This document shows, one piece after another, positions 1 through 64,000 of a stretch of 64,000 nt of DNA. The stretch comes from a phage. The notes beneath the pieces were generated by a model. That model saw only the letters and a program-made list of their open reading frames with translations, was not told where the DNA came from and made no database searches. The stretch lies in assembly GCA_014435945.1 (NCBI GenBank), contig GCA_014435945.1_4088.1. One strand, written 5' to 3'. Made by a program: the position numbers and the translations under genes. Numbering within the stretch: position 1 is the stretch's first letter; the number at the start of each line of letters is the position of its first letter.

Positions 1-324
1 ACTATTTGGTGGTCTGATGAGTTTGATGAACCAAAAATCCAACTTTGTGGTGATTTGTCCGTTTTGAGGTTGTATGCCCTTGATTCGGAAATGAATATCA
101 AGATCACATACATACCATACACAAACAAACTTATTGTAAACACCCTAAACCCAGTTACAGTATTGAAAATTTCTGATTTGGACACGATACAGTCAGATGA
201 ATCACTATTCCAACGTTCTTTGATTGATGATATGGGTGGTATTTTATATGAAGATATTGTACAATTGAAGAAGATGTATAGTGAATTGTTAGAAATTAAA
301 AACACAGTAATTGTGGGGAGTTGA
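1..324 (+). CDS. hypothetical protein, 5'-truncated at window edge; FQxS-module family
   Basis: Frame open from base 1 to stop 322-324; C-terminal motif DESLFQRSLIDDMGG. Confidence 0.55.
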   Translation, partial: TIWWSDEFDEPKIQLCGDLSVLRLYALDSEMNIKITYIPYTNKLIVNTLNPVTVLKISDLDTIQSDESLFQRSLIDDMGGILYEDIVQLKKMYSELLEIKNTVIVGS

Positions 325-325
325 T

Positions 326-730
326 ATGGTAAGTTTACTTGATATTGATAATACCAGTCTAGTACTGGCAAAAAAAGGTGTAATTCCCAATTCTACAAAA
401 ATTGATTATGCAGTTATTGAAACAAATATTGGAAATATCTGGTATGACTCCGAAAGGGATATTGTGATTAGCTGCGTAGACAGTGACCGTGCTGAGTGTT
501 GTAGGGTTGGTCATGACGGGCAATTTATTTTCGAATTCCGTTACTGGAAAGATGCTAAATTCCATCATGAGCATGTTTCAATTACAGGTGTGTATTGCAC
601 CGAAGAATCGTTCTTCATGGATAGTACTGTTAATGATTTTGGTTCAGTTACATTTGAGTACTATAAAAAAGTATACAACATATCCAGAGAAGTAATGCGA
701 ATCATCAGAAATGCTGAGGGTCAAGATTAA
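326..730 (+). CDS. hypothetical protein, FQxS-module family
   Basis: ATG 326 after GGGGAG RBS (track start 311 is TTG); C-terminal EESFFMDSTVNDFG. Confidence 0.6.
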   Translation: MVSLLDIDNTSLVLAKKGVIPNSTKIDYAVIETNIGNIWYDSERDIVISCVDSDRAECCRVGHDGQFIFEFRYWKDAKFHHEHVSITGVYCTEESFFMDSTVNDFGSVTFEYYKKVYNISREVMRIIRNAEGQD

Positions 731-731
731 C

Positions 732-1106
732 ATGACTACTATATATGACATTCTAGGTGACTTGAATAAAAATATAGATAATGATTTTGTTATTGTTGGA
801 ACTACACAAAATATAATTCATCTTCCATTGGGTACACCAGATAGGTTAATTTTTAATATATACGGAAAAACACTGACATACCTACACGATGGTATGGTTA
901 TATTGGTACTTGATATTAAAGAAAATACAATACGATATGCATATGACTTCAACGATTATTGGTCAAGAACCCATAGTATTGATATTGAGGAAGATGAACT
1001 ATTTCAATTGTCGTTAATCGAGAAAAATGTATTAGGAGTTACCGAAATTGGCATTGTTAAAAAAGCATTAGAATATGTAAATAGCAAATTAAATGGTGAG
1101 CTATGA
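732..1106 (+). CDS. hypothetical protein, FQxS-module family
   Basis: In-frame ATG just after upstream stop; EDELFQLSLIEKNVLGVTEIG near C-terminus. Confidence 0.6.
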   Translation: MTTIYDILGDLNKNIDNDFVIVGTTQNIIHLPLGTPDRLIFNIYGKTLTYLHDGMVILVLDIKENTIRYAYDFNDYWSRTHSIDIEEDELFQLSLIEKNVLGVTEIGIVKKALEYVNSKLNGEL

Positions 1107-1558
1107 TGAAAATTGATGAAATAAAAAATCATTTTGAAATTGCATTGTCTTGTAAATTTGATGGCTCTTATGTTCCTGATCCAGAAGAGATAATTAGAAT
1201 TTCCACATCGTTTTCGGAAGAGTACAATATTCTTATTGAGAAAACATATGACAGTACTGAACTCGCATTTTACAATAAGAATTCACGAACAACAACATTT
1301 ATATTATTATATAACACAACATCGGATATAATAGAAATTATAACATGTAAAACAAGCAAAGATATACATTATGAGACTATCTCAAATGTGAGTTATTGCT
1401 CAACTGAAGAAGGATACTTTCAGGAATCTCTTGTTAAAAATTTAACAGTTAGTTATTCTGATTTAAGCACTATAATCAATTGTGTTGAAAAGCTAAATGA
1501 TTTCGTTCTATCTATGTTTGATATCACAGAGCAAAACCCGAAGGTAATCAAATGCTAA
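1103..1558 (+). CDS. hypothetical protein, FQxS-module family
   Basis: ATGA stop/start overlap; EEGYFQESLVKNL motif. Confidence 0.6.
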   Translation: MMKIDEIKNHFEIALSCKFDGSYVPDPEEIIRISTSFSEEYNILIEKTYDSTELAFYNKNSRTTTFILLYNTTSDIIEIITCKTSKDIHYETISNVSYCSTEEGYFQESLVKNLTVSYSDLSTIINCVEKLNDFVLSMFDITEQNPKVIKC

Positions 1559-2007
1559 ATCCAGGACAGTTTTTCCATTTACTTAGTATTACACCTATAC
1601 CGGATTTAATCAGTGAAGCGAATCAATATCGTGATATAGGAATTGTATCTATGGAATACGATTCACCTGACTTTAAATGTTACGTAACATATGATTTGGT
1701 AGCCTATGAGTCAGAAACTGAGATAAAAAAACCATCATACATTTTTGTGTTCATATATAATGATTATAGTGGTGATCTACTCAATGATGTTCATATTGAC
1801 ACATTTGAAATATGTGATAATATTATAACAGATGATTCATCATGTACATTTGATTTATCAGAAAACAGTACTGAAGAGGCACTTTTTCAGTTGAGTACTG
1901 TTAGTGACACTGTACTAACTCTTGATGACATTGAGAAATTTAAAGAACAGCTTGACGCAGTACGTGAGATGTTCTATAATCATTATCCAGAAATCGAGTT
2001 CAATTAA
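1552..2007 (+). CDS. hypothetical protein, FQxS-module family
   Basis: Start overlaps upstream stop; EEALFQLSTVSDTVLTLDDIEK motif. Confidence 0.6.
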   Translation: MLNPGQFFHLLSITPIPDLISEANQYRDIGIVSMEYDSPDFKCYVTYDLVAYESETEIKKPSYIFVFIYNDYSGDLLNDVHIDTFEICDNIITDDSSCTFDLSENSTEEALFQLSTVSDTVLTLDDIEKFKEQLDAVREMFYNHYPEIEFN

Positions 2008-2021
2008 CTAAAGGTATCAAA

Positions 2022-2282
2022 ATGACTAAAGTAGTTCGTAAACGCCACATGATGAACATGGATGAATTTCGCACCTTTGACAAATACCGTACTATGTTTC
2101 GTATGCTGTCACAGGGCCGTCCAATCGTCATTGTAACGGAGAATTACATGTCACCTGAGATGATGTTCGGTAATTATGAAAAGGTCTTCATGTTGTACGT
2201 GAAGCGTGAATTGCTAACGATTAAGACCTTAGCTGAAGCTACAGATGAAGATATGGATGGTGATAATACATTTACCATGTGA
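2022..2282 (+). CDS. hypothetical protein
   Basis: 86 aa ORF, AGG-rich RBS region upstream. Confidence 0.5.
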   Translation: MTKVVRKRHMMNMDEFRTFDKYRTMFRMLSQGRPIVIVTENYMSPEMMFGNYEKVFMLYVKRELLTIKTLAEATDEDMDGDNTFTM

Positions 2283-2360
2283 GGAAATATATGGCAGAAA
2301 AACCAAAAGAACCATTGGACCGTGATGATGATTTTTACGACGAACGATATGGGGAATCAG

Positions 2361-2612
2361 ATGAGTGAACATCGTGCAGTACTTAAAAAGATTTTAAATG
2401 AACTTGGTGATGAGTTTAATGTTACTGAAGAAGAATATCAATGTTGGAAGAAGGATTTTGAACTCCTTGCTGAGTATGATAAAGTCTTCAATATGATTGG
2501 TGTCATTAGCCAGTACTTACTTGGTGGTGGTCGAGCCAGTGCTTCAATTCTTGCATCTGCGATCATCTGTACTTCTCGATGGTGCGATGAAAAAAGTCTG
2601 GAAGATTTCTAA
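2361..2612 (+). CDS. hypothetical protein
   Basis: Internal ATG (MSEHRAV...) after GGGGA RBS preferred over track start 2322. Confidence 0.4.
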   Translation: MSEHRAVLKKILNELGDEFNVTEEEYQCWKKDFELLAEYDKVFNMIGVISQYLLGGGRASASILASAIICTSRWCDEKSLEDF

Positions 2613-2664
2613 ATAAGATGCTATAATGTATTATAGTACCTTAACAATATAAAAAGGATTTTAT

Positions 2665-3525
2665 ATGAAACCTATCAGAGTACTGTCACTTTTTAATGGA
2701 ATGAGCGTTGGATATATGGCATTGGCAGATGCAGGTATTCCAGTTGAAAAATATTACTCATCTGAAATTGACAAGTACGCAATTGCTGAATCTTCCGAGA
2801 ATTTTCCTGATATTATCCAGTTAGGTGATGTGACTAAGTGGAAAGAATGGGATATTGAGTGGGATAAGATAGATTTACTCATGGGAGGATTCCCATGTCA
2901 AGCCTGGTCTGTTGCTGGTAAGCAAGGTGGCTTGAATGATATACGTGGACAGTTATTTTTGGTTATGGTTGACATTTTTGAGCACATCAAAAGTGTAAAT
3001 CCAAACTTGCAATTTCTGTTCGAGAATGTTAAAATGAAGGAAGATTTCAAAGAATACATTAATAGTATTTTAGGAATCACACCAGTACTGATAAATTCCC
3101 AGCATTATACGCCTCACTTCAGGCAGAGATACTACTGGTGCAGTACTGATAAGCTTTTTATACCACCTGCATTATCAAATGCCCCTAAACTTCAAGATAT
3201 CATTGAAGATGGTTGGTACACTGACAGAACCGCTTCGTACTGTATAGATGCTAACTATTTTAAGGGTGGTGATTGTAACCAGTACTTTAATAAATCAAGA
3301 CGACAGTTGGTGTTTCGTGACCCAACGATTAATCGTCAATATCTATTGGAGAATGGTAAAAGAAATATTGACTATAGACACTTAAGTGTAGTAGAATGTT
3401 GTAAATTACAGGGTATTCCTGTAGATTTCTTTAAAGTGTCTAGTAAGACACAAGCATACAAAATGCTTGGGAATGGATGGACTATGCCAGTTATATCACA
3501 CTTACTAAGAGAGATATTCTTTTGA
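2665..3525 (+). CDS. DNA (cytosine-5)-methyltransferase
   Basis: Motif I LSLFNGMSVG, motif IV GGFPCQAWSVAG, ENV motif FLFENVK, C-terminal GNGWTMPV. Confidence 0.85.
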   Translation: MKPIRVLSLFNGMSVGYMALADAGIPVEKYYSSEIDKYAIAESSENFPDIIQLGDVTKWKEWDIEWDKIDLLMGGFPCQAWSVAGKQGGLNDIRGQLFLVMVDIFEHIKSVNPNLQFLFENVKMKEDFKEYINSILGITPVLINSQHYTPHFRQRYYWCSTDKLFIPPALSNAPKLQDIIEDGWYTDRTASYCIDANYFKGGDCNQYFNKSRRQLVFRDPTINRQYLLENGKRNIDYRHLSVVECCKLQGIPVDFFKVSSKTQAYKMLGNGWTMPVISHLLREIFF

Positions 3526-3527
3526 AC

Positions 3528-4007
3528 ATGAAGAACTACCCCACCTATACTGAACGTGTAATGAAATTTCAACGTCAGTCATCAAAGGAAGAATTAGAAT
3601 TTAATTTGTACTATCCTAATATTGGTGATGAGGTATTCTATTGTTCTCATACAAAGAATGGAACTTTACTTAAATCCGGTAAAGGTATTATTGTTGATAT
3701 GATTAGCACTTTCAAAGGTAAACTTAATGTAATGTACAAAGTACAAGATTCAAGTACTGAGTGCATTCATGAAGTGATGCATAATATACCTGCATATCCA
3801 AAGGATTTTGTTGAGCTAATATCTCGAAGGGAGAAACCTATGTTTTATTGTGGTTATGACAAACTAACCAAACAAATTATTCCTAATACTATGGGAAAAT
3901 TTAAAAGTGATGTTAAAACTGAACTTAATAAGAAATTAGGTTCATCATGGGAAACTGAAAACGAATTCATCGAAATTCGTTTGATTGAAGTTACTATACT
4001 CGATTAA
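3528..4007 (+). CDS. hypothetical protein
   Basis: ATG 3528 just after methyltransferase stop (track start 3477 overlaps). Confidence 0.5.
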   Translation: MKNYPTYTERVMKFQRQSSKEELEFNLYYPNIGDEVFYCSHTKNGTLLKSGKGIIVDMISTFKGKLNVMYKVQDSSTECIHEVMHNIPAYPKDFVELISRREKPMFYCGYDKLTKQIIPNTMGKFKSDVKTELNKKLGSSWETENEFIEIRLIEVTILD

Positions 4008-4013
4008 TTACAG

Positions 4014-4037
4014 ATCCACGCTATGCGTGGATTTTTC
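4014..4037 (+). terminator. intrinsic terminator hairpin
   Basis: ATCCACGC-TAT-GCGTGGAT followed by TTTTT. Confidence 0.55.
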
Positions 4038-4049
4038 ATAGGTGCATAT

Positions 4050-4565
4050 ATGACAGTTCCTTATGTTAAAATTATTAATAATATCCTTGATTCATGGGAA
4101 GATGTTATTACTGGTAAAAAGAACCCAATGCCAGTACACGCACTAACCGGGAGACTACAATTCAGAACGTCAAACAAAACTGAAACTTTTAATAATCATG
4201 ATGTTCACATTACTATAAAATCACCTGTACGTATTGTAATTAAAAAAAATCAAGATGATGAATTGACATTATCTATTGGTAGTGATAAAATCATTTTAAG
4301 TAATTTATCCGAAGAAGAATTCTTTCAACGAAGTACTATCATCGACATGAAAGATTTCACATATGAATCATTGGTTGAACTCAATGCACGTTTCAACGAT
4401 ATTCAGGAACGATTGCGACCAATCCTCCGCAAAGAAGAAGAAGCATGGAATGAAAGTGTAAGAAAGATGCAAGAAATGTTGAAAGAAAATATTAACAATC
4501 TGGGTAAAGCTACAATGGAATTTGGTAAATCTTTTAAACTGAACTTTTCAAAGGATCGTAAATGA
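4050..4565 (+). CDS. hypothetical protein, FQxS-module family
   Basis: ATG 4050 downstream of terminator hairpin (track start 4023 lies inside it); EEEFFQRSTIIDMKDFTYESL. Confidence 0.55.
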   Translation: MTVPYVKIINNILDSWEDVITGKKNPMPVHALTGRLQFRTSNKTETFNNHDVHITIKSPVRIVIKKNQDDELTLSIGSDKIILSNLSEEEFFQRSTIIDMKDFTYESLVELNARFNDIQERLRPILRKEEEAWNESVRKMQEMLKENINNLGKATMEFGKSFKLNFSKDRK

Positions 4566-5017
4566 AAATTGATAATTTGATTCATGTCTTAGGGACTTTA
4601 CATAAAATATTATTACATCTTAACGAGATGAATAAACTAGGTTATAATGTCCATAATGTATTTGAACCTACATTTAAATATAACTCAATCACTGGAGATG
4701 GTAATTACATAATCGAATATACATATGAAACCGATCCAGACTTCTATCCTCTTACGTTGAGAATTTATCCAACAAATCCGATAGGAATTCACGACATATC
4801 ATCAATTTCACTTGATCCAGATGGTGAAACGAGTATTGAATACAATAATGATTCAAAACCAGAATTTTACATTGATGACATTAAAAAGTTGTTCAATGAT
4901 GAATATGTTTTCCAACAAAGTACTGTGCATGATGTTGGTAGTACTACTGGGCAATTTTGGAATACATGTTATTATCATATGATTGAAATTTGTAAATTAC
5001 TAAAAGGTGTTGAATAA
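4562..5017 (+). CDS. hypothetical protein, FQxS-module family
   Basis: Overlapping start; DEYVFQQSTVHDVG. Confidence 0.55.
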   Translation: MKIDNLIHVLGTLHKILLHLNEMNKLGYNVHNVFEPTFKYNSITGDGNYIIEYTYETDPDFYPLTLRIYPTNPIGIHDISSISLDPDGETSIEYNNDSKPEFYIDDIKKLFNDEYVFQQSTVHDVGSTTGQFWNTCYYHMIEICKLLKGVE

Positions 5018-5400
5018 TGAAATACTGCATTGAAGTACATTACACTACAGGTGATACTGAAAATTGTTATGACGTTCTTAATACAATTGATATTCAATGG
5101 TCTTCTAAAGAGGAAGCAGTTGCTGCTTTACAGTGCCTAAAAGAGCATTGGGTGTTTTATATGAAGCAAGATAATTGCTATACAAAAGAACACGAAACGA
5201 TCATGGAAAATGCTAAACAAAAAGAGTGGTTTGACCCAATATCACCAGAATATTCATTCTTGGTTAAAGTTGGCGATGTAACTGTTCCATTACGAACACC
5301 GTGGAACGGCTACTTTGAAACTCTTCATAATGCACGAGTTGTCGCTGTTGATAACCCTGAACAAATCGATTTCGATTCATTGGACTGGAAAAAACTATGA
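5017..5400 (+). CDS. hypothetical protein
   Basis: 127 aa ORF, TAATG overlap with upstream gene. Confidence 0.5.
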   Translation: MKYCIEVHYTTGDTENCYDVLNTIDIQWSSKEEAVAALQCLKEHWVFYMKQDNCYTKEHETIMENAKQKEWFDPISPEYSFLVKVGDVTVPLRTPWNGYFETLHNARVVAVDNPEQIDFDSLDWKKL

Positions 5401-5840
5401 CAGTACTGCACCGATTGAAGAAGGTTAAGCATCCAGTTGTATATGAGGACTGGAAACGACAGAAGTTGCTGGGTGATTTTTATTACCCAAAATCTAAAGT
5501 TCTTGCGAATTCAAGATGTACATATTGCACACATAATGATAAAGATACAGTATTTGTCGAAATGGGTTTCCATCCATCAAACACAATGTTCACTACTAAC
5601 CAAACGTTTTACAAATTTCATATACAAAAAGATTCATTTACTGTTATGATTATAAAACATTTAGTTGAAGATCTGGCATTCAGTGAAGAACGAGTACCTT
5701 TATCATTAGTGGATATTCCTTATAATAATTTAGAGGAAATGTACTTCCAACAGTTGACAGTACAAGAAAACTTTGGTATGATAGGACTTCAAGAGTTAGA
5801 GATGATTAAGCAAATTCGTGATATCTACTTTAAGGAGTAA
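5397..5840 (+). CDS. hypothetical protein, FQxS-module family
   Basis: ATGA overlap; EEMYFQQLTVQENFGMIGLQELE. Confidence 0.55.
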   Translation: MTVLHRLKKVKHPVVYEDWKRQKLLGDFYYPKSKVLANSRCTYCTHNDKDTVFVEMGFHPSNTMFTTNQTFYKFHIQKDSFTVMIIKHLVEDLAFSEERVPLSLVDIPYNNLEEMYFQQLTVQENFGMIGLQELEMIKQIRDIYFKE

Positions 5841-5842
5841 CT

Positions 5843-5986
5843 ATGCCAGTACGTAACAGTACTTCACGCTTTACGCTTCAACAGAAAGCAGATCTTTTGA
5901 ATATGGCAAACAAAGATTCTAATTTTCACTATCTAGTACTCGGTGGTTCAGTTGAAAAGATTGACCTACGTGAGTGTATGAAATAA
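5843..5986 (+). CDS. small hypothetical protein (47 aa)
   Basis: Below ORF-track cutoff; ATG preceded by TAAGGAG. Confidence 0.35.
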   Translation: MPVRNSTSRFTLQQKADLLNMANKDSNFHYLVLGGSVEKIDLRECMK

Positions 5987-6002
5987 CAAAAAGGGGACTA
6001 AA

Positions 6003-6173
6003 ATGAGTCTACGTGAATCATGGGAACAATTTAAAGAAGAGATTGGTTATCGTGGTGTCAAAATCGAACCAATCAATCGCACCGAAAGCATCAAAGCTAG
6101 TACTAATGGCACTACCTATGATCGTTATGATGAAAAGTATGGTTTACATTCTAAACCAAAGGATACTGAGTAA
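6003..6173 (+). CDS. small hypothetical protein (56 aa)
   Basis: ATG preceded by AAAGGGGA; fills gap between genes. Confidence 0.3.
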   Translation: MSLRESWEQFKEEIGYRGVKIEPINRTESIKASTNGTTYDRYDEKYGLHSKPKDTE

Positions 6174-6316
6174 TGGTGTATACTAATATTTTTACTGGTA
6201 TTATGCGTAAGTTTGTTAATGGTACTGGATATGTATCCAATGACAACGGTAGAACATGGGTAAAAAATAATACGTCCGAATCTTTAGTGAAAAGTCTTCC
6301 GTATTATAAAGCTTGA
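6173..6316 (+). CDS. small hypothetical protein (47 aa)
   Basis: TAATG overlap with upstream small ORF; stop inside -35 of next promoter. Confidence 0.25.
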   Translation: MVYTNIFTGIMRKFVNGTGYVSNDNGRTWVKNNTSESLVKSLPYYKA

Positions 6317-6341
6317 CACATGAAAATGGAGTATGTATAAT
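6313..6341 (+). promoter_or_regulatory. sigma70-like promoter
   Basis: TTGACA, 17-bp spacer, TATAAT. Confidence 0.55.
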
Positions 6342-6373
6342 ACTCCTATATTAATCAAATGAGGATATACGAA

Positions 6374-6946
6374 ATGGCTGGTGTTGATAAAATTTGTGAA
6401 TTCAGTGGCGATTATGAAGGTTACGAAATGTACAAGTCCAAGCGTAATCACATTCAAGTTCTGTCAAAGTACCGTAAAGAATTCCGAGGACACAAAGCAA
6501 CATTGTATGTTTTTGAGAATGGATATTCTGAAGTTTTCACAAGTGGTGGGTATAGTACAGCTAACATGGCACATATCAACCCAAACCCAACTGAAGATGA
6601 TTGGAATAGTGGTAACGCTTTTCGTATTTCAATTTTGAATAAAATGAATCGTTACGACCGTTATTGTACATTCTTTGAAAATATTTCAGAATACAAGCAA
6701 GCATTAAAGAAATATAATCAACGCTTACTAATGAATTATGATTACATTCTTCATGTTCCTACTGTTCCAGGTCAGGTTAATGGTCTGTATACGAACAGTA
6801 CACATGATTTAACTGCGGTGAAGCGTCGCCTCAAACGTATGTTGGGTTGTGGTAATTTAACAATCAAGGTTATGCGTAATGAATCAATGTATAACTTTTT
6901 AAATGTACTACACTACACATTGAAGGATAATAATGGAAACGATTAA
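6374..6946 (+). CDS. hypothetical protein
   Basis: ATG 6374 after TGAGGA RBS (track start 6359). Confidence 0.5.
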   Translation: MAGVDKICEFSGDYEGYEMYKSKRNHIQVLSKYRKEFRGHKATLYVFENGYSEVFTSGGYSTANMAHINPNPTEDDWNSGNAFRISILNKMNRYDRYCTFFENISEYKQALKKYNQRLLMNYDYILHVPTVPGQVNGLYTNSTHDLTAVKRRLKRMLGCGNLTIKVMRNESMYNFLNVLHYTLKDNNGND

Positions 6947-7130
6947 GTTTATGTTTGAGGTGTTTGTTGCATTCATCTTATGTGCTGTATCTATTGCTAT
7001 TGCTTTAATCCCAGTAATCGTTTACCAAGTTAATGGTGGTACAGACCCTACAGTTGATCTGTTTCTTCGTTGCGTGGGATTCTGCATATGGTTGGCGATG
7101 TTTATGTACTATATGCATCGTGAGGATTGA
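6933..7130 (+). CDS. small membrane protein
   Basis: 65 aa, two hydrophobic helices. Confidence 0.5.
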   Translation: METIKFMFEVFVAFILCAVSIAIALIPVIVYQVNGGTDPTVDLFLRCVGFCIWLAMFMYYMHRED

Positions 7131-7963
7131 TTATGTCATTGGAAAAAGTAATTATTTCTGAATTCCGAAAGTACATCATTGATTGTGATAGAGATACCCA
7201 GCGTAAGTTCAATGAGTATCTTGACAAATATCCATATTTGATGTTTAATCCATTTGAAACTCAATCCGATGTTAATCTTGGATTTTACATTGGGTTTACA
7301 CAACGAATTCTACAACAATATGAGATGAAACAGCCAGAGGTTTGGGTAGAAACTGATTCGAATGAGACGAATGTTTTTTATCTGTACTCTTATTATGCGG
7401 AAATTGTTAGTTCAATGACGCTAGAAGGGTATCTATTCGTCAAAACATCTGATATTGAAAAAATATACATAGAACCTGTATCTTTGGATATGGTTGCCCA
7501 GCTTCCAACAGTTCAATATTTGGATGCAAATGAGTTGACATATTCGGTGTTTGAGTACCTTAACCGAGACGATTTAACTCAAGAAATTGAGAATATGGTT
7601 TCAAAATATACCACAACTCTTATATCTAATGGTTCACTTAGAATAGAACTGATTTACGACGATACTAGTACTAATGCAGTACGAGGAACTCGAATTGGAA
7701 AAGTTACTATACGTGTTGTCCACAATGATGTAGTACTTGGTTATATTTCGAAACGTGGTCATGACTTGTGTTTGATTAACACATATGTTATTGAACGAAA
7801 AGAATGGAACGATTTAATGCAAAAAATCGTAGACGGAAGTGGAATTCGTGATATAATGTGTAATGAGGTAGTGACAATGAATCCTGACATTGACTGTGAT
7901 GTATATTTCCCAGTTCCTGGATTTACTCTACGTAATTTTGGTACATTAAAGGGTACAAAATGA
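7127..7963 (+). CDS. hypothetical protein
   Basis: 278 aa ORF, ATGA overlap. Confidence 0.55.
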   Translation: MIMSLEKVIISEFRKYIIDCDRDTQRKFNEYLDKYPYLMFNPFETQSDVNLGFYIGFTQRILQQYEMKQPEVWVETDSNETNVFYLYSYYAEIVSSMTLEGYLFVKTSDIEKIYIEPVSLDMVAQLPTVQYLDANELTYSVFEYLNRDDLTQEIENMVSKYTTTLISNGSLRIELIYDDTSTNAVRGTRIGKVTIRVVHNDVVLGYISKRGHDLCLINTYVIERKEWNDLMQKIVDGSGIRDIMCNEVVTMNPDIDCDVYFPVPGFTLRNFGTLKGTK

Positions 7964-8250
7964 AAATTTTAGAAGTCTTACTTGAAAAGGATGCATCCGG
8001 CACTCTTTATGTTGGTAATGAGTTCAGTCCTGATCCAATTGATATGATGCAGCGTATTCAAACACTGACCCAATCAATTTCAGTTAAACAACCTTTCCTA
8101 AAAGAATTGGAAATTCACTGCGATAAAGATATGGAACAACATGATAATGTTATTTCTGATATCAAAAGTCTATTGACAAAGAATGGATATGTGGAGTATA
8201 ATCCTTCTATCGTAATCGTTATCCCTGACTTTATGAAAGGAACATTGTAA
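7960..8250 (+). CDS. hypothetical protein
   Basis: 96 aa ORF, ATGA overlap. Confidence 0.5.
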   Translation: MKILEVLLEKDASGTLYVGNEFSPDPIDMMQRIQTLTQSISVKQPFLKELEIHCDKDMEQHDNVISDIKSLLTKNGYVEYNPSIVIVIPDFMKGTL

Positions 8251-8519
8251 TGACTAAAGAAGAAATGAAATCTCGCCTAAGCGAACTTAAGAAAGAACGA
8301 AAACTAGTCCGTTTGGACTGGGACATTCTTAACAAAAAAGATGAGCAATCATATGCTAACTGGAGTTCCGATAAAGTTCGCAATGACCGTTCCAAAGAAG
8401 ACGCTAAACAGTTTATGGCATTGACCAAACGTTTATCTTCACTGAATAGTGAAATTACAGGTCTTCAAAAGGAAATTATTTCAATTCTTCAAGTGGAGAT
8501 CAACTCACTGTATGAATAA
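8250..8519 (+). CDS. hypothetical coiled-coil protein
   Basis: 89 aa, charged heptad-like sequence. Confidence 0.5.
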   Translation: MTKEEMKSRLSELKKERKLVRLDWDILNKKDEQSYANWSSDKVRNDRSKEDAKQFMALTKRLSSLNSEITGLQKEIISILQVEINSLYE

Positions 8520-8808
8520 ACATGAAGTGATTCATTTTGATGGTAAGATTTATGTACCAAACAATGATAGTACTGAATCTTATTATCTAATCAATGCAAT
8601 TATGTCAGAAACACAAACATGTTGCCGTCAGCGTCCAGGTGAGTATGAGTTCAGTCAGACCATTGGTTATTATCGTTATACTGAACTTGATAAATTTACA
8701 ATCGATTCTAAAAAAGTTATTGACGTTCTCACGAAGAACGGATATAATGAATCCGAATCAAACGAAACAGAGTTACCAGTTGTGAAATTTGTTCTAAAAA
8801 ATAATTAA
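8512..8808 (+). CDS. hypothetical protein
   Basis: ATG 8512 overlapping upstream stop (track start 8449). Confidence 0.45.
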   Translation: MNKHEVIHFDGKIYVPNNDSTESYYLINAIMSETQTCCRQRPGEYEFSQTIGYYRYTELDKFTIDSKKVIDVLTKNGYNESESNETELPVVKFVLKNN

Positions 8809-8925
8809 TTTTTGGGACAACACTGAAAAGCATGATATAATGTATATTATCGGCAGATGTAAAAATGCAAACCATTCCTCAATGATGAGGGTTTTTCATA
8901 AAAAAGAAATAAAAGGGTATTAAAA

Positions 8926-9135
8926 ATGGCTAAAGAAACTAACGCACAAGTACTAGATATCACCGACTTCGACCGCACTGTGAACTACATTCAGTTCCAG
9001 ATTCATCAAGCTGAAGAAGCTCTCGCAGTATTCCACGGTACTGGTGCAAGGCCAATCCGTTTTGCTCATCTAATTGCATGGAAGAAAAGTCTACAAGAAG
9101 AACTTTCTGAACTGCGTAAAGCAAACCGTAAGTAA
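8926..9135 (+). CDS. hypothetical protein
   Basis: 69 aa ORF between promoter-like -10 and terminator. Confidence 0.5.
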   Translation: MAKETNAQVLDITDFDRTVNYIQFQIHQAEEALAVFHGTGARPIRFAHLIAWKKSLQEELSELRKANRK

Positions 9136-9145
9136 TTGATTTCCC

Positions 9146-9173
9146 GCCTCATCAATGTTGATGGGGCTTTTTT
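9146..9173 (+). terminator. intrinsic terminator
   Basis: GCCTCATCAA/TTGATGGGGC stem followed by TTTTTT. Confidence 0.6.
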
Positions 9174-9200
9174 AATAAAATACAAACTGAGGATATATTA

Positions 9201-9707
9201 ATGAGTGTTGAATATTGGTTTTTGTTTATATGTCTTGGTACACTAGTACTGATTACATTGGGCTTAATCTTCAATACGGTAATCAGTGGTAGTAATTACT
9301 TCAAGTCCTTTCAACTTCTAATGTCAGCTATGCAGTACAGTGACGAGGCAGAAGAAACCACTACGTTGATTTTGAATAAACTTGAAGCTAACTTACTGGT
9401 TGCTAAAATTTCTTCGTGTAATACAAATATTGTATTTTATGCATCACCCGTGGACCTTAATGGGTACGAAATGAGTTACCAGCCAGCCGTTGCTGAAATT
9501 TTTATTGGTTCTAAGTATTATGCATATGGATATATCCGAAAGTATTATACTGAAGCAAAAGCCGAGCTAACAAAGAAACGACCGTCAATTAAGACATTAA
9601 AGCGTATCATCGCACTAGAAAAGAAACTACGAGGTGATGTGACAAAAAATGATTCACCCACTGTAGTAAATACAAAGAAAAAAAATAACGTAGTGGAGTT
9701 GGATTAA
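9201..9707 (+). CDS. membrane-anchored hypothetical protein
   Basis: 168 aa; N-terminal hydrophobic helix. Confidence 0.5.
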   Translation: MSVEYWFLFICLGTLVLITLGLIFNTVISGSNYFKSFQLLMSAMQYSDEAEETTTLILNKLEANLLVAKISSCNTNIVFYASPVDLNGYEMSYQPAVAEIFIGSKYYAYGYIRKYYTEAKAELTKKRPSIKTLKRIIALEKKLRGDVTKNDSPTVVNTKKKNNVVELD

Positions 9708-10012
9708 TGGACGCAGATAAATCAAACAGTATTCTTATTGATGTACAAACGAAGTTATTAGATGTTATGGAAATCATCAAAGATTTACCACAAGGATATC
9801 AGTTTAAAGTTCGTGAAATGTTATCTTGTGCAGAAACTGTTGTGTCTATGTACAATGATGTGCAGCATGGAATTATCCCTGAAATTCTTCAAGATGGTCT
9901 AAATATTAACACAAAGATTCCAGTACAAGAGCCTGAAGAGGTTGTTCAGCCTGAACCAGAACCTACTATACGTAAAGTACTGGATCTATCTGGTATCAAA
10001 ATTAACATCTAA
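9707..10012 (+). CDS. hypothetical protein
   Basis: 101 aa, TAATG overlap. Confidence 0.5.
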   Translation: MDADKSNSILIDVQTKLLDVMEIIKDLPQGYQFKVREMLSCAETVVSMYNDVQHGIIPEILQDGLNINTKIPVQEPEEVVQPEPEPTIRKVLDLSGIKINI

Positions 10013-10035
10013 AATACATTCAATAGGAGAAGTAA

Positions 10036-10184
10036 TGAGTAATCAAAAAATTGACTTAGTAGTAAAACTTCAAGAGATTCAAGAACTAGCGAAATCCCTT
10101 GATGAAAAACGTGCAGCAGCAGTTGATTCACTGTGTGCAACAATCCTGACTGTTTTTGCAGATTACGAAAAGAAATCTGATTGA
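10036..10184 (+). CDS. small hypothetical protein
   Basis: ATG after AGGAGAAG RBS; the longer track ORF 9942 overlaps upstream gene. Confidence 0.4.
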
Positions 10185-10196
10185 ACATTACTTTAT

Positions 10197-10223
10197 ACCC
10201 AGTCTAGTACTGGGTATTTTTTT
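10197..10223 (+). terminator. intrinsic terminator
   Basis: ACCCAGT...ACTGGGT hairpin followed by T-run. Confidence 0.6.
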
Positions 10224-10234
10224 AAGGAAATAAA

Positions 10235-22545: not shown

Positions 22546-23388
22546 ATGAGCAACATTTTCTTCAAAACCATTTCCTTCAAAAAAGAATCTTACTCTTACG
22601 CTTATGTAGATGGTAAAGTACTCAATATCGTTCTAGATGGTAAAGTACTCAATATCGTTCTAGATGGTGTTGATGTGCCTGTTCAATTTACCAGTCATCA
22701 AGAAGCGATTGAGGGTGCTCAAGAGCTTAACAGCTTACTAAATGGCATTGAGAAGAAACCTGAAGTTAAATCTGACCTTGATTTATTGGTTGACAAAATT
22801 AAAAGTGGTGAACTATTATCAATTCTAGACCAGTGTAATGAAAAATTACGTGGTGTTGTTGGTGATGTACGTACTACAGTTCAAGATCGTCTACTTGAGC
22901 AAGCATTCAAAGAAGTTACTAAGAAAACTGAAGAACGTGTTGAAGGTATGATTAAAAACATTGATGACGTTCTCACTCATATGTTCACCAAGCCATACGA
23001 ATCAAGTACTGATTCTGAAGAGAAACAAGAAGAACCAGTAGAACGCACCAAGCCATCTATTGTTACTAAAGTTAAACATAGTTTTGGTTCACTGGATGAT
23101 GTATTTGGCTTTACAAATGTACGTGTTAGTACTGATGAAAAGCCAGAAGTTGATGAAATGCTAATTGGTGACATGACAACTGGTCAACTCAAAAAAGAGA
23201 TTGATACCTTTGTTAATGAACTAATTAGTTCTGAACGTGCTGAAAATATGTTTAGCAGTATTTCAGCAAACTTCGGTAAAGAAGCAACTGAGCAAGCAGT
23301 ACAGGCATTCAAAGATTTGATTTACACTGTTGCAATTGCTAATCCAGAACAAACACTGGAAGAAGTTCTACGTAAAAACTTCAAATAA
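22546..23388 (+). CDS. hypothetical acidic protein with internal tandem repeat
   Basis: 280 aa; contains DGKVLNIVL twice. Confidence 0.55.
   Translation: MSNIFFKTISFKKESYSYAYVDGKVLNIVLDGKVLNIVLDGVDVPVQFTSHQEAIEGAQELNSLLNGIEKKPEVKSDLDLLVDKIKSGELLSILDQCNEKLRGVVGDVRTTVQDRLLEQAFKEVTKKTEERVEGMIKNIDDVLTHMFTKPYESSTDSEEKQEEPVERTKPSIVTKVKHSFGSLDDVFGFTNVRVSTDEKPEVDEMLIGDMTTGQLKKEIDTFVNELISSERAENMFSSISANFGKEATEQAVQAFKDLIYTVAIANPEQTLEEVLRKNFK
22609..22662 (+). repeat. perfect in-frame 27-bp tandem duplication inside CDS
   Basis: GATGGTAAAGTACTCAATATCGTTCTA occurs twice head-to-tail. Confidence 0.85.
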
Positions 23389-23400
23389 GATATAGATAAA

Positions 23401-23431
23401 AGAAAAGCCACTACAATGTAGTGGCTTTTTT
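23401..23431. terminator. bidirectional terminator hairpin
   Basis: AAAA-GCCACTACA...TAGTGGC-TTTTTT between convergent genes. Confidence 0.65.
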
Positions 23432-23432
23432 G

Positions 23433-24590
23433 TTATGCGTTATAACCAACAATGACTACAGTACAGCCAAATGGTTCAACAACTTTTAATACAACATTAT
23501 CATCTGCATCGAGTTCAACTTCACTTAGTACAACGTGATTGTCTTCAGCATAGACTTGAACTTGTGGGAGGATTTTACCATGTTCACTAGCAGGGATTGA
23601 CAGTGTATACATGGAATCACCATCAACTACCCAATCACTATCGGTATACGTATTGTGATATGGAGTGGTGTGTAAGGTTTTACCAATAATACTCAATGAG
23701 ATTGGAGCGTCATCGGTTTGGTACACAGTGATATTACCGCTAGGATCTACAATGAGGTCTACTCCAATTTGGAATAAATCACCACTGTATGCTTGTAGAG
23801 CAAGATACTCACCACGCTCATGCACAGTAGCTGGCACAGTTGCCATATACATGCCATCGGACGTGTACTCAAACTGCGATAGAAGTACTGAAGTAACGAA
23901 GTCAATATCTTCGCCGCTTTCTAGTATATCAAATTCAATAGTTTTGGTATTATATATGTCAGAAGTGAGGATGATGGTTCCTTTACCGGATTGAGTAATT
24001 GGATCAACTGGAATACTAAAAACATCATCAATTATTTCAGTTGTGAAGTACTCGGTTCCGTCAGGAAGTATAACGGTAATACGCATTCCAGTTGTATCAA
24101 TGACTGAACCTGCGTTGAATAGGCGACCACCTACCAAATCATCACCTACGAACGTTGGGAACATAAGGATGTTGTCTATATCTCTATCTATAATCCCGCA
24201 TTCAGGGGTGTACATATTATATAGTGTTTGTGAACTACCTAGAATTGTTTTGTGCAAAAGAAACTTATAAACAAACCCAGTAGGATCTGATTCAAGTTTA
24301 GCATCTGAGTATCCTCTTACGAAAAAAGAGTTCTTTCTTATTTCACTTAGGATTTGGTCATTAGTTTTGTTGTAGTTTAATTGATATCCTTGTATATCCT
24401 TTGTTGTAATTTGTACTTTACGATAAATTACATTACTTACAGGATCAAGTAAATCATATAATCTATGGCTTCTCTGACGATAGATTCGAACATTTTTGAG
24501 TTTAGTCCCATCGTTGAGAATTGCACCATCGACTACATAACCACATTCACCGAACTTATATCGTCCAGCAGCAGCAATCGATCTTGACAT
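23433..24590 (-). CDS. hypothetical protein (isolated minus-strand gene)
   Basis: 385 aa ORF with GGAGGG RBS; convergent with flanking plus-strand genes. Confidence 0.6.
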   Translation of the reverse strand: MSRSIAAAGRYKFGECGYVVDGAILNDGTKLKNVRIYRQRSHRLYDLLDPVSNVIYRKVQITTKDIQGYQLNYNKTNDQILSEIRKNSFFVRGYSDAKLESDPTGFVYKFLLHKTILGSSQTLYNMYTPECGIIDRDIDNILMFPTFVGDDLVGGRLFNAGSVIDTTGMRITVILPDGTEYFTTEIIDDVFSIPVDPITQSGKGTIILTSDIYNTKTIEFDILESGEDIDFVTSVLLSQFEYTSDGMYMATVPATVHERGEYLALQAYSGDLFQIGVDLIVDPSGNITVYQTDDAPISLSIIGKTLHTTPYHNTYTDSDWVVDGDSMYTLSIPASEHGKILPQVQVYAEDNHVVLSEVELDADDNVVLKVVEPFGCTVVIVGYNA

Positions 24591-24706
24591 TCATCCCTCC
24601 ATTGGTATAATTATTATAATGTATTTATTATGGATAGGTAAAAAAGCACCTTGACTGAGTTGTGTTTTTGACGTATACTTAAATGGAATATCAATAAGGG
24701 GATTTT

Positions 24707-25291
24707 ATGAGTGTTGTAGAAAAGCGATTAGTACTGAAAAATGGCAAAATGACTGTTAAGCTATACAAAGATGAAGCTGATTCTTTTATGGCTAAAGCAA
24801 TTGAGAAATCTGAACGATATAAGATTCTTGCACCTGCAAGTAAATCGCCGTATGGATTTAATCACGCTCACAGTCATTTTGTAGGGATGGTATGTGAACA
24901 TGCATCATTTGTACTTTTTAATGAAATTGAAAACTATTCAGGTATTGCACTTAACATTGATCCAGCGTTCCAAAGTGATGGTCGTGATGGTGAATGTGAT
25001 ATCAAAGTAAACAACTTAAGAATTGAAGTGAAAGGCATCAAGTACAAATCGTGGACCGACTTTGGACCATGTGTTAGTACTCGACAGTTAAAAAATATAC
25101 AGAAAAAAGCTGACGTTATTCTGTGGGTATTGTATAATGAGAAAAAGCAAGAATTCACATTTGAGGGATTCAACTATGTAAAAGACATTAGTTCGATTCC
25201 AGTTGTGCTAACAGGTGTACCAGGGCGACCAATGATTGAAAATCACCCAGTACTGAGTATTATTAAACCACTTCAGGAGTTACCATTATGA
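24707..25291 (+). CDS. hypothetical protein, possible PD-(D/E)xK-type nuclease
   Basis: 194 aa; GRDGECDIKV...IEVKG resembles D-x(n)-E-x-K motif (weak). Confidence 0.45.
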   Translation: MSVVEKRLVLKNGKMTVKLYKDEADSFMAKAIEKSERYKILAPASKSPYGFNHAHSHFVGMVCEHASFVLFNEIENYSGIALNIDPAFQSDGRDGECDIKVNNLRIEVKGIKYKSWTDFGPCVSTRQLKNIQKKADVILWVLYNEKKQEFTFEGFNYVKDISSIPVVLTGVPGRPMIENHPVLSIIKPLQELPL

Positions 25292-25515
25292 TTACTGCCA
25301 CTGTATATCAAGATATTAATGAAGAATTTAATTCTAAAATTGCATTTTTATCCTTTCCCGTATTGCCAGCTATTGGTGCTACGTTGAATCTTACAATCTG
25401 TGGCTTTGAAAAATACTATGAAGTACTATATATTGAGTACTGTGCAGATGTTTATTCATGCAACAGTGAGATTGCTATTCCTGTGCAAATCGACATTATT
25501 GTAAAAGAGGTTTGA
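25288..25515 (+). CDS. hypothetical protein
   Basis: 75 aa ORF, ATGA overlap. Confidence 0.45.
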   Translation: MITATVYQDINEEFNSKIAFLSFPVLPAIGATLNLTICGFEKYYEVLYIEYCADVYSCNSEIAIPVQIDIIVKEV

Positions 25516-25976
25516 TTATGTTTAAACACTTTCTAGTAATCACTGCTGTTGTATTCAGTACTTCCTGCTTCGTTGCACCAGTACATGCGGAAGACCAGCG
25601 TCAAACAATCAAGACGATTGGAACAGGGAAAGCCCAACCAAAACGTACTGCTGAAGAATACATGCCTGAGATGCGTGAACGTTACCGCCAGCAATACCGT
25701 GAAAAACATGCTAATGATAAGCCTATCAAAAAGCATAAATGGAATGTAGTCAAATCGCCATCGTTTTGTGCTGGGTATGCTAAGGTTAAGGATGAACAGC
25801 ACAACAAGCAGTACTATAAAGATATGTACACATTCTATGATTCGAGGATCTCGGATGATGACATGATGGCTGCTAAGGTTGATAAAGAAGAATTTCTTCA
25901 GGGTTATGACATGACCGATGATGACAAGATCATGGAATGTGTTGAAGTATATGAAAAATACAGAGGTTTTGAATGA
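25512..25976 (+). CDS. secreted hypothetical protein
   Basis: N-terminal signal peptide ending VHAEDQ. Confidence 0.5.
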   Translation: MIMFKHFLVITAVVFSTSCFVAPVHAEDQRQTIKTIGTGKAQPKRTAEEYMPEMRERYRQQYREKHANDKPIKKHKWNVVKSPSFCAGYAKVKDEQHNKQYYKDMYTFYDSRISDDDMMAAKVDKEEFLQGYDMTDDDKIMECVEVYEKYRGFE

Positions 25977-26416
25977 CACTTTTGCTGATTCTAGGTTTAT
26001 TAGTGTCATATTTCATTTTTCTTAACATCTTCTCTGATGCATCACATTTTGCATATGCTTCAGCTATTGCAAAACACGAAGGGATAAAGAAGTATATTCC
26101 TGCATTGTTATTCTCATATATGTACCATCCAAGGTACTTTACACTAGGTGTGTTTGACAAGTATGTATACGACGAAAAAGCACTCAATGAAATTGAATAC
26201 TTTGTAAGAACTCATGCTAATAACAATCCAAAATCATTAATTAACTTTACTGATAATCGTAAACGTGTTAGTATTAGAAGTGACTTGTATCCTACCAGTC
26301 ACTTTCATCTAGGCGATTGTAGTGTGTACAGAGTTAGATACGAAAACTTACTGTTACCACCATCACATATAAGATACATAGAAAAATACTTGTTGAAATG
26401 TGTTGACTCCAAATAG
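25973..26416 (+). CDS. membrane-anchored hypothetical protein
   Basis: N-terminal hydrophobic helix. Confidence 0.5.
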   Translation: MTLLLILGLLVSYFIFLNIFSDASHFAYASAIAKHEGIKKYIPALLFSYMYHPRYFTLGVFDKYVYDEKALNEIEYFVRTHANNNPKSLINFTDNRKRVSIRSDLYPTSHFHLGDCSVYRVRYENLLLPPSHIRYIEKYLLKCVDSK

Positions 26417-26469
26417 TAAATGGCAGTATAATATCTTCGTACCGCAATAACTGACAAGAGGATTTAACG

Positions 26470-26928
26470 ATGGACGTATTAGCTACTCAATTCAAACGCA
26501 ACGCAGAAGAACGTGAAGGTTACCTAAGTATCAGTGAAGTGGTTGAAGATGGATTCAAGCAGTACATTTTCAACAGTGCAATTAAACTGAAGCCAACAAA
26601 AGATTCACCGGATCGCAGCTTCACCAAGTGGATTGCATTCTGGGAAGAGTCACCAATTGCAATCGAAATGACTGTCATTACTACAGTACTGGAAACTGGT
26701 TACATCAAAGCAATTGTAGTTGATAAGAAAGTTCGTACTCTTGATGAAATCGGGACATACCCAGCACGTAACTCTAAAGTATTTGGGTGTTTAGTTGATG
26801 GTAAGTTTATGATTGAAAAAGATGCTAAGAACTATGTAATTGATAAACTACAAACCAGTGCTACTAAACAGGAAGTCGTAGACCAGAACGCAGTGGATGC
26901 TATTAAAAAGGCATGGGGACTGAAATAA
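26470..26928 (+). CDS. hypothetical protein
   Basis: 152 aa ORF. Confidence 0.55.
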   Translation: MDVLATQFKRNAEEREGYLSISEVVEDGFKQYIFNSAIKLKPTKDSPDRSFTKWIAFWEESPIAIEMTVITTVLETGYIKAIVVDKKVRTLDEIGTYPARNSKVFGCLVDGKFMIEKDAKNYVIDKLQTSATKQEVVDQNAVDAIKKAWGLK

Positions 26929-27350
26929 TGTTCACACTTAGCAATGCAAAGTATCTATTTCTTATTGCTATTATTGGTTGGGTTATGGCTCCAGTGCTTA
27001 ATGCACTGGGGTTTCCAGACGGACATAAACTTGTAAATGTTTCAGGTGTAATCCAGGGCATTTCATGGTATTCATTGATTATATTTTCTATATGTATTCA
27101 TACATTTGCACGTGATTGCCGCCGTCTGTTTTTTGTTAAAGTATTCGGTACTAAGAGATATAGTTTTGTGTTTACATTTATTTTAATACCATGTATTATC
27201 TATGCTTTTGTATTTGATTACTATACTTATCTGTGGGTGTGTGGTTCTATGTTTGTTATGTTGGAATATACAAGAACTGTTCAAAACTCATATGCTGATG
27301 AGTATTATGATCTTGAAGTTAAACGAAAATTAACGGAGCTAAACAAATGA
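26928..27350 (+). CDS. integral membrane protein
   Basis: TAATG start; multiple hydrophobic helices. Confidence 0.5.
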   Translation: MFTLSNAKYLFLIAIIGWVMAPVLNALGFPDGHKLVNVSGVIQGISWYSLIIFSICIHTFARDCRRLFFVKVFGTKRYSFVFTFILIPCIIYAFVFDYYTYLWVCGSMFVMLEYTRTVQNSYADEYYDLEVKRKLTELNK

Positions 27351-27772
27351 GGGGATACAATAAGATTTGTATTTTTGTATTTTTAGTTTGTGCAATCAAT
27401 ACATTTGGATATTACTGTACTGAAAACAACATTTCATATGGTTTAAATCCTTTGTGGTTTACAATTGCCAATGTAGCACAAATTGGTATTGCTGTTATGT
27501 CTGCACTTATGTTCTGTCCAATTGTCACTATGGATACTGATCATGAAAGGCTTGGATTTATCCGTGATACTGGAGACGAACCTTACAGTAGATTGATTGT
27601 GTTGTATCCATTTATTGTTATTTTAGGTACTAACATCCAACTTGGGTCTTTATCTAATAGTGTTACTTCAGCAGCCATTACAGTCTTTGCATTCACATTT
27701 TTTATGGTACACAAATCAGTACTCAAATGGCACATCACAAAAATGGCAGAGAAAGGTACGGAAAACAGTTGA
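27347..27772 (+). CDS. integral membrane protein
   Basis: 141 aa; hydrophobic helices. Confidence 0.5.
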   Translation: MRGYNKICIFVFLVCAINTFGYYCTENNISYGLNPLWFTIANVAQIGIAVMSALMFCPIVTMDTDHERLGFIRDTGDEPYSRLIVLYPFIVILGTNIQLGSLSNSVTSAAITVFAFTFFMVHKSVLKWHITKMAEKGTENS

Positions 27773-27831
27773 CGTGAGTTATTGAGAGATATATAATTAT
27801 TACATCAAAACTGGGAAATGGTAAGGAACTT

Positions 27832-28083
27832 ATGAACATCGATAAGGTCAAAGAACTTAGTGAAGCACTAATTAAGAACGAAGAAGCTTGTGAAGAACTT
27901 CGCAGTACTATCAAAGTTGAGTACGCACGTCTTCAAGCTATGCTTCAGGAATCCGAATGGGTAGTAACTAAATCTATCGAAGCAATCTATAAGGATATCG
28001 AATCCCTTTTCAACAAGAAAAGTAAGATTGAATCTGATTCATACAATAAGCGTAAAGAATTAAATTCGGCACTCGGTATCTAA
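27832..28083 (+). CDS. hypothetical coiled-coil protein
   Basis: 83 aa. Confidence 0.5.
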   Translation: MNIDKVKELSEALIKNEEACEELRSTIKVEYARLQAMLQESEWVVTKSIEAIYKDIESLFNKKSKIESDSYNKRKELNSALGI

Positions 28084-28157
28084 AAGTATTTGACTTAACC
28101 AATGACATGGAGTACATTGTACTCCTACTTTATTCAAAAGCCTAAAAGGAAAACATT

Positions 28158-28418
28158 ATGAAATCTATTCTCGTTGCTGTAAACCTGGTTGCTTCTCCAT
28201 CTTTCAACTTCAAACAAGTTGTTGCTGATAACCTGAAGAACATTTGCCCTAACGCTGAATTGACTTTCTGTGTGTTTGATTCAGAAAAAGTAACTAAAGT
28301 TGATCTAAACTATCTTTTGAACGAAGTACAAAGTATTTCTGGTGAAAGTAATTTGGAAGTACTGAATACGGTTGCTGATGACTATGATGATACACTGGTA
28401 ATTTCGGAGAAATTCTAA
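28158..28418 (+). CDS. hypothetical protein
   Basis: 86 aa. Confidence 0.5.
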   Translation: MKSILVAVNLVASPSFNFKQVVADNLKNICPNAELTFCVFDSEKVTKVDLNYLLNEVQSISGESNLEVLNTVADDYDDTLVISEKF

Positions 28419-28423
28419 ATCCA

Positions 28424-28843
28424 ATGCTTAGATTTATACATTACTTAATCAGTAAGTTCTTTGGTTATTATACTATTGAAGGTAAAGCTACGCTTGCACA
28501 TAAAATCTTTGTAGCATTATGTGTGGGTGATTATGACGTATTGAATAAGTACTGTAAATCTAAAGCATGTATTGACATAATGGCACTTCGTATCTATGAG
28601 TGTCAGTTCAATAGATATAATTTTTACCAGTACAGATATGATAAAGATGATTTTGATAGCATTAAAATGCTAAAGAATTTATGTAATAATAAAAAGAATA
28701 TGCATATATCTGAATTTGTTGCATTGTATTTTTATTTAAAAAGTTCATTATACATGAATACACTTAAACGCTTCGATCCTGGAATTAATGTATTCAACGA
28801 TAAAGAATTTTATATCTATGATAAATTTTTAGATAAGGTTTAA
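28424..28843 (+). CDS. hypothetical protein
   Basis: 139 aa. Confidence 0.5.
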   Translation: MLRFIHYLISKFFGYYTIEGKATLAHKIFVALCVGDYDVLNKYCKSKACIDIMALRIYECQFNRYNFYQYRYDKDDFDSIKMLKNLCNNKKNMHISEFVALYFYLKSSLYMNTLKRFDPGINVFNDKEFYIYDKFLDKV

Positions 28844-28844
28844 T

Positions 28845-29342
28845 ATGACGACTGTTTATATTGATAAACGCTTGGGAGTATTACTTACTGATTCAAAAGT
28901 GACATCAACTGAGCAACGTTCATTTTTGAACCTATTCCCGTTGAAGCCAAAACTTAGTTATGGTGTAGTTTCACAAAAAACATTGTATGTACACGACCGA
29001 CTGTTTAGTGCTTGCGGTGAGGTTAGTGAAATTAACAAAGTACTGAGATACTTGATTTCACAAGAGACTGTGATACCAGACCGCAAGGCGAGTTGTCACT
29101 GTGTTCTTGTGTCAAAAGATTACATCATTCACTTAATCGTTAATAAGGGTAAGTTTACCAAGAAGATTGATTATCTCCATAATGATTATACATTCTTTAT
29201 GGGTAGTGGTGGTGAATACATGCTTGATGCAGCAGTACATGAAGAGTGTAATACTCTTCTTGATAAGGTATTTGATACCTTCATGGATGTTCATAACCAT
29301 GATATCTATACCGATGATAATATTAATGTATACCGTTTTTGA
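28845..29342 (+). CDS. hypothetical protein
   Basis: 165 aa. Confidence 0.5.
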   Translation: MTTVYIDKRLGVLLTDSKVTSTEQRSFLNLFPLKPKLSYGVVSQKTLYVHDRLFSACGEVSEINKVLRYLISQETVIPDRKASCHCVLVSKDYIIHLIVNKGKFTKKIDYLHNDYTFFMGSGGEYMLDAAVHEECNTLLDKVFDTFMDVHNHDIYTDDNINVYRF

Positions 29343-29364
29343 TTTCATTCATTAGGAGAAGTAA

Positions 29365-30330
29365 GTGAAAAAGCTTGATTTAAATGCAATTTCTGAAGAA
29401 GTACTGGATGAGTGTTTTGCTAGTGAAGAAGTCAACGTATTAGAGGCTCTTGATTCCGTCGAAGAAGAAGAACATGACGGTCACAAGTTTGAGAAACCAA
29501 AAACAGGTATCAGCTTAACTCGCCCTAAAGGGATAACGAATGAAATGCTCATCCAAGCAGTGCGTGATGGCATAGACGTTGAAAAGAACATTGACCTTTT
29601 GGTTCGCTACAACTATCCAATGGTAGTAAGTGTTGCACGTAAGTGTACATGTTTTATCCCATTTGAAGATAAGATTTCTTATGGTGTTGAAGGTTTAATG
29701 CGAGCAATTCATACGTTCGACACTACCAAAAATGTTAAGTTCATTACATATGCAACAACAACTGTGTACATGACAATCTATAACGAAAGTGCAGATGCTA
29801 ATTATCTAGTGCATTTCCCACGTTATATGAGTGTTAATAACATTTATGTGAAACGCTGTGTAGAAGAGTATCAAATGAAACATGGTAAATACCCAACTCC
29901 TGAGATGGTGTCAAAAGAGACTGGTATTGAGATTCAACACGTTAAGAATTGTCTAACTTACAATAACACTTATGTAGCATTGAATATGAAAATGAGTAAT
30001 GATTCAGAAAGTACATTATCTGACATTGTTACTTCAGTTGAACCTGATTACAACTTAGGCGTAGAAACTGTCAGTACCCCACTGGTACAAAGTATTGCAG
30101 AAATGATGAGTAACCTATCTGCCAAAGACCGTGAATTGATTGAACGTGTACATGGTATTGGTTCTTATTCTGAACCAGAAACGCTACGAGAAATCATTGA
30201 GAGTGGTTTTGAAGATGAGAAGGGTAAGGTCATGACTGCTCGTTCTTCATTGCACCGTAAGTACTCTGAAGCAATGGAACGACTGCGTAAGATGGTTAAG
30301 ACAAAAGGTTATGAGTTCGAAGATTTTTAA
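29365..30330 (+). CDS. sigma-70 family RNA polymerase sigma factor (phage-encoded)
   Basis: Region-2-like YGVEGLMRAIHTFDTTKNVKFITYATTTVYMTI; region-4-like C-terminal helix-turn-helix; GTG start after AGGAG. Confidence 0.65.
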   Translation: MKKLDLNAISEEVLDECFASEEVNVLEALDSVEEEEHDGHKFEKPKTGISLTRPKGITNEMLIQAVRDGIDVEKNIDLLVRYNYPMVVSVARKCTCFIPFEDKISYGVEGLMRAIHTFDTTKNVKFITYATTTVYMTIYNESADANYLVHFPRYMSVNNIYVKRCVEEYQMKHGKYPTPEMVSKETGIEIQHVKNCLTYNNTYVALNMKMSNDSESTLSDIVTSVEPDYNLGVETVSTPLVQSIAEMMSNLSAKDRELIERVHGIGSYSEPETLREIIESGFEDEKGKVMTARSSLHRKYSEAMERLRKMVKTKGYEFEDF

Positions 30331-30337
30331 GATTAAA

Positions 30338-30364
30338 GGGTTGACTTCTGTCAGCCCTTTTTTT
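30338..30364 (+). terminator. intrinsic terminator (cassette variant without -10)
   Basis: GGGTTGAC-TTCT-GTCAGCCC followed by TTTTTTT. Confidence 0.7.
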
Positions 30365-30898
30365 ATGGGACAAATTTATTAATGGTGATACAATGATCTA
30401 TGTACAATCACAATGACAGTACTGGTACTGACAATCTTCCCCTACTTCACTTGAAAATGTAAAGGATAGATGAGCTTTTCATTGTAGCGAACAGCAAAAG
30501 AAACCCGTTAGATGTGGGCATAGTTTGAACCCCTCACGGCAATGCGGCTGTATAAAGAACCACGTTAGGATAGCTGGTGGTTCCTCGATAGACATATAAG
30601 GATAACACCTTACGAATTATCTAAGGGAGAGTTATCGAATTTTGTACAGGAAAGTTGCGTCCAAAATTTGAGTACTCACATTAAGTATTTGATTGCATAG
30701 ATACTTAATGAAGATACACTATGTTTAAAAGTGTAGACCGTCATATGAAACTGAAGTAGAGAGAAACAGGATGACCCGCTTTCGCACTCATTATGAGTAA
30801 TCTTCAATGCAATAGCTCTGATACCATCAGCGTCAAATTCCCCTCCATGTGGGGGGAAGAAAAATCCCTTCCTCAAATCCCGTCAATATTAAAAGTCC

Positions 30899-30927
30899 TT
30901 GACAGTTATGATTCATTCGCGTAGAAT
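30899..30927 (+). promoter_or_regulatory. sigma70-like promoter
   Basis: TTGACA, 17 bp, TAGAAT. Confidence 0.5.
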
Positions 30928-30991
30928 ACGTAGTATTAGAAGCGAACAGACATCTCGAAGAGATGGATGATTAACCACTAAGGAATATCTA

Positions 30992-31201
30992 ATGAATTCA
31001 GTAATCTTTTTAATTATTGCTCTTTCACCACAATCTGGTGTACAAATCACCCCAATGAATTCAATGAATCAATGCATTGCAGTACGTGACAGTACGTATG
31101 AACAAGTAAACAGCGTTTCACTTAGAACAGTTGGTGAAGAATTAATGTGGTGTTACAATAGCAATACTAAAGAGAAACTAATTGTTGGACAAACTAAATG
31201 A
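30992..31201 (+). CDS. small secreted/membrane protein
   Basis: 69 aa; hydrophobic N-terminus. Confidence 0.45.
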   Translation: MNSVIFLIIALSPQSGVQITPMNSMNQCIAVRDSTYEQVNSVSLRTVGEELMWCYNSNTKEKLIVGQTK

Positions 31202-31425
31202 GTTATGGTGTTCGTTTTGAGATTCGTTCTATTGTTATCAATGATGAGAAACAAGCATCGTTGGATGGCGATATACGAGAACTATATCTATCATGTATCC
31301 GTGCAAAATCTGAAGCAGATGCATTATCACAAATGATTGGTTTTAATTTCTTTCATGGATACTATTTGGTACGAGTTATCGAAGTTAAAAAAGTCACTTT
31401 TGAGTGTCTTGCAGGAGAAATATAA
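31198..31425 (+). CDS. hypothetical protein
   Basis: 75 aa; ATGA overlap. Confidence 0.45.
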   Translation: MSYGVRFEIRSIVINDEKQASLDGDIRELYLSCIRAKSEADALSQMIGFNFFHGYYLVRVIEVKKVTFECLAGEI

Positions 31426-31426
31426 A

Positions 31427-32221
31427 ATGAGCACTATAGATGAATTGATTCGCCGGAATTCAAAATACTACGACCCATCAGAAATTGTTGGCAACATTAC
31501 TAAATCTGAGTTCGGCCCAAATACTCGAAAACTCATTCATGTAATGTCACGTGATGGCTTTAAATGTGATTGTTGTGGTGAATCCAATGTGGTATTCACT
31601 TTACATAAACACAGTACTAAAGACCGTTATAAATTCAGACCTTATGTACTTAAAGGGAAACGCCTTGTACGCATGACGTTAGACCATAATGTACTGGACT
31701 GTCTTCAGGGCGGTAATGATAAAGAGAACATGACTGCACTGTGTGAAGATTGTAACGCATTACGCCAGCATAAGTTCGCTGAGTACAGTGAGTTTAAACA
31801 CTGGTATCATAACGCTGATCGTTCTATCGAGCCTGACGTTAACTACTGCTTTATTGAGTATATTAAGAATGCTAAAGATACATACATTCTTAAATCAATG
31901 TCACCTATTACAGTGTTCCCTGAGAATCTATTCAGTACTATGCAGCGTGATTTTAAACGTGGTATCATGAATGCATTCAAACACTTAGACAAAGGTATCA
32001 AGCACTTTGAGGTGCAATGCTTAAATGAAGGAATGAATCGTTTAGTACAAATTTACATGAAATCATTTATAGGTGTTGACACCGCACGTCTACCAGTATA
32101 TAATTACTTCATTGAAAGCGAAGAAGGTGAATCACTTCGTGATTATGGTGAAAGATTTAATAATAAAGTTTTCACTGCAATCGCAAACGAGATTCATTAC
32201 TATAAACCGTATGTAATTTAA
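31427..32221 (+). CDS. HNH endonuclease domain protein
   Basis: CDCCGES...LDHNVLDCLQGGNDKENMTALCEDCNALRQH (zinc-knuckle HNH motif); ATG 31427 after AGGAG. Confidence 0.7.
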   Translation: MSTIDELIRRNSKYYDPSEIVGNITKSEFGPNTRKLIHVMSRDGFKCDCCGESNVVFTLHKHSTKDRYKFRPYVLKGKRLVRMTLDHNVLDCLQGGNDKENMTALCEDCNALRQHKFAEYSEFKHWYHNADRSIEPDVNYCFIEYIKNAKDTYILKSMSPITVFPENLFSTMQRDFKRGIMNAFKHLDKGIKHFEVQCLNEGMNRLVQIYMKSFIGVDTARLPVYNYFIESEEGESLRDYGERFNNKVFTAIANEIHYYKPYVI

Positions 32222-32235
32222 TTAGAGGATATATC

Positions 32236-32418
32236 ATGCAAATCATCATTCTTATCGTAGGTATCATTCTTGGTGTATATGGTCACTCCTGGATGAACGA
32301 GAAGTTTCCTAATACCCGTCCTGAGTATTGCAGTACTAATGTATTCCAGAATAGTGATAAACCAAAGGATAGTATTGGTAAGAAACTGGACAAAGTACTT
32401 GACGTAATCAACGAATAA
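32236..32418 (+). CDS. small membrane protein
   Basis: 60 aa; N-terminal TM helix. Confidence 0.45.
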   Translation: MQIIILIVGIILGVYGHSWMNEKFPNTRPEYCSTNVFQNSDKPKDSIGKKLDKVLDVINE

Positions 32419-32427
32419 GGGTAAAGT

Positions 32428-32628
32428 ATGTTTAAATCAAATTCGAATGTTGGTAAGAAGGTTCAATTACTTGAGGATGTATCCACCTTGAGTGGAATTT
32501 TCCCAAGAGGTCACATCATGACTATTATTGCCGAAACATCCCGTGGGTGGGATTTAGAAGATGCTGACGGTAATCGCATCCTTGAGGCTGGATTCTATGG
32601 TCATCGTGAATATAAAATCATTGATTAA
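32428..32628 (+). CDS. hypothetical protein
   Basis: 66 aa. Confidence 0.45.
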   Translation: MFKSNSNVGKKVQLLEDVSTLSGIFPRGHIMTIIAETSRGWDLEDADGNRILEAGFYGHREYKIID

Positions 32629-32724
32629 GGATGTAACATGACTTTAGAGATTATCTTTGGTATTGTTAGCTTAGTCATCTGTGTGGGTTGGTTTGGGTAT
32701 CTGATGATTTTTGGTGATTAATAC

Positions 32725-32752
32725 TTGACATAAGATATCAGTACTGTATAAT
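32725..32752 (+). promoter_or_regulatory. promoter, CAGTACTG-spacer class
   Basis: TTGACA-TAAGATATCAGTACTG-TATAAT. Confidence 0.6.
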
Positions 32753-32764
32753 GTTTATATCAAA

Positions 32765-32816
32765 GGGAATGCAGTGAAAGGAAAGACAGCATAATCGTAC
32801 TCGTCACTGCGTTCCC
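32765..32816 (+). promoter_or_regulatory. 5' leader stem-loop
   Basis: About 12-bp stem GGAATGCAGTGA/TCACTGCGTTCC enclosing a 26-nt loop, just downstream of promoter. Confidence 0.45.
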
Positions 32817-32845
32817 GCCCTTTTAAATTAAATGAGGAATTAACT

Positions 32846-33154
32846 ATGTTTCAAACTAACACTCAAGGTTTTGTAATCATCGATTTGAACCAAAACAGCG
32901 GTTATTGGATGAAACCTACTGACGCATGTATGCAGTTTGATTTTTTAGGTTACAGGATTAGTGTAAGTACTGGTGCTTCTGTACTGAGAGGTGGTTGTAT
33001 CGTTGAACATCTGGTAACTGATCCAGAAGGTCGTGAGTATGAAATCGCAGGTTCAGTACAAGATGCCATTATGTTTGTATGTCAGCGTGAAATGAATGGT
33101 TCGAATTCAAATGCACTGACTCATGCTCTTTCTCAAGAAGTGGAGGTTCGTTAA
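32846..33154 (+). CDS. hypothetical protein
   Basis: 102 aa. Confidence 0.5.
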   Translation: MFQTNTQGFVIIDLNQNSGYWMKPTDACMQFDFLGYRISVSTGASVLRGGCIVEHLVTDPEGREYEIAGSVQDAIMFVCQREMNGSNSNALTHALSQEVEVR

Positions 33155-33399
33155 TGAAATATATCGTAGCAGTACTCGTAGCATTTTTACTCACTGCATG
33201 TGATGCTTCAACCAAAGAACGCACAAGTGATTTTATTCTCCCGACTGAATTAAAAGAAGCCGGATGTAAGATTTATCGTATGCAAAAGGACGGTGCTGAC
33301 GTAACCTTGTATACAGTTTATTGTCCTAATGCAAATACAAGTACTGGATACACTAGCGGTAAAACACGAATCAACACTTCCGTAATTCATGGAGAATAA
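33154..33399 (+). CDS. putative lipoprotein
   Basis: Signal peptide with lipobox LLTAC. Confidence 0.55.
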   Translation: MKYIVAVLVAFLLTACDASTKERTSDFILPTELKEAGCKIYRMQKDGADVTLYTVYCPNANTSTGYTSGKTRINTSVIHGE

Positions 33400-33401
33400 C
33401 A

Positions 33402-33770
33402 ATGAGCCTTGATACAACACGTGTAGCAGGTGATTTAACTCGTCTGAATAATGAAGAATTTCTTGCTGAAATAAAGTACAAGCTTGAAAAACTGGCACGA
33501 AGTGCTGAAGTAATTGAAGTTGAAGGTCACTTACCAATGGACCAATTCCATACGTTCAACGAAGATATGGTTTATTATCCAAATGAAATTTGGATTGAGT
33601 GGGAGTCATGGACTAACAATGTTCTCCGAATCGAAGGGTATTGTGTGAATTATGAATCTGAACCTGGTGATGTTACAAAAACTCTCTCAATTTGGTGTAC
33701 AAAAACACATGAACTAGTTGAGGTGAATTTGAATTATATGAAGGGCTTCCGTTGGGGTGATGTTCAATGA
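33402..33770 (+). CDS. hypothetical protein
   Basis: 122 aa. Confidence 0.5.
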   Translation: MSLDTTRVAGDLTRLNNEEFLAEIKYKLEKLARSAEVIEVEGHLPMDQFHTFNEDMVYYPNEIWIEWESWTNNVLRIEGYCVNYESEPGDVTKTLSIWCTKTHELVEVNLNYMKGFRWGDVQ

Positions 33771-34042
33771 TTAAAAAACTATTGACTGTGGTCTTTGTAT
33801 TCTGTACAATGTTTCTTACAGCATGTAATGATGACGGCAGGTTTAGTGCAAAAGACTTAGTTCGTCAGGATTGTACATTCACAGGTAAGTCTTTTATTAA
33901 CGAGTATGAAATATGTACACAATCAGGTCGTATCTGTGGTGGTTGGGAAAAACGTCAGGAGCGATTGTATGTATATGAATGCCCTGGACATCTCAACAAA
34001 GTACTAAGCACACACAAACTTGTTTATGATAAGGTTGAATAA
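33767..34042 (+). CDS. putative lipoprotein
   Basis: Signal peptide with lipobox FLTAC. Confidence 0.55.
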   Translation: MIKKLLTVVFVFCTMFLTACNDDGRFSAKDLVRQDCTFTGKSFINEYEICTQSGRICGGWEKRQERLYVYECPGHLNKVLSTHKLVYDKVE

Positions 34043-34257
34043 TGACTACCAATGAAATGATGCAGGTTATTTGGGATAAAGGTTGTGATATTAAAATCAC
34101 TAGTACTGATGTTCGTGTATTCAAAACTGAATACATGGAGTACTTGGACCTTGATACTTATAATAATATTGTATCAATTGAACACAAAGGTGCAGTACTG
34201 GAAACAATTGACGTAGTACTGAAGAAAGCTACCGACCTATTAGGAGTGGCAGTGTGA
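34042..34257 (+). CDS. hypothetical protein
   Basis: 71 aa. Confidence 0.45.
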   Translation: MTTNEMMQVIWDKGCDIKITSTDVRVFKTEYMEYLDLDTYNNIVSIEHKGAVLETIDVVLKKATDLLGVAV

Positions 34258-34400
34258 ATAACAAAGAGTGGGAAGATTACCGCAAGAAGTGCAGGGAGTT
34301 TGATAAAGAACTTACTGGTGCAGTGAATGCGGTAATGTGGGTATCTTCAATTATTGCAGTACTTGGTTTGGGTTCTATTATTATTAATAAATTTTTATAG
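34254..34400 (+). CDS. small membrane protein (48 aa)
   Basis: GTG start after AGGAG; C-terminal TM helix; below track cutoff. Confidence 0.3.
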   Translation: MNNKEWEDYRKKCREFDKELTGAVNAVMWVSSIIAVLGLGSIIINKFL

Positions 34401-34408
34401 GAATTCCC

Positions 34409-34609
34409 ATGCTTACTTTATATCTCGCAGTAGTTCTCACCAATGGTGAGATCACTCGTACTATTGGTGAAGGTGTATATAAAACACCTGACCAGTGCTA
34501 CTCTGCTACTCATTGGCCTCGCGATAGTGGGGATGAAACTCGCACTGAATTCAAATGCATGAAAGTAAAAGGTGATTTTGTTAACCTTAAGGTTATCGAG
34601 GCGAAATAA
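34409..34609 (+). CDS. small secreted protein
   Basis: 66 aa; hydrophobic N-terminus. Confidence 0.45.
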   Translation: MLTLYLAVVLTNGEITRTIGEGVYKTPDQCYSATHWPRDSGDETRTEFKCMKVKGDFVNLKVIEAK

Positions 34610-35124
34610 TGGATATTAATGAGTTGTTGATCTTATTGTTTAATCGTGGAAATGATGTAAGACGTTCTGAATATCAAGACAAAATTCACATTGAAACTGA
34701 TAAATGTTATGGTAAAACAACTCATGAGATTTTGAAGCCAAATGGCAAACGATATGCCGATGTATGTTTTCATGAACGAAGTGATGGTAGTGAAATAATC
34801 AGTACTGAAATTGTGTTTTATGATAGATCCTCGGCAGGTTCGTATGAAATAGAACTTATATATTGTCCTGGTTCAGAAACACACAATAAACGTCAGATAT
34901 TATATGATGTTTATTCACCACCAGGTGTAGCTGAATATTTTGTTATTGATTACAGTACTGAAGAAAGTGTGTTTCAACAGAGCTTGATTCATAACTTCCA
35001 GTTGAATGACCCAAATGTACCAAAGTTGTTCAAACTACTCGATACTATCGATGTTGATTTTGAATTTGTTATGTGCATTAGAACTTCCTTGATCGATGAA
35101 TTTATGGAACTACTTAATATATGA
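34609..35124 (+). CDS. hypothetical protein, FQxS-module family
   Basis: EESVFQQSLIHNFQLND. Confidence 0.55.
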   Translation: MDINELLILLFNRGNDVRRSEYQDKIHIETDKCYGKTTHEILKPNGKRYADVCFHERSDGSEIISTEIVFYDRSSAGSYEIELIYCPGSETHNKRQILYDVYSPPGVAEYFVIDYSTEESVFQQSLIHNFQLNDPNVPKLFKLLDTIDVDFEFVMCIRTSLIDEFMELLNI

Positions 35125-35342
35125 ATCGTTACTACATTGTTTATGAGCATGTGTCTGAGTTTAATAATGTACGTGGCTATAAGAAAGAAGTACAGAAGAT
35201 TGATGTATTTGTTCGTGCATTAAGTCCAACACATGCACTATTTAAATTGTTTGATGAAGTAACTAAGTACAACACACCAAAAACACAACGCTATGTTGAA
35301 ACAGTACATAGTGTAATACTCACAGAATATGATGGAGAATGA
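35121..35342 (+). CDS. hypothetical protein
   Basis: 73 aa. Confidence 0.45.
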   Translation: MNRYYIVYEHVSEFNNVRGYKKEVQKIDVFVRALSPTHALFKLFDEVTKYNTPKTQRYVETVHSVILTEYDGE

Positions 35343-35345
35343 CAA

Positions 35346-35564
35346 ATGAATTTATATCTAGTTGAAGGGTCAGTACAAGTATCCAAGCAAGACGGAGACG
35401 GGTATCGTTTTTCACATGTGGAAAATTTTAAGTACGTAGTAAAGGCCGATGGTCAGTACGACGCAGAAATTCAGGTTGAAGAATCATTCCGTAAGAAGAA
35501 TGATATTGGTAAATTCGAATACCAGAACTTACAATTCACTGTATGGCCTAGCATTAATGACTAA
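35346..35564 (+). CDS. hypothetical protein
   Basis: 72 aa. Confidence 0.45.
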   Translation: MNLYLVEGSVQVSKQDGDGYRFSHVENFKYVVKADGQYDAEIQVEESFRKKNDIGKFEYQNLQFTVWPSIND

Positions 35565-35565
35565 A

Positions 35566-35769
35566 ATGTGGTGGTGTCATGGTGTCTACAATGTCTATGA
35601 ATATGGTAGATTCAAAATGAGCAGCACCTATGCCAGACGTGTTAATGCGAAAAACCAAGTTGATGCTGCTTGTGAGATTGTAGAGTGGTATGCAGAGTTC
35701 AATGCAATTGATTTTATGTACGAAATAGTTACAATAAATGTTGTACAAATTGACACGTCTTTGATATAA
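35566..35769 (+). CDS. hypothetical protein
   Basis: ATG right after upstream stop (internal start of track ORF 35449). Confidence 0.4.
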   Translation: MWWCHGVYNVYEYGRFKMSSTYARRVNAKNQVDAACEIVEWYAEFNAIDFMYEIVTINVVQIDTSLI

Positions 35770-35803
35770 TAACTGTATCAAAACAACCGCAACTGAGGAT
35801 ACT

Positions 35804-36466
35804 ATGTTAGTTAATCTTAATTTCATCACTTCTCCTGATTGGGCATTGCGTGGTGTTTCTTTGAACTTTAAAGAAACTAATTTCGACTACATTGGTGATT
35901 GTACTTTAGTTAATGCTACATTTGATCCTCATCATCCTTTTTGGGCTGAGATTCATGATCCTAATGTAAACAATAGTACATCTGTTATGACTATTGTACA
36001 GACGAAACATACAGGTATCCTCTCAGGTTACAGACCTGAACATGCCATCGAGCACTTCACTGATTATGATGTAGTAGATGCATATCCAATGATCCATGAA
36101 GATGGAAGTTTATACACGTCAGAAGACTTCCGTGCTATCTTTAATAGTACTGATAACATTCTACCAAGTGGTCGTCCACGCCCTGAGTCTTATCTTATGC
36201 ACCCGTCTTATGGTGTAGCAGATACGCTTGAACAGATTTTGACGAAGTACAAGAACCTTATTGAAGGTCCAGAAGAAATTGTCTTGTGCTATCATCCAGT
36301 ACTGAAGTCTGACCAACCAGAGAGTGGTGGGTGGCGTTGGCATAAGAATGGTGAGTACATCGGTACTAAGCGTAGTAAAGAACGCTTTGAGTACTTGTAT
36401 GATGAGCCAGATGTTGAGGTTGTTTTATGTTATAATTTTCTTAAGGTGAAAAAGAAATGTATCTAG
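35804..36466 (+). CDS. hypothetical protein
   Basis: 220 aa. Confidence 0.55.
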   Translation: MLVNLNFITSPDWALRGVSLNFKETNFDYIGDCTLVNATFDPHHPFWAEIHDPNVNNSTSVMTIVQTKHTGILSGYRPEHAIEHFTDYDVVDAYPMIHEDGSLYTSEDFRAIFNSTDNILPSGRPRPESYLMHPSYGVADTLEQILTKYKNLIEGPEEIVLCYHPVLKSDQPESGGWRWHKNGEYIGTKRSKERFEYLYDEPDVEVVLCYNFLKVKKKCI

Positions 36467-36699
36467 TATTGAGTTTTGTAGTCGCATTATTGTTTATGTT
36501 CTACCCTACACTAGTAGCAGTAGCCACTAAACGAAAGCTGGTGGATATCACTACGGTATTCTTGCTAAACGTGGCACTCGTTCTAGTGTCTATTATCATT
36601 CCCGTGAACTTTACGGTTATTGACATGGCATCTGTATTACTATTCGTCTTCAGTTATCTTATGCTTATTGAAGAAAAACCTGTTGACAAACGTTTGTAG
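36457..36699 (+). CDS. small membrane protein
   Basis: 80 aa; two TM helices. Confidence 0.5.
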   Translation: MYLVLSFVVALLFMFYPTLVAVATKRKLVDITTVFLLNVALVLVSIIIPVNFTVIDMASVLLFVFSYLMLIEEKPVDKRL

Positions 36700-36710
36700 T
36701 ACTGTATAAT
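36683..36710 (+). promoter_or_regulatory. promoter, GTACTG-TATAAT class
   Basis: TTGACA-AACGTTTGTAGTACTG-TATAAT, overlapping end of upstream gene. Confidence 0.5.
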
Positions 36711-36757
36711 GGTTCTTGTAGTCTGAAACTTAACACTTAAACTTGAGGATATAAAAC

Positions 36758-37084
36758 ATGTTATCAGTTCTAATTTCAATTCCTGCTCTAATTCTGTTAT
36801 GGGTTATGGTTTTCGAATTCTTCATTAAAGACGAAACCGAGCGTGATGAGTTTCGTGAGTTGTTTATGTTAGACTCACCCATTGCACGAATCTTCTTCGT
36901 TGTAGTACTTATTTCAGTACTGTCATGGTTAGTAAGTTTTGTATTACCAATTGGACCATTTGTTTCAATTATGAATTTAGTTGAGAACATTGTTGGTATT
37001 GTATGGTTTACTAATGCATTGTTTGCTGGTAAAGTTTCCATTTGGTTTGATATCTTGAAAGATAAACTAACTAGTAAGAAGTAA
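36758..37084 (+). CDS. small membrane protein
   Basis: 108 aa; hydrophobic helices. Confidence 0.5.
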   Translation: MLSVLISIPALILLWVMVFEFFIKDETERDEFRELFMLDSPIARIFFVVVLISVLSWLVSFVLPIGPFVSIMNLVENIVGIVWFTNALFAGKVSIWFDILKDKLTSKK

Positions 37085-37162
37085 CGTTCAAAAAGTCTCT
37101 AATAGTATTAAATACTTCTGTACAAATAATATGTGCAGAAGTATTGCTCGTTAGAGGTTATA

Positions 37163-37528
37163 ATGAAAAAATATATAAGAATGATAATGGTGTTTGTAGT
37201 ATTCATGCTTTATTCAAGGTTCAGTACAGCCGTACCTGCTTACCTTGATTGTATGGGAAACGATGGAACATGGCATGTACTTTCTAATGACCCACAAAAT
37301 GGAAACAATATTGTCGTAGATGATGAGGTTTACCGTTTCAGGGCCGAGAGTTTGATTGGGAATAAAAAGGTATCGACATATAAATCAGATGCTGGTATAA
37401 TAGCAAATGTAATATTGATAGTGGACCCCAAGACAAAGGATGGGGATATTTACATAGTCATTTATCAAGATTCGTCGAATAAACGCGATCAGGACATTGA
37501 TAAATTGAATATTCATTGTGAACTGTAA
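37163..37528 (+). CDS. secreted small protein with Cys pair
   Basis: ATG 37163 after GAGG RBS; signal peptide; Cys near both ends of mature protein. Confidence 0.5.
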   Translation: MKKYIRMIMVFVVFMLYSRFSTAVPAYLDCMGNDGTWHVLSNDPQNGNNIVVDDEVYRFRAESLIGNKKVSTYKSDAGIIANVILIVDPKTKDGDIYIVIYQDSSNKRDQDIDKLNIHCEL

Positions 37529-37538
37529 GGTATAACAA

Positions 37539-37922
37539 ATGATAAACGATGTAATGCTTTATGTATTAATTACTCCGATTCTTATTAACTCAGTAATAAC
37601 TATTTCAATGGCATTATTTGGTATAGTAGCAATTGTTTATGCTGTTAGTACTGGAAAGTATACTTTAATTAGTAAGGTTGATTCATGGTTCGCATCTGAT
37701 AGTGTACCATATTCAGCTAGTATGATTACGATTGGTATTCTAATCGTTGCATTTACACTGCACTGTATTGGTTTTATTAATACAAGTATTTTTTCAGTTT
37801 TTATTGGTCTATCATTATATCCATCACTTTGGTACTTGATTTATGTAACCGATGTTTGGTATAATAACTACAAGCAGTACAAAGTGAAGAAATCCATTTT
37901 ATCCAAAGGAAACAAATCATGA
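37539..37922 (+). CDS. integral membrane protein
   Basis: 127 aa; 3-4 hydrophobic helices. Confidence 0.5.
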   Translation: MINDVMLYVLITPILINSVITISMALFGIVAIVYAVSTGKYTLISKVDSWFASDSVPYSASMITIGILIVAFTLHCIGFINTSIFSVFIGLSLYPSLWYLIYVTDVWYNNYKQYKVKKSILSKGNKS

Positions 37923-38269
37923 AAGTAATTTTGTTTTTTGTTTGTATGATTATATGTGGTATGTCTTATGCAGAACCATTACCTGGACTAGTCTGTACTG
38001 AAGGTGATATTAAACACATTTACCAAGGTGATAGCGATGACCATACTATCGTTTATATCGACGGTGAAGTGTATAATTTTGTTAAAGAACATACCGTAGG
38101 TGACATTAGTTTTACGCAGTACTCGAACGATACTGATCCCAATATGCTTGCATTTCTTCAAGTTGATGTATATGAAGATAGTAATGGCGAACAGTATGTT
38201 AAACTTGTGATGATGCGTAAGGCAGCAAAACAGGCAACATTCGGTGGCTTGTGTAAATATGAGGACTAA
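37919..38269 (+). CDS. secreted small protein with Cys pair
   Basis: Signal peptide ...SYAEP; VCTEG...GGLCKYED. Confidence 0.5.
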   Translation: MKVILFFVCMIICGMSYAEPLPGLVCTEGDIKHIYQGDSDDHTIVYIDGEVYNFVKEHTVGDISFTQYSNDTDPNMLAFLQVDVYEDSNGEQYVKLVMMRKAAKQATFGGLCKYED

Positions 38270-38273
38270 ACAT

Positions 38274-38465
38274 ATGTTGATTTATCAATGTGATAACATT
38301 CGTGTTATGCAGCATCCCTACTTACAAATCTTTGATGTGCAGCAGTATATGGAAGGTGATGACCCAAGAACCTATGGTCGTAAGTATGATTACTTCACTG
38401 TAAAGCAGTGTCGTAACATCAAAGAAGTACGACAATTAGTTCAAGAACTTCAAAATAAAGGTTGA
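38274..38465 (+). CDS. hypothetical protein
   Basis: ATG after GAGGA RBS; stop codon inside downstream TTGACT. Confidence 0.45.
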   Translation: MLIYQCDNIRVMQHPYLQIFDVQQYMEGDDPRTYGRKYDYFTVKQCRNIKEVRQLVQELQNKG

Positions 38466-38491
38466 CTTCGGTCAGCCTTTTTTGTTATAAT
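38457..38491 (+). promoter_or_regulatory. terminator-promoter cassette
   Basis: AAAGGTTGAC-TTCG-GTCAGCCTTT hairpin with T-run; TTGACT ... TATAAT. Confidence 0.65.
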
Positions 38492-38520
38492 TATTTCATC
38501 AAATACTGGGGATTTTAATT

Positions 38521-38961
38521 ATGTACGTATATCGTTTTGAACTTAAATTCAGTTATATTGAACCTAACTTAGATCCAGCAAAAACAGTAGGTCCGTTCGC
38601 ACGGTACTCTTCACGATACAGTACTAAAAATGGATTTGACCGTTTGTGCATGACCACGCCTTCGCAATTCCAACCAGAACCAACTGAAGATGGAATCTAT
38701 TCAATCAAACGTGGCTGGGCATTTGGCTGTCAGAGTTTGAATGATTTGTTTAAGTTCTTTACTATGGACTTGGGTAAATTACATCGTGCAGGGTTTGCTG
38801 TATCAGTATATGAAGTTCCTGATAATCATGTTGACATTGGTCGTAGTCAGGTTCAGTACTATTGTGGTAGTGCCAATCTGGTTCGTATCATGTCAGTGAG
38901 AGAAGCAAAGGATGAGTACCGCCAAAGTAAAAGAGTAATACATGAGGCTGTATATGGATAA
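38521..38961 (+). CDS. hypothetical protein
   Basis: 146 aa. Confidence 0.55.
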   Translation: MYVYRFELKFSYIEPNLDPAKTVGPFARYSSRYSTKNGFDRLCMTTPSQFQPEPTEDGIYSIKRGWAFGCQSLNDLFKFFTMDLGKLHRAGFAVSVYEVPDNHVDIGRSQVQYYCGSANLVRIMSVREAKDEYRQSKRVIHEAVYG

Positions 38962-39298
38962 GACTCAAATAGAATTAAAAAAATTTGTATCGTTTTATCT
39001 ACCCAATGACCCACGTTGTACACAATATGATGTTGCATATTACAATGCATTGACTACACAGTTAATGAAGAAATTCAAACAGTGTTTGACTGTATTCAAT
39101 GATGATGGTAGACGTAGATATAGAATCATTCCAATGAATGATGAAAACGATAACTACTTTGACTTTGATGTTGTTTTTCGAGCATACAATGATGATAGAA
39201 TAAAATTAAATTATGAGCAAATAATGCTTGACCTGAGTGTTATCTGTGTTATAATTACTCACATAGCCGAACTTGATGGTTTAAAAGAATGGTATTAA
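38954..39298 (+). CDS. hypothetical protein
   Basis: ATG 38954 after GAGG (track start 38942). Confidence 0.5.
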   Translation: MDKTQIELKKFVSFYLPNDPRCTQYDVAYYNALTTQLMKKFKQCLTVFNDDGRRRYRIIPMNDENDNYFDFDVVFRAYNDDRIKLNYEQIMLDLSVICVIITHIAELDGLKEWY

Positions 39299-39312
39299 CT
39301 TAGAGGATAATC

Positions 39313-39579
39313 ATGAAGCTTAAATTACAATACAATGGTTTTACTTTGCGTAACGACACTGAGTTTGTCAATCGTTCACCAGGTGCTGAGTTGTTTTTGC
39401 GAGAGATGAACATTCCTTTTGTCATCACTACTGTTGGTGACCGTGAAGTGCTACAATACGCAGAGCATCCTGAGATTGATGTTCCGTGGTATTCTGAGCA
39501 TATGTACATGGATATGGCCCGTCGCTACGACTGTAAGTTCGTAGTTGAAGGTGATAAAATTACAGTCCAATTCAAATAA
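39313..39579 (+). CDS. hypothetical protein
   Basis: 88 aa; GGAG RBS. Confidence 0.5.
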   Translation: MKLKLQYNGFTLRNDTEFVNRSPGAELFLREMNIPFVITTVGDREVLQYAEHPEIDVPWYSEHMYMDMARRYDCKFVVEGDKITVQFK

Positions 39580-39590
39580 GGTAACTTAAA

Positions 39591-39884
39591 ATGATCAGTA
39601 CTTCAGTAAATGCAAGCATCGTGGCAGACGTAGAAATGGTTAAAGAATGTACAGACGAAACCCTTCGCAACATGTACATCAATGATTTGATTTCAGAGTA
39701 CGGAAGTCGTGGTGTTCATGAGTTTGTTCGCCTAAGCGGTGAATTGATGAAGAATCGCATTCGTATGAAGCTTAATGTGCATCCAAAAGCATGGGCGTTT
39801 ACAATGAAGTACGCTGAAGATATTGTTGAGTTGCGTCGCAATGATGTGTATAATCGTTTACACAATGGTACATTAAAGGACTAA
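39591..39884 (+). CDS. hypothetical protein
   Basis: 97 aa. Confidence 0.5.
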   Translation: MISTSVNASIVADVEMVKECTDETLRNMYINDLISEYGSRGVHEFVRLSGELMKNRIRMKLNVHPKAWAFTMKYAEDIVELRRNDVYNRLHNGTLKD

Positions 39885-39889
39885 ATTAT

Positions 39890-39921
39890 AGGAATCCGTA
39901 AAAGGATTCCTGTTCTTGTTT
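39890..39921 (+). terminator. intrinsic terminator
   Basis: AGGAATCC...GGATTCCT hairpin followed by T-rich tract. Confidence 0.6.
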
Positions 39922-39934
39922 ATAAGGTAATAAA

Positions 39935-40159
39935 ATGAAATATCTAGTACTAGTACTGCTATTCTTGAGTACTGTTGTATGTGCTAAACCAAAGTATCAT
40001 GTAGTGTGTATCAACGAGATGGAAGGATATACTGAAACATATAAGAACCATATTGTTGAAGTTGCAGCCCAAGGTTCCTATGGGACCATCATCTTCCTTA
40101 AGAACAATGTGATTGTTCAGTACAAAAAAGATTCAAATTGTAAAGTGACTAAAAATTGA
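39935..40159 (+). CDS. secreted small protein with Cys pair
   Basis: Signal peptide; VVCINE...NCKVTKN. Confidence 0.5.
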   Translation: MKYLVLVLLFLSTVVCAKPKYHVVCINEMEGYTETYKNHIVEVAAQGSYGTIIFLKNNVIVQYKKDSNCKVTKN

Positions 40160-40174
40160 TCTAGATCAATTTTT
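40151..40174. promoter_or_regulatory. perfect 24-bp palindrome (terminator or operator candidate)
   Basis: AAAAATTGATCTAGATCAATTTTT, contains two GATC sites. Confidence 0.4.
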
Positions 40175-40229
40175 CAGATATTCTCTGTAAATAATAGCAG
40201 TACAGAACATTATTTTACGGAGGTGTAAT

Positions 40230-40466
40230 ATGGAAACTATAATCATCATATGTGCGTTGTTTGCATTTTTGGTAATGTGGTCACCAACATTCATTGCATA
40301 TAAAATGAAAAATAAAAATGCAGAAGCAATTATGTACGTAAACTTATGTTGCATACTAACTTATGGAATACTTTTATTCTTTACTGAATTTACATTAATC
40401 CCAGTAGTAGTTTGTTCATCAATGTTTATTTGGTTGTTTCTGCTTTATGAATCTATTAAAAAATAA
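40230..40466 (+). CDS. small membrane protein
   Basis: 78 aa; hydrophobic. Confidence 0.5.
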   Translation: METIIIICALFAFLVMWSPTFIAYKMKNKNAEAIMYVNLCCILTYGILLFFTEFTLIPVVVCSSMFIWLFLLYESIKK

Positions 40467-40520
40467 AAGATATAGGGTTGGTAATATGCCATCCCTTTTA
40501 CTTTATGTGGGGTTTAATTA

Positions 40521-41093
40521 ATGAATAGAAAAGGTAAGTTCAAAGTATCAAAGAAGAACAAAAGTTCTAGATTTAGACCTATAACTTTAACTTTTAAGGC
40601 TAAAGAAGAATTAACTGCACTTAGTAAAAAGATAATTTCATCTAAGATTAAAGTATCATACGTAAATTCGTTAAAATTTCAGAAGGTTAAACCACAAGAC
40701 AAACTCATTTCACTTATATTTGAACGTAATGATTTTGAGATATTAGTAGATGATTATAGAGCCTATAATGCTGGATTCATCCATGTCACTTGTAATACCG
40801 AACTAACTGAGTTGGAACATTTGACATGTATCATAAGTGTAGATAACGGTGTGGTGAAGTACAAATTTTTACATTTTACCAATATCAATAATGGAATGGG
40901 TGTACAATCCAGAACTATAGTACCTACATGTGATGTGACTAATTTAGCAAAGCTCAATGAAGAAGAATATTTTCAAGAAAGCATTGTAACTGAGCATTTA
41001 GATGCTATAATAGCAACTTACAAAGAATGCATATGGGTTTTGAATGCGATAAAGCCCAAATTGTGTTTAATGAATGTCGTTCGTGATTTATAA
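40521..41093 (+). CDS. hypothetical protein, FQxS-module family
   Basis: EEEYFQESIVTEHLD. Confidence 0.55.
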   Translation: MNRKGKFKVSKKNKSSRFRPITLTFKAKEELTALSKKIISSKIKVSYVNSLKFQKVKPQDKLISLIFERNDFEILVDDYRAYNAGFIHVTCNTELTELEHLTCIISVDNGVVKYKFLHFTNINNGMGVQSRTIVPTCDVTNLAKLNEEEYFQESIVTEHLDAIIATYKECIWVLNAIKPKLCLMNVVRDL

Positions 41094-41106
41094 CTGGAGA
41101 TGTAGT

Positions 41107-41550
41107 ATGGGTTGGATTAACGTTAATAGCATTGAGCTAAATGAGCAAGACATATTTGCCTTTGTTAATTTGGTAGAGAACATTGCTATTAAAGGTCGTC
41201 TGTTTAGTTCATCGGACGGTAAAAAATGGATCTCTCTTATGAACGACAATGGCGAGATTTATGACGTTATGCAACTACCTCATTGGGCTTATAAGAATAC
41301 ATCTGATGATGTGATGGCTGCTGTTATGCGTGAGTTTGAGAAGCTGCCAGGTGGTGATATTAAGAACATCGTATTCAATGCAGAACGCATGAACTACACA
41401 CCAGAGCAGCTTCAACAGTTGGCAATTGCTGCCTATCAAGCTGCCATTAAGAAACCTGAATGTGTGATATTAAAGTACACACCGGACTTGAAGTTAACAC
41501 TAGAAGATATGGATTCCTTTATCTTCAGTTCAGAACTTAAACAGTACTGA
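41107..41550 (+). CDS. hypothetical protein
   Basis: ATG 41107 after GGAG (track start 41074 overlaps upstream gene). Confidence 0.5.
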   Translation: MGWINVNSIELNEQDIFAFVNLVENIAIKGRLFSSSDGKKWISLMNDNGEIYDVMQLPHWAYKNTSDDVMAAVMREFEKLPGGDIKNIVFNAERMNYTPEQLQQLAIAAYQAAIKKPECVILKYTPDLKLTLEDMDSFIFSSELKQY

Positions 41551-41661
41551 TTTGACTTTGGGACAACCATTTCTTACGTGATATAATCTTAAGTGTCTGT
41601 AGAAATAAACAGCACATGAAGTATAAATATTAAAGTAATTTATCTCTTTAAGGAGTATGAA

Positions 41662-42045
41662 ATGGTTGATAAATGGAATAAGAAAGATCCATCGCATGAT
41701 GTGGATATTTCTGGAATTGATAATGCACATAAGCATAAGTATCTTGATTCACTAGGTCTACTAAAGCCTGACCAAAGTCTTGCACATGATCGTCCTTCAC
41801 GTGAAAAAGCTTTCAGTCTAGAATCACTAGGCCATGAATTGAATCGTGTATTTGAAGATCATCCAATTTATGTACGTGATATCATTGAGAAACTTAAAGT
41901 GACTCCTAAAGAGCACTTCAAGGCAACAGTACACGCAGCATTCCGTGCACTACATGAAGCACTAAAGAAAACTCATAACCTTCGCAAGATTCATGATGAC
42001 ATCGTGAACTCTATTGAAGGCGAAAAACATAAGTTTAAAAAATAA
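41662..42045 (+). CDS. hypothetical basic protein; shares SLGLL motif with 42893 gene
   Basis: KYLDSLGLLKPDQ motif; AAGGAG RBS. Confidence 0.55.
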   Translation: MVDKWNKKDPSHDVDISGIDNAHKHKYLDSLGLLKPDQSLAHDRPSREKAFSLESLGHELNRVFEDHPIYVRDIIEKLKVTPKEHFKATVHAAFRALHEALKKTHNLRKIHDDIVNSIEGEKHKFKK

Positions 42046-42051
42046 TTAAAA

Positions 42052-42085
42052 GGGGTTGACTTCAGTCAGCCCTTTGTCGTATAAT
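42052..42085 (+). promoter_or_regulatory. terminator-promoter cassette
   Basis: GGGGTTGAC-TTCA-GTCAGCCC, T-run, TATAAT. Confidence 0.65.
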
Positions 42086-42132
42086 ATTTTCATCAAGTGA
42101 TACAAAATACAAACAACGTGAGGTATTAAATT

Positions 42133-42246
42133 ATGCAAGGTACTAAATTCATCATCGCTGCCCTAATCGCTGCTGTTGTAGTGGGTACAGTATGTTATTC
42201 AATTGACACCTATATCAATACACCTAGTGTTGAACAAACCAAATAA
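42133..42246 (+). CDS. small membrane peptide (37 aa)
   Basis: Below track cutoff; GAGG RBS; one TM helix. Confidence 0.3.
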   Translation: MQGTKFIIAALIAAVVVGTVCYSIDTYINTPSVEQTK

Positions 42247-42254
42247 GGGATATC

Positions 42255-42518
42255 ATGGCTGAAACATTATCACTATATGCGTTAGTACTGTTATTTGTCG
42301 GATTTCTTCCTGCACTCATTACAGCCATTCGTGTTGTTAAACATGAAGCTGCATTGATTGTATGTAGTATTGGGTCGAACATTCTATTGTATTTCTTTTT
42401 GACAAATACTATTGTACTGTTTGCTTTCTTTATCATGATTCTGTGGGTACTTGTAATTCTCGGATTCTTCATTTGGTCATTGGTTGATCCTAAGAAAAAA
42501 ACAGGAGAAGTGAAATGA
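42255..42518 (+). CDS. small membrane protein
   Basis: 87 aa; hydrophobic helices. Confidence 0.5.
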   Translation: MAETLSLYALVLLFVGFLPALITAIRVVKHEAALIVCSIGSNILLYFFLTNTIVLFAFFIMILWVLVILGFFIWSLVDPKKKTGEVK

Positions 42519-42811
42519 AATTAATTATAGCAATGATGATGTGTTTGGCTTTCCCTGTACTGGCTACTCCTAATCTGGACTGCACACTGTTGCGTTCAGA
42601 TGGTGACACACTTGAAATCAACACATATGAACTCTTTGGTCCAAGTGTAGTGGAGAATGAAACCACCTACAATTTCAAAGCTATTGACTTTGAAGGTAAT
42701 GTTCCAGTACTAACTACAATGACTATTGACAAAACTACTTTACTCGGACGAATCACCACACAACGCGGAGAAAGTAAAACATTCACAGCGAAAGCTGACT
42801 GTAACTACTAA
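42515..42811 (+). CDS. secreted small protein with Cys pair
   Basis: Signal peptide; LDCTLL...KADCNY. Confidence 0.5.
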   Translation: MKLIIAMMMCLAFPVLATPNLDCTLLRSDGDTLEINTYELFGPSVVENETTYNFKAIDFEGNVPVLTTMTIDKTTLLGRITTQRGESKTFTAKADCNY

Positions 42812-42832
42812 TGGTATAGTACAGTGAAAATA

Positions 42833-42871
42833 GGGTTGACTTCGGTCAACCTTTTCTTTATACTATAAATA
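42833..42871 (+). promoter_or_regulatory. terminator-promoter cassette
   Basis: GGGTTGAC-TTCG-GTCAACC, T-run, TATACT followed by TATAAATA. Confidence 0.65.
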
Positions 42872-42892
42872 TAGTCATAGAGAATAAACAAT

Positions 42893-44404
42893 ATGAAATC
42901 TATGGAGAGAAATCAAATGCCAGGTCAATTTACTGATAAAAATGGCGGGAACATGGCAGGTCACTCTGATAAATGGAGTGAACGCAATCGTCGTCAAAAT
43001 AGCTACCAAGCAGGACAGGGGTCACGTGGATCACGTAATCAAGGGACAGGTTTAGCTGGTAAGGCAAACGCAGAAGCAGGTGAAGTTAAGAGTACTGAGA
43101 ACATGACTGAGCTAGAAAAGCTACGTTATGTTAACTCATTAGGTCTTCTTAACGCAACACAGAAACAACGCCTTGCTGATATGGAACGTGCTGAGAAAGA
43201 ACAAGCAGTTCCTAAAGAAGAACCAAAACCAGAAGCTCCTAAAGCAGCTAACCCTGTTAAAGAGTTATCTGATAACTTAGGTAAGATCTTTGCTAACAAA
43301 CCACAGTTGATTCAGGGTATTGTCAAAGCACTACAGGCAGTTCCTAAAGAAGAACTCAAAGGTAAAGCACAAGCTGTACTTGATGCAATGAAAGGTAATA
43401 AGAGCACTGAACCCACTGAAGTATTCAGTACTATCATGCGTGCACTTGAAGGTACACACAAAGAAGATTCGAAAGAACCTGAACAGGGTGAAGCAAGTCT
43501 TGATGGTATTCTTAAAACTTTTGATAGTATTGGTAAAGCAGACCGTGCTAATGCCCAGCAAATCAAGAATGTACTGGCTAAACTTGAAAACCGTTTAGAA
43601 GGTAAAGACGATAAGGTTAAGCTCGTATCAGATGCAGTTAACAGTGCACTTAAATCTTATGTACAAGGTGAGAAAAGTCGCTTCGTAACAGCTATGGATG
43701 CTGCATTCAACACTATGAAAAAGTATGAAGCAGAACATGGTGAGAAGGTAACACCAGATGGTTATCTAAAGCGTGCAGATGAAGAAGGTGCAGTTGAACA
43801 GAAAGATGTAGAACCTGAACAAGAAGATCTACCTGATACCGTTGATATGGATGGATATATTCATCGTCCTGAGATGGAAGAGTTTGGGTCAGATAAAGAA
43901 GGTTTTGAACATGCAATGGCAGTATATAAAGCATTAGTTAAAAATCCAGATTATGCTAACCGTTTTGTTGACGAGTTTGATAGTGCATGGAATAACTACA
44001 AAGACAAAGGTTATGACTTCCCTGCTGAAGCTGCATTCTTTGAACTTGGTAAACTATTAGCTAAACATGGAATTGACGTTGGTTCATCTGATTCCGAAGG
44101 TATGGAAGAAGAACATCTTGAAATGACCGATAAATCAATTCATGAACTTCAAAAGCTAATGATGTGGATATCCGAGATTGGTAAAAAAGCAGGTGCTGAT
44201 AGTAAAAGTATCAACAAAAACATTAGTTGGATTAAAGATAATGTTGGTAACAATGCTCGTAAACTACAAAAGGCGTGGGCTGATTTAGTAAATGGTGCAG
44301 ATGATGTTGACATTGAATCACCAGAAGCATATGAGTATGCACTAACTACACTTGATAACTCATTCAAAGAGTACGACCGTGGTGTTGGAAAAGATAAAAA
44401 ATAA
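42893..44404 (+). CDS. large acidic/lysine-rich protein with internal repeats
   Basis: 503 aa; AVPKEE repeated; SLGLL motif; highly charged and low-complexity. Confidence 0.6.
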   Translation: MKSMERNQMPGQFTDKNGGNMAGHSDKWSERNRRQNSYQAGQGSRGSRNQGTGLAGKANAEAGEVKSTENMTELEKLRYVNSLGLLNATQKQRLADMERAEKEQAVPKEEPKPEAPKAANPVKELSDNLGKIFANKPQLIQGIVKALQAVPKEELKGKAQAVLDAMKGNKSTEPTEVFSTIMRALEGTHKEDSKEPEQGEASLDGILKTFDSIGKADRANAQQIKNVLAKLENRLEGKDDKVKLVSDAVNSALKSYVQGEKSRFVTAMDAAFNTMKKYEAEHGEKVTPDGYLKRADEEGAVEQKDVEPEQEDLPDTVDMDGYIHRPEMEEFGSDKEGFEHAMAVYKALVKNPDYANRFVDEFDSAWNNYKDKGYDFPAEAAFFELGKLLAKHGIDVGSSDSEGMEEEHLEMTDKSIHELQKLMMWISEIGKKAGADSKSINKNISWIKDNVGNNARKLQKAWADLVNGADDVDIESPEAYEYALTTLDNSFKEYDRGVGKDKK

Positions 44405-44410
44405 ACATTT

Positions 44411-44446
44411 AAAAGGTTGACTTCGGTCAACCTTTTTTTGTAAATA
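44411..44446 (+). promoter_or_regulatory. terminator-promoter cassette (weak -10)
   Basis: AAAAGGTTGAC-TTCG-GTCAACCTTTT perfect hairpin, T-run, TAAATA. Confidence 0.6.
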
Positions 44447-44475
44447 TTGTAGAGGGTTTTATAAGAGGTAATGCA

Positions 44476-44727
44476 ATGTTTAAATATGTTTTATTTTCAC
44501 TTGTATTGTTTGCTGATATAGTTTATAGTACTGAATACCAGTGCTCCATTGCTAGACAGGAGTTTAGAAACGGTGAGTTCTATACCAAGTCTTACACTAG
44601 AGGATTGGTACATGACAATAATAAAACTATAGGGTTCAATGCATTTGATAACAAAGATCGATATACGTCTGGAATACTATCTGAACGTAAGTCGGATATA
44701 CTAGGTATCGAGCGTGAATTCCGGTGA
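44476..44727 (+). CDS. secreted small protein
   Basis: Signal peptide MFKYVLFSLVLFADIVYS. Confidence 0.5.
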   Translation: MFKYVLFSLVLFADIVYSTEYQCSIARQEFRNGEFYTKSYTRGLVHDNNKTIGFNAFDNKDRYTSGILSERKSDILGIEREFR

Positions 44728-45055
44728 CACGGTTGCAATGTGTAATGATATTGAGAGTACTAAGAAAGTATATACTAATGGTGAAACTACCTTTAGATTC
44801 CACAATCTTACTACTAATGAAAGTTTATACTTCTACAACTGTAAAGAGTTCATTAAACCTGTGGATAACTCATGTGATATGCCGGAGCCAAAAGCTGCTG
44901 TATGTGAGGAACCACAATCCAAAGCTGACAAATCGGATAAAAAAGAAAACAAAAAGAAAGCTAAAGATGATAAAGATAAAAAGTCCCCTAAGCCAAATCC
45001 ATTTGAAAAGCCAAAGAATGAAAAGCCAAAACCAGACATGACATGTAAAATATAA
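44714..45055 (+). CDS. hypothetical protein with Lys-rich tail; start uncertain
   Basis: Track start is GTG; alternative ATG at about 44738; KKENKKKAKDDKDKK tail. Confidence 0.4.
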   Translation: MNSGDTVAMCNDIESTKKVYTNGETTFRFHNLTTNESLYFYNCKEFIKPVDNSCDMPEPKAAVCEEPQSKADKSDKKENKKKAKDDKDKKSPKPNPFEKPKNEKPKPDMTCKI

Positions 45056-45062
45056 AAGAAAA

Positions 45063-45095
45063 GGGTTGACTTCGGTCGGCCCTTTTTGCTATAAT
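45063..45095 (+). promoter_or_regulatory. terminator-promoter cassette
   Basis: GGGTTGAC-TTCG-GTCGGCCC, TTTTT, GC, TATAAT. Confidence 0.7.
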
Positions 45096-45121
45096 CATTT
45101 CATCAACTACTGGAGGCAAAC

Positions 45122-45535
45122 ATGTTAAAAGTTATTTTCCGTTCTATCAGTTCATTACTTCTTATGATTAGTTCAGTTTGTTATGCAAATGAAGTATCTG
45201 ATTTATTTGAGAAGAATTACCCAACTGCACAAGAGATGGGTGTTTTAAAATGCAAGCTAACTTCGTACAACATCATCGGCAGTAAACTTGTACTGGAACA
45301 TGAACGTAGTACACCAATCCCTCTAGTAGAAGAAGGCAGTACCTTTAGCTTCAAGTACGGGGTGAACGTAACATCTGGTGTAATGAACAATGTTGATGCA
45401 GAGACTGGTTCAACATGGAGTACTAGCGGTAAAGATGTGTTTCATCGTATGCGTGAAAATGGTAAACTGAAGTACGTATATGAAAGTTCATTCATGAAAC
45501 GTGTATTCATTATAAAAAATTGTGTACCAGCATAA
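45122..45535 (+). CDS. secreted protein
   Basis: Signal peptide ...SSVCYANE. Confidence 0.5.
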   Translation: MLKVIFRSISSLLLMISSVCYANEVSDLFEKNYPTAQEMGVLKCKLTSYNIIGSKLVLEHERSTPIPLVEEGSTFSFKYGVNVTSGVMNNVDAETGSTWSTSGKDVFHRMRENGKLKYVYESSFMKRVFIIKNCVPA

Positions 45536-45546
45536 GGAACAACATC

Positions 45547-45822
45547 ATGCGTTCATTTGAAAACTTAATCGGTAAACTTCGCTTACAAGAAATTGAAGCT
45601 GATGTGAAGGAATTATCTGAAACTAAGAGTTACATTCATTTAGATGAACTGTTTATTAAGTACGGTGAGATTGGTTTTAAGTCATTATTTGTTTTTGTCA
45701 TGAAGGTGCATAGTTTAAAGTACTTTGATTTGAGTTCAAAAGACGGACAACCAAATCTGTATTACATGTATTATCTTAAGAACATAGACGAAGCTAATAC
45801 ATTATTCTTAGAATATATGTAG
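45547..45822 (+). CDS. hypothetical protein
   Basis: ATG 45547 after AAGGAA (track start 45520 overlaps). Confidence 0.45.
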   Translation: MRSFENLIGKLRLQEIEADVKELSETKSYIHLDELFIKYGEIGFKSLFVFVMKVHSLKYFDLSSKDGQPNLYYMYYLKNIDEANTLFLEYM

Positions 45823-45831
45823 GGGGTAAAA

Positions 45832-46170
45832 ATGGAACATCATTTTGAATTAATTAATAAGGTATCATTTTATATAGTATCGTTAGTTTGGGTGTATTAC
45901 ATGTTTGGTTACATTATTGCATTCTTCCGATACACGACCTTGTATCAACGCATATACTACGATGCACCAATTTCATTTTTGATGTTCTGTGCATGTACGT
46001 GGGGGATAATTGAAGCACTGGTATGTGGATATAGTACGGACGAATTAAATCTCGTATCGGTGTTGACATTACTAACAATTGCTACTATGATAGCTACAGT
46101 TCCAATATTTTTGCTCTTTAAACTGCTTCATCGCATCGATGAGTGGCGTAATAAAATCCCTGAAAAGTAA
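45832..46170 (+). CDS. small membrane protein, array A member 1
   Basis: About 3 TM helices with basic C-terminal tail; GGGGG RBS. Confidence 0.55.
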   Translation: MEHHFELINKVSFYIVSLVWVYYMFGYIIAFFRYTTLYQRIYYDAPISFLMFCACTWGIIEALVCGYSTDELNLVSVLTLLTIATMIATVPIFLLFKLLHRIDEWRNKIPEK

Positions 46171-46179
46171 GGATTGATA

Positions 46180-46521
46180 ATGATTTTTTACACTAATGCG
46201 TTTGCTTATGCCGTTGCATCAATCTACATTGTGTACTTCTTATTTGGTGGAGTACTGTACTTCTTTAAGTACAAAACATTGTTTAACCGAATGTATCCAA
46301 ATCATCCAATTGTAGTAGTACTTTTGATTATTTCTGTTGCTCACATCATTGTAGAAACAATAATGGGTATTAGTGCAGTACATTACAGTCTAGGTACTAT
46401 TGTGATTATTACTATGATCATCGCATACATTTTAGTAATGGGTTCTGGTTTATTTGGGAATGTAGCAATGAAATTGTATAATCGAATTAAAACCTTACGT
46501 GATAATCTACCGGAGCGTTGA
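46180..46521 (+). CDS. small membrane protein, array A member 2
   Basis: ATG 46180 after AAGGA (track used TTG 46174); same architecture. Confidence 0.55.
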   Translation: MIFYTNAFAYAVASIYIVYFLFGGVLYFFKYKTLFNRMYPNHPIVVVLLIISVAHIIVETIMGISAVHYSLGTIVIITMIIAYILVMGSGLFGNVAMKLYNRIKTLRDNLPER

Positions 46522-46522
46522 G

Positions 46523-46867
46523 ATGTATAATTTAAATTTAATATCATATATCATAACAACACTGTTTACTTTCTATGCCTTTGTTGGTATACTCCTACTG
46601 TACTTTAAATTTTATAAACTCTTTGACCGTTTTTATCCGTCATTAGAACATGAATTCTTATTGGTGATGTACATCTGTCTAACGTTTATGTCTACATTTT
46701 TCACTGCATCTGATGGTATCATTGGTATTAAAGCTGAAGAACCAAATGGGAGTACGCTTGTTGCCTTTATTCTGGTAGGATTTTTCAGTACTTATATTAC
46801 CTTTATTTCAGGATGTACCGTGATTGATTATCTTGTGAAATTACGAGATAAAATGCCAAATCGATAG
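46523..46867 (+). CDS. small membrane protein, array A member 3
   Basis: ATG 46523 after GGAG (track used GTG 46499); same architecture. Confidence 0.55.
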   Translation: MYNLNLISYIITTLFTFYAFVGILLLYFKFYKLFDRFYPSLEHEFLLVMYICLTFMSTFFTASDGIIGIKAEEPNGSTLVAFILVGFFSTYITFISGCTVIDYLVKLRDKMPNR

Positions 46868-46876
46868 GGGATTGCT

Positions 46877-47134
46877 ATGTTTGCATTGCGTAATAAAAAT
46901 ACAAAAGAGATTCTATGTATCTCAACAGTATGGGATTGTGCAGGAAGTGAAATGATTCTCGAAGAAGGTTCAGGTGATTGTGTTTATGTTGTTCAGGATC
47001 GTCGCGAACTGGAATCATTACTTGACGAATTTAATGCTGGTGGAAATCCTAAAAGTACTCAATTCCCTGAGATCAGGAATCCAGCACCACCAGGCTCTTA
47101 TGAAATTCTACAACTGTGGGAGATGGATAAGTAA
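46877..47134 (+). CDS. hypothetical protein
   Basis: 85 aa. Confidence 0.5.
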   Translation: MFALRNKNTKEILCISTVWDCAGSEMILEEGSGDCVYVVQDRRELESLLDEFNAGGNPKSTQFPEIRNPAPPGSYEILQLWEMDK

Positions 47135-47514
47135 TGCGTCAAATGCACAAAGTAACCGAGCTAAACAAGCGTCTGATTAAACAATCAATGTTTGAGGATA
47201 AAGAGTCTTACTATAACTTCAAACGTGCTGTAGAGGCTGCTATCCACATTCAGAAGCTTAAAGAACGTGGTTGTATTATTCTCGAAAATGGTTCTGACGT
47301 TGTGACGAATGACTTCAGTGTAGCGTTTGATGTTTCACCTGATGGTTCGCTATCAATGCCACGCTTAGGGACTGGTAACATGACTGTGTGGGTAGGTTTC
47401 ACTATGGGAAATGTACCAGGTACTGTGTATGTAGATGATGCTGAGTTGAAAGAAAGCTTCAAAAACTTATCGTATCTTGAACCACAACACGCACATGAAA
47501 TGAATTTATTTTGA
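47134..47514 (+). CDS. hypothetical protein
   Basis: 126 aa; TAATG overlap. Confidence 0.5.
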   Translation: MRQMHKVTELNKRLIKQSMFEDKESYYNFKRAVEAAIHIQKLKERGCIILENGSDVVTNDFSVAFDVSPDGSLSMPRLGTGNMTVWVGFTMGNVPGTVYVDDAELKESFKNLSYLEPQHAHEMNLF

Positions 47515-47515
47515 G

Positions 47516-47543
47516 TTGACAAACTCATTCAGTACTGTATAAT
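47516..47543 (+). promoter_or_regulatory. promoter, CAGTACTG-spacer class
   Basis: TTGACA-AACTCATTCAGTACTG-TATAAT. Confidence 0.6.
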
Positions 47544-47552
47544 GTTTATCAA

Positions 47553-47573
47553 GGGGATGAACTTCTCATCCCC
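47553..47573 (+). promoter_or_regulatory. 5' leader hairpin
   Basis: GGGGATGA-ACTTC-TCATCCCC downstream of -10. Confidence 0.45.
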
Positions 47574-47590
47574 ACAATCGAGGAATTGTC

Positions 47591-48145
47591 ATGATTACTT
47601 TTAAGAAAACTGCTAACCACATCCATGAGATCTACATTAACGGTCACAAAGCTGGCCTTCTTCGTTTACTCGCCCATCATCCGAATATTACCGTATCTGA
47701 TAATGAACCTAAAGATTGGCGTGTATTTTTCTTTGGAAAGTACAGTGATTTTCAAGTATCAAACCTGAAGAACATTCGTTCAGTATGCACGTTAACTGAA
47801 ATTAAAGAAAAGTTAACCAAAGCATTGAAAACTAATCCAGATAGTGTTCTTCCACCTGATAACTTTGTAGAGAAAGGATATGCCTTAGCTCATTTCAAAG
47901 ATGGTACTATTCAATCTATCAGTACTGAATATGAATATCAATGGACTGAGTACTTCACTTATGGATCGCGTAATACATTGATGGCTTCACGTAGTAAATT
48001 GGAAGAAGTACTGACTCGTATGAATGAACGCGAGCGTCAATTATATGACAAACCAGAAATGTGGAGTTCAACTTACATTGACCGTATTGACTATGTTATT
48101 ATGACTCCAATCTTTGACACTGCTTACTATGATTCTTTGAAATAA
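47591..48145 (+). CDS. hypothetical protein
   Basis: 184 aa; GAGGAA RBS. Confidence 0.55.
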   Translation: MITFKKTANHIHEIYINGHKAGLLRLLAHHPNITVSDNEPKDWRVFFFGKYSDFQVSNLKNIRSVCTLTEIKEKLTKALKTNPDSVLPPDNFVEKGYALAHFKDGTIQSISTEYEYQWTEYFTYGSRNTLMASRSKLEEVLTRMNERERQLYDKPEMWSSTYIDRIDYVIMTPIFDTAYYDSLK

Positions 48146-48156
48146 GGATAACTTAT

Positions 48157-48333
48157 ATGAAACTACGTACTCGTAATCGACTGATGGATGCACTGTACCA
48201 TGAACAGCTTTCACTGAATGAAGTGAAGCGACAGTTAATGTACACATATCTGTTACCCGCTCGCATTGCAAAACAACGTGCTAAAGAATTGCTGAAAGAA
48301 GCAATCGAGTACTGGGAATCTGATTCGTACTAA
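48157..48333 (+). CDS. small hypothetical protein (58 aa)
   Basis: Below track cutoff; TAAGGA RBS. Confidence 0.35.
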   Translation: MKLRTRNRLMDALYHEQLSLNEVKRQLMYTYLLPARIAKQRAKELLKEAIEYWESDSY

Positions 48334-48361
48334 TTGTCACGTTAATTAAATGAGGCGATAA

Positions 48362-48613
48362 ATGAAAATTTTATTAGTTCTAATACTACTAATTGTTTTA
48401 CCATTTACGTTAGTATCCCCTGAACTTGCATGGAATGTGTTTGTGTACTTACTATGTACTATTGTAGTAAATGGTATCTTGTTCTTAGTTCTATTCATAA
48501 ATGGAATAGGACACGGTGGAGGATGGACCAGTACTGCTGATATTGTACATAAAACCACTATGTCTTTATTTGTAGTGTGGAATTTATTCTGGACTTGGTT
48601 TGTGTTCTTCTAA
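48362..48613 (+). CDS. small membrane protein
   Basis: 83 aa; hydrophobic. Confidence 0.5.
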   Translation: MKILLVLILLIVLPFTLVSPELAWNVFVYLLCTIVVNGILFLVLFINGIGHGGGWTSTADIVHKTTMSLFVVWNLFWTWFVFF

Positions 48614-48622
48614 TTAAAAAAT

Positions 48623-48994
48623 ATGAATATAGATTTGAAAGGTGCAACACGAACTGTCATACTCATTGGGGAATATGCTATCAAGATTCCAACCTTTAAA
48701 AGTTGGAAGCTATTCTTAACAGGGATGATAGCTAACCTCAATGAACGTTCGTGGATGCAGTACTCCAAGCGTAGTGATACTGGTATCTGTCCTACTTTGT
48801 GGTCATCATGTACTGGACTAGTAACTGTACAGAAACGTTGTAAGCCAGTACAACATAGGGGTTTATTTTGGGTGGAGTTGTGTGCTTTAGCATTGAATTC
48901 AGAGTTAAGTACTGACTTCTTCTATTCAGATGCGAAGCCAGAAAACTTTGGGTATCTGTGTGGTAAGTTGGTTAAACTTGATTATGGAGATTAA
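48623..48994 (+). CDS. hypothetical Cys/Trp-rich protein
   Basis: 123 aa. Confidence 0.5.
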   Translation: MNIDLKGATRTVILIGEYAIKIPTFKSWKLFLTGMIANLNERSWMQYSKRSDTGICPTLWSSCTGLVTVQKRCKPVQHRGLFWVELCALALNSELSTDFFYSDAKPENFGYLCGKLVKLDYGD

Positions 48995-48995
48995 T

Positions 48996-49265
48996 ATGTA
49001 CGCATTGTATAATAAAGAAAAGAAACGATTTGCTAAGGTTGAAATTTCGATTGATACATTTGACATGTTGGAGTACTGTATTGTAACGGATTTATATGCT
49101 AACTTGTATTACGTTCTTGATGACGTATCAGTACTGCAACGATTGCTTGAGAATTCCAAAAGCCAATGCCAGGGCATCTATGATGGTTCATCTTATGAAA
49201 CACCTGAGTGTTCCTACGGCTATCTGGACGGGTATGAGATTGTGAAGTTGGGGATTGTTGAATAA
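48996..49265 (+). CDS. hypothetical protein
   Basis: ATG 48996 two nt after upstream stop, GGAG RBS (track start 48930 overlaps). Confidence 0.5.
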   Translation: MYALYNKEKKRFAKVEISIDTFDMLEYCIVTDLYANLYYVLDDVSVLQRLLENSKSQCQGIYDGSSYETPECSYGYLDGYEIVKLGIVE

Positions 49266-49358
49266 ATGGATTAAACAATGAAGAAGTGTATCATTCTTTG
49301 TTCTAATCACCATCGCATGGTACATTCTGGTAGACTATGTTTGATTGAAAGAAAAAAA

Positions 49359-49391
49359 GGGTTGACTTCAGTCGGCCCTTTTTGCTATAAT
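49359..49391 (+). promoter_or_regulatory. terminator-promoter cassette
   Basis: GGGTTGAC-TTCA-GTCGGCCC, TTTTT, GC, TATAAT. Confidence 0.7.
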
Positions 49392-49419
49392 CATTTCATC
49401 GAAACGAGAGGATGAATAC

Positions 49420-49935
49420 ATGACACGCATTAACTTAGTACACGTTAAAGAACTTGCTGACCAACATCTGATGGCTGAATATCGTGAACTCCCACGTGTG
49501 TTTGGTGCTGTACAAAAACATGTTCAAGCACGTAAGCGAGTCCGTGATTTCAAAATTAACAGTACTTACCTGTTAGGTTCAGGTCATGTAACATTCTTCT
49601 ACAACAAGTTATTGTACTTACAGAAGCGTCATATTGATATTGTTAACGAATGTTTGCGTCGTGGTATGAAGATTCAAAACACTGAAGTAAACGACATTAG
49701 CGGATTCCCTGCTGAGTTTTGTAATGACTACGTACCATCGGAGTCAGAGATTAAAATGTCTCGTGAGCGTTTGATTGAGAAGCTACAGATGAAGCCTACG
49801 TGGTATAAATTTACTGACGTTGAACGCCCACAGTATGTTAAAGATATGCAGGACGTAAGTAGTAATATAGAATCTAGTACTGATATGTTCGACGAAATTG
49901 AAGAACAAATCAAAGATGAAATGAATAATTATTAA
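49420..49935 (+). CDS. denV: pyrimidine-dimer DNA glycosylase (T4 endonuclease V homolog)
   Basis: N-terminus [31 protein letters not shown] and [15 protein letters not shown] closely match the T4 DenV sequence as I recall it. Confidence 0.85.
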
Positions 49936-49941
49936 AGGAAA

Positions 49942-49974
49942 GGGTTGACTTCGGTCAGCCCTTTTTGCTATAAT
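49942..49974 (+). promoter_or_regulatory. terminator-promoter cassette
   Basis: GGGTTGAC-TTCG-GTCAGCCC, TTTTT, GC, TATAAT. Confidence 0.7.
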
Positions 49975-50000
49975 TATTTTATCGAAACGAGAGGTAATAC

Positions 50001-50213
50001 ATGAAACTATCTTTTATACGTTTAGCAGAATTCTTCGGTACTGATATTATTACTTTACAACAAATTGCAGACAATACTTCATTAAGTACACAAGAAGTAC
50101 TTGACTTAGATGTAATTCAGTGCGATAATACTTCCATTGATTTCAAAGAAGGTCTTGTCGAAAAAGATAAGATTCAAGCTAAGATTAATGGTGCTGGACG
50201 GGTTCAGTACTGA
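50001..50213 (+). CDS. hypothetical protein
   Basis: 70 aa; GAGAGG RBS. Confidence 0.5.
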   Translation: MKLSFIRLAEFFGTDIITLQQIADNTSLSTQEVLDLDVIQCDNTSIDFKEGLVEKDKIQAKINGAGRVQY

Positions 50214-50229
50214 AAAGGAGTATTGAGTA

Positions 50230-51378
50230 ATGTTTGAAAAGTACTATTTAAATGAAGATGGTGAGAAAGTTTATATTATTGAAGAATTATGTACTAAATT
50301 TGAGTACATGAAAATAGAAAATGTTCCTGTAAAAAATAAAAAAACTATCGTTAGAATTGATGAAATTAAACTAAAAGCCATTGAAAAAGAAGATACTATT
50401 TTTGGCTTACAGATATCAAACAGTAATCAATTTTTTGGACTAGAAAAGAATAAAGTTCTGTTTAGATGTGGAACATGCAGCACTTTATGTACAAGTTCAC
50501 TGAAAAGTTATCTTATCTCTGGTGGATGTCAGATATGTGGTAAGAAGAAAAGAAAAGAGTACCAAAACACTATCAAAATATCTGAATCTGATGCATTAAA
50601 AGAAATACAAAAAGAGTGTAAACGCGAATCTATTACATTTATCAAATTTGAAGGTGAATTTACTACAAAATTCAAATCTAAATTTTGGTACAAATGTAAA
50701 AACAACCATACTCGTTTATGTGAGAACATTTATGATTTTCTTAATGGTCATAATTGTGTTGAATGTCGTGATTACAGCTCGGCAAAAAAGATTCGTTTGA
50801 ATATTCTAGTAGTCAAATATGAAATAGATAAAAGAAACGCAGTTTGTAATAATACCTTTATTGGATTTGTGGGAGGTGTTTATGAAACATCAAAAACAAA
50901 ATTACATTTACAGTGTAATGATTGTAATAACCCATTTTATCCATCATATCATAACTATATATCATCTGAGTCTTCATGTCCTACCTGTTCATCAGGTGAG
51001 AGTAAGAATTTAGTTGATATTGATGGTATGTTAGAAGATGATACCATAAAAGAGAAACGCTTCATTGATTGTAAGTTCAAAAAGCCATTACCTTTTGATC
51101 GATTTATTGAAAGTAAACGAATCCTTCTGGAATATGATGGAGTACAACATTTTCAATCAATCAAATTATGGGGCGGCAAAAGTGCTTTTGAACAAAGAAA
51201 GATAAAAGACGCAATAAAAACTGAGTACGCCATCAACAACGGTTACAACTTCATTAGGATTGCATACTATGAAGACCACGTTGCAGTACTGAAATCTTTT
51301 CTAAAACTTATCGAAGATAATCCAGAAAAGCAAATCGTACAGATTTATGGTGAAGTACAAATCTTAGACAAGAAATAA
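50230..51378 (+). CDS. zinc-ribbon-rich protein with C-terminal endonuclease-like region (possible homing-endonuclease-like)
   Basis: Several CxxC pairs; C-terminal LEYDGVQHF...RKIKD...GYNFIRIAY resembles Vsr/PD-(D/E)xK-type nuclease core (low certainty). Confidence 0.5.
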   Translation: MFEKYYLNEDGEKVYIIEELCTKFEYMKIENVPVKNKKTIVRIDEIKLKAIEKEDTIFGLQISNSNQFFGLEKNKVLFRCGTCSTLCTSSLKSYLISGGCQICGKKKRKEYQNTIKISESDALKEIQKECKRESITFIKFEGEFTTKFKSKFWYKCKNNHTRLCENIYDFLNGHNCVECRDYSSAKKIRLNILVVKYEIDKRNAVCNNTFIGFVGGVYETSKTKLHLQCNDCNNPFYPSYHNYISSESSCPTCSSGESKNLVDIDGMLEDDTIKEKRFIDCKFKKPLPFDRFIESKRILLEYDGVQHFQSIKLWGGKSAFEQRKIKDAIKTEYAINNGYNFIRIAYYEDHVAVLKSFLKLIEDNPEKQIVQIYGEVQILDKK

Positions 51379-51388
51379 CAATACAAAA

Positions 51389-51421
51389 GGGTTGACTTCG
51401 GTCAGCCCTTTTTGCTATAAT
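51389..51421 (+). promoter_or_regulatory. terminator-promoter cassette
   Basis: GGGTTGAC-TTCG-GTCAGCCC, TTTTT, GC, TATAAT. Confidence 0.7.
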
Positions 51422-51449
51422 TATTTCATCAACTGATGAGGATAACGAA

Positions 51450-52220
51450 ATGACCAGAGAAGCACGTAGCATTCAAATCCAGAAAAACTTCAACTCCATG
51501 ATGGTTGCTCTTGAGTGTTTGCTCGATGATAGCAGTACTGTAAAAAGTATGGTTGTCAGTGGTGCACCTGGTGTTGGTAAGACTTACACCCTGTCACAAC
51601 GCCTCCAGAAAGCTCATGACGCAGCAGAATGGAACGTAGCTACTATCAGTGGTAAGATGACTACTCTTGCTCTGTATGAAGTTCTGTACAAGAATCGTCA
51701 CAGCACTAACGTATTAGTACTGGATGATATGGACAGCATCTTTGATTCAGAAGACGGTATGAACCTGCTCAAAGCAGTACTGGACAGCGGTAAACGTACT
51801 GTGTCTTACATGACTAGCTCTAAGTACTTAACTACCAACGGTATCCCTAACAGCTTTGATTTTAACGGTCGTATCGTATTCATTACTAACAAAGATTTAG
51901 CACTGAATGCTAAAGCTAAAACCAAAATGTCTGCTCACTATGCTGCTCTTATGTCTCGCTCTGTGTATGTTGACTTACAGATCCAGACTAAAAGCGATAT
52001 CATGATTCACATTGAAAACGTAATGAACAAGACCAACATCCTGTCAACTAAAGGTGTTAATAGTAATGGTAGCAAAGCAATCCTGAATTGGATGCTGAAA
52101 CATGAAGATGCACTTCGTGCCCCTTCACTGCGTATGCCTCTGTTGATTTCAGCAGTATACAACAACAACCCGTATGATTGGGAAGAGCAGTGCGAAAATT
52201 TGTTCCTTGAGAAAATTTAA
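51450..52220 (+). CDS. P-loop NTPase (AAA-like ATPase)
   Basis: Walker A GAPGVGKT; Walker B-like VLVLDDMD. Confidence 0.7.
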   Translation: MTREARSIQIQKNFNSMMVALECLLDDSSTVKSMVVSGAPGVGKTYTLSQRLQKAHDAAEWNVATISGKMTTLALYEVLYKNRHSTNVLVLDDMDSIFDSEDGMNLLKAVLDSGKRTVSYMTSSKYLTTNGIPNSFDFNGRIVFITNKDLALNAKAKTKMSAHYAALMSRSVYVDLQIQTKSDIMIHIENVMNKTNILSTKGVNSNGSKAILNWMLKHEDALRAPSLRMPLLISAVYNNNPYDWEEQCENLFLEKI

Positions 52221-52228
52221 TTACATGT

Positions 52229-52258
52229 ATTGACAGTACTACCATAGTGTAGTACTAT
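52229..52258 (+). promoter_or_regulatory. candidate promoter with AGTACT-rich spacer
   Basis: TTGACA then about 17 bp then TACTAT. Confidence 0.4.
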
Positions 52259-52287
52259 AACTTAATATTCACCACCGGAGATACGAT

Positions 52288-52626
52288 ATGCTTGAGTTTT
52301 TTAATTCAGATACAATGCTTAGTATTACTTTGATTTATCTGTTTGGTTTTTTCTTTTATCATGCACTAGTTGTAGTACTATGGTATTTTAAAAAGAAAAT
52401 CGTTTTCAAACTGTATCCTGATGGAAACATTTCACTACTTCTTTTCACTATTATCCAAGGTATGTTTGCAATTGTTGGTCTTATCGCACACTTAATTTAT
52501 TGTGCTAATCCACAGTTGAACTCAATATCACAATATATTGTATTCCTTGGATTACTAATTTGGGTGCTGATATACTTGTTTAATCTCATCATCAATGGTA
52601 GAGCAAAAATTCGTGGGGACTTCTAA
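52288..52626 (+). CDS. small membrane protein, array B member 1
   Basis: 112 aa; about 3 TM helices; basic C-terminal tail. Confidence 0.55.
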   Translation: MLEFFNSDTMLSITLIYLFGFFFYHALVVVLWYFKKKIVFKLYPDGNISLLLFTIIQGMFAIVGLIAHLIYCANPQLNSISQYIVFLGLLIWVLIYLFNLIINGRAKIRGDF

Positions 52627-52973
52627 TGTTTGAATCTTATCTTGAGTTTTTAAAGAGTAGTTCTGTTGCACATTCAATTGCAGGGATTATTCTAACAGGT
52701 TATGTAACATTTTGGGTAGTTATGTTTCTAGGATGGTATTTTAAACGACAATTCTATAAGCGTAATGGTGAAGATTTTATGAATTCTTTCATTAATCAAT
52801 CGTTGTTTGCATCAACATTGATAGCATCTATTGTAGCAACACTCACTGGAAAGGTACTGCCAGCATTCTCCGCAGTTTACGGTACATTGGGTATGATATG
52901 TGTAGTTTTTTACTTGATCATTAAACTTTGTTGTGTTATGATTGACCTTCGAAACAAGATACCGGAGGAATGA
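52626..52973 (+). CDS. small membrane protein, array B member 2
   Basis: TAATG overlap; tail ends DLRNKIPEE, like array A. Confidence 0.55.
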   Translation: MFESYLEFLKSSSVAHSIAGIILTGYVTFWVVMFLGWYFKRQFYKRNGEDFMNSFINQSLFASTLIASIVATLTGKVLPAFSAVYGTLGMICVVFYLIIKLCCVMIDLRNKIPEE

Positions 52974-53308
52974 TGGAATATTTTTTACACTTACTGCCGT
53001 GGTATATGAAAGTTAGTACTATGTACTATATTCTTAGTGCTGGATTCTACTTTCTGATGTGGTTCTTCAAACGACCAATTTCAGTATTCATCTCTGATAA
53101 CATGCTGCAATTAAAATTACACGCATGGTTTGGTATGGCGATGATTATGCCAATTATTCACTACTCAATGATTAGTAGAGGGTTCCGTTCCAATGGTGAA
53201 CCAATTGTATTAGTATTCTATTGGGGTTCAACTATTGCATATGTAAGTTTGTTGTTGTTCCCAGTCGTTCATAAATTACGTGCTAAAGTTCCTGATGCGA
53301 GGTACTAA
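52970..53308 (+). CDS. small membrane protein, array B member 3
   Basis: ATGA overlap; same architecture. Confidence 0.55.
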   Translation: MMEYFLHLLPWYMKVSTMYYILSAGFYFLMWFFKRPISVFISDNMLQLKLHAWFGMAMIMPIIHYSMISRGFRSNGEPIVLVFYWGSTIAYVSLLLFPVVHKLRAKVPDARY

Positions 53309-53622
53309 TGGATATCGTAACATTGATTTACACGCTTTATTCATTCTATTTTATTATGTGTTGGGTTGGATTTTTATTTGTATTGAAGATGTTTGATTAT
53401 GTTGAAAAACAGATAAAAGAATTTTGTATTCCTTTTATTGGGTCAACCATAATTAGTATTACTTGTTTGTATTATTTGGTATGTGATCCACCTGTTAATA
53501 CAGCAATGATTGACTTCATGTTATTACCAACAACTGTTATTTTTTTATGTAGTCTGATGCCACCGATTAGTCGTGGGCTAACCGAATTTAGACGCAATCA
53601 AAAGCGTAAACGAGGGATGTGA
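53308..53622 (+). CDS. small membrane protein, array B member 4
   Basis: TAATG overlap; same architecture. Confidence 0.55.
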   Translation: MDIVTLIYTLYSFYFIMCWVGFLFVLKMFDYVEKQIKEFCIPFIGSTIISITCLYYLVCDPPVNTAMIDFMLLPTTVIFLCSLMPPISRGLTEFRRNQKRKRGM

Positions 53623-53990
53623 TGGAAATTACACTTATTATATTAACTGCTATGTTGTTTATTAGTACAATTGTTATTATTGGCAAGTTCTTCTGTGTAT
53701 CCTTCTTGGAAACCGTATACGATGAAATTGCTGATGATTATGAATTACATGCGGGATTTTTTACTACGTATTGGATTAGTTTATTACTACTTATCACTGT
53801 ATGGATTTTACATATATTCAAATGGGGTATGGTAGATGGTGATCCAGTACTGGCAATTATCTGTGTAGTGTTTGGTCTACTCGGTGGTGCTGTCCATAAT
53901 CTGATGGTAATTTGGCAAACCGTACAATATGTATTAGTTCCACATTTTCAGAGAATGCACCAAAGCATCAAATACCGCAAACGAGGATAA
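53619..53990 (+). CDS. small membrane protein, array B member 5
   Basis: ATGA overlap; same architecture. Confidence 0.55.
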   Translation: MMEITLIILTAMLFISTIVIIGKFFCVSFLETVYDEIADDYELHAGFFTTYWISLLLLITVWILHIFKWGMVDGDPVLAIICVVFGLLGGAVHNLMVIWQTVQYVLVPHFQRMHQSIKYRKRG

Positions 53991-53991
53991 C

Positions 53992-54354
53992 ATGAATAAT
54001 ATTGAATTATCTTTTATTGGTCAATTAATGGTAATGGCGTATACATTTATCTTCTCACTGAATGCATTCGTGTGCATTGGGAAGTACTTCCATAAGCGAC
54101 CATTATCAAATATATATGATGTAATACAAAGGAGATATAGCCCAGCATATACTGTGTTGAGTACAGCATTCAATTTTGGTTTTATTCTAATGCTGGTTGC
54201 ATTATTAACATCGAGTTTAAATTTTATAACATTTGGTATTATGGTATGTTCACTAACACTGAGTGTGGTTATTCTCTGTGCATCCGTTGAGTTGATGGCG
54301 TGGATGTATTATAAGATTTCCGAAATCCATGACCGTTTAGGTAAGAGGAACTAA
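53992..54354 (+). CDS. small membrane protein, array B member 6
   Basis: Same architecture. Confidence 0.55.
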   Translation: MNNIELSFIGQLMVMAYTFIFSLNAFVCIGKYFHKRPLSNIYDVIQRRYSPAYTVLSTAFNFGFILMLVALLTSSLNFITFGIMVCSLTLSVVILCASVELMAWMYYKISEIHDRLGKRN

Positions 54355-54355
54355 A

Positions 54356-54727
54356 ATGAGTTATCGTGAAATATTTTCGATCATTACTATTATTGTTTTT
54401 AGTTTAGGTTCTTTGGTGTGGTTATTGTATTACTTCTGTGTAACCCCAGTATATAATATGCTAAATTCAGTACGCTCTGATGTTGGTATTGTTTCTTTTA
54501 TTATCTTCATGGCATATTATATGCTAAGTATCACAGGTTTGGTTTTGGTTGTTATCTTTGACCTTGGACCGAATCAAGATGGTATGGAGGTGTGGGAATT
54601 GATAACGATGTTTGCATGTATGATACCTGCATTTGGTGTATGTGCTGGTGTATTTTATGGGTTATGTAAAGGTGTGAACTACTTAAAAAATATCCACAAT
54701 ACTATTCGTAAAAAACGTATGTTATAA
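54356..54727 (+). CDS. small membrane protein, array B member 7
   Basis: Same architecture; tail IRKKRML. Confidence 0.55.
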   Translation: MSYREIFSIITIIVFSLGSLVWLLYYFCVTPVYNMLNSVRSDVGIVSFIIFMAYYMLSITGLVLVVIFDLGPNQDGMEVWELITMFACMIPAFGVCAGVFYGLCKGVNYLKNIHNTIRKKRML

Positions 54728-54728
54728 T

Positions 54729-54764
54729 AAAAATCCAGTACTATTATAGTACTGGATTAATTTT
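54729..54764. terminator. bidirectional terminator at strand switch
   Basis: Perfect 10-bp stem ATCCAGTACT/AGTACTGGAT with A-run and T-run flanks, between convergent genes. Confidence 0.7.
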
Positions 54765-55887
54765 AATTATCTAAGCCACCAATTACACTGAACTGTGTGG
54801 TAACGTCTGAACTATTATCTATGTAAGTTCTTCTACCAACATAATATAGTTGTCCTTTTGCTTGTATAAAAGTTACTGTCCCTGTATTGAATGTTATAAT
54901 ATCATTGTATGTAATGTCAGGTGGTAGTGCTGCTGATAACGCAGTAACTTTACTTAATGCAGCACTAGTACTACCATTTATACCAGCAGCAATACTACCA
55001 GTACCATAGAACTTATTATCTTTACCAATGAATACGTTGGCTGATGCTTGTGTAGCTGATGTTATTGCCTTACCAATTTGGAATGCGGTTCCTATGGTGT
55101 ATGGTGTGCTCCTGGCTGCGTCTATGCTTTGTGTATATCCATCCCCTAGCTGACCATTAACTTTGTCACCACATGAGTATAGAGTACCATTGAGGCTGTA
55201 TATGATCCCACGGTTAGAGAAGCTAACAGCTTCTGCATTAGTCCATACTGGTGCGGTGTATGAGTTTACACGACTAGCGGTAGTTCCTAGACCTAGTATA
55301 CCATATGTGTTATCACCACATCCAAACCATTGCCCAGAACTGTTTTGATAGAACACTGAACGTTCTGTTGATTCCATGCGTACAGCATCCACAGCACCAC
55401 TTTTAACGAACGAAGTGGATGAGGATGTAGTACCAGTACCCAATGCACCATAAGTGTTTGTACCAATCGCATAGATTGATCCTAGTGGTGTCATAACACG
55501 TATGCAGTTATATCCCAATTGAACTTTACATTCAAATAGGTTGTCCCATATTTCAGGAACAGCAGAAAATAAATTTGTAATTTCGAACCATGATGTTGTC
55601 GAACCAGTTAATCCTATACTGCTTTTGTTTCCTAAAATGAAAACAGTTTTGTCCTTCTTAATTATCCATGATGATAGGAAACCTATCTCACAGCTATGAA
55701 CATTTGATTCTATTTGGGTAATATAATACTTAACTGTGTTATCACCCATGAATGCCGCAGCACCGGATGCAAAAAGGTTTCCAGTTTGTTTATTTAAAAT
55801 GTAGTTATTGTTTCCATATACTCTAACATCATAAGAACTTTCTTGTTTTTCGTTCCCATAATCAAATAACAATACGAAAGGTAACAT
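54763..55887 (-). CDS. RCC1-like repeat (beta-propeller) protein, MLPF family paralog A
   Basis: N-terminus MLPFVLLFDYGN; Gly-rich repeats YGALGTGTT, YGILGLGTT, NGQLGDGYT. Confidence 0.65.
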   Translation of the reverse strand: MLPFVLLFDYGNEKQESSYDVRVYGNNNYILNKQTGNLFASGAAAFMGDNTVKYYITQIESNVHSCEIGFLSSWIIKKDKTVFILGNKSSIGLTGSTTSWFEITNLFSAVPEIWDNLFECKVQLGYNCIRVMTPLGSIYAIGTNTYGALGTGTTSSSTSFVKSGAVDAVRMESTERSVFYQNSSGQWFGCGDNTYGILGLGTTASRVNSYTAPVWTNAEAVSFSNRGIIYSLNGTLYSCGDKVNGQLGDGYTQSIDAARSTPYTIGTAFQIGKAITSATQASANVFIGKDNKFYGTGSIAAGINGSTSAALSKVTALSAALPPDITYNDIITFNTGTVTFIQAKGQLYYVGRRTYIDNSSDVTTQFSVIGGLDN

Positions 55888-55964
55888 GATAAAATCTCCT
55901 TGTGTTATACTTTATTTAATCATTTTATAATGTACAATTTTACAGCGATTTAATTGAGGTACTC

Positions 55965-56615
55965 ATGAATAAAAGAAGTAAGTTCTATCAAGAATATTTC
56001 ACTAAACAGAAACGATTCACAAAAAAATACTTTACATCATCCCACCGACCAGTTGCAAGTTACAAACGTCCTAATACTAACTATCTTACTGGTGGCAAGT
56101 TTAGTGCAAAGTTCGAATTACTTATGCGTGAAAAGAATATCAAGATGCATTACGCAGAGACGAGAAAAAACTCATCAATTATTTGCTCTGATTTTCTTGA
56201 GTACGGTTGCTTAACTTATAAATTCAACGATGTATATTTGTATATTGATGTTGATTGTAACAGTACTCGTATGTTTGAGATTTCAATTCACCCAAATCAC
56301 AACCGTTATATAAACATTAACTTGGTTGATAAAGTACTGATTGGTATATCTAGTACTGATGGTGGTGGATTTGAATTTATTGCTTCAAAATATGATGAAG
56401 ATTTCGTACTTTACCCAGTACTTGATGATGTGAAAGATATTCTCAATTCATTAAAAGGAAGTCAATACAAATTATCTGAAGAACAGCTATTCCAGTACTC
56501 ACTTATTCATGATGATATCGAGATATACTTAGAGTGTGCGAGAATCTTGGAGTATCTTTATAATGAACTAACAACAACTGGTAAAGTGACTGCATTCACA
56601 TTATATAATATGTAA
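55965..56615 (+). CDS. hypothetical protein, FQxS-module family, embedded in minus-strand array
   Basis: 216 aa; C-terminal EEQLFQYSLIHDDIEIYLE. Confidence 0.55.
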   Translation: MNKRSKFYQEYFTKQKRFTKKYFTSSHRPVASYKRPNTNYLTGGKFSAKFELLMREKNIKMHYAETRKNSSIICSDFLEYGCLTYKFNDVYLYIDVDCNSTRMFEISIHPNHNRYININLVDKVLIGISSTDGGGFEFIASKYDEDFVLYPVLDDVKDILNSLKGSQYKLSEEQLFQYSLIHDDIEIYLECARILEYLYNELTTTGKVTAFTLYNM

Positions 56616-56646
56616 AAGAAAAGCCAGTACATAGTACTGGCATTAT
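56614..56646. terminator. bidirectional terminator hairpin
   Basis: GCCAGTAC-ATA-GTACTGGC flanked by A-run and T-rich tract. Confidence 0.65.
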
Positions 56647-56647
56647 A

Positions 56648-57784
56648 TTAAACTGGTGGAGAATTATATGGCTCAAATTTATAAGTTGTCGTAGCAGTAC
56701 CAGCAATGGCGTTGTTAGCTAGTATGTACATAGTCCTGTAGTCGATTACCACCACAGTAATACTACCACCAAAAGCATAGTCTGTTATGTTATTAGTGTT
56801 GAATGGTAAATTAGATGAACTGGTCCATGTATTAGCTGTTGTGCTATTTGTACCATTGGAATAGCCGACACTAGATGCACCAGTTGTCCATAAGTTTCCA
56901 TCATTGAACAACGATACATGGTTAGCTGTATATGATTTATTAGGTATAGAACTATCAATTGGTGTATTCCAAACTTTAGTAACCCATGTTGTAACTGCTG
57001 TATTATTAGTAACGCCATTACCTAATGAACCATTTATTGGTATACCTCTTATATAAGAAGTGTTAGTACTAGGGTCAACATATCCAAATGTATATGTATC
57101 AAATGCAAATTGAAAACAATCAGAACTCGGTAATGTGTACAGTAATGTATATGAAGACGTGTTTATTGATGAATTTGTACCGTTCACGCCTTGGTATAAA
57201 ATACCACTAGCCAATATTTGATTATTATTTTTTGTTATAGTGTTCATTGACGGATATGTTTTCACATCACGCACATCATTAGTCACATATGTTTGTGTTG
57301 ATAATGCAACATTACTACCATTACCTATAACTCCTGTATTTGCACCACTCCCATAAAGTGAACCATCATTCAAAAGAACCATTGTGACATTACCATTTCC
57401 CGTAATTGTTTTAATATTACTAACATCCACCGCAGCAAATACAGTTGATGTTAAATCAGTGAAACGTGTATAATGTGATGTTGTGCCATTGATTGGTGTC
57501 GCAAAACCAGAATACAAAATTCTATTTTCTTTGGTAATAAGGAATGTGCCAGTAACACCATTTGAATGGATATCAACAATATTATCGCCCATTAATACCC
57601 AATCACTTACGAATGTTGTTGTGCCAGTACCTAACCCATATGTAGTGTTGTAACCACGTCCATATACTCTACCATCACTGAGTAATGTTACCACACATTG
57701 ACCACCACCACCAAGTATAACTTTTTGTATAGTACTCTTTACTTTTATATTCCCGTACTTAACCATTCTTGCAAAAGGTAACAT
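56648..57784 (-). CDS. RCC1-like repeat protein, MLPF family paralog B
   Basis: MLPFARMVKYGNIKV; YGLGTGTT-type repeats. Confidence 0.65.
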   Translation of the reverse strand: MLPFARMVKYGNIKVKSTIQKVILGGGGQCVVTLLSDGRVYGRGYNTTYGLGTGTTTFVSDWVLMGDNIVDIHSNGVTGTFLITKENRILYSGFATPINGTTSHYTRFTDLTSTVFAAVDVSNIKTITGNGNVTMVLLNDGSLYGSGANTGVIGNGSNVALSTQTYVTNDVRDVKTYPSMNTITKNNNQILASGILYQGVNGTNSSINTSSYTLLYTLPSSDCFQFAFDTYTFGYVDPSTNTSYIRGIPINGSLGNGVTNNTAVTTWVTKVWNTPIDSSIPNKSYTANHVSLFNDGNLWTTGASSVGYSNGTNSTTANTWTSSSNLPFNTNNITDYAFGGSITVVVIDYRTMYILANNAIAGTATTTYKFEPYNSPPV

Positions 57785-57821
57785 AATTCCCTCCTTTATT
57801 CATTATACTATATTTAATCAA

Positions 57822-57856
57822 AAAAGAAAAGCCAGTACTCAAGTACTGGCATTATT
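57822..57856 (-). terminator. intrinsic terminator (minus strand)
   Basis: GCCAGTACT..AGTACTGGC hairpin, U-run on minus strand. Confidence 0.65.
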
Positions 57857-59017
57857 TTAAATTGGTGAATCTTCAACAAATATAGTACTAGCAGTACCAC
57901 CAGATACTAGGTTAGTACCACTTGAATATATTTTGTTTCCATCTGTCATATATGTTTTACCATAGCAACTTTGGATTTTAACATCATTGAAATTTAAATC
58001 AGGAGTAATAGACTTAGTGTAAGTTAATACGTTAGTAGTTGAACCTGTACTTAATTGTCCATAGTATGAAGTCGCTGAGTTATTACCAGCAACGTATACA
58101 CCTGTGTCAGTAATAACAAAGTTAGAGTAATATCCGTACCCATATCCTATATCTAATATATTTCCTTGTGGTTGATTTGCCACAACAGTTGTCAATATGT
58201 TGGTTGATGCTGCTGTATTAGTAGCAGTCTGTCCATATGATTGGTCACCACCAGTATACACAGTAACAACAGACGTACTTTTGTTTCTAGCAATACCTTG
58301 AACCATACCATTAACAGTACTTATAAATGCTATAGTACTAACAGTTGCTGGTAATCCATCTGATAATGCGAATACATTATAAAAACTCACGGTTGAAGTA
58401 CTGTTAGTATCACCTTTAACTTCACCTGTGTAATATAATCTACCACTTTCGGCAATAAATGAACACATGTTTATACCTGCAATAATCCTTTTCGGAACCG
58501 CACCACTTGGTATAATTGATTTTACTAATGTAGTAAAACTGTTAGAATAAGAAGCATTGCCAAGCTGTCCTCCTGTGTTATAACCACCACTCCAAATAGT
58601 TCCATTACTCATAAGTATTGAAATGAAGTTATTTCCTAATGATATTTCAGTAATTGTTCCTTGAGAATTAACTTGATTAATAAGAGTTTGCATAGAAGTC
58701 CATGCATTAACAGATGATGTACCCATACACACATTGTATTGTCGCCCTGTGTATTGATATGTACCATCTGATTTGTGAATCATTGTAGCATACTGACCAC
58801 ACCATACATCAATGACATCCGATGCAGTTACTGTCCATGATGTTCTGGTTGTATTGTCTCCTAAACCCAACTGACCACTTGAATTGGCACCACGGGTATA
58901 TAATTTACCATTATTACCCAATACCATAACCCAGTTATACCCTGCAACTAATTTTTTAATGGCAGCAGGGGATGGTGCAATGTTTCCGTAATCAAACATT
59001 CTAACAAAAGGTAACAT
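57857..59017 (-). CDS. RCC1-like repeat protein, MLPF family paralog C
   Basis: MLPFVRMFDYGNIAP; SGQLGLGD and GGQLGNASY repeats. Confidence 0.7.
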   Translation of the reverse strand: MLPFVRMFDYGNIAPSPAAIKKLVAGYNWVMVLGNNGKLYTRGANSSGQLGLGDNTTRTSWTVTASDVIDVWCGQYATMIHKSDGTYQYTGRQYNVCMGTSSVNAWTSMQTLINQVNSQGTITEISLGNNFISILMSNGTIWSGGYNTGGQLGNASYSNSFTTLVKSIIPSGAVPKRIIAGINMCSFIAESGRLYYTGEVKGDTNSTSTVSFYNVFALSDGLPATVSTIAFISTVNGMVQGIARNKSTSVVTVYTGGDQSYGQTATNTAASTNILTTVVANQPQGNILDIGYGYGYYSNFVITDTGVYVAGNNSATSYYGQLSTGSTTNVLTYTKSITPDLNFNDVKIQSCYGKTYMTDGNKIYSSGTNLVSGGTASTIFVEDSPI

Positions 59018-59029
59018 AATTATTCTCTC

Positions 59030-60148
59030 CTATATTACTATTTTTTCTTCAGTATATATTAATGCTTTATCTGAGGTAGTGTATCCAGGTAAAGGATACA
59101 ATCTACCTGCAACATAACATATGTCATTTTCTATATAATATGATGAATATGTACTGTCAAAGAATATAGGCTCTATTGAAGTTGGTGCATTGATCATCTT
59201 AGTAAATGCTGGAACCGGTCCAGGTGCAAAACTTGCATTTGTACTGGTAAACCCATAATTATCGGAAACTGCTGACGCATAATAATCGGTTCCATTCTGG
59301 ATTATTATTCTTGCTGCAACCGAACTACTATTATGAACGATTTTAGGAAATGCAAATGTAGCTGCATTATATGTGAATGGTAACGAACAAGAAACTAAAG
59401 TTGCAGTTGCACCAGACACTGATGTTCCATATGTATTGTTGACGTTTCCTCTGGCAAATACACCACTAGCTGTATTAAGCACTACAACAGCAACTGTTGC
59501 TGAATAACCCAAAACCCCTGTTGCAATTTGGGTAAACCCAGTGGAACTAGGTATTTGACTAGCGTTTGGGTTTCCAGAACCATAAAGAACCCCAGAATTA
59601 GTTAATGCCCATACGTTTGCATACATTAATTTGAATGACTTGACATCACTGACTATTGTATTTTTAACAAAAGATGTACTACTACTTGGTGTGCTCATTC
59701 CAAATATATATTGCGTATTCGTACCAATGAACCACAATTCTCCTAAATTTGTTAGCACACCTATACAGTTACGTAACACATTAACTTGAACATCAATTAT
59801 TGTACCAGTTATTGCATTAAAAATCGAACTACAATTAACAAATATATTACTTGTTGGATAACCAAATGCAGTAGTTACACCGCTACACATATACTGACCG
59901 TCTTTGAGTTTTAAAAATGTCCACGTAGGTGAATTGTAAAAGTCATCAACATTTTCATATATCAAAGTCCACTTATCAGCAGATGTAGTAACATCACCAA
60001 ACTGACCATTTGTATTTGGTCCAGTAGCATATAATTTCCCACTTGTTGTTAGTAATAAAACTCCATTACTACCATCCGTGACCAATTTGCGTATTTTCGT
60101 AACTTCTCTTACATTCCCGAACTTAACCATTCTTGCAAAAGGTAACAT
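59030..60148 (-). CDS. MLPF family paralog D (beta-propeller-like)
   Basis: MLPFARMVKFGNV; NGQFGD repeat. Confidence 0.65.
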   Translation of the reverse strand: MLPFARMVKFGNVREVTKIRKLVTDGSNGVLLLTTSGKLYATGPNTNGQFGDVTTSADKWTLIYENVDDFYNSPTWTFLKLKDGQYMCSGVTTAFGYPTSNIFVNCSSIFNAITGTIIDVQVNVLRNCIGVLTNLGELWFIGTNTQYIFGMSTPSSSTSFVKNTIVSDVKSFKLMYANVWALTNSGVLYGSGNPNASQIPSSTGFTQIATGVLGYSATVAVVVLNTASGVFARGNVNNTYGTSVSGATATLVSCSLPFTYNAATFAFPKIVHNSSSVAARIIIQNGTDYYASAVSDNYGFTSTNASFAPGPVPAFTKMINAPTSIEPIFFDSTYSSYYIENDICYVAGRLYPLPGYTTSDKALIYTEEKIVI

Positions 60149-60157
60149 ATTTCCCTC

Positions 60158-61315
60158 CTAATTTATATTCAATTTGATTTCTGTGTAGTTCATCAGTTTT
60201 GGATTATTACCTGGAAAATAAGTTAAAGAATCATCATTAAAAGGCCCACTACCAAATACTTTCCCATCAGAGTTTATAAGAGTTGTATAATTACTTGCAC
60301 TAACAACTGTCTCAATATTACCATCCACTGAACTGAAATCCTGTAATGTAAAGTTTGAACCAGCACCTGGCACAGTTGGGTTGGTGAATCCCATTCTGTT
60401 AGTACTACTGCTATTTGCACCAACACCATAATGAACGACTGAATTGGAAATCCACACACTGACGGTCGCTGTCTGTTCATCTGTTAGAATCTTAAATGTA
60501 CTTACATCATAAGAAAACGGCAATGTAATCTTGCTATTAATTGCACGCTGTTCTGCACTGAATGAATAACCATATCTGTTCGACGATAAACCACGGAAAT
60601 ATAAACCATCACTTTTTGTGTATAACAATTCACCATTTAAACCATTACCGTAGATATTAAGTATAGCAGTATCACCAAGGTTCGTAAATGTAGTCACATC
60701 AGTATTACCACTAATAAACTGATAATTACCACAGAACCACGCTGTATTATCATTCTTAAGAGCCACTATAGTCTCATAAGAACAACTTACAAAATTCCTG
60801 CAATTGGTGTTTATCTTCGTAAATGTTCCTAAACTATTACTTTTGCCTAACCCCAATTGACCACGGTTTCCATATCCAATACCATATAAATCACCATCAG
60901 TGTTTAATGCATATACTGTGTACGAAGCATTATTCCTTCTGGTAAAATCAATCTTCTTGATAGTTCCTAATGCAGAGAACGTAGAACTAACATCAATATA
61001 ATTCAATCCTGAACTACCACCCAGTACTGTAGAGTCGCCAGCAGCAAGATAACGTCCATCAGACATTATTAATAATGTACATCTGGGATGACATATCATA
61101 TCCGATACACCCTGCATTACCATCTGCGGAACTCCCCCACTAATCTCACTAGAACTACCACTACCAAATCTCCAGTTGGTGTTTTGACCATATGCATACA
61201 CGTCACCTGTATTCGTCAATATCATCTGACTAGTACCGAAAGAGTTTATCTTCTTAATCCCAGCAGGTACTGGTGCAATATTCCCGTACTTAACCATTCT
61301 TGCAAAAGGTAACAT
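60158..61315 (-). CDS. RCC1-like repeat protein, MLPF family paralog E
   Basis: MLPFARMVKYGNIAP; RGQLGLGK repeat. Confidence 0.7.
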   Translation of the reverse strand: MLPFARMVKYGNIAPVPAGIKKINSFGTSQMILTNTGDVYAYGQNTNWRFGSGSSSEISGGVPQMVMQGVSDMICHPRCTLLIMSDGRYLAAGDSTVLGGSSGLNYIDVSSTFSALGTIKKIDFTRRNNASYTVYALNTDGDLYGIGYGNRGQLGLGKSNSLGTFTKINTNCRNFVSCSYETIVALKNDNTAWFCGNYQFISGNTDVTTFTNLGDTAILNIYGNGLNGELLYTKSDGLYFRGLSSNRYGYSFSAEQRAINSKITLPFSYDVSTFKILTDEQTATVSVWISNSVVHYGVGANSSSTNRMGFTNPTVPGAGSNFTLQDFSSVDGNIETVVSASNYTTLINSDGKVFGSGPFNDDSLTYFPGNNPKLMNYTEIKLNIN

Positions 61316-61324
61316 ATTTCCCTC

Positions 61325-62500
61325 CTATTCTGGTAAAATCATTTTCTTCATTTTAACTTGTTGTGTACCTGGACTCTGTTCCTGAAACATAGAGCCGTTC
61401 CCACACCAGTACACCTCATTAGTCCCCACTAACGCGTATAACACACCAGAACCACCTTGAACTGAAAATGCATTAACATCTGGTGCAACATCCATATCCT
61501 CATATTGTACCTGGTGGTAATAAGATCTTTCTGATGCAGTAGTAACAGGCCAACCAAGAGGAACACCACTACCACATGTATAAAGTTTACCATTCTGTGT
61601 CATTGCCATTATAAAATAATTCAAACTGTGATTGTTCATCGACCCAGCATCTGGTATAATACCACTAATTGCGGGAGTGGCACTAAATGGACTCATGATA
61701 CTAGTAGTGTCGCCATAACCAATACCTAAAGTATAATCAGTGTTTATACCAGCAGTATATACTCTAATATTACCATTATTAGATGTAAGTACTAAAGTCG
61801 TTAATGTAGTACATGAAATACCAATAACTGTTCCCGATATATCAGTACTTACCGTAAATGTCGAAAGTTTAGAAGAACCTGACCCTAAGTTGTAACTTGC
61901 GTTATTCCCACATCTGTAGTATTGATTATTTTTAACATAATGGAAAGCATCCCCAGCCGTTGTTCCCGCAATTATAGTAACTCCAGTAGCAATCTGAATT
62001 GGCGTTGTTTTTCTACCAGTAACACCCAATGCACCTCCTGTATTACGCCCAATCCCATATAAGTCCCCATTACTTAACAAAATCAATAACGCACCATTTG
62101 ATGCAGTAGTTTCAGTAGCAGCTATATCTACTACTGTAGTAAGTGCTGGTATTGTAGACAATAAAGATGTGATATTAGTCCATCCAGGAACTGGTGATGC
62201 AGATACACCGACATAACCCATTTGACCAGCTAAGTAAAATGCTCCGTCAGTCGTAAGTATAATTGTTGCTGCAAAGAAGCACCAAACATTAGAAACTTTA
62301 TATGGACACTGTACCCACCCATTTTGCACATACGCAGTGCTATTATTTCCTAGCATATAGTTTGCACCATTTCCACGTAGATATAAGTTACCACTATCAA
62401 ATAACATACCCATATGTGATGGAGATGTACTTATCTTCATAACACCTGAAGGTGCTGGAACTCTGTTTCCGTACTTAACCATTCTTGCAAAAGGTAACAT
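61325..62500 (-). CDS. MLPF family paralog F (beta-propeller-like)
   Basis: MLPFARMVKYGNRVP; GGALGVTG repeat. Confidence 0.65.
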   Translation of the reverse strand: MLPFARMVKYGNRVPAPSGVMKISTSPSHMGMLFDSGNLYLRGNGANYMLGNNSTAYVQNGWVQCPYKVSNVWCFFAATIILTTDGAFYLAGQMGYVGVSASPVPGWTNITSLLSTIPALTTVVDIAATETTASNGALLILLSNGDLYGIGRNTGGALGVTGRKTTPIQIATGVTIIAGTTAGDAFHYVKNNQYYRCGNNASYNLGSGSSKLSTFTVSTDISGTVIGISCTTLTTLVLTSNNGNIRVYTAGINTDYTLGIGYGDTTSIMSPFSATPAISGIIPDAGSMNNHSLNYFIMAMTQNGKLYTCGSGVPLGWPVTTASERSYYHQVQYEDMDVAPDVNAFSVQGGSGVLYALVGTNEVYWCGNGSMFQEQSPGTQQVKMKKMILPE

Positions 62501-62540
62501 ATTTCCCTCCTTTATTCATTATACTATATTTAATACAAAT

Positions 62541-62570
62541 AAGAAAGCCAGTATCAAGTACTGGCCTATA
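62541..62570 (-). terminator. intrinsic terminator (minus strand)
   Basis: GCCAGTA-TCAAG-TACTGGC hairpin. Confidence 0.6.
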
Positions 62571-62571
62571 T

Positions 62572-63741
62572 TTAAACTGGTGAATCTAATATAAATTCTA
62601 AACTACTAATGCCACCATATGTGACATCTGTTCCCGTGCTATATACAAAATTACCATCAGTTATATAAGTTCGGTGATAACTACCTGCCATCTGTGACTT
62701 ACTATAATCAAACCCATCAGGTACGATTGCTTTGGTATATACTAATGCATTAGTAGATGTACCAATACCTAACATACCAGCTTGTGTAGATTTATTGTAA
62801 CCGCAACAATATATACCATCTGTTGTAGCAATAACTTGGTTATAATATGAAGTATTGTTAGCAATGCTTACTACATCACCAGGTGGCATTAGTGATGCTG
62901 TTTGTACCTCAAATGCTCTATAATCGTTGAGAGAACCATCGTTCCCATCTGCTTGTGCACCAAATATTCTTGAACCACCATTTGCGATGATAGTTTTACC
63001 AGTGGGATCAGTGCCTATTGCCATTGCCATTGAAGTACCATTATTCACATAGTATTTTATATTAATTGTATTACTTAAGCTGGTAGGAGCACCATAATAT
63101 ATATTATATAACTTACTTCCTGAACTTGTAACTGCATTGACTCTTCCTGTATAAAATAGCCATCCTTGGTTTGTAACATAACCGTGCATTAAATTACTTG
63201 CAAACAATTTAACAGGTAATTGATTTGCTGCGGTCGGGACAGTACTTTTGACGAATCTACCAGAAACATAGTTAGTTGTTGTCCCATCACCCAACTGACC
63301 ATCCGACCCTACTCCAGTACTCCATATTGTTTGGTCTGATAGTAACACACTTGTAGTCTGATAACTAACGGCTATATCTAATATTGGTAATGTTAATGTA
63401 TTGAATATAGGCATAGCAGATGTCCATATTGATACTCCTGCCCCTTTCATACCAACAGTTGTTGAACTTCCACTGTACCATATTTCATTATTGCTTTTCT
63501 TAACAACTATCGACGTGGTTCCCATCCAAAAATCTTCAACACCAGAAGTACTAAAAGTCCATGTAGTAACAGTATTTTCGTGACCTAAACCCAAAAGACC
63601 ATATGCATTATCACCACGCACATATAAATCACCACTGTTTGTTAAAACAGCAACATTATAGTTGTTAGCAAGTATTTTTTTAATATTTGGTTTAGTAGGT
63701 GCAATATTCCCGTAATCAAACATTCTAACAAAAGGTAACAT
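62572..63741 (-). CDS. RCC1-like repeat protein, MLPF family paralog G
   Basis: Start at internal Met (MLPFVRMFDYGNIAP) preceded by AAGGAGG; DGQLGDGTT repeat; track start 63777 adds 12 non-conserved residues. Confidence 0.65.
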   Translation of the reverse strand: MLPFVRMFDYGNIAPTKPNIKKILANNYNVAVLTNSGDLYVRGDNAYGLLGLGHENTVTTWTFSTSGVEDFWMGTTSIVVKKSNNEIWYSGSSTTVGMKGAGVSIWTSAMPIFNTLTLPILDIAVSYQTTSVLLSDQTIWSTGVGSDGQLGDGTTTNYVSGRFVKSTVPTAANQLPVKLFASNLMHGYVTNQGWLFYTGRVNAVTSSGSKLYNIYYGAPTSLSNTINIKYYVNNGTSMAMAIGTDPTGKTIIANGGSRIFGAQADGNDGSLNDYRAFEVQTASLMPPGDVVSIANNTSYYNQVIATTDGIYCCGYNKSTQAGMLGIGTSTNALVYTKAIVPDGFDYSKSQMAGSYHRTYITDGNFVYSTGTDVTYGGISSLEFILDSPV

Positions 63742-63780
63742 ATTTCCTCCTTTATTCATTATACTATATTTAATCAAAAA

Positions 63781-63808
63781 GAAAAGCCAGTATCAAGTAC
63801 TGGCATTA
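63781..63808 (-). terminator. intrinsic terminator (minus strand)
   Basis: GCCAGTA-TCAAG-TACTGGC hairpin, same as at 62547. Confidence 0.6.
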
Positions 63809-63811
63809 TTG

Positions 63812-64000
63812 TTATAGTTGTCTTGGAGTATCAAGTACATATCTATTTGTACTAGGACCACCATCATCATAAGTTCCGGTTGAATATATATTTTTCATAT
63901 CAGCAGTTAGGAAAGTACGTAACGACCCTCGATATATTTTTATTTTATCATACATAGAATATGTTATTTCTGACGGCAATGGACATGCAGTAAATTTACC
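63812..64000 (-). CDS. 3' end of a further minus-strand gene (5' part beyond window); likely another MLPF paralog
   Basis: Open minus-strand frame ending ...LDTPRQL at stop 63812-63814, similar to ...LDSPV/...EDSPI ends of paralogs. Confidence 0.4.
   Translation of the reverse strand, partial: GKFTACPLPSEITYSMYDKIKIYRGSLRTFLTADMKNIYSTGTYDDGGPSTNRYVLDTPRQL

What the first reader, a model, noticed from the sequence alone, without database searches (positions are those of the whole stretch)
30365..30898. A 530-bp non-coding, GC-enriched island downstream of the sigma-factor gene
This is the longest gene-free interval in the window. It lies between the terminator of the sigma-70-like gene and the next promoter (30899..30927). 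It is GC-richer than flanking DNA and contains inverted repeats (for example CCCCTCCATGTGGGGGG near 30840). Candidates are a structured RNA or a replication origin/protein-binding region.
Basis: inference. Interest (0 to 1): 0.55.

Follow-up and report, generated by a model that had tools for sequence, protein, structure and literature searches.

The report
New large structured jumbo-phage RNA gene
The "empty" 530 bases after the phage sigma-factor gene encode a roughly 490-nucleotide, intricately folded non-coding RNA that matches no described RNA family, is present in 3-5 diverged copies in Rak2-like jumbo phages, and also sits in small mobile anti-phage defence islands of enterobacteria.

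Summary
Window 30331-30991 has no conserved reading frame. It is bounded by the sigma-gene terminator and a near-consensus promoter, and it is modestly GC-rich (0.39 against 0.348).

The interval is a gene for a large structured RNA on the + strand. It has its own extended -10 promoter (30386-30394) and a core at about 30401-30890.

Forty-three non-redundant homologues support 21 helices, three of them crossing. 85 of 112 pairs change on both sides, and 87.5% of cells are paired against about 40% in slid controls. G-U outnumbers A-C about 3:1.

No Rfam family matches, and I found no description in the literature.

The window is an Asteriusvirus jumbo phage. Such phages carry 3-5 dispersed paralogues, one of them next to the sigma gene even in distant RaK2.

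Single copies also lie in integrase-bearing defence islands (Lamassu, retron, PDC-M45) in E. coli, Citrobacter and Serratia.

Function is not shown. My best guess is a stand-alone, trans-acting RNA made early in infection. A cis-acting leader is the main rival. An origin of replication is not supported.

Two 3' repeats that mutate in parallel remain unexplained.

The parts
30335..30364 (+). Intrinsic terminator of the phage sigma-factor gene (context). It is one of six copies of the same hairpin motif in the window.
   Evidence: Terminator scan. The motif occurs 6 times against 0 expected.
30366..30394 (+). Promoter of the RNA gene. It has a -35-like TGGGAC(A) at 30366-72, TG at 30386-87 and a -10 TACAAT at 30389-94 (extended -10). 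The predicted start is about 30400-30402.
   Evidence: Promoter scan. TGnTATAAT, preceded by TGGGAC or TGAAAC, lies at the same place in all phage and island copies. The start site itself is inferred.
30401..30890 (+). Core of the structured non-coding RNA, about 490 nt. The 5' end is inferred from the promoter. The 3' end is not defined; conservation of the core stops after CGUCAA at 30886.
   Evidence: nhmmer profile hit at 30433-30897. Covariation on 43 sequences. No Rfam match.
30410..30487 (+). 5' domain. It contains helix 30410-16/30479-85, variable hairpin 30417-30, hairpin 30442-69 with the conserved loop GAAAAUGUA, and a 2-bp clamp 30475-76/30486-87 that crosses the first helix.
   Evidence: Compensatory changes: ACAAUGA/UCAUUGU in the window against CUGAAUGA/UCAUUCAG elsewhere. 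The clamp is paired in 43/43 sequences with three pair types.
30491..30612 (+). Central junction domain. It contains helix 30491-95/30547-51, which encloses CCGU/ACGG (30505-08/30536-39) and a variable arm. It also has hairpins 30557-63/30577-83 and 30597-601/30608-12. Invariant single strands join these helices (GCAAAAGAAACCCGUUAG, CACGGCAAUGCGGC, AUAAAG, GAUAGACAUAUAAGG).
   Evidence: Helices 6, 7, 9, 10 and 11 (84-100% paired, double-sided changes). Invariant columns.
30629..30677 (+). Movable hairpin domain (30629-32/30674-77 and 30636-44/30662-70; loop UACAGGAAAGUUGCGUC, consensus UACAAUAUAGAUCCGUC). In other paralogues it sits instead after the ACCCGC hairpin. In the bacterial copies it is present at both sites.
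   Evidence: (split nhmmer hits). Helices 12 and 13.
30679..30813 (+). 3' double-pseudoknot domain. Hairpin 30679-88/30701-10 has a loop (30692-98) that pairs with 30807-13. It also contains hairpin 30713-18/30731-38 and helix 30752-56/30802-06. Hairpin 30759-63/30779-83 has a loop (30771-75) that pairs with 30740-44. The last element is hairpin 30786-89/30795-98.
   Evidence: Helices 14-20 are 90-100% paired, and almost every pair changes on both sides. Top mutual-information pairs.
30824..30836 (+). Direct repeat R1 (CCAUCAGCGUCAA).
   Evidence: It changes in parallel with R2 in independent lineages. Its partner is unknown.
30838..30861 (+). Hairpin with an invariant GGGGGG run.
   Evidence: Helix 21. 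The 5' strand varies between C and U, and the G-run never varies.
30874..30886 (+). Direct repeat R2 (CAAAUCCCGUCAA). This is the last conserved block of the core.
30899..30972 (+). 3' extension. It holds the near-consensus sigma-70 promoter 30899-30927 for the downstream genes. That promoter overlaps two further hairpins (about 30911-46 and 30949-68) that are conserved after every copy of the RNA.
   Evidence: Promoter scan. Downstream sequences of 63 copies show the second hairpin with six different compensated stems. Whether these hairpins belong to the RNA is not settled.

Best explanation
Shown. The interval is a gene for a large (about 490 nt), highly structured non-coding RNA read from the + strand. 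It starts at its own extended -10 promoter just after the sigma-gene terminator. The RNA folds into at least 20 helices, with three crossing (pseudoknot) interactions and about 100 invariant nucleotides in loops and junctions. It belongs to a family that is not in Rfam. Rak2-like jumbo phages (Asteriusvirus, Mimasvirus, Eneladusvirus, Alcyoneusvirus, a Xanthomonas phage and uncultured relatives) carry 3-5 diverged, dispersed paralogues. Small integrase-bearing defence islands of Enterobacterales carry single copies.

Inferred. The RNA is made by host RNA polymerase as one of the many small early transcription units of this region. It works as a folded RNA in trans, as the RNA part of a ribonucleoprotein, a ribozyme or an RNA-only assembly. 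It does not work as a DNA site. The two 3' repeats that evolve in concert are most simply read as twin docking or processing sites for a lineage-specific partner. Its presence as the only element common to otherwise unrelated defence islands suggests that it mediates an interaction between these islands and jumbo phages.

Confidence split. I put about 0.95 on 'real structured RNA of a new family'. I put about 0.4 on 'stand-alone and trans-acting'. The biochemical activity is unknown.
For: Conservation and copy number.
- 62 phage records match, with 3-5 places per genome.
- 40 loci, all on jumbo-phage-sized contigs.

Structure.
- RNAalifold and mutual information agree.
- On 43 sequences that are less than 96% identical, 87.5% of cells are paired. 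Shuffles give 69.9% and slid registers 38-44%.
- 85 of 112 pairs change on both sides. The covariation score is 0.452 against 0.168, with 0 of 500 shuffles as high.

Strand.
- G-U 342 against A-C 106.
- Every copy has a promoter upstream.

Not coding. Not any Rfam family.

Stand-alone reading.
- The window region is a string of independent units with strong promoters and terminator-promoter cassettes. The downstream genes have their own 11/12 promoter.
- In 7t3-type copies the RNA is followed by a strong terminator and no ORF, among genes of the opposite strand.
- About half of the paralogue classes carry a terminator-like hairpin plus a U-run inside the 3' part.

Islands.
- E. coli LR-29-1, Citrobacter and Serratia chromosomes.
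- Integrases of five kinds.
- Cargo of Lamassu, retron II-A and PDC-M45.
- The E. coli island RNA is 80.6% identical to a copy in Serratia phage BF.
Against: - No expression data exist for any copy. The start is inferred from a promoter match and the 3' end is undefined.
- Most copies have no terminator between the RNA and the next gene. Each paralogue class keeps its own downstream gene family across genera. That pattern fits a leader at least as well as a stand-alone gene.
- The structure was derived from the same sequences on which it was counted. The sequences are related, so the shuffle control overstates significance. The slid control and the number of pair types are the safer measures.
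- Single-sequence folding does not favour the + strand (z -1.9 against -3.1 for the reverse strand).
- No protein partner was identified. Island proteins next to the RNA have no phage homologues.
Confidence: 0.55

Rival explanations
1. Cis-acting leader. The RNA is the 5' part of the transcript of the downstream genes and acts co-transcriptionally on its own unit. It might work as put-like processive antitermination, as regulated read-through of the built-in terminator-like hairpin, or by protecting the transcript or licensing translation. Each transcription unit (3-5 per phage, one per island) would therefore need its own copy.
For: - There is no terminator between the RNA and the next gene in most copies. 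The second downstream hairpin often ends at the AUG.
- Each paralogue class is syntenic with one downstream gene family across genera.
- In the islands the RNA heads same-strand gene arrays, including Lamassu in L246.
- The copy-per-unit logic resembles nutL/nutR and putL/putR (established knowledge).
- A terminator-like hairpin inside the RNA must be read through to make the conserved 3' part.
Against: - At about 490 nt with ribozyme-like conservation it is 4-7 times larger than any known antitermination or leader RNA.
- The downstream genes are unrelated between classes, so a metabolite-sensing riboswitch is unlikely.
- In the window the downstream genes have their own near-consensus promoter, and the region is full of promoters, so read-through is not needed.
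- 7t3-type copies have no downstream ORF.
- Some copies have a terminator-like hairpin before the RNA, which the RNA could not override.
Confidence: 0.25
2. Replication origin that uses an RNA primer. A transcript from a phage-type promoter forms a persistent R-loop, as at T4 oriF/oriG or ColE1 RNA II. The several copies would be the several origins, and the islands would carry one copy so as to be replicated by the phage.
For: - Several dispersed copies per genome, each with a promoter of the TGAAAC/TGGGAC + TATAAT type. The CBB paper calls this type divergent RpoD-like and finds it mainly before DNA-synthesis genes (PMC5259590).
- The islands have no recognisable replication genes in the stretches seen.
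- The RNA has an invariant G-run.
- T4 uses several promoter-dependent origins (established knowledge).
Against: - There is no GC-skew extremum or strand switch at the locus.
- The transcript is not G-rich.
- Conservation follows RNA helices with G-U pairs and pseudoknots over the whole length. This argues for a free folded RNA, not a hybrid with DNA.
- No iterons or AT-rich unwinding element were identified.
Confidence: 0.07
3. Arms-race RNA. The RNA is a decoy, mimic or antidote in the conflict between jumbo phages and defence islands. The island copy might interfere with or sense a phage function. Alternatively, the phage copies might neutralise an island-encoded system, as pseudo-ToxI RNAs do. 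This is a special case of trans action.
For: - The RNA is the only element shared by islands that have different integrases and different defence cargo.
- Island and phage copies are up to 80.6% identical.
- The phages keep several diverged versions.
- The island copies carry the phage-type promoter.
Against: - No toxin or effector gene is consistently adjacent.
- The paralogues are syntenic across phage genera, so they are old residents of phage genomes and not recent captures.
- Only 2 of 5426 complete E. coli genomes carry it.
Confidence: 0.1
4. Not an RNA at all: a small protein-coding gene, a decayed gene remnant, or a chance GC-rich spacer.
For: Some GenBank records annotate 3-5 'hypothetical proteins' across the interval. 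ORFs of 38-66 aa exist in the window.
Against: No ORF is conserved in position, strand or frame among 43 homologues, and there is no codon periodicity. Well-curated records leave the interval empty. Covariation is pervasive.
Confidence: 0.01

Closest known systems
ROOL and GOLLD RNAs (large 'ornate' RNAs of phages and prophages of Firmicutes and relatives; function unknown; form RNA-only cages, PMC12286853)
   Same: A large (over 400 nt), multi-pseudoknot non-coding RNA carried by phages and integrated elements. It has many invariant unpaired nucleotides and no known function.
   Different: - No match to their covariance models.
- The host range is Proteobacteria and the phages are lytic jumbo phages.
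- Not next to tRNA genes; the nearest is 12 kb away.
- 3-5 diverged paralogues per genome.
- Oligomerisation is untested.
HK022 put RNAs and lambda nut sites (cis-acting antitermination elements, one per early operon)
   Same: It lies directly downstream of a promoter at the head of transcription units. There is one copy per unit and several per genome.
   Different: It is about 490 nt against about 70 nt. It has a complex tertiary core. Some copies have no downstream gene. The activity is untested.
RNA-primed origins (T4 oriF/oriG, ColE1 RNA II)
   Same: A promoter plus a transcript of several hundred nucleotides, with several copies per T4-like genome.
   Different: No skew signal. The conservation is of a free RNA fold. 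No unwinding element was recognised.
HEARO / omega RNAs of IscB, IsrB and TnpB (multi-copy structured RNAs of mobile elements)
   Same: A multi-copy, structured RNA found in mobile DNA. An HNH-type ORF lies two genes downstream in the window.
   Different: - No covariance-model match.
- No adjacent IscB- or TnpB-like gene at any copy.
- The nearby HNH ORF (31337-32221) has only marginal HNH hits (E = 0.02) and is absent from the other copies.
PA5oct ncRNA002 (451-nt abundant transcript of a related Pseudomonas jumbo phage, PMC7318152)
   Same: A non-coding RNA of similar size in a distant relative of the Rak2 group. It makes up 1-5% of phage reads.
   Different: No sequence similarity, even with all nhmmer filters off. 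Homology is not supported.

Membership tests
Any Rfam 15 family (including ROOL, GOLLD, OLE, HEARO, raiA, group I and II introns, RNase P, 6S, tmRNA, T-box) | Match to the family covariance model at its gathering score | tested here: not met
   The only hits in the window are tRNAs. At E up to 10 on the locus, on an island copy and on a permuted copy, only short chance hits far below gathering appear.
ROOL / GOLLD-type phage RNAs | Located in phages or prophages | tested here: met
   62 phage records plus integrated islands.
ROOL / GOLLD-type phage RNAs | Frequent adjacency to tRNA genes | tested here: not met
   The window's tRNAs lie at 14065-18038, 12 kb from the RNA.
ROOL / GOLLD-type phage RNAs | Homo-oligomeric RNA-only assembly | not testable with these tools
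   Needs native gels or cryo-EM.
put/nut-type cis antiterminator RNA | Immediately downstream of a promoter, upstream of the genes of the unit | tested here: inconclusive
   True for most copies. But the window's downstream genes have their own promoter, and 7t3-type copies have no downstream ORF.
put/nut-type cis antiterminator RNA | Small element (two stem-loops of about 70 nt, or boxA/boxB) | tested here: not met
   About 490 nt, 21 helices.
put/nut-type cis antiterminator RNA | Makes RNA polymerase terminator-resistant in cis | not testable with these tools
   Needs transcription assays.
RNA-primed replication origin (T4 oriF/oriG, ColE1) | Compositional or strand-switch signature of an initiation site | tested here: not met
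   Cumulative GC skew rises smoothly through 30.4 kb. Genes are on the + strand on both sides. This is a weak test for phages that replicate by recombination.
RNA-primed replication origin (T4 oriF/oriG, ColE1) | Persistent RNA-DNA hybrid and initiation at the site | not testable with these tools
   Needs DRIP-seq, 2D gels or marker-frequency analysis.
HEARO / omega RNA | Adjacent RNA-guided nuclease gene (IscB, IsrB or TnpB) | tested here: not met
   Neighbouring genes differ between copies, and none has such domains.
Riboswitch / T-box-type leader | Consistently upstream of genes of one pathway | tested here: not met
   At least five unrelated downstream gene families, most without Pfam hits.
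Protein-coding gene | Conserved open reading frame with codon-position bias | tested here: not met
PA5oct ncRNA002 family | Detectable sequence homology | tested here: not met
   nhmmer --max gives no hit at E up to 10.

The most novel reading that the evidence does not exclude
The RNA is a new functional RNA class, either a ribozyme or an RNA machine. Through it, small integrase-borne defence islands of Enterobacterales interact with Rak2-like jumbo phages. On this reading the islands are satellite-like elements whose only constant part besides an integrase is a copy of a helper-phage RNA module, which they use to be expressed, replicated or mobilised on infection, or to sabotage the phage. 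The twin co-evolving 3' repeats would be the recognition sites of the lineage-specific partner.
Probability: 0.2. Interest if true: 0.9.

Novelty: new variant of a known kind. Interest (0 to 1): 0.78.

Why it matters
Large, highly structured bacterial and phage RNAs number only about a dozen classes. Each one whose function was solved revealed new biochemistry; examples are RNase P, group I and II introns, tmRNA and the omega RNAs.

This family has the hallmarks of such RNAs: many invariant unpaired nucleotides, nested pseudoknots, and a domain that can be attached at two alternative points. It occurs in cultured E. coli phages (121Q, PBECO4, phAPEC6, BF17) and in a sequenced E. coli strain, so it can be tested directly.

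It may also give a molecular handle on two open questions. One is how Rak2-like jumbo phages organise their early programme. The other is whether enterobacterial defence islands exploit or sense jumbo phages.

It also shows that several GenBank records annotate spurious 'hypothetical proteins' across an RNA gene.

Tried and rejected
- **Rfam.** I scanned at gathering threshold and at E up to 10 on the window copy, an island copy and a permuted copy. Nothing matched.
- **PA5oct ncRNA002 as a transcribed homologue.** Rejected: no similarity.
- **Coding potential.** Rejected.
- **Origin of replication by GC skew.** No signal.
- **Other copies inside the 64-kb window.** None found. The extra BLAST places in the first search were copies of the sigma-gene terminator motif.
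- **Pattern scans of the public collections.** Most of the roughly 300 matches were chance. Only nhmmer-confirmed loci were used.
- **RNAalifold's long-range closing pairs** (30487-89/30881-83, 30587-89/30877-79, 30591-93/30832-34). Dropped: they rest on invariant bases, show A-C in 12 of 43 sequences, and are broken in L207 and RaK2.
- **A switch in which R1 and R2 pair alternately with the strand 5' of R1.** The local R1 hairpin exists, but its register varies, so this is inconclusive.
- **Shared proteins between islands and phages near the RNA.** None found.
- **Plasmids.** No copy.
- **Single-sequence folding as a strand test.** Uninformative.
- **Processive antitermination as the main reading.** Down-weighted once the region turned out to be dense in strong promoters.
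- **Literature.** Searches found no description. The supplement of the 10,006-candidate phage RNA survey is not held, so prior listing there as an unnamed candidate cannot be excluded.

Full report
**1. The observation**

- The window is a low-GC (0.348) phage sequence.
- The sigma-70-family gene ends at 30330 (Pfam regions 2 and 3).
- It is followed by an 11-bp-stem terminator at 30335-30360 plus a T-run.
- The next strong promoter (TTGACA-17-TAGAAT) lies at 30899-30927, and the next ORF starts at 30992.
- The interval has a GC content of 0.39. This is a modest enrichment: about 9% of equal-sized windows reach it.
- Only short ORFs overlap the interval (38, 66 and 43 aa).

**2. Identity of the window, and conservation**

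- The interval is 99% identical to Escherichia phages BF17, WPEC3, Ecwhy_1 and fEgEco12, and about 90-96% identical to 121Q, PBECO4 and phAPEC6. All are Asteriusvirus jumbo phages of 350-385 kb.
- Careful annotations leave it empty; others place 3-5 'hypothetical proteins' on it.
- A core corresponding to about 30440-30897 is also found at roughly 70% identity in many other phages. These include Mimasvirus (CBB, GAP32) and Eneladusvirus (Serratia BF, the Erwinia pEa_SNUABM phages, Yersinia fHe-Yen9-04). They also include Salmonella 7t3/Munch, Klebsiella fENko-Kae01 and Xanthomonas XbC2.
- In these phages the gene neighbourhoods are different, and each genome holds 3-5 places.
- A motif scan of IMG/VR recovered 40 loci, nearly all on contigs over 300 kb. 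This showed dispersed paralogues, for example 121Q at about 90, 193 and 327 kb, and GAP32 at about 35, 99, 262 and 341 kb.
- RaK2 (Alcyoneusvirus) has a much more diverged copy, again directly downstream of its sigma gene.

**3. It is an RNA structure**

- An alignment of six and then 29 copies showed long invariant blocks separated by helices with compensatory changes.
- I collected 66 full-length copies and reduced them to 43 sequences less than 96% identical. I aligned these (A2) and computed APC-corrected mutual information. Almost all top-scoring column pairs are Watson-Crick or G-U pairs with two to five pair types.
- I wrote a structure of 21 helices and 112 pairs, including three crossing interactions, and counted it.
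  - 87.5% of cells are paired, against 69.9% in shuffles and 38-44% when the partner is slid by 1-3 columns.
  - 85 pairs have changes on both sides.
  - 789 cells have double changes, against 244 in shuffles.
  - The covariation score is 0.452 against 0.168, with 0 of 500 shuffles as high.
- The best-supported parts are 98.6-100% paired, and nearly every pair covaries. These parts are:
  - the loop-to-3'-strand pseudoknot 30692-98/30807-13;
  - helices 30752-56/30802-06 and 30759-63/30779-83;
  - the second pseudoknot 30740-44/30771-75;
  - the clamp 30475-76/30486-87;
  - helix 30491-95/30547-51.
- Caveats. The model was derived from these same sequences, and the sequences are related, so the shuffle control is generous. 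The slid control and the count of pair types are the more honest measures, and both are decisive here.
- The first three helices are poorly aligned by MAFFT. They are better seen in the raw sequences: ACAAUGA/UCAUUGU in the window against CUGAAUGA/UCAUUCAG elsewhere.

**4. Strand, ends and coding**

- G-U pairs outnumber A-C 342 to 106 within the model.
- Every copy is preceded by TGnTATAAT with a -35-like TGGGAC or TGAAAC. In the window these are TGGGAC at 30366-71 and TGaTACAAT at 30386-94. The RNA is therefore the + strand, starting near 30401 (inferred).
- Single-sequence folding energies do not discriminate between the strands.
- No ORF is conserved, and there is no codon periodicity.
- The 3' end is undefined. 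Core conservation ends with CGUCAA at 30886.
- Two more hairpins follow in all copies. The second has the form UUGAC-NNNN-loop-NNNN-GGCAA with six different compensated stems, and it often ends at the start codon of the next gene.
- In the window these hairpins overlap the 30899-30927 promoter.

**5. Architecture worth noting**

- (a) A hairpin domain with the loop UACAAUAUAGAUCCGUC sits at 30629-77 in the window. In a 'permuted' paralogue class it sits after the ACCCGC hairpin instead. The bacterial copies have it at both sites. A peripheral docking domain behaves this way.
- (b) The arm at 30512-35 is replaced by a longer insert in some classes.
- (c) About half of the classes have a terminator-like hairpin plus U6-7, with covarying stems, between R1 and the G-run hairpin. 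Several classes have a similar hairpin between the promoter and the RNA.
- (d) Repeats R1 (30824-36) and R2 (30874-86) carry the same substitutions in independent lineages: RaK2, Serratia L207 and L211, and L329/L254. No compensating partner was found. I cannot explain this. A common trans partner, processing sites or gene conversion are all possible.

**6. Comparison with known families**

- Rfam 15 has no match at gathering score. At E up to 10 there are no meaningful matches for the window copy, an island copy or a permuted copy.
- PA5oct, a distant relative, has an abundant 451-nt ncRNA, but it is not homologous.
- Literature searches found no description of this RNA.
- The large survey of candidate phage RNAs could not be checked.

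**7. Bacterial copies**

- The same RNA, with the same type of promoter, occurs in the chromosomes of Citrobacter amalonaticus, three Serratia species and an Enterobacteriaceae MAG. It also occurs in several metagenome contigs and in 2 of 5426 complete E. coli genomes. It is absent from plasmids.
- It always lies in low-GC insertions, close to an integrase. The integrases are four unrelated large serine recombinases or, in E. coli LR-29-1, an IS3-disrupted tyrosine integrase beside ffs.
- The cargo is anti-phage defence:
  - Lamassu LmuABC in L246;
  - a type II-A retron in L335;
  - the candidate system PDC-M45 in E. coli;
  - a CI-like repressor in several islands;
  - in the Serratia fonticola island, only two ParB/RepB-like genes besides the integrase and the RNA.
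- The RNA is the only element common to all of these islands.
- The E. coli island RNA is 80.6% identical to a copy in Serratia phage BF. That is closer than phage paralogues are to each other.
- Proteins next to the RNA in the islands have no phage homologues.
- Satellite-like defence islands carried by jumbo phages are known in Pseudomonas (PMC12595487, PMC12772148). Those islands have other integrases and no reported RNA.

**8. How it most likely works**

Shown: it is a folded RNA with its own promoter.

Evidence for a stand-alone, trans-acting product:

- The window is an early-type region made of many small units. It has eight perfect 12/12 sigma-70 promoters and repeated terminator-promoter cassettes.
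- The genes after the RNA have their own promoter.
- 7t3-type copies are followed by a terminator and no ORF, amid opposite-strand genes.
- Several classes have a built-in terminator-like 3' hairpin.
- No cis-acting RNA of this size or complexity is known.

Evidence for a cis-acting leader:

- Most copies run without a terminator into a class-specific downstream gene family.
- In the islands the RNA heads same-strand arrays.

My weights: trans-acting about 0.4 (including about 0.1 for a decoy or antidote role), cis-acting about 0.25, origin about 0.07. The remainder is unassigned.

An RNA-primed origin has no compositional support. It also fits poorly with the conservation of a free RNA fold.

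**9. Verdict**

It is a previously undescribed family of large, pseudoknotted RNAs. The family is multi-copy in Rak2-like jumbo phages and is shared with mobile defence islands of their hosts. Function remains to be established by experiment.

Noticed in passing
window 30335-30360, 42050-42075, 45060-45085, 49356-49381, 49939-49964, 51386-51411 (weaker copies near 38457, 42832, 44411): One hairpin motif (AAAGGGTTGACTTCnGTCrGCCCTTT plus a T-run) recurs six times on the + strand, against 0 expected. In most copies the TTGACT inside the stem lies 18 nt before a TATAAT, so the motif is a combined terminator-promoter cassette.
   Followed up: partly
window 14065-18038: A tRNA cluster of seven genes. 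It includes three tandem tRNA-Thr(TGT) genes, two of them identical. It also has two roughly 90-nt long-arm tRNAs that ARAGORN calls Ser(ACT) and Met(CAT), which are unusual anticodon and arm combinations.
   Followed up: no
window 29365-30330: The phage sigma factor matches Pfam sigma-70 regions 2 and 3 but not region 4. The RNA genes and other phage promoters use TGGGAC or TGAAAC in place of a normal -35. A copy of the RNA lies directly after the sigma gene in both Asteriusvirus and the distant RaK2.
   Followed up: partly
L341 1627-2259 (Escherichia virus TH47, orthologous locus): In TH47 a roughly 210-aa ORF with a homing-endonuclease-like YxxWxxMxxRC motif (no Pfam hit) is inserted between the RNA's promoter and the RNA. 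The RNA there is a recombinant of the 'permuted' type.
   Followed up: partly
window 30824-30836 and 30874-30886; the same columns in L207, L211, L254, L329, L343: Two direct repeats in the RNA acquire identical substitutions in independent lineages (parallel rather than compensatory covariation). No partner was found.
   Followed up: partly
L021, L048, L137, L005, L156 and others, 60-160 nt after the RNA: Three different RNA paralogue classes are each followed by a member of one family of about 175-aa proteins with no Pfam hit. The RNA plus this gene therefore seems to have duplicated as a module. The 'permuted' class is always followed by a 121-aa family, and another class by an ADP-ribosylglycohydrolase-like gene.
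   Followed up: partly
L342 15888-26684 (E. coli LR-29-1, between ffs and ybaA): A roughly 10.7-kb island with an IS3-disrupted integrase, the RNA, and about 700 nt of further unannotated sequence after it. It also carries the candidate defence system PDC-M45 (DUF488 plus a dual-OB protein, with a DUF4326 gene alongside) and a small serine recombinase.
   Followed up: partly
L211 61-4200 (Serratia fonticola chromosome, beside rof/tilS): A minimal island made only of a large serine recombinase, two ParB/RepB-like genes and the RNA. The adjacent rof gene is duplicated, which may mark the integration site.
   Followed up: no
window 5841-6358 and 14695-15287: Two other stretches of 518 and 593 bp have no ORF of 60 aa on either strand. 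They were not examined, apart from giving no Rfam hit at gathering score.
   Followed up: no
window 31337-32221: An HNH-type homing-endonuclease-like ORF (marginal Pfam HNH hits) lies two small genes downstream of the RNA. According to PMC13070987, the sigma gene and a neighbouring HNH gene are present or absent between close relatives.
   Followed up: no

What the first reader, a model, noticed from the sequence alone, without database searches (positions are those of the whole stretch)
45832..54727. Two tandem arrays (3 + 7) of paralogous small 3-TM membrane proteins
Genes at 45832-46867 (three) and 52288-54727 (seven) each encode a protein of about 104-123 aa with about three hydrophobic helices and a short basic C-terminal tail (for example ...RNKIPEK, ...LRDNLPER, ...DLRNKIPEE, ...IRKKRML). 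Within each array the genes are linked by overlapping or adjacent stop/start codons, implying co-translation. Ten diversified copies of one membrane-protein architecture is unusual; possibilities include superinfection-exclusion or immunity-type proteins, or modulators of envelope functions.
Basis: partly seen in the sequence, partly recalled or inferred. Interest (0 to 1): 0.65.

Follow-up and report, generated by a model that had tools for sequence, protein, structure and literature searches.

The report
Ordered array of phage membrane-protein paralogs
Ten small genes in an E. coli jumbo phage (121Q/PBECO4 group) are real, diverged copies of one previously undescribed three-helix inner-membrane protein, kept as an ordered gene array in several related giant phages; what they do has not been tested.

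Summary
The window comes from an Asteriusvirus, a 121Q-like E. coli jumbo phage. All ten ORFs are real genes. Each has a ribosome-binding site, dN/dS against relatives is 0.07-0.43, and relatives annotate them as hypothetical proteins. All ten have three predicted membrane helices with an N-out/C-in charge pattern.

Profile comparisons place them in one superfamily with two branches, A1-A3 plus B1-B3, and B4-B7. Conservation is concentrated in two cytoplasm-facing motifs: L-W-[FY]-F-K at the end of helix 1, and a tail of R-x-K-I-P-E or H-x-x-h-x-K-R. The rest of the protein is variable.

The family is tiny: 40 clusters at 50% identity among 1.84 billion proteins. It matches no Pfam, NCBIfam, PADLOC or PDB entry and no informative fold.

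Four more diverged jumbo-phage lineages keep the same layout: a T4 NrdC.10-like ATPase followed by 8-12 of these genes with the subtypes in the same order.

Both arrays lie downstream of sigma-70-type promoter/terminator cassettes and have no T4-type late promoter. Their phAPEC6 orthologs were not found in virions.

My best reading is that these are early, non-structural inner-membrane proteins with paralog-specific membrane targets, acting in exclusion, immunity or anti-defence. A hetero-oligomeric complex with the ATPase is a serious rival. The function remains inferred.

The parts
45066..45095 (+). Composite hairpin-terminator and sigma-70-type promoter cassette (TTGACTTCGGTCGGCCCTTTTTGCTATAAT). 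It is the nearest such cassette upstream of array A and heads the unit 45122 ORF, 45547 ORF, A1-A3.
   Evidence: Ten matches with at most 1 mismatch in the window against 1.33 expected, all on the + strand. Six of them (38462, 42056, 45066, 49362, 49945, 51392) are near-identical copies of the cassette, and the copy read in full has the hairpin plus T-run typical of T4-type PeSL elements.
45832..46170 (+). A1, 112 aa, three membrane helices, branch I, tail ...WRNKIPEK.
   Evidence: phrog_19285, E 7.7e-48; SD GGGGG; dN/dS 0.19-0.26.
46180..46521 (+).
   Evidence: A1-A2 blastp 3e-10; WPEC3 start; SD TAAGGA; dN/dS 0.06-0.15.
46523..46867 (+). A3, 114 aa from ATG 46523 (the ORF is open from GTG 46499), branch I, tail ...LRDKMPNR.
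   Evidence: (SD GGAG; dN/dS 0.31-0.43).
51392..51421 (+). The same hairpin/promoter cassette (GGGTTGAC-TTCG-GTCAGCCC-TTTTTGC-TATAAT), 29 nt upstream of the ATPase start. It is the probable early promoter of the ATPase plus array B operon.
   Evidence: The cassette core also sits just upstream of the ATPase gene in 121Q, Turkey5 and A4.
51450..52220 (+). P-loop ATPase, 256 aa, homolog of T4 NrdC.10 (function unknown). It is co-oriented with array B and lies directly upstream of it.
   Evidence: weak AAA/STAND hits; phrog_1250; 38% identity to T4 NrdC.10, E 7e-56. It precedes the array in L008, L012, L013 and L014.
52230..52258 (+). Weak promoter-like site (TTGACA-17-TACTAT) overlapping a hairpin (AGTACTAC/GTAGTACT), in the 67-nt spacer between the ATPase and B1.
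   Evidence: Function is inferred only.
52288..52626 (+). B1, 112 aa, branch I, tail ...GRAKIRGDF.
   Evidence: phrog_19454; it also hits the branch II HMM at 2.2e-6.
52626..52973 (+). B2, 115 aa, branch I, tail ...LRNKIPEE. It is the best-connected member.
   Evidence: phrog_19046; A-B2 94.6%, E 7e-8; B2-B3 95%, E 4e-8; AlphaFold model.
52973..53308 (+). B3, 111 aa (or 112 aa from ATG 52970), branch I, tail ...LRAKVPDARY. Its helix 1 is less hydrophobic than in the others.
   Evidence: (phrog_27396).
53308..53622 (+). B4, 104 aa, bridging subtype of branch II, tail ...FRRNQKRKRGM.
   Evidence: (phrog_33258). The B4-like protein of L008 hits the B4, B5 and B2 HMMs.
53622..53990 (+). B5, 122 aa from ATG 53622, branch II, tail ...MHQSIKYRKRG.
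   Evidence: phrog_26405; B5-B7 88%, E 3.5e-6.
53992..54354 (+). B6, 120 aa, branch II, tail ...IHDRLGKRN.
   Evidence: B5-B6 69%; it hits the branch I HMM at 6e-7.
54356..54727 (+). B7, 123 aa, branch II, tail ...IHNTIRKKRML.
   Evidence: phrog_27618; AlphaFold model.
54732..54758 (.). Perfect 12-bp hairpin between B7 and the convergent RCC1-like gene. It is a likely bidirectional terminator that closes the array B operon.

Best explanation
WHAT IT IS

Shown:
- The ten genes belong to one lineage-restricted superfamily of proteins of about 110-120 aa with three predicted membrane helices and an N-out/C-in charge pattern.
- The family arose by ancient tandem duplication.
- It is kept as an ordered, tightly packed array directly downstream of a T4 NrdC.10-like ATPase, plus a second small array 6 kb upstream.
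- This layout is found in Asteriusvirus and in related jumbo phages of Enterobacteriaceae.
- The genes sit in units headed by sigma-70-type promoter/terminator cassettes.
- Their phAPEC6 orthologs were not detected in virions.

HOW IT MOST LIKELY WORKS

Inferred:
- Host RNA polymerase transcribes the arrays early in infection.
- The proteins insert into the host inner membrane.
- Two conserved cytoplasm-facing motifs, WFFK at the end of helix 1 and the R/H-containing basic tail, give every paralog the same cytoplasmic handle, for insertion, regulation or a shared partner.
- The variable helix 2, periplasmic loop and helix 3 give each subtype its own membrane target.
- Together the set protects or reprograms the infected cell's membrane. 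Candidate activities are blocking DNA entry by competing phages, or neutralising pore-forming toxins or membrane-acting abortive-infection effectors.

I put about 0.85 on the descriptive layer and about 0.35-0.4 on this functional layer.
For: Real genes:
- Each has an SD 5-10 nt before its start.
- dN/dS is 0.07-0.43 against 121Q and ph0011.
- All ten are annotated as genes in WPEC3 and the orthologs in 121Q, and all but two in phAPEC6.

One superfamily:
- Orthogroup profile links are A-B2 E 7e-8, B2-B3 E 4e-8 and B5-B7 E 3.5e-6.
- Merged branch I against branch II gives E 8.5e-7 over 97 collinear columns, against 3.5e-4 for reversed profiles and 0.016 for the best shuffle.
- Bridging members and cross-hits support the link, and no other window ORF is hit.

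Topology: K+R is 67 in loop 1 plus tail against 5 in the N-terminus plus loop 2.

Conserved cytoplasmic motifs with a variable core: in 52 non-redundant sequences F is invariant and R is present in 51 of 52.

Early, non-late context:
- Cassettes lie at 45066 and 51392.
- TATAAATA occurs only at 41622 and 42864, the latter 22 nt before a virion-protein gene.

Non-structural: phAPEC6 gp012c-017c, gp028c-029c and gp018c are absent from the 62-protein virion list, while the adjacent RCC1-like proteins are present (PMC7247149).

Fast and mosaic evolution:
- dN is above that of most neighbouring genes for most members.
- dS ranges from 0.16 to 2.8 between adjacent genes.
- B2 is 32% identical to its best match in JNE01.
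- Copy number differs: array A has 1-4 members and array B 7-9 within the genus, and 8-12 in diverged lineages.
Against: - No experiment or transcript data exist for these genes. The early timing rests on promoter-like sequence only.
- The most conserved residues face the cytoplasm. That is not what one expects if the key contacts were with incoming phage or toxin components in the periplasm.
- Subtype order (B2/B1/B3, then B4, B5, (B6), B7) is conserved in lineages with under 30% identity, and the array is always tied to the ATPase. This looks more like a fixed multi-part apparatus than a fast-turnover arms-race family.
- dN/dS stays below 1 everywhere, except a noisy near-identical pair.
- Small hydrophobic proteins are easily missed by virion mass spectrometry.
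Confidence: 0.4

Rival explanations
1. The paralogs are subunits of one hetero-oligomeric inner-membrane complex. It would be made in fixed proportions by translational coupling and would be driven or docked by the co-transcribed NrdC.10-like ATPase through the conserved cytoplasmic WFFK and basic-tail motifs. The job of such a complex is unknown. It could be a membrane anchor or a transport or assembly platform.
For: - ATPase followed by the array occurs in five lineages. In L008, L012 and L013 the gap between the ATPase stop and the first member is only 1-4 nt.
- Subtype order is conserved.
- Stops and starts overlap.
- Conservation is confined to cytoplasm-facing motifs.
Against: - Copy number varies: the extra B1-like gene gp224 is present in 121Q and ph0011 but absent here, B4 is doubled in JNE01 and Turkey5, B6 is absent in the Klebsiella phage, and array A has 1-4 copies.
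- WPEC3 carries a 59%-identical ATPase allele next to a 96-99%-identical array, so the two are exchanged independently.
- More than 1,200 T4-like genomes have the ATPase homolog, and in T4 and HY01 no membrane-protein array follows it.
- Array A lies 6 kb away under its own promoter.
Confidence: 0.25
2. They modulate host physiology by binding host inner-membrane proteins such as transporters, respiratory or division proteins. This would resemble bacterial small membrane-protein regulators or phage host-takeover modules, and would not be concerned with competitors or defence.
For: - Early-type promoter context.
- Inner-membrane topology.
- Subtypes conserved between E. coli and Klebsiella phages, as expected if the targets are conserved host proteins.
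Against: - There is no homology to any known regulator.
- Rapid sequence divergence and allele mosaicism are unusual for ligands of conserved host targets.
Confidence: 0.15
3. They are holins, antiholins or lysis-timing proteins. Their size, three helices, N-out/C-in topology and charged C-terminus match class I holins.
For: Architecture only.
Against: - No holin family in Pfam or NCBIfam is matched, even at E up to 1.
- The promoter context is early-type, with no T4-type late promoter.
- No neighbouring gene matched a lysozyme/endolysin family; spanins were not specifically looked for.
- Ten to twelve conserved copies are unheard of for holins (my own knowledge).
Confidence: 0.07
4. They are spurious or untranslated ORFs in AT-rich DNA.
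For: None beyond their small size and their 'hypothetical' annotations.
Against: - dN/dS is 0.07-0.43 and every gene has an SD.
- Full-length homologs occur in diverged lineages, with protein-level motifs conserved while the DNA has diverged.
Confidence: 0.01

Closest known systems
T4 Imm and similar early phage inner-membrane superinfection-exclusion proteins
   Same: They are small and encoded by a virulent myovirus. They appear to be early, are non-virion, and are predicted to sit in the inner membrane. They also lie in a variable, PeSL-type region of the genome.
   Different: - There is no sequence match to any Pfam family, Imm families included.
- Imm has two helices and is a single gene (my own knowledge). 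Here there are three helices and 10-12 ordered paralogs.
- No exclusion phenotype has been tested.
Class I holins (lambda S105 type)
   Same: They share the size range of about 100-120 aa, three membrane helices, N-out/C-in topology and a basic cytoplasmic tail.
   Different: - No holin family is matched.
- The promoter context is early-type rather than late.
- There are no adjacent lysis genes.
- The genes are multi-copy.
E1-type immunity proteins of pore-forming colicins (about 100-115 aa, three helices; recalled from memory, not tested)
   Same: They have a similar size and helix count. The concept is also similar: a diversified family in which each member protects the membrane against one specific attacker.
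   Different: - No sequence match was found.
- The charge pattern here predicts N-out/C-in, and I did not verify the colicin immunity topology.
- These genes are phage-borne arrays, not plasmid toxin-immunity pairs.
PHROG families 19285, 19454, 19046, 27396, 33258, 26405 and 27618
   Same: Nine of the ten proteins are clear members, with E between 1e-46 and 1e-62. A3 and B6 match only weakly.
   Different: PHROGs keeps them as seven separate families of unknown function. This analysis joins them into one superfamily with a defined signature and a conserved genomic arrangement.
T4-type PeSL cassettes (promoter-early stem-loops) of hyperplastic regions (PMC2839356, PMC4122927)
   Same: The repeated hairpin-plus-promoter element at 38462, 42056, 45066, 49362, 49945 and 51392 has the same composite design. 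It also brackets modules that differ between genomes.
   Different: It is found here in a jumbo-phage lineage outside the T4-like phages where PeSLs were described (PMC4122927). The sequence itself is lineage-specific.

Membership tests
Class I holin | Small protein with three membrane helices, N-out/C-in, and a charged C-terminal tail. | tested here: met
   Hydropathy and AlphaFold models. K+R distribution is 67 inside against 5 outside.
Class I holin | Sequence membership in a described holin family. | tested here: not met
   No Pfam or NCBIfam holin model is matched at E up to 1.
Class I holin | Late expression and linkage to endolysin and spanin genes. | tested here: not met
   Sigma-70-type cassettes lie upstream, and there is no TATAAATA near the arrays. 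None of the neighbouring genes that were searched matches a lysis family. The timing is inferred from sequence only.
Class I holin | Forms lethal membrane lesions that release endolysin. | not testable with these tools
   This needs expression and complementation assays.
T4 Imm-type superinfection exclusion protein | Homology to Imm or another described exclusion family. | tested here: not met
   No Pfam, NCBIfam or PADLOC hit. PHROG hits are to families of unknown function, apart from weak hits of B2 and B4 to phrog_16874, labelled only 'membrane protein'.
T4 Imm-type superinfection exclusion protein | Early-expressed, non-virion inner-membrane protein. | tested here: inconclusive
   Promoter-like cassettes and absence from the phAPEC6 virion proteome fit this feature. 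No transcript data exist.
T4 Imm-type superinfection exclusion protein | Blocks DNA entry by a superinfecting phage. | not testable with these tools
   This needs plating and DNA-injection assays.
The new superfamily (WFFK / basic-tail three-helix proteins) | About 100-130 aa, three helices, [VI]-L-W-[FY]-F-[KR] at the cytoplasmic end of helix 1, and a conserved R (branch I) or H (branch II) in a basic C-tail. | tested here: met
   All ten align to the family profiles. F is invariant and R is present in 51 of 52 non-redundant branch I sequences.
The new superfamily (WFFK / basic-tail three-helix proteins) | Located in a co-oriented tandem array, with the main array directly downstream of the NrdC.10-like ATPase. 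| tested here: met
   Seen in the window and in WPEC3, 121Q, JNE01, Turkey5, A4, ph0011 and phAPEC6. Also seen in L008, L012, L013 and L014.
PeSL composite terminator/promoter cassette | A repeated short element that combines a stem-loop plus T-run with an early sigma-70-type promoter, located between modules of variable genes. | tested here: met
   The definition is taken from PMC4122927. Activity as a promoter or recombination site was not tested.

The most novel reading that the evidence does not exclude
The 8-12 ordered, translationally coupled paralogs assemble into a phage-built hetero-oligomeric inner-membrane machine. The conserved cytoplasmic WFFK and tail motifs would dock the co-transcribed NrdC.10-like ATPase. 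That would be a previously unknown ATP-driven membrane apparatus of jumbo phages, and it would give the first functional handle on the widespread T4 NrdC.10 family.
Probability: 0.15. Interest if true: 0.8.

Novelty: new variant of a known kind. Interest (0 to 1): 0.45.

Why it matters
Jumbo phages carry hundreds of genes of unknown function, and the ways they remodel the host membrane are largely unknown. This analysis turns ten 'hypothetical proteins' into a defined superfamily. The family now has a sequence signature, a predicted topology, a conserved operon layout next to a widespread ATPase of unknown function, and a clear split between conserved cytoplasmic motifs and a variable membrane core. 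That makes it directly testable with plasmid expression, phage and colicin challenge panels, and interaction assays with the ATPase. If the paralogs prove to be specificity variants of an exclusion or anti-defence module, or subunits of a new membrane machine, the result would apply to a whole clade of Enterobacteriaceae jumbo phages that are being considered for therapy.

Tried and rejected
- Pairwise blastp among the ten links only A1-A2-A3 and B1-B2. Profiles were needed to go further.
- Pfam, NCBIfam, PADLOC and PDB sequence searches gave only sub-threshold, compositional hits.
- The search for related loci with the broad alignment failed because no stretch was conserved enough. With a narrower alignment it returned one IMG/VR locus, on a 346-kb contig.
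- The word-indexed protein searches found 22 hits for branch I and 12 for branch II; every hit that carries a source name is from one of these jumbo phages or E. coli, and the rest are unnamed metagenome proteins.
- I asked whether the ATPase link is general. It is not. The homolog, T4 NrdC.10, is in more than 1,300 phage records. In T4 and HY01 it is followed by soluble proteins.
- The ATPase has no informative PDB relative.
- The split B4 in 121Q (gp228/gp229) is a +1 T in a T-run. It could be a sequencing error, so I did not use it as evidence that B4 is dispensable.
- Five Asteriusvirus-related papers and three literature searches never mention these genes.

Full report
SOURCE AND CONTEXT

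The window is about 35% G+C. Window 45000-55000 matches Escherichia phage WPEC3 at 97.7% identity and other 121Q/PBECO4-like jumbo phages of the genus Asteriusvirus (350-385 kb) at 85-98%.

Both arrays lie on the + strand in a block of small genes of unknown function. That block also holds a T4-type endonuclease V gene (49420-49935), a homing-endonuclease-like gene, and a P-loop ATPase. A block of RCC1-like beta-propeller genes runs convergently from 54763.

CHECK OF THE OBSERVATION

All ten ORFs are present. Relatives annotate them as hypothetical proteins.

Using the ATG starts annotated in WPEC3, the genes are:

| Gene | Coordinates |
|---|---|
| A1 | 45832-46170 |
| A2 | 46180-46521 |
| A3 | 46523-46867 |
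| B1 | 52288-52626 |
| B2 | 52626-52973 |
| B3 | 52973-53308 |
| B4 | 53308-53622 |
| B5 | 53622-53990 |
| B6 | 53992-54354 |
| B7 | 54356-54727 |

- Hydropathy gives three helices in nine of the ten. B3's first helix is weaker but aligns with helix 1 of the family.
- AlphaFold models of B2 (pLDDT 75.6) and B7 (pLDDT 72.3) have the same plan: helix 1, a short helix, helix 2, a loop, then a long helix 3 that continues into the tail.
- Lys+Arg counts are 3 (N-terminus), 26 (loop 1), 2 (loop 2) and 41 (C-tail). By the positive-inside rule this predicts N-out/C-in.
- Stops and starts overlap or are 1 nt apart throughout array B. In array A the spacers are 9 nt and 1 nt.
- Every gene has a Shine-Dalgarno sequence 5-10 nt upstream. 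In most cases it is written into the last codons of the previous gene. For example, the B2 tail CCG GAG GAA TGA supplies GGAGGA for B3. Part of the tail's conservation may therefore serve two purposes. The invariant Arg lies outside the SD, and the last gene of each array keeps the tail as well.

ARE THEY REAL GENES?

Against 121Q and ph0011, dN/dS is 0.07-0.43 for all ten genes. Full-length protein homologs exist in lineages whose DNA no longer aligns. The idea that these are untranslated ORFs is rejected.

ARE THEY PARALOGS?

- Plain blastp links only A1-A2-A3 and B1-B2.
- PHROGs places the proteins in seven families of unknown function, with weak cross-hits between them.
- I built orthogroup alignments from eight genomes and compared the profiles.

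| Profile pair | Probability | E-value | Columns |
|---|---|---|---|
| A - B2 | 94.6% | 7e-8 | 99 |
| B2 - B3 | 95% | 4e-8 | 91 |
| extra A copy of JNE01 - B1 | 91% | 1e-6 | 100 |
| B5 - B7 | 88% | 3.5e-6 | 118 |
| B5 - B6 | 69% | 4.6e-5 | 39 |

Reversed-profile controls in that run reached E of about 0.012 at best.

Merging the groups into branch I (A1-A3, B1-B3) and branch II (B4-B7) gives 91.5% probability and E 8.5e-7 over 97 collinear columns, with the motifs in register. The controls for this comparison were:
- reversed profiles, E about 3.5e-4;
- the best of 30 local column shuffles, E 0.016;
- an unrelated 83-aa membrane family from the same window, no match.

Family HMMs hit only these ten of the 246 window ORFs of at least 50 aa. 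There are cross-branch hits, B1 to branch II at 2e-6 and B6 to branch I at 6e-7. Members from diverged phages bridge the two branches. For example, the B4-like protein of L008 hits B4, B5 and B2.

I conclude that the ten genes form one superfamily. Support is very strong within each branch and good between the branches.

SIGNATURE

Among 52 non-redundant branch I sequences (under 60% identity), information content is high at only two places:
- [VI]-L-W-[FY]-F-K at the cytoplasmic end of helix 1, where F is invariant;
- the tail R-x-[KN]-[IL]-P, where R is present in 51 of 52.

Branch II keeps G-x-[FY]-F at the first site and has H-x-x-h-x-[KR]-[KR] in the tail. Helix 2, the periplasmic loop and helix 3 are variable. 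The conserved features therefore face the cytoplasm and the variable ones lie in or across the membrane.

DISTRIBUTION

- An exhaustive HMMER search of 1.84 billion representative proteins found only 40 clusters with E at or below 1e-3. All are 56-122 aa, mostly full-length matches, and the sequences inspected carry the same motifs. Ten of these clusters looked up are unnamed proteins from metagenome assemblies.
- Word-indexed searches found 22 (branch I) and 12 (branch II) proteins.
- tblastn against 50,697 phage records hit only Escherichia and Salmonella phages; all those examined are Asteriusvirus.
- IMG/VR yielded one locus.
- There is no hit in Pfam, NCBIfam, PADLOC or PDB sequences, and no informative structural match.
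- No paper on these phages mentions the genes.

CONSERVED LAYOUT

Four diverged lineages carry the same arrangement:
- L008, a 324-kb ENA metagenome contig;
- L012 and L013, two Logan contigs;
- L014, a Klebsiella jumbo phage of the phiKp_21 type.

In each, a 254-256-aa protein in the position of the ATPase is followed by 8-12 small three-helix genes. In three of the four the gap between the two is only 1-4 nt.

HMM assignment shows the same subtype order everywhere: branch I copies (B2, B1 and B3 types), then B4 type, B5 type, usually B6 type, B7 type, then further diverged members. The duplications are therefore old and the subtypes have been retained.

Copy number still varies:
- 121Q and ph0011 have an extra B1-like gene that is absent here.
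- JNE01 and Turkey5 have two B4 copies and an extra array A member.
- A4 and L008 have a single A-type gene.
- The Klebsiella phage lacks B6.

Synonymous divergence differs more than ten-fold between adjacent array genes (B3 0.16, B7 1.7-2.8). WPEC3 has a 59%-identical ATPase allele next to a 96-99%-identical array. These regions are therefore recombination mosaics.

THE ATPASE

It is 38% identical (E 7e-56) to T4 NrdC.10, a conserved protein of unknown function. It belongs to phrog_1250 and has homologs in more than 1,300 phage records. In T4 and HY01 the downstream genes are soluble. The link between the ATPase and the array is therefore specific to the jumbo lineage.

EXPRESSION CONTEXT

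A near-identical 30-nt element, GGGTTGAC-TTCG-GTCAGCCC-TTTTTGC-TATAAT, recurs at 38462, 42056, 45066, 49362, 49945 and 51392, always on the + strand. Ten matches with at most one mismatch were found against 1.33 expected.

- The element combines a hairpin plus T-run with a TTGACT-N18-TATAAT promoter. This is the design of the T4-type PeSL cassettes that mediate module shuffling (PMC4122927, PMC2839356).
- Its core also occurs in the diverged lineages.
- One copy heads the unit that contains array A. Another lies 29 nt before the ATPase.
- A perfect 12-bp hairpin at 54732-54758 closes array B.
- The T4 late-promoter motif TATAAATA occurs only twice in 64 kb. One copy is 22 nt before a gene annotated as a virion structural protein. 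Neither is near the arrays.

In phAPEC6, the 62-protein virion proteome contains the neighbouring RCC1-like proteins (gp003-gp010, gp549, gp551). It does not contain gp012c-gp017c, gp028c-gp029c or the ATPase gp018c (PMC7247149).

Early, non-structural expression is therefore likely but not shown.

INTERPRETATION

Shown:
- a new, lineage-restricted superfamily of three-helix proteins predicted to lie N-out/C-in in the inner membrane;
- its ancient tandem expansion;
- its ordered arrangement downstream of the NrdC.10-like ATPase.

Inferred:
- early expression;
- a shared cytoplasmic handle, with paralog-specific recognition within the membrane.

I favour a role in protecting or reprogramming the infected cell's membrane, through exclusion, immunity or anti-defence (about 0.35-0.4). 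The reasons are the early context, the membrane location, the fast and mosaic evolution, the copy-number changes, and the precedent of T4 Imm-type proteins.

The main rival is a hetero-oligomeric complex with the ATPase (about 0.25). It is favoured by the conserved order, the tight coupling and the cytoplasmic conservation. It is weakened by copy-number variation, by independent allele exchange, and by the fact that T4-like phages carry the ATPase alone.

Modulation of host physiology (about 0.15) and a holin-like role (about 0.07) remain possible. The holin idea fails on family membership, promoter type and gene neighbourhood.

NOVELTY AND SCORE

The genes are already deposited and clustered in PHROGs as unknowns. 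New here are:
- their unification into one superfamily;
- the sequence signature and predicted topology;
- the conserved ATPase-array arrangement;
- the contrast between conserved and variable regions.

I file this as a new variant of a known kind, namely phage-encoded small early membrane proteins in variable genome regions. It is of moderate interest because the function is still open, but it can now be tested.

Noticed in passing
window 38462-38491, 42056-42085, 45066-45095, 49362-49391, 49945-49974, 51392-51421 (+): A near-identical cassette combining a hairpin terminator with a sigma-70-type promoter (GGGTTGAC-TTCG-GTCAGCCC-TTTTTGC-TATAAT, followed by a conserved ATTTCATC). It resembles T4-type PeSL elements. 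It brackets modules that differ between Asteriusvirus genomes, such as the HNH/endonuclease region 49945-51392. Its core is also present in the diverged lineages L012-L014.
   Followed up: partly
window 54763-55887 (-) and further RCC1-like genes downstream; L017 (phAPEC6) gp003-gp010: A block of paralogous RCC1-like beta-propeller genes runs convergent to array B. Databases annotate them as 'DNA condensation' proteins, yet eight phAPEC6 members were detected in virions by mass spectrometry (PMC7247149, Table 1). They are therefore structural, and may be the 'hairy' fibres of these phages.
   Followed up: partly
window 51450-52220 (+): The NrdC.10-like ATPase exists as two alleles only 59% identical within otherwise 97%-identical genomes (window against WPEC3). 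Compared with T4 NrdC.10, it lacks the N-terminal 77 residues.
   Followed up: partly
window 14065-18038 (+): Seven tRNA genes. They include three tandem tRNA-Thr(TGT) copies, a long-arm tRNA called Ser with anticodon ACT, and a 90-nt tRNA with anticodon CAT.
   Followed up: no
window 52233-52257, 54732-54758, 56623-56641: A second family of perfect hairpins sharing an AGTACTA core. One lies between the ATPase and B1, and two act as terminator-like sites between convergent genes.
   Followed up: no
window 26913-27772, 36457-37922, 40230-40466, 42255-42518, 48362-48613 (+): Eight further small ORFs with 2-4 predicted membrane helices. None is related to the array family, since none is hit by the family HMMs. 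The 83-aa protein at 48362 is 96-100% conserved across the genus.
   Followed up: partly
L002 (121Q) 10683-10998: 121Q gp228/gp229 is the B4 ortholog, split by one extra T in a T-run. It is either a true pseudogene or a homopolymer sequencing error.
   Followed up: yes
L008 13755-14078, L012 13586-13894, L013 7637-7948, L014 8377-8736: A further conserved three-helix type (N-terminus ...VVAYHVL...) closes the array region in all four diverged lineages. It has no counterpart after B7 in the window.
   Followed up: no

What the first reader, a model, noticed from the sequence alone, without database searches (positions are those of the whole stretch)
54763..64000. Minus-strand tandem array of at least 8 RCC1-like beta-propeller paralogs with a conserved N-terminal dodecapeptide
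Eight consecutive minus-strand genes (seven complete, about 372-391 aa, plus one truncated at the window edge) begin with near-identical MLPF[AV]RM[VF][KD][YF]GN. Most of them contain Gly-rich repeats of the RCC1 type (SGQLGLGD, GGQLGNASY, NGQLGDGYT, DGQLGDGTT, RGQLGLGK, YGALGTGTT). Downstream sequences are strongly diversified and Thr/Ser/Asn-rich. Paralogs D, E and F are about 10 bp apart (probably one operon); the others have their own hairpin terminator and a conserved upstream box (minus-strand sense ...AAATATAGTATAATGAATAAAGGAGG...ATG). The shape (conserved short N-terminus, variable propeller body) resembles families of receptor-binding or virion-attached proteins whose N-terminus anchors to the particle, but beta-propeller RCC1-like folds are not the usual phage fibre fold.
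Basis: partly seen in the sequence, partly recalled or inferred. Interest (0 to 1): 0.8.

Follow-up and report, generated by a model that had tools for sequence, protein, structure and literature searches.

The report
Tagged propeller proteins of jumbo phage
A giant E. coli phage carries a row of very different seven-bladed propeller proteins that all start with the same 12 amino acids, and related phages put that same 12-residue start on unrelated protein folds found in purified virus particles, so it is probably an address label for joining the particle.

Summary
Window 54763-64000 holds seven complete minus-strand genes and the 3' end of an eighth. All are RCC1-like (Pfam, PHROG 4219), and two AlphaFold models are seven-bladed propellers. 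Residues 1-12 are 79% identical between paralogs; the rest is 22%. The window comes from a 121Q/PBECO4/phAPEC6-type (Asteriusvirus) jumbo coliphage.

The array and its RCC1 annotation are already published, and mass spectrometry found homologs in purified virions of phAPEC6, GAP32 and W70. The usual "DNA condensation" label is not: net charge is about zero and 38-46% of residues are S, T, N or G.

What I could not find in the searchable literature is the following. The dodecapeptide lies outside the propeller. In syntenic arrays of related phages (CBB, GAP32, Munch, 121Q) the same tag, M-[LI]-P-F-x-R-[MIL]-x-x-Y-G-N, heads Kelch propellers, ConA/LamG lectin folds and a glycine-rich domain, and most of those proteins are also virion proteins by mass spectrometry. 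Body types are reshuffled between phages at conserved terminator-promoter-RBS-tag junctions.

Best reading: a fold-independent tag for incorporation into the virion, carried on interchangeable binding modules. An external adhesin role is favoured over a T4-style internal protein, but neither is shown.

The parts
63812..64000 (-). 3' end (62 codons plus stop) of an eighth paralog, cut by the window edge
   Evidence: 100% identical to the C-terminus of vB_Ec-M-J EcMJ_576 (396 aa, body type T7)
63786..63804 (-). terminator hairpin GCCAGTACTTGATACTGGC followed by a T-run
63746..63773 (-). family-specific upstream box TTAAATATAGTATAATGAATAAAGGAGG; likely a variant late promoter (TAAATA core) plus the RBS
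62572..63741 (-). paralog G, 389 aa, RCC1-like propeller, tag MLPFVRMFDYGN at 63706-63741, body type T2. It is 79% identical to phAPEC6 gp003, which was detected in virions
62545..62567 (-). terminator hairpin
62506..62533 (-). upstream box, serving the F-E-D-C operon
61325..62500 (-). paralog F, 391 aa, tag MLPFARMVKYGN at 62465-62500, body type T3. It is 86% identical to phAPEC6 gp006, which was detected in virions. AF2 model: seven-bladed propeller
60158..61315 (-). paralog E, 385 aa, tag MLPFARMVKYGN, body type T12. It starts 9 nt after F, with RBS GGAGGGAAAT
59030..60148 (-). paralog D, 372 aa, tag MLPFARMVKFGN, body type T16 (found only in the window among the five genomes compared)
57857..59017 (-). 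paralog C, 386 aa, tag MLPFVRMFDYGN, body type T1. The TH47 ortholog has the same body but the ARMVKY tag allele. AF2 model: seven-bladed propeller
57831..57850 (-). terminator hairpin ending the F-E-D-C operon
57790..57817 (-). upstream box of B
56648..57784 (-). paralog B, 378 aa, tag MLPFARMVKYGN, body type T5
56623..56641 (-). terminator hairpin after B
55903..55919 (-). diverged upstream box TTAAATAAAGTATAACA of paralog A
54763..55887 (-). paralog A, 374 aa, tag MLPFVLLFDYGN, body type T4. It is separated from the rest of the array by a plus-strand ORF
54732..54758 (.). bidirectional terminator hairpin between the plus-strand membrane-protein array and paralog A

Best explanation
The array encodes low-copy virion proteins, each built from two parts.

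1. A 12-residue N-terminal tag with consensus M-[LI]-P-F-x-R-[MIL]-x-x-Y-G-N. It is predicted to be a short amphipathic helix outside the folded domain. I propose it is a fold-independent signal that docks the protein onto a common phage-encoded acceptor during assembly.
2. An interchangeable binding body, here a seven-bladed RCC1-like beta-propeller. I propose the bodies are exposed on the particle and act as accessory adhesins for host-surface or environmental ligands.

Each gene, or small operon, is a cassette bounded by a conserved terminator hairpin, a family-specific late-type promoter box, the RBS and the tag codons. Recombination at these junctions swaps bodies and tag alleles between co-infecting relatives, so each phage holds a different subset of a large repertoire.

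Shown here or in published work: the array, the fold, the tag lying outside the fold, the tag on unrelated folds, virion presence of homologs by published mass spectrometry, and the cassette mosaicism.

Inferred: that the tag does the targeting, that the proteins are external, that they bind ligands, and that they are expressed late.
For: Fold and tag position
- All seven are RCC1-like.
- AF2 models of F and C are complete seven-bladed propellers (pTM 0.84 and 0.83). The first strand starts at residue 20 and the C-terminal strand closes blade 1. Residues 1-10 have pLDDT 49-55 and form a short helix outside the propeller.
- Identity is 79% in the tag and 22% in the body.

The tag is independent of the fold
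- In the syntenic arrays of CBB, GAP32, Munch and 121Q the same tag heads three Kelch propellers, ConA/Laminin_G_3 proteins and a Gly_rich_2 domain. These fall in five different PHROG families. BLAST similarity between classes ends at residue 12-18, apart from two PHROG 6011 pairs.
- Among 40 distinct tags, M1 and P3 never vary, and F4, Y10, G11 and N12 are above 80%. Positions 5, 8 and 9 vary, which fits one conserved hydrophobic face.
- The tag motif was found only in these arrays across 64 kb of the window, a 49 kb structural module of phAPEC6 and the other loci fetched.

Virion presence (published mass spectrometry)
- phAPEC6 gp003, 005, 006, 007, 009 and 010.
- GAP32 gp001, 530 and 531, and CBB_548, 549, 551, 552 and 553.
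- W70_237-239, with 141-233 spectra against 467 for the portal, which suggests roughly 5-8 copies each (my estimate).

An external binding role is favoured
- Net charge is -3 to +1, only about 10-13% of residues are charged, and 38-46% are S, T, N or G.
- Many of the bacterial relatives recovered carry secretion or cell-surface domains such as T9SS sorting, Ig-like and PKD.
- RCC1-like domains occur in a Pseudomonas phage protein annotated as a tail fibre and in PHROG 11922 'tail protein'. CR9_033 lies directly after a tail fibre gene.

Cassette shuffling
- There are 24 body types among five genomes, in different orders.
- The same body carries different tag alleles in different phages (types T1, T2, T7, T9 and T10).
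- The box is identical across dozens of copies and is found only in this family.
- Orthologs are under purifying selection, with dN/dS of 0.09-0.34.

Expression
- In five lineages of Rak2-like jumbo phages, stand-alone tag genes have [TG]TAAATA[TC] about 28-35 nt before the ATG. Structural genes have ATAAATA, and the phage encodes a gp55-like late sigma factor.
Against: - No experiment shows that the tag is needed for incorporation, or where in the virion the proteins sit.
- No acceptor protein has been identified.
- The predicted bodies are monomeric globular propellers, not the trimeric fibres or spikes typical of receptor-binding proteins.
- In this phage the array lies far from the tail and baseplate genes, among small early-type genes.
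- The tag codons are also conserved at synonymous sites, so gene conversion or a nucleotide-level role contributes to the within-genome identity.
- A short conserved leader on diverse virion proteins is also exactly how T4 internal proteins look.
- Virion mass spectrometry cannot exclude proteins that merely co-purify.
- Peptide counts in phAPEC6 are low, 1-4 per protein.
Confidence: 0.5

Rival explanations
1. The dodecapeptide is a capsid-targeting sequence like that of T4. It directs the proteins into the scaffolding core of the prohead, they are packaged with the DNA and injected, and the variable bodies neutralise host defence or takeover targets. This would parallel the diverse T-even internal proteins, which share only their targeting sequence.
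For: [quoted passage not shown]
- These phages have a T4-type prohead scaffold and protease and a gp55-like sigma factor.
- From memory, the T4 sequence MKTYQEFIAE has an aromatic residue at position 4 and hydrophobic residues at 7-8, as the tag does (F4, M/I7, V/L8).
- The repertoire is hypervariable between close relatives.
- phAPEC6 has an inner body whose composition is unknown.
- Propellers are classic protein-protein interaction scaffolds.
Against: - There is no conserved Glu-type cleavage site in or after the tag. Position 9 can be K, D, E, Q, N, S or T, and most paralogs have no Glu in the first 30 residues.
- My copy estimate is low, about 5-8 per virion in W70, against roughly 1000 internal protein molecules in a T4 head.
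- The near-neutral, charge-poor, S/T/N/G-rich composition, the lectin-type and glycine-rich bodies, and the many secreted or surface-domain bacterial relatives recovered look extracellular.
- A 40 kDa closed propeller would have to unfold to pass through the tail tube (inference).
Confidence: 0.2
2. The conservation of the first 36 nt is mainly a nucleotide-level feature. It could be a recombination or gene-conversion tract, or a translation-initiation element shared with the RBS. On this view the peptide has no targeting role, and the proteins reach or co-purify with virions through their bodies.
For: - The codons for L2 (TTA), P3 (CCT) and R6 (AGA) are identical in every window copy, and the conserved tract starts at the RBS even inside the operon.
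- Tag alleles are uncoupled from bodies and tend to be homogenised within a genome: mostly ARMVKY in 121Q and phAPEC6, mostly VRMFDY in vB_Ec-M-J.
- A small hairpin pairing the SD sequence with codons 3-4 is predicted in every copy.
Against: - The peptide pattern is kept across genera in which its amino-acid sequence, and hence its codons, have changed (MLPFSRIIQYGN, MIPFARILTYGN, MFPIPIISKYGN). Conserved and variable positions follow a helical face pattern.
- The tag is kept on unrelated folds.
- The hairpin is no more stable than shuffled controls, with z between -0.4 and +0.9.
Confidence: 0.12
3. The database label is right. The proteins would then be DNA-condensation or chromatin-like organisers of the packaged genome, or inner-body components, or Ran-type nucleotide exchange factors.
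For: - The RCC1 family name and the suggestion made in the phAPEC6 and W70 papers.
- The proteins are present in virions.
- An inner body is seen in phAPEC6.
Against: - pI is 5.5-7.7 and net charge about zero, with no basic tail.
- The label rests on the name of the eukaryotic founder of the family, whose propeller fold is a general binding scaffold (UVR8, HERC, RPGR).
- Thirteen or more paralogs at about 20% identity, swapped between near-identical phages, do not fit a conserved packaging role.
- In CBB the same genomic slot is filled by Kelch and lectin folds, and CBB has no RCC1 homolog.
Confidence: 0.04

Closest known systems
RCC1-like paralog arrays of Rak2-like jumbo phages (PHROG 4219; phAPEC6 gp001-010, 121Q_234-248, GAP32 gp001) and of Vequintavirinae (W70_237-239)
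   Same: Same family, same genomic position and same array architecture. Window genes F and G are orthologs of phAPEC6 gp006 and gp003. Published mass spectrometry places members in virions.
   Different: The window has its own combination of body types; type T16 (gene D) was not seen in the four other genomes compared. The papers I read call the proteins DNA-condensation proteins. They do not mention the shared N-terminal peptide, its presence on other folds, or the cassette junctions.
T4 internal proteins (IPI, IPII, IPIII, Alt) with the N-terminal capsid targeting sequence
   Same: Diverse, hypervariable virion proteins that share only a leader of about 10-12 residues, in phages with T4-type head assembly.
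   Different: No conserved Glu cleavage site. The apparent copy number is low. The composition is neutral and S/T/N/G-rich, and the bodies are lectin or propeller folds. An internal location has not been shown. There is no sequence similarity to the T4 leader beyond a loose hydrophobic pattern.
Receptor-binding proteins that attach through a short conserved N-terminal anchor peptide (for example the second depolymerase of KP32-type Klebsiella phages, and branched tailspike systems such as RaK2/K64-1). Cited from memory, not checked here
   Same: A short conserved N-terminus on an exchangeable, host-facing body, with several different bodies per virion.
   Different: Those proteins are trimeric beta-helix spikes encoded in the tail module, and their acceptor domains are known (T4 gp10-like). 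Here the bodies are predicted monomeric propellers, the genes are remote from the tail module, and the acceptor is unknown. RaK2 itself lacks homologs of the tagged proteins.
PeSL cassettes (promoter-early stem-loops) that mediate modular shuffling in T4-type phages (PMC2839356, PMC4122927)
   Same: A conserved composite of terminator hairpin and promoter at the borders of variable genes, with gene content differing between close relatives at those borders.
   Different: The promoter part is not a sigma-70 early promoter. It lacks a -35 element and has a TAAATA late-type core. The conserved tract runs on through the RBS into the first 12 codons. The motif is restricted to one gene family.
Eukaryotic RCC1-like domain proteins (RCC1, UVR8, HERC, RPGR) and bacterial RCC1-repeat surface or secreted proteins
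   Same: Seven-bladed propeller with the GxLG repeat signature, TM 0.65-0.80. Many of the bacterial relatives recovered carry secretion or surface domains.
   Different: About 20% identity. There is no basic chromatin-binding tail and no evidence of exchange-factor activity. The phage proteins are a bare propeller plus the 12-residue tag.

Membership tests
RCC1-like repeat beta-propeller (Pfam PF00415, PF13540, PF25390) | Tandem repeats of about 50-60 residues with the G-x-N-x-x-G-Q-L-G signature | tested here: met
   All seven proteins hit the RCC1-like domain (E 1e-8 to 4e-26). Five exceed the RCC1 or RCC1_2 gathering score; B and D fall just below it.
RCC1-like repeat beta-propeller (Pfam PF00415, PF13540, PF25390) | Seven-bladed propeller closed by strands from both termini | tested here: met
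   AF2 models of F and C have pTM 0.84 and 0.83, with full-length Foldseek matches to UVR8, HERC, RPGR and RCC1.
RCC1-like repeat beta-propeller (Pfam PF00415, PF13540, PF25390) | Chromatin or DNA association, or Ran exchange activity (the basis of the 'DNA condensation' label) | tested here: inconclusive
   Composition argues against it: pI 5.5-7.7, net charge about 0 and no basic tail. Activity cannot be tested with these tools.
PHROG 4219 'regulator of chromosome condensation' of Rak2-like phages and Vequintavirinae | Full-length match to the family profile | tested here: met
   E 2e-40 to 6e-79 for all seven. Six align over essentially the whole protein; for A the best stretch covers residues 1-212.
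PHROG 4219 'regulator of chromosome condensation' of Rak2-like phages and Vequintavirinae | Presence in purified virions | not testable with these tools
   Shown by published mass spectrometry for orthologs and homologs: phAPEC6 gp003 and gp006, GAP32 gp001, W70_237-239. It has not been shown for this phage.
T4-type internal proteins bearing a capsid targeting sequence | Conserved N-terminal leader of about 10 residues on otherwise unrelated proteins | tested here: met
   The tag is shared by RCC1, Kelch, LamG and Gly-rich bodies.
T4-type internal proteins bearing a capsid targeting sequence | Leader removed by the prohead protease at a conserved (L/I)-x-E site (cleavage motif cited from memory) | tested here: not met
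   No conserved Glu. Position 9 is variable, and most paralogs have no Glu in residues 1-30. No mass-spectrometry data on N-terminal peptides were available.
T4-type internal proteins bearing a capsid targeting sequence | Located inside the head and ejected into the host | not testable with these tools
   No localisation data exist. The low spectral counts and the composition speak against it.
Phage receptor-binding proteins with an N-terminal anchor | Conserved N-terminal attachment element with a variable distal body | tested here: met
Phage receptor-binding proteins with an N-terminal anchor | Trimeric fibre or spike architecture, encoded with tail or baseplate genes | tested here: not met
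   The whole protein is a single propeller. The array is remote from the structural module. The oligomeric state was not tested. In CR9 the homolog does lie immediately downstream of a tail fibre gene.
Phage receptor-binding proteins with an N-terminal anchor | Demonstrated binding to a host receptor | not testable with these tools
   No data.
PeSL-type mobile regulatory cassettes | Conserved terminator stem-loop plus promoter at the borders of genes that vary between close relatives | tested here: met
PeSL-type mobile regulatory cassettes | The promoter is a sigma-70 early promoter | tested here: not met
   The sigma-70 scan does not pick up the box, because there is no -35 element at 16-18 nt spacing. 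The core conserved across genera is TAAATA, like the late promoters.

The most novel reading that the evidence does not exclude
The dodecapeptide is a natural display tag. Any protein that carries it is docked on the outside of Rak2-like jumbo phage particles, possibly on the unexplained hairy appendages or on the T4-type long-fibre apparatus that RaK2 lacks. Each virion would then expose a mixed set of ten or more lectin-like modules (RCC1, Kelch, ConA/LamG, glycine-rich) drawn from a repertoire that recombination at the tag junctions reshuffles between phages. That would be a combinatorial adhesin system unlike the one-fibre, one-receptor logic of model phages.
Probability: 0.25. Interest if true: 0.8.

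Novelty: new variant of a known kind. Interest (0 to 1): 0.58.

Why it matters
Rak2-like and 121Q-like jumbo phages give 10-15 kb to these arrays, and several are being developed for therapy. Even so, the proteins are still labelled "DNA condensation" on the strength of a family name alone.

Seeing them as a 12-residue tag joined to an exchangeable binding domain turns an annotation puzzle into direct experiments: tag fusions, tag deletions and localisation. It would explain why these genes are among the most variable between near-identical phages. It may bear on host range, on retention at surfaces, and on the unexplained hairy appendages of phAPEC6 and CBB.

If the tag is sufficient for incorporation, it is also a ready tool for loading or displaying foreign proteins on jumbo phage particles, as the T4 capsid targeting sequence has been for T4.

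Tried and rejected
- Sigma-70 promoter. The scan does not detect the box and there is no -35 element. Across genera the conserved element is TAAATA, not the TATAAT hexamer.
- Regulatory RNA hairpin pairing the SD sequence with codons 3-4. It is predicted in every copy but is no more stable than shuffled sequence, with z between -0.4 and +0.9. Left as unsupported.
- The N-terminus as the closing (velcro) strand of the propeller. Rejected, because both models close blade 1 with the C-terminal strand and leave residues 1-19 outside.
- Gene-wide positive selection. Not found; ortholog dN/dS is 0.09-0.34. The diversity comes from old paralogs and cassette replacement.
- T4-type cleavage site after the tag. 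Not conserved.
- Relatives in IMG/VR. The protein-pattern scan returned only 121Q. The DNA-pattern scan returned 121Q, CBB and about 100 single matches; I examined two of these and they were chance, and took the rest to be so. The CBB hit led to the cross-fold result.
- The tag outside the arrays. None found in the window, in 49 kb of the phAPEC6 structural module or in the other loci. Whole genomes were not scanned at the protein level.
- Peptide-level mass-spectrometry data that would show whether the tag is retained. Not present in the CBB supplements.
- Hairs made of RCC1 proteins. Rejected, because CBB is hairy and has no RCC1 homolog. However, CBB does have tagged Kelch and LamG proteins.
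- Function of the plus-strand ORF 55965-56615 and the lone minus-strand gene 23433-24590. No Pfam match for either.

Full report
**1. What is in the sequence**

The region holds seven complete minus-strand ORFs and the 3' end of an eighth:
- A 54763-55887 (374 aa)
- B 56648-57784 (378 aa)
- C 57857-59017 (386 aa)
- D 59030-60148 (372 aa)
- E 60158-61315 (385 aa)
- F 61325-62500 (391 aa)
- G 62572-63741 (389 aa from the ATG that starts MLPF)
- a fragment at 63812-64000

The fragment is 100% identical to the C-terminus of a 396-aa paralog of phage vB_Ec-M-J.

Six genes start MLPF[AV]RM[VF][KD][YF]GN and gene A starts MLPFVLLFDYGN. Pairwise identity is 79% over residues 1-12 and 22% (range 17-35%) over the rest.

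All seven match Pfam RCC1, RCC1_2 or the RCC1-like domain, and PHROG 4219.

Transcription runs from high to low coordinates. F, E, D and C are 9, 9 and 12 nt apart and form one operon. The fragment, G, C and B are each followed by the hairpin GCCAGTACT...AGTACTGGC and a T-run, and A by a related bidirectional hairpin. G, F and B are each preceded by the exact box TTAAATATAGTATAATGAATAAAGGAGG, which is not expected by chance. A has a diverged copy of the box. GC skew changes sign over the array, as expected for a strand switch.

**2. Where the window comes from and what was already known**

The region matches Asteriusvirus jumbo coliphages (TH47, vB_Ec-M-J, 121Q, phAPEC6, PBECO4 and others). 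The match is a mosaic: at most 62% of the region is covered at 95% identity in any one record.

The arrays are annotated in GenBank as "regulator of chromosome condensation" or "DNA condensation protein".

The phAPEC6 paper notes eleven RCC1-like proteins. It lists gp003, 005, 006, 007, 009 and 010 in the virion proteome, with 1-4 unique peptides each, and speculates that they organise DNA (PMC7247149).

The CBB paper records GAP32 gp001 as a virion protein by mass spectrometry, lists the 121Q and PBECO4 paralogs, and states that CBB has no homolog (PMC5259590).

In the Vequintavirinae phage W70, three PHROG 4219 proteins were found in virions with 141-233 spectra, against 467 for the portal (PMC11370258).

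Window genes F and G are orthologs of phAPEC6 gp006 (86% aa identity) and gp003 (79%). So the array, its fold family and its association with virions are not new.

**3. Structure**

AlphaFold2 models of F (60-sequence alignment, pLDDT 81, pTM 0.84) and C (pLDDT 81, pTM 0.83) are complete propellers. The best Foldseek matches for the F model in the PDB are the seven-bladed UVR8, HERC1/2, RPGR and RCC1, with TM 0.65-0.80 over the full length.

In both models the first strand begins at residue 20 and the C-terminal strand completes blade 1. Residues 1-10 have pLDDT 49-55 and are drawn as a short helix (residues 4-10 or 6-10). The dodecapeptide is therefore an appendage and not part of the propeller.

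In the viral structure library, the same fold appears in a Pseudomonas phage protein annotated as a tail fibre (1365 aa) and in a 604-aa uncharacterised protein, PVP-SE1 gp40. Weak PHROG hits include a "tail protein" family.

**4. The tag is wider than the RCC1 family**

Homologs in other lineages keep a lineage-specific version of the N-terminus:
- GAP32 gp001: MLPFSRIIQYGN
- Salmonella phage Munch: MIPF[AT]RIL.YGN
- Yersinia fHe-Yen9-04: MLPFP[IV]I...
- Xanthomonas XaC1: MFPIPIISKYGN
- Certrevirus CR9: MFPIPALTLTGG
- Vequintavirinae LTH01: MLEMLNLG

A DNA-pattern scan for the tag codons hit phage CBB. At the position syntenic with the window's array, CBB has seven minus-strand genes (CBB_548-554). 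All start MLPF[ASP][RI]..[EKQNA]Y[GA]N. Their bodies are Kelch propellers (550, 552, 554) and Laminin_G_3/ConA-like proteins (548, 551), and 549 and 553 fall in the same PHROG as 551.

Five of the seven (548, 549, 551, 552, 553) are virion proteins by mass spectrometry. CBB_548 and 549 and their GAP32 counterparts were detected in both phages.

GAP32_002 and 530, and Munch_534 and 540, are tagged LamG-type proteins. 121Q_243 and Munch_544 are tagged glycine-rich proteins; Munch_544 hits Pfam Gly_rich_2, and both fall in PHROG 4474.

Between body classes, BLAST similarity stops at residue 12-18, apart from two pairs involving PHROG 6011 proteins.

Across 40 distinct tags, M1 and P3 are invariant. 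F4, Y10, G11 and N12 are above 80%. Position 6 is mostly R and position 7 is I, M or L. Positions 5, 8 and 9 vary. This is the pattern of one conserved hydrophobic face on a short helix.

The motif was found nowhere else in the 64-kb window, in a 49-kb structural module of phAPEC6 or in the other loci.

The CBB authors list only CBB_549 and 553 as paralogs. I found no paper linking these proteins through their N-terminus. The searchable library is incomplete, so this is not proof that the link is unpublished.

**5. Cassette behaviour**

I clustered the paralog bodies of the window, TH47, phAPEC6, 121Q and vB_Ec-M-J at 55% identity or more. This gives 24 types.

Each genome has a different subset and order. 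For example, the window reads T2-T3-T12-T16-T1-T5-T4 and TH47 reads T14-T2-T10-T12-T1-T5-T4. Type T16 (gene D) is unique to the window.

The same body carries different tag alleles in different phages. T1 has VRMFDY in the window and ARMVKY in TH47; T2, T7, T9 and T10 behave likewise. In the T1 pair, differences are 11% in codons 1-12 against 3% in the body.

The box is identical in dozens of copies in four genomes and occurs only before these genes. The tag codons are nearly identical even at synonymous sites.

Orthologs evolve under purifying selection, with dN/dS of 0.09-0.34.

This is the logic of the PeSL cassettes of T4-type phages (PMC2839356, PMC4122927), with two differences. The promoter is different, and the conserved tract runs into the coding sequence.

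**6. Expression signal**

Structural genes of phAPEC6 (major head protein, gp226, gp231, gp232, gp238, gp242, gp245) have ATAAATA upstream, and the phage encodes a "sigma factor for late transcription".

Stand-alone tag genes in Asteriusvirus, Munch, GAP32/CBB, Yen9-04 and XaC1 all have [TG]TAAATA[TC] about 28-35 nt before the ATG, directly after a terminator. The TATAAT hexamer is not conserved across genera. The box does not qualify as a sigma-70 promoter.

I infer a variant late promoter. No transcript data were available to check this.

**7. What the proteins most likely do**

The "DNA condensation" reading rests on the family name. The proteins have pI 5.5-7.7 and net charge -3 to +1. Only about 10-13% of residues are charged, and 38-46% are S, T, N or G. 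The same genomic slot can be filled by Kelch or lectin folds.

Among the more distant relatives found with a profile, many are bacterial RCC1-repeat proteins carrying T9SS sorting, Ig-like, PKD or chitobiase-type domains, that is, secreted or surface proteins.

Scaling W70 spectral counts by protein size against the 12-copy portal suggests roughly 5-8 copies of each paralog per virion. The same scaling gives sensible numbers for a baseplate protein and a tail fibre. This is my estimate and is rough.

Together with the tag lying outside the fold and its independence of fold, the best-supported model is a common incorporation tag on interchangeable binding modules. I rate the statement "the tag is a virion-incorporation signal of some kind" at about 0.75. 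I rate the fuller model, in which the proteins are external adhesins, at about 0.5.

The main rival is a T4-style capsid targeting sequence on injected proteins (about 0.2). [quoted passage not shown] Against this rival are the missing Glu cleavage site, the low apparent copy number and the extracellular-looking bodies.

A purely nucleotide-level explanation of the conservation (about 0.12) is weakened because the peptide pattern is kept across genera and folds. The predicted SD hairpin is no better than shuffled controls.

**8. A lead for the acceptor**

RaK2 has no homologs of the tagged proteins. Structural proteins that CBB and GAP32 share but RaK2 lacks include CBB_225, CBB_226 (long tail fibre proximal subunit), CBB_029, 118, 148, 149, 183 and 261.

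CBB_551 and 552, both tagged, are among the six CBB virion proteins with no gene in GAP32, the set in which the authors expected to find the whisker components.

With three genomes this is a lead, not evidence.

**9. Verdict**

The family, the array and the virion association are already known.

An external, receptor-binding role remains an inference.

Noticed in passing
window 52288-54727 (+): Seven back-to-back genes for small proteins of 104-123 aa. Six show three TM-like hydrophobic segments and the seventh (52970-53308) shows one. Pairwise similarity is only 20-25%. They converge on the tagged array. The same arrangement, a P-loop NTPase followed by a run of 3-TM proteins and then the tagged array on the opposite strand, recurs in GAP32, CBB, Yen9-04, Munch, 121Q and phAPEC6.
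   Followed up: partly
window 51450-52220 (+): A 256-aa P-loop NTPase with weak AAA and STAND-type Pfam hits below the gathering scores. It lies directly upstream of the membrane-protein array and is conserved in that position in related phages (Munch_528 'P-loop NTPase', 121Q_223, GAP32_524).
   Followed up: partly
window 55965-56615 (+): A 216-aa plus-strand ORF with no Pfam match splits paralog A from the rest of the array. At its 3' end, on the minus strand (about 56599-56615), sits a degenerate copy of the family box, TTACATATTATATAATG, with no tagged gene behind it. The same remnant is present in TH47 and vB_Ec-M-J. It may be the scar of a lost cassette.
   Followed up: partly
window 23433-24590 (-): A lone minus-strand gene of 385 aa, acidic, with no Pfam match, in an otherwise plus-strand region. 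It has its own TATAAT-containing upstream region and a hairpin terminator. It is not RCC1-like and carries no tag.
   Followed up: partly
L007 (121Q) 24783-28619, beyond the window's right edge in relatives: In 121Q, directly after the tagged array, there is a long run of about 17 plus-strand ORFs of about 60-75 aa each (121Q_249-265). This may be another paralog array. Whether the window's phage has it cannot be seen.
   Followed up: no
L007 (121Q) 10514-15335: Several 121Q array members are split or truncated, while their counterparts in vB_Ec-M-J or phAPEC6 are intact. This indicates pseudogenisation or sequencing frameshifts within the array.
   Followed up: no
L004 (Vequintavirinae phage LTH01) 453-5122: Four tandem RCC1-like genes of 377-399 aa share a different N-terminal motif, MLEM[LM]NLG. 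The principle of a tag plus a variable propeller therefore also holds in 140-kb phages, with a lineage-specific tag.
   Followed up: partly
window tags: 63706-63741 and 58982-59017 versus 62465-62500, 61280-61315, 60113-60148 and 57749-57784: Two tag alleles coexist in one genome, ARMVK[YF] and VRMFDY, and they differ by a charge reversal at position 9 (K versus D). 121Q and phAPEC6 have almost only the K type, and vB_Ec-M-J has mostly the D type. Whether these address two different acceptor sites is unknown.
   Followed up: partly

What the first reader, a model, noticed from the sequence alone, without database searches (positions are those of the whole stretch)
55965..56615. FQxS-family gene inserted on the opposite strand inside the propeller-paralog array
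The only plus-strand gene within the minus-strand array carries the FQxS C-terminal module (EEQLFQYSLIHDD). It is flanked by bidirectional terminators, suggesting a mobile or independently regulated insertion. It links the two expanded families physically.
Basis: seen in the sequence. Interest (0 to 1): 0.4.

Follow-up and report, generated by a model that had tools for sequence, protein, structure and literature searches.

The report
Conserved boundary gene, not an insertion
The plus-strand gene between two minus-strand propeller genes is a real, conserved, non-virion gene of this group of giant E. coli phages that has always sat at the edge of the propeller array; an extra propeller gene was added on its other side, so the arrangement is ordinary.

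Summary
The ORF at 55965-56615 (+, 216 aa) is real. It evolves under purifying selection (dN/dS about 0.2). It carries the family signature LSEEQLFQYSLIHD, and a leave-one-out family HMM scores it at E = 4.7e-7. The window comes from an Asteriusvirus-like jumbo coliphage.

The 'insertion' reading fails. In 121Q/phAPEC6 (46% identity) and in the outgroup JNE01 (30%), the ortholog is the last gene of the plus-strand block. It lies after the same hairpin that follows the membrane-protein paralogs, and it converges directly on the RCC1 array. The extra element in this lineage is the divergent RCC1 gene at 54763-55887, which has its own array-type promoter box and no ortholog in the other clades.

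Only the downstream side has a terminator hairpin (56623-56641). The upstream 77 bp is an unstructured divergent control region. The second hairpin lies beyond the RCC1 gene.

The protein has a basic N-terminal helix, a beta-sheet and two C-terminal helices that carry the motif. No solved structure matches the fold. The phAPEC6 ortholog is absent from the virion proteome, whereas the RCC1 proteins are present.

The family is large (135 clusters at 50% identity), confined to this phage group, and of unknown function.

The parts
54732..54758 (.). Hairpin 1: palindrome AATCCAGTAC-loop-GTACTGGATT at the end of the plus-strand membrane-paralog block. It now also sits 4 nt beyond the stop codon of RCC1a.
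   Evidence: Terminator-like on both strands. -15.6 kcal/mol, z = -5.7. The same hairpin follows the TM array in 121Q, phAPEC6 and JNE01. Nucleotide homology to 121Q ends at 54761.
54763..55887 (-). RCC1a: a lineage-specific, highly divergent RCC1-like beta-propeller paralog. This is the element that is extra in this clade.
   Evidence: Pfam RCC1 PF00415, 50.2 bits against a cut-off of 21.7. Only about 25% identical to other array members. No ortholog in the 121Q/PBECO4 or JNE01 clades. Present in L004 at 88%. dN/dS 0.09.
55888..55964 (.). 77-bp divergent intergenic control region between the start codons of RCC1a and the target. It contains no terminator.
   Evidence: No terminator-like site. 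No stable fold. 68 of 77 positions conserved against the relative whose coding regions have dS of about 0.75.
55904..55921 (-). Array-type promoter-like box GATTAAATAaAGTATAAc upstream of RCC1a.
   Evidence: The pattern GATTAAATATAGTATAAT (up to 3 mismatches) occurs 4 times in the window. All four are on the minus strand, just upstream of RCC1 genes a, b, f and g. 0.53 matches are expected by chance.
55926..55931 (+). Candidate -10 hexamer TATAAT for the target gene (inferred only; no good -35).
   Evidence: Read from the sequence. Not reported by the consensus scan. It reads TGTAAT in L004.
55965..56615 (+). Target CDS, 216 aa. It is the conserved non-virion boundary gene, a member of PHROG 34359 and of the [ST]EE-x-[FY]FQ-x-S family.
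   Evidence: phrog_34359, E = 1.2e-56. Orthologs in 35 phage records. dN/dS 0.20. The phAPEC6 ortholog gp011c is absent from the virion proteome table.
55965..56099 (+). Basic, aromatic-rich N-terminal extension (aa 1-45, pI 10.5), consisting of a predicted helix (aa 3-22) and a disordered linker. Most family members lack it.
   Evidence: Invariant F7 Y8 Y11 F12 F18 K20 K21 Y22 in orthologs.
56460..56576 (+). Family signature module (aa 166-204). LSEEQLFQYSLIHD lies in helix 172-181 and is followed by helix 185-203.
   Evidence: Leave-one-out HMM, E = 4.7e-7. hhalign aligns columns 166-201, E = 5e-5. AF2 pLDDT 86-92 in this stretch.
56623..56641 (.). Hairpin 2: bidirectional terminator-like palindrome GCCAGTAC-ATA-GTACTGGC between the convergent target and RCC1b genes.
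   Evidence: The equivalent hairpin sits at the plus/minus boundary in JNE01.
56648..57784 (-). RCC1b: an array member that is itself an indel. It is absent in relative L004 and is bounded by hairpin-containing repeats.
   Evidence: The L004 junction is a hybrid of the hairpin 2 left flank and the hairpin 3 loop and right flank.
57802..57850 (-). Standard array intergenic unit: hairpin 3 (57831-57850) plus the promoter-like box (57802-57819) upstream of RCC1b.

Best explanation
The ORF is a genuine protein-coding gene that is ancestral to Asteriusvirus-type jumbo phages.

Genome context:
- It is the last gene of the long plus-strand block of small non-virion genes. That block carries host sigma-70-like promoter sequences.
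- It sits in a short compartment between hairpin 1, at the end of the tandem membrane-protein paralogs, and hairpin 2, at the start of the convergent minus-strand array of RCC1-like genes (virion proteins in phAPEC6).
- In the window's lineage, a divergent RCC1 cassette (promoter-like box, RBS and ORF, 54763-55921) was placed between hairpin 1 and the gene. The gene therefore only appears to be embedded in the array.
- As a consequence it is no longer co-transcribed with the upstream membrane-protein operon, as its 121Q ortholog appears to be. It must rely on the conserved 77-bp divergent region (inferred).
- RCC1 genes around it are gained, lost and truncated by recombination at the shared palindromic hairpins CCAGTAC..GTACTGG.

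The protein:
- It is an atypically long member of a very large, phage-group-restricted paralog family.
- It has a basic aromatic N-terminal helix, a variable acidic antiparallel beta-sheet, and two conserved C-terminal helices. The first of these helices carries the signature [ST]EE-x-[FY]FQ-x-S[LT][IV].

Most likely function (inferred, low confidence, about 0.3): an intracellular early or accessory host-interaction protein. The conserved helical pair would be the structural or docking core, and the fast-evolving sheet would give specificity.

The confidence given (0.72) applies to the genomic and evolutionary account, not to the functional guess.
For: Reality of the gene:
- The ORF and its RBS are present.
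- dN/dS is 0.20 against a 73% relative.
- Orthologs occur in 35 phage records.

Ancestral position:
- 121Q gene 233, phAPEC6 gp011c and the JNE01 ortholog all lie on the plus strand, after the TM paralogs and next to the RCC1 array.
- JNE01 is the outgroup: the neighbouring AAA protein is 96% identical to 121Q but 60% identical to JNE01.

Breakpoint:
- blastn collinearity with 121Q ends at 54761.
- In 121Q and phAPEC6, hairpin 1 is followed directly by AAGGAG and the ATG of the gene.

RCC1a as the extra element:
- It has no ortholog outside its clade.
- It carries the array box, which is found only upstream of RCC1 genes.

RCC1 flux at hairpins:
- The RCC1b indel has a hybrid hairpin junction in L004.
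- A truncated RCC1 remnant abuts the ortholog's stop codon in phAPEC6.
- The hairpin motif occurs 5 times in the window, only between 54.7 and 63.8 kb.

Plus-strand block:
- It contains nine composite terminator plus TTGACT-17-TATAAT units, all on the plus strand.

Virion status:
- The RCC1 proteins are in the phAPEC6 virion proteome; gp011c is not listed there (PMC7247149).

Family:
- Leave-one-out HMM.
- About 30 further members in fEgEco12 at 27-49 kb.
- 135 clusters at 50% identity.
- All named members come from Asteriusvirus-type phages.

Fold:
- The AF2 models of the target and of a short paralog share a helix, beta-sheet, two-helix architecture.
Against: - The direction of the rearrangement rests on parsimony over three clades in a region of high flux. 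Two independent losses of RCC1a cannot be excluded.
- If RCC1a was once the first array gene, 'RCC1a moved left' and 'the target moved right' give the same result.
- No convincing promoter was found for the target. The TATAAT is not conserved in L004, and no expression data exist.
- Homology of the target to other family members is detectable only over 36 columns. The shared architecture rests on an AF2 model of moderate confidence (pLDDT 68.9).
- Absence from one virion proteome is weak negative evidence.
Confidence: 0.72

Rival explanations
1. One reading: the FQxS gene is a mobile or recently inserted cassette that landed inside a pre-existing minus-strand RCC1 array.
For: On the minus strand, the gene plus 43 nt sits exactly between the hairpin/T-tract and the promoter-like box. 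In standard array units these two elements are contiguous. The region is recombinationally active.
Against: The gene occupies the same boundary position in every clade, including the outgroup. It is present in all 35 records. It has no nuclease, integrase or transposase domain. RCC1a, which would have to be the ancestral first array gene, has no ortholog in the other clades. Homology with 121Q breaks at hairpin 1, not at the gene's own ends.
Confidence: 0.08
2. The gene is functionally coupled to the RCC1 array, for example as an assembly factor or regulator of the RCC1 virion proteins. That coupling would explain why it stays adjacent to the array in all clades.
For: Adjacency is conserved across three clades despite 30-47% protein identity. 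The gene evolves fast, as the array does. In this lineage it shares a conserved divergent control region with RCC1a.
Against: It lies on the opposite strand, in the block with host-type promoter sequences, and is convergent with the array in the ancestral state. It belongs to a family whose other members seen here (17-18 in the window, about 30 in the other surveyed stretch) are not next to RCC1 genes. Adjacency is explained simply by its being the last gene of the block. In JNE01 another small gene separates it from the array.
Confidence: 0.1
3. The conserved EE-x-[YF]FQ-x-S signature is a proteolytic processing site. From memory, it resembles the TEV site ENLYFQ/S and the 3C site LEVLFQ/GP. 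Family members would be cleaved after Q to release the C-terminal helix.
For: The sequence resembles these sites. Some members read EEGYFQGS or EEMYFQGS. F, Q and S are conserved in 110 of 133 cluster representatives.
Against: Both AF2 models place the motif inside a well-packed helix with the highest pLDDT, N-capped by S/T-E-E. That is typical of a structural helix, not an exposed site. The position after Q is highly variable and the conserved S lies one residue further on, unlike TEV or 3C sites. No protease was identified in the sequence examined.
Confidence: 0.03
4. The ORF is not a functional gene, but a chance ORF or a decaying remnant in a rearrangement hot spot.
For: No known domain. 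The region is hypervariable.
Against: dN/dS is 0.20. The full-length ORF is conserved at 30-100% identity in 35 records, with 36 invariant residues. An RBS is present. The C-terminal module is predicted with confidence.
Confidence: 0.01

Closest known systems
PHROG 34359 (121Q gp233 / phAPEC6 gp011c type hypothetical proteins of Asteriusvirus)
   Same: Full-length match, E = 1.2e-56. The genomic neighbourhood is the same: TM paralogs upstream and the RCC1 array downstream.
   Different: Only 46% identical. In the window's clade the gene is preceded by a minus-strand RCC1 gene instead of directly by hairpin 1. The function of the PHROG is unknown.
The [ST]EE-x-[FY]FQ-x-S small-protein family of Asteriusvirus-type phages (undescribed; spread over more than 20 PHROGs of unknown function)
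   Same: It has the signature helix followed by a second helix. The predicted architecture, helix then beta-sheet then two helices, is the same. It lies on the plus strand in the non-virion gene block.
   Different: The target is the longest member seen (216 aa, against 90-190). It has a basic 45-aa N-terminal extension and a near-neutral pI, whereas most members have a pI of 4-5. It lacks the usual continuation D-[FL]-G-D-L-T-[YF]-E-D after the motif. Sequence homology outside the module is not detectable.
Lineage-specific expansions of small proteins in jumbo phages, such as the roughly 35-copy zinc-ribbon expansion of Bacillus phage G noted in PMC7824862
   Same: Dozens of tandemly arranged small paralogs restricted to one phage lineage, with fast divergence.
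   Different: The fold and motif are unrelated. That paper does not mention this family.
MAM33 / p32 (gC1qBP) acidic alpha+beta fold

Membership tests
[ST]EE-x-[FY]FQ-x-S family (defined here) | Signature motif near the C-terminus, scored by a family HMM that excludes the candidate | tested here: met
   Leave-one-out HMM: E = 4.7e-7, 23 bits. FQYSL is invariant in orthologs.
[ST]EE-x-[FY]FQ-x-S family (defined here) | The motif lies in the first of two C-terminal helices, which pack on an antiparallel beta-sheet | tested here: met
   AF2 target model: H172-181 and H185-203 after strands 59-151. Short paralog model: H87-96 and H104-116 after 5 strands, pLDDT 87. These are predictions only.
[ST]EE-x-[FY]FQ-x-S family (defined here) | Sequence homology over the whole roughly 130-aa domain | tested here: inconclusive
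   jackhmmer finds no paralog in the window. hhalign aligns only 36 columns, probability 67%.
[ST]EE-x-[FY]FQ-x-S family (defined here) | Small (90-190 aa) acidic protein | tested here: not met
   216 aa and pI 7.6, because of a basic N-terminal extension. The core (aa 46-216) has pI 4.8.
PHROG 34359 | Full-length profile match | tested here: met
   E = 1.2e-56; residues 3-216 against profile positions 5-214 of 220.
Mobile gene cassette (homing endonuclease gene, transposon or similar) | Encodes or is accompanied by a nuclease, transposase or integrase | tested here: not met
   No Pfam domain in the target. The neighbours are RCC1 genes.
Mobile gene cassette (homing endonuclease gene, transposon or similar) | Sporadic presence or absence, or variable location, among related genomes | tested here: not met
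   Present once in each of 35 records. It occupies the same boundary position in the six relatives inspected, which cover all three clades and the metagenomic relative.
Gene flanked by bidirectional intrinsic terminators | GC-rich hairpin with T-tracts on both sides of the gene | tested here: not met
   Present downstream (56623-56641). Absent in the 77-bp upstream region.
RCC1-like beta-propeller (for the flanking genes) | Pfam RCC1 repeats above the gathering score | tested here: met
   54763-55887: PF00415, 50.2 bits against 21.7. 57857-59017: 41.0 bits. 56648-57784: only below-threshold matches, RCC1_2 19.9 against 22 and WD40_RLD at E = 1.3e-8.
MAM33/p32 fold | Significant structural superposition | tested here: inconclusive

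The most novel reading that the evidence does not exclude
The conserved two-helix [ST]EE-x-FFQ-x-S module would be a common docking element. Through it, at least 48, and possibly many more, fast-evolving small proteins per genome would plug into a single phage or host partner, giving a 'constant handle, variable head' system for host takeover or counter-defence.

The boundary gene would be a specialised version. Its conserved basic aromatic N-terminal helix would tether it to nucleic acid or membrane. In this lineage its expression could be shut off late by antisense read-through from the RCC1 array.
Probability: 0.1. Interest if true: 0.6.

Novelty: new member of a known kind. Interest (0 to 1): 0.22.

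Why it matters
For the finding as stated, it matters little. The odd strand arrangement is a by-product of RCC1-gene turnover at an early/late strand-switch boundary. The gene is already annotated as a hypothetical protein in many published genomes.

Two by-products are more useful.
1. RCC1 genes, which encode virion proteins in phAPEC6, are gained and lost as cassettes by recombination at a shared palindromic terminator. This gives a concrete mechanism for the variability of the array.
2. The [ST]EE-x-FFQ-x-S proteins form a very large paralog family. I found it in no searched paper or Pfam model, and no solved structure matches it. It takes up a sizeable share of the small-gene regions examined in these phages and would be a sensible target for structural and functional work.

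Tried and rejected
- Whole-length paralog search in the window (jackhmmer): nothing. Similarity to the family is confined to the module.
- Pfam on the target and on 17 family members: only noise.
- PHROGs: families of unknown function only. The weak full-length hit to phrog_29152 (E = 0.008) could not be followed up.
- The afdb50 fold library was unavailable.
- BFVD: only uncharacterised proteins of the same and related jumbo phages.
- Family-profile word-index search: only 11 hits pass the database-size threshold.
- Literature: the family and the gene are not mentioned, and no transcriptome exists for this phage group.
- Sigma-70 consensus scan: no convincing promoter for the target. Promoter-like hits in the region are no more frequent than in shuffled sequence.
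- Rfam: no RNA family in the region.
- I looked for a sharp jump in protein divergence at hairpin 1. Divergence from 121Q rises gradually instead: TM3 96%, TM5 82%, TM6 74%, TM7 63%, target 47%. Only DNA collinearity breaks at the hairpin.
- I did not complete a whole-genome census of the family. Only 114 kb were surveyed.

Full report
**Identity of the window.** The 1.8 kb around the finding is 95-99% identical to ten E. coli jumbo phages of 352-386 kb: WPEC3, Turkey3, fEgEco12, Ecwhy_1, CMSTMSU and others. More distant relatives are the Asteriusvirus phages 121Q, PBECO4 and phAPEC6, and JNE01/Turkey5.

**Observation.**
- The ORF at 55965-56615 (+) is present. It has an ATG start, encodes 216 aa, and has GAGG 5 nt upstream of the ATG.
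- It contains EEQLFQYSLIHDD at residues 172-184.
- It is flanked by minus-strand RCC1-like genes at 54763-55887 ('RCC1a') and 56648-57784 ('RCC1b'). The array continues to the end of the window.
- Everything upstream of 54727 is on the plus strand. The gene therefore sits between the first and second members of the array, not deep inside it.
- The 'bidirectional terminators on both sides' are only half true.
  - A palindromic hairpin with T-tracts lies downstream at 56623-56641.
  - The 77 bp upstream (55888-55964) has no terminator-like site and folds no better than shuffled sequence. It lies between two divergent start codons.
  - The other hairpin (54732-54758) is on the far side of RCC1a.

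**Is the motif more than chance?** Yes.
- Thirteen plus-strand ORFs in the window share EE..FQ.S[LT][IV] near the C-terminus.
- An HMM of the module built without the target scores it at E = 4.7e-7. It also recovers four non-seed ORFs at E <= 6.5e-5.
- About 30 more members lie at 27-49 kb of fEgEco12.
- A full-domain profile finds 135 clusters (50% identity) among 1.84 billion proteins. Of 133 representatives, 110 carry FQxS. The consensus is [TS]-E-E-x-[FY]-F-Q-x-S-[TL]-[VI]-x-D.
- Every named member comes from an Asteriusvirus-type phage.
- No Pfam model matches. The members are spread over more than 20 PHROGs of unknown function.
- I found no mention of the family in the literature searched.

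**Comparative genomics.** This part decides the interpretation.
- In 121Q (gene 233), in phAPEC6 (gp011c) and in JNE01, the ortholog is on the same strand as the preceding block. It lies after the tandem membrane-protein paralogs and is convergent with the RCC1 array. No RCC1 gene lies upstream of it.
- JNE01 is the outgroup. The neighbouring AAA protein is 96% identical between the window and 121Q, but 60% identical to JNE01.
- Hairpin 1 (CCAGTAC..GTACTGG core) follows the membrane paralogs in all clades. In 121Q and phAPEC6 it is followed directly by AAGGAG and the ATG of the gene.
- Nucleotide collinearity between the window and 121Q runs from 51385 to 54761, which is the end of hairpin 1, and then stops.
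- RCC1a is found only in the window's clade and in a metagenomic relative whose target ortholog is 73% identical. It is about 25% identical to every other RCC1 paralog and has no ortholog in the other clades.
- RCC1a carries the box GATTAAATAaAGTATAAc. In the window this box occurs only on the minus strand, immediately upstream of RCC1 genes a, b, f and g.
- The parsimonious reading is that an RCC1 cassette was added between hairpin 1 and the gene. The FQxS gene is the constant occupant of the compartment between the two hairpins.
- That compartment varies in its other contents. JNE01 has two additional small plus-strand genes there. The 121Q clade has a truncated RCC1 remnant fused to the ortholog's stop codon.
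- The RCC1 genes are clearly in flux at the hairpins. RCC1b is absent from the 73% relative. The junction there is a hybrid of the hairpin 2 left flank with the hairpin 3 loop and right flank.
- The hairpin motif occurs five times in the window, only between 54.7 and 63.8 kb.
- Caveat: if RCC1a had once been the first array gene, 'RCC1a moved left' and 'the gene moved right' would be the same event. Either way, the ancestral place of the gene is the end of the plus-strand block.

**Regulation.**
- The plus-strand block contains nine composite units in which a terminator hairpin holds a TTGACT -35 element followed by TATAAT. It also has several sites of the type TTGAC-N-TGTATAAT. These are host sigma-70-type promoter sequences, so the block is probably transcribed early (inferred).
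- RCC1 proteins gp003, 005, 006, 007, 009 and 010 are in the phAPEC6 virion proteome. gp011c is not listed there (PMC7247149).
- In 121Q the gene has no promoter-like sequence of its own and would be reached by read-through of hairpin 1. In the window's lineage it is cut off by RCC1a.
- Its 77-bp upstream region is conserved in 68 of 77 positions against a relative whose flanking genes have dS of about 0.75.
- That region holds a TATAAT at 55926-55931 without a good -35. The hexamer reads TGTAAT in the relative. An independent promoter is therefore plausible but not shown.

**The protein.**
- dN/dS is 0.20. This is similar to the membrane paralogs (0.15-0.31) and higher than the AAA gene (0.04).
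- Identity to 121Q is 47%. This continues a gradient of rising divergence toward the boundary.
- The AF2 model has pLDDT 68.9 and pTM 0.67. It predicts:
  - a basic aromatic N-terminal helix (3-22);
  - a disordered basic linker;
  - a seven-stranded sheet (59-151);
  - helices 154-162, 172-181 (the motif) and 185-203, the latter two with pLDDT 86-92.
- A short paralog gives a confident model (pLDDT 87) with the same architecture of helix, sheet and two helices.
- Invariant residues in orthologs cluster in the N-terminal helix and in the C-terminal helices.
- Most family members are acidic, with pI 4-5. The target has an acidic core (pI 4.8) and a 45-aa extension of pI 10.5.
- BFVD returns only uncharacterised proteins of these and related Rak2-like phages.
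- The function is therefore unknown. The best guess is an intracellular early or accessory host-interaction protein. It rests on gene context, rapid evolution, family expansion and absence from one virion proteome. I give it about 0.3.

**Verdict.**
- The feature is real but ordinary.
The 'insertion' interpretation is not supported. 'Independent regulation' is possible as a secondary consequence of an RCC1 gene landing next to the gene.

Noticed in passing
window 55-41093 (17-18 ORFs, e.g. 311-730, 4562-5017, 18473-18832, 19987-20391); L006 (fEgEco12) 27270-48971: The [ST]EE-x-[FY]FQ-x-S proteins form a very large family that I could not find described anywhere. There are at least 18 copies in the window and about 30 in another 22-kb stretch of a close relative. 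A profile finds 135 clusters at 50% identity. All named members come from Asteriusvirus-type phages. There is no Pfam model and no PDB fold neighbour.
   Followed up: partly
window 56613-57867; L004 8633-8712: RCC1b (56648-57784) is a cassette indel relative to a metagenomic relative. It is bounded by direct repeats of about 46 nt that contain the palindromic terminator. The relative's junction is a hybrid of the two hairpins. This suggests that RCC1 genes are gained and lost by recombination at the terminators.
   Followed up: yes
window 57785-57856, 62501-62571, 63760-63810 (minus strand): RCC1 paralogs are only 25-35% identical overall. They nevertheless share near-identical 5' ends (MLPF[AV]RM[VF][KD]YGN) and an upstream unit made of the hairpin, TTTTCTTTTT, GATTAAATATAGTATAAT and GAATAAAGGAGG. 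Segments of about 300 bp at the 5' end are about 90% identical between paralogs and between phages. This points to gene conversion or to a constant N-terminal anchor. In phAPEC6 these proteins are virion components.
   Followed up: partly
window 30339, 38460, 42054, 42834, 44415, 45064, 49360, 49943, 51390 (all + strand): There are nine composite elements, GGGTTGACTTCGGTCAGCCC followed by TTTTTGCTATAAT. Each is a terminator hairpin whose stem contains a TTGACT -35 hexamer placed 17 nt from a TATAAT. They appear to be fused terminator and sigma-70-type promoter units that punctuate the plus-strand block.
   Followed up: partly
window 50230-51378 (+): A 382-aa Cys-rich ORF with a treble-clef zinc finger (DUF4379, E = 9e-6). 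The related phages inspected (121Q, JNE01, fEgEco12, L004) show no nucleotide match to this ORF at this position. 121Q has an 'endonuclease' gene in that region, and fEgEco12 has an HNH endonuclease gene just upstream. It looks like a variable slot for mobile endonuclease genes.
   Followed up: partly
window 52288-54727 (+): Seven tandem paralogs of small membrane proteins (104-123 aa). Their identity to 121Q falls steadily toward the strand-switch boundary, from 96% to 63%. 121Q has one more copy.
   Followed up: partly
L007 (phAPEC6) 3140-3543; L002 (121Q) 9620-10516: In the 121Q/phAPEC6 clade the ortholog's stop codon abuts or overlaps the 3' end of a truncated minus-strand RCC1 gene. No hairpin lies between them, so this looks like a deletion scar at the same boundary.
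   Followed up: partly
window 14065-18038 (+): Seven tRNA genes lie among the small genes. They include three identical tandem tRNA-Thr(TGT) copies (17805-18038) and a long-arm tRNA that ARAGORN calls Ser with anticodon ACT.
   Followed up: no
window 56475-56513; L006 41416-41862, 45664-46146: The family signature resembles viral 3C/NIa protease sites (from memory). Some members read EEGYFQGS or EEMYFQGS, close to the TEV consensus E-x-x-Y-x-Q-G/S. AF2 places the motif in a buried helix, so this is probably coincidental.
   Followed up: partly
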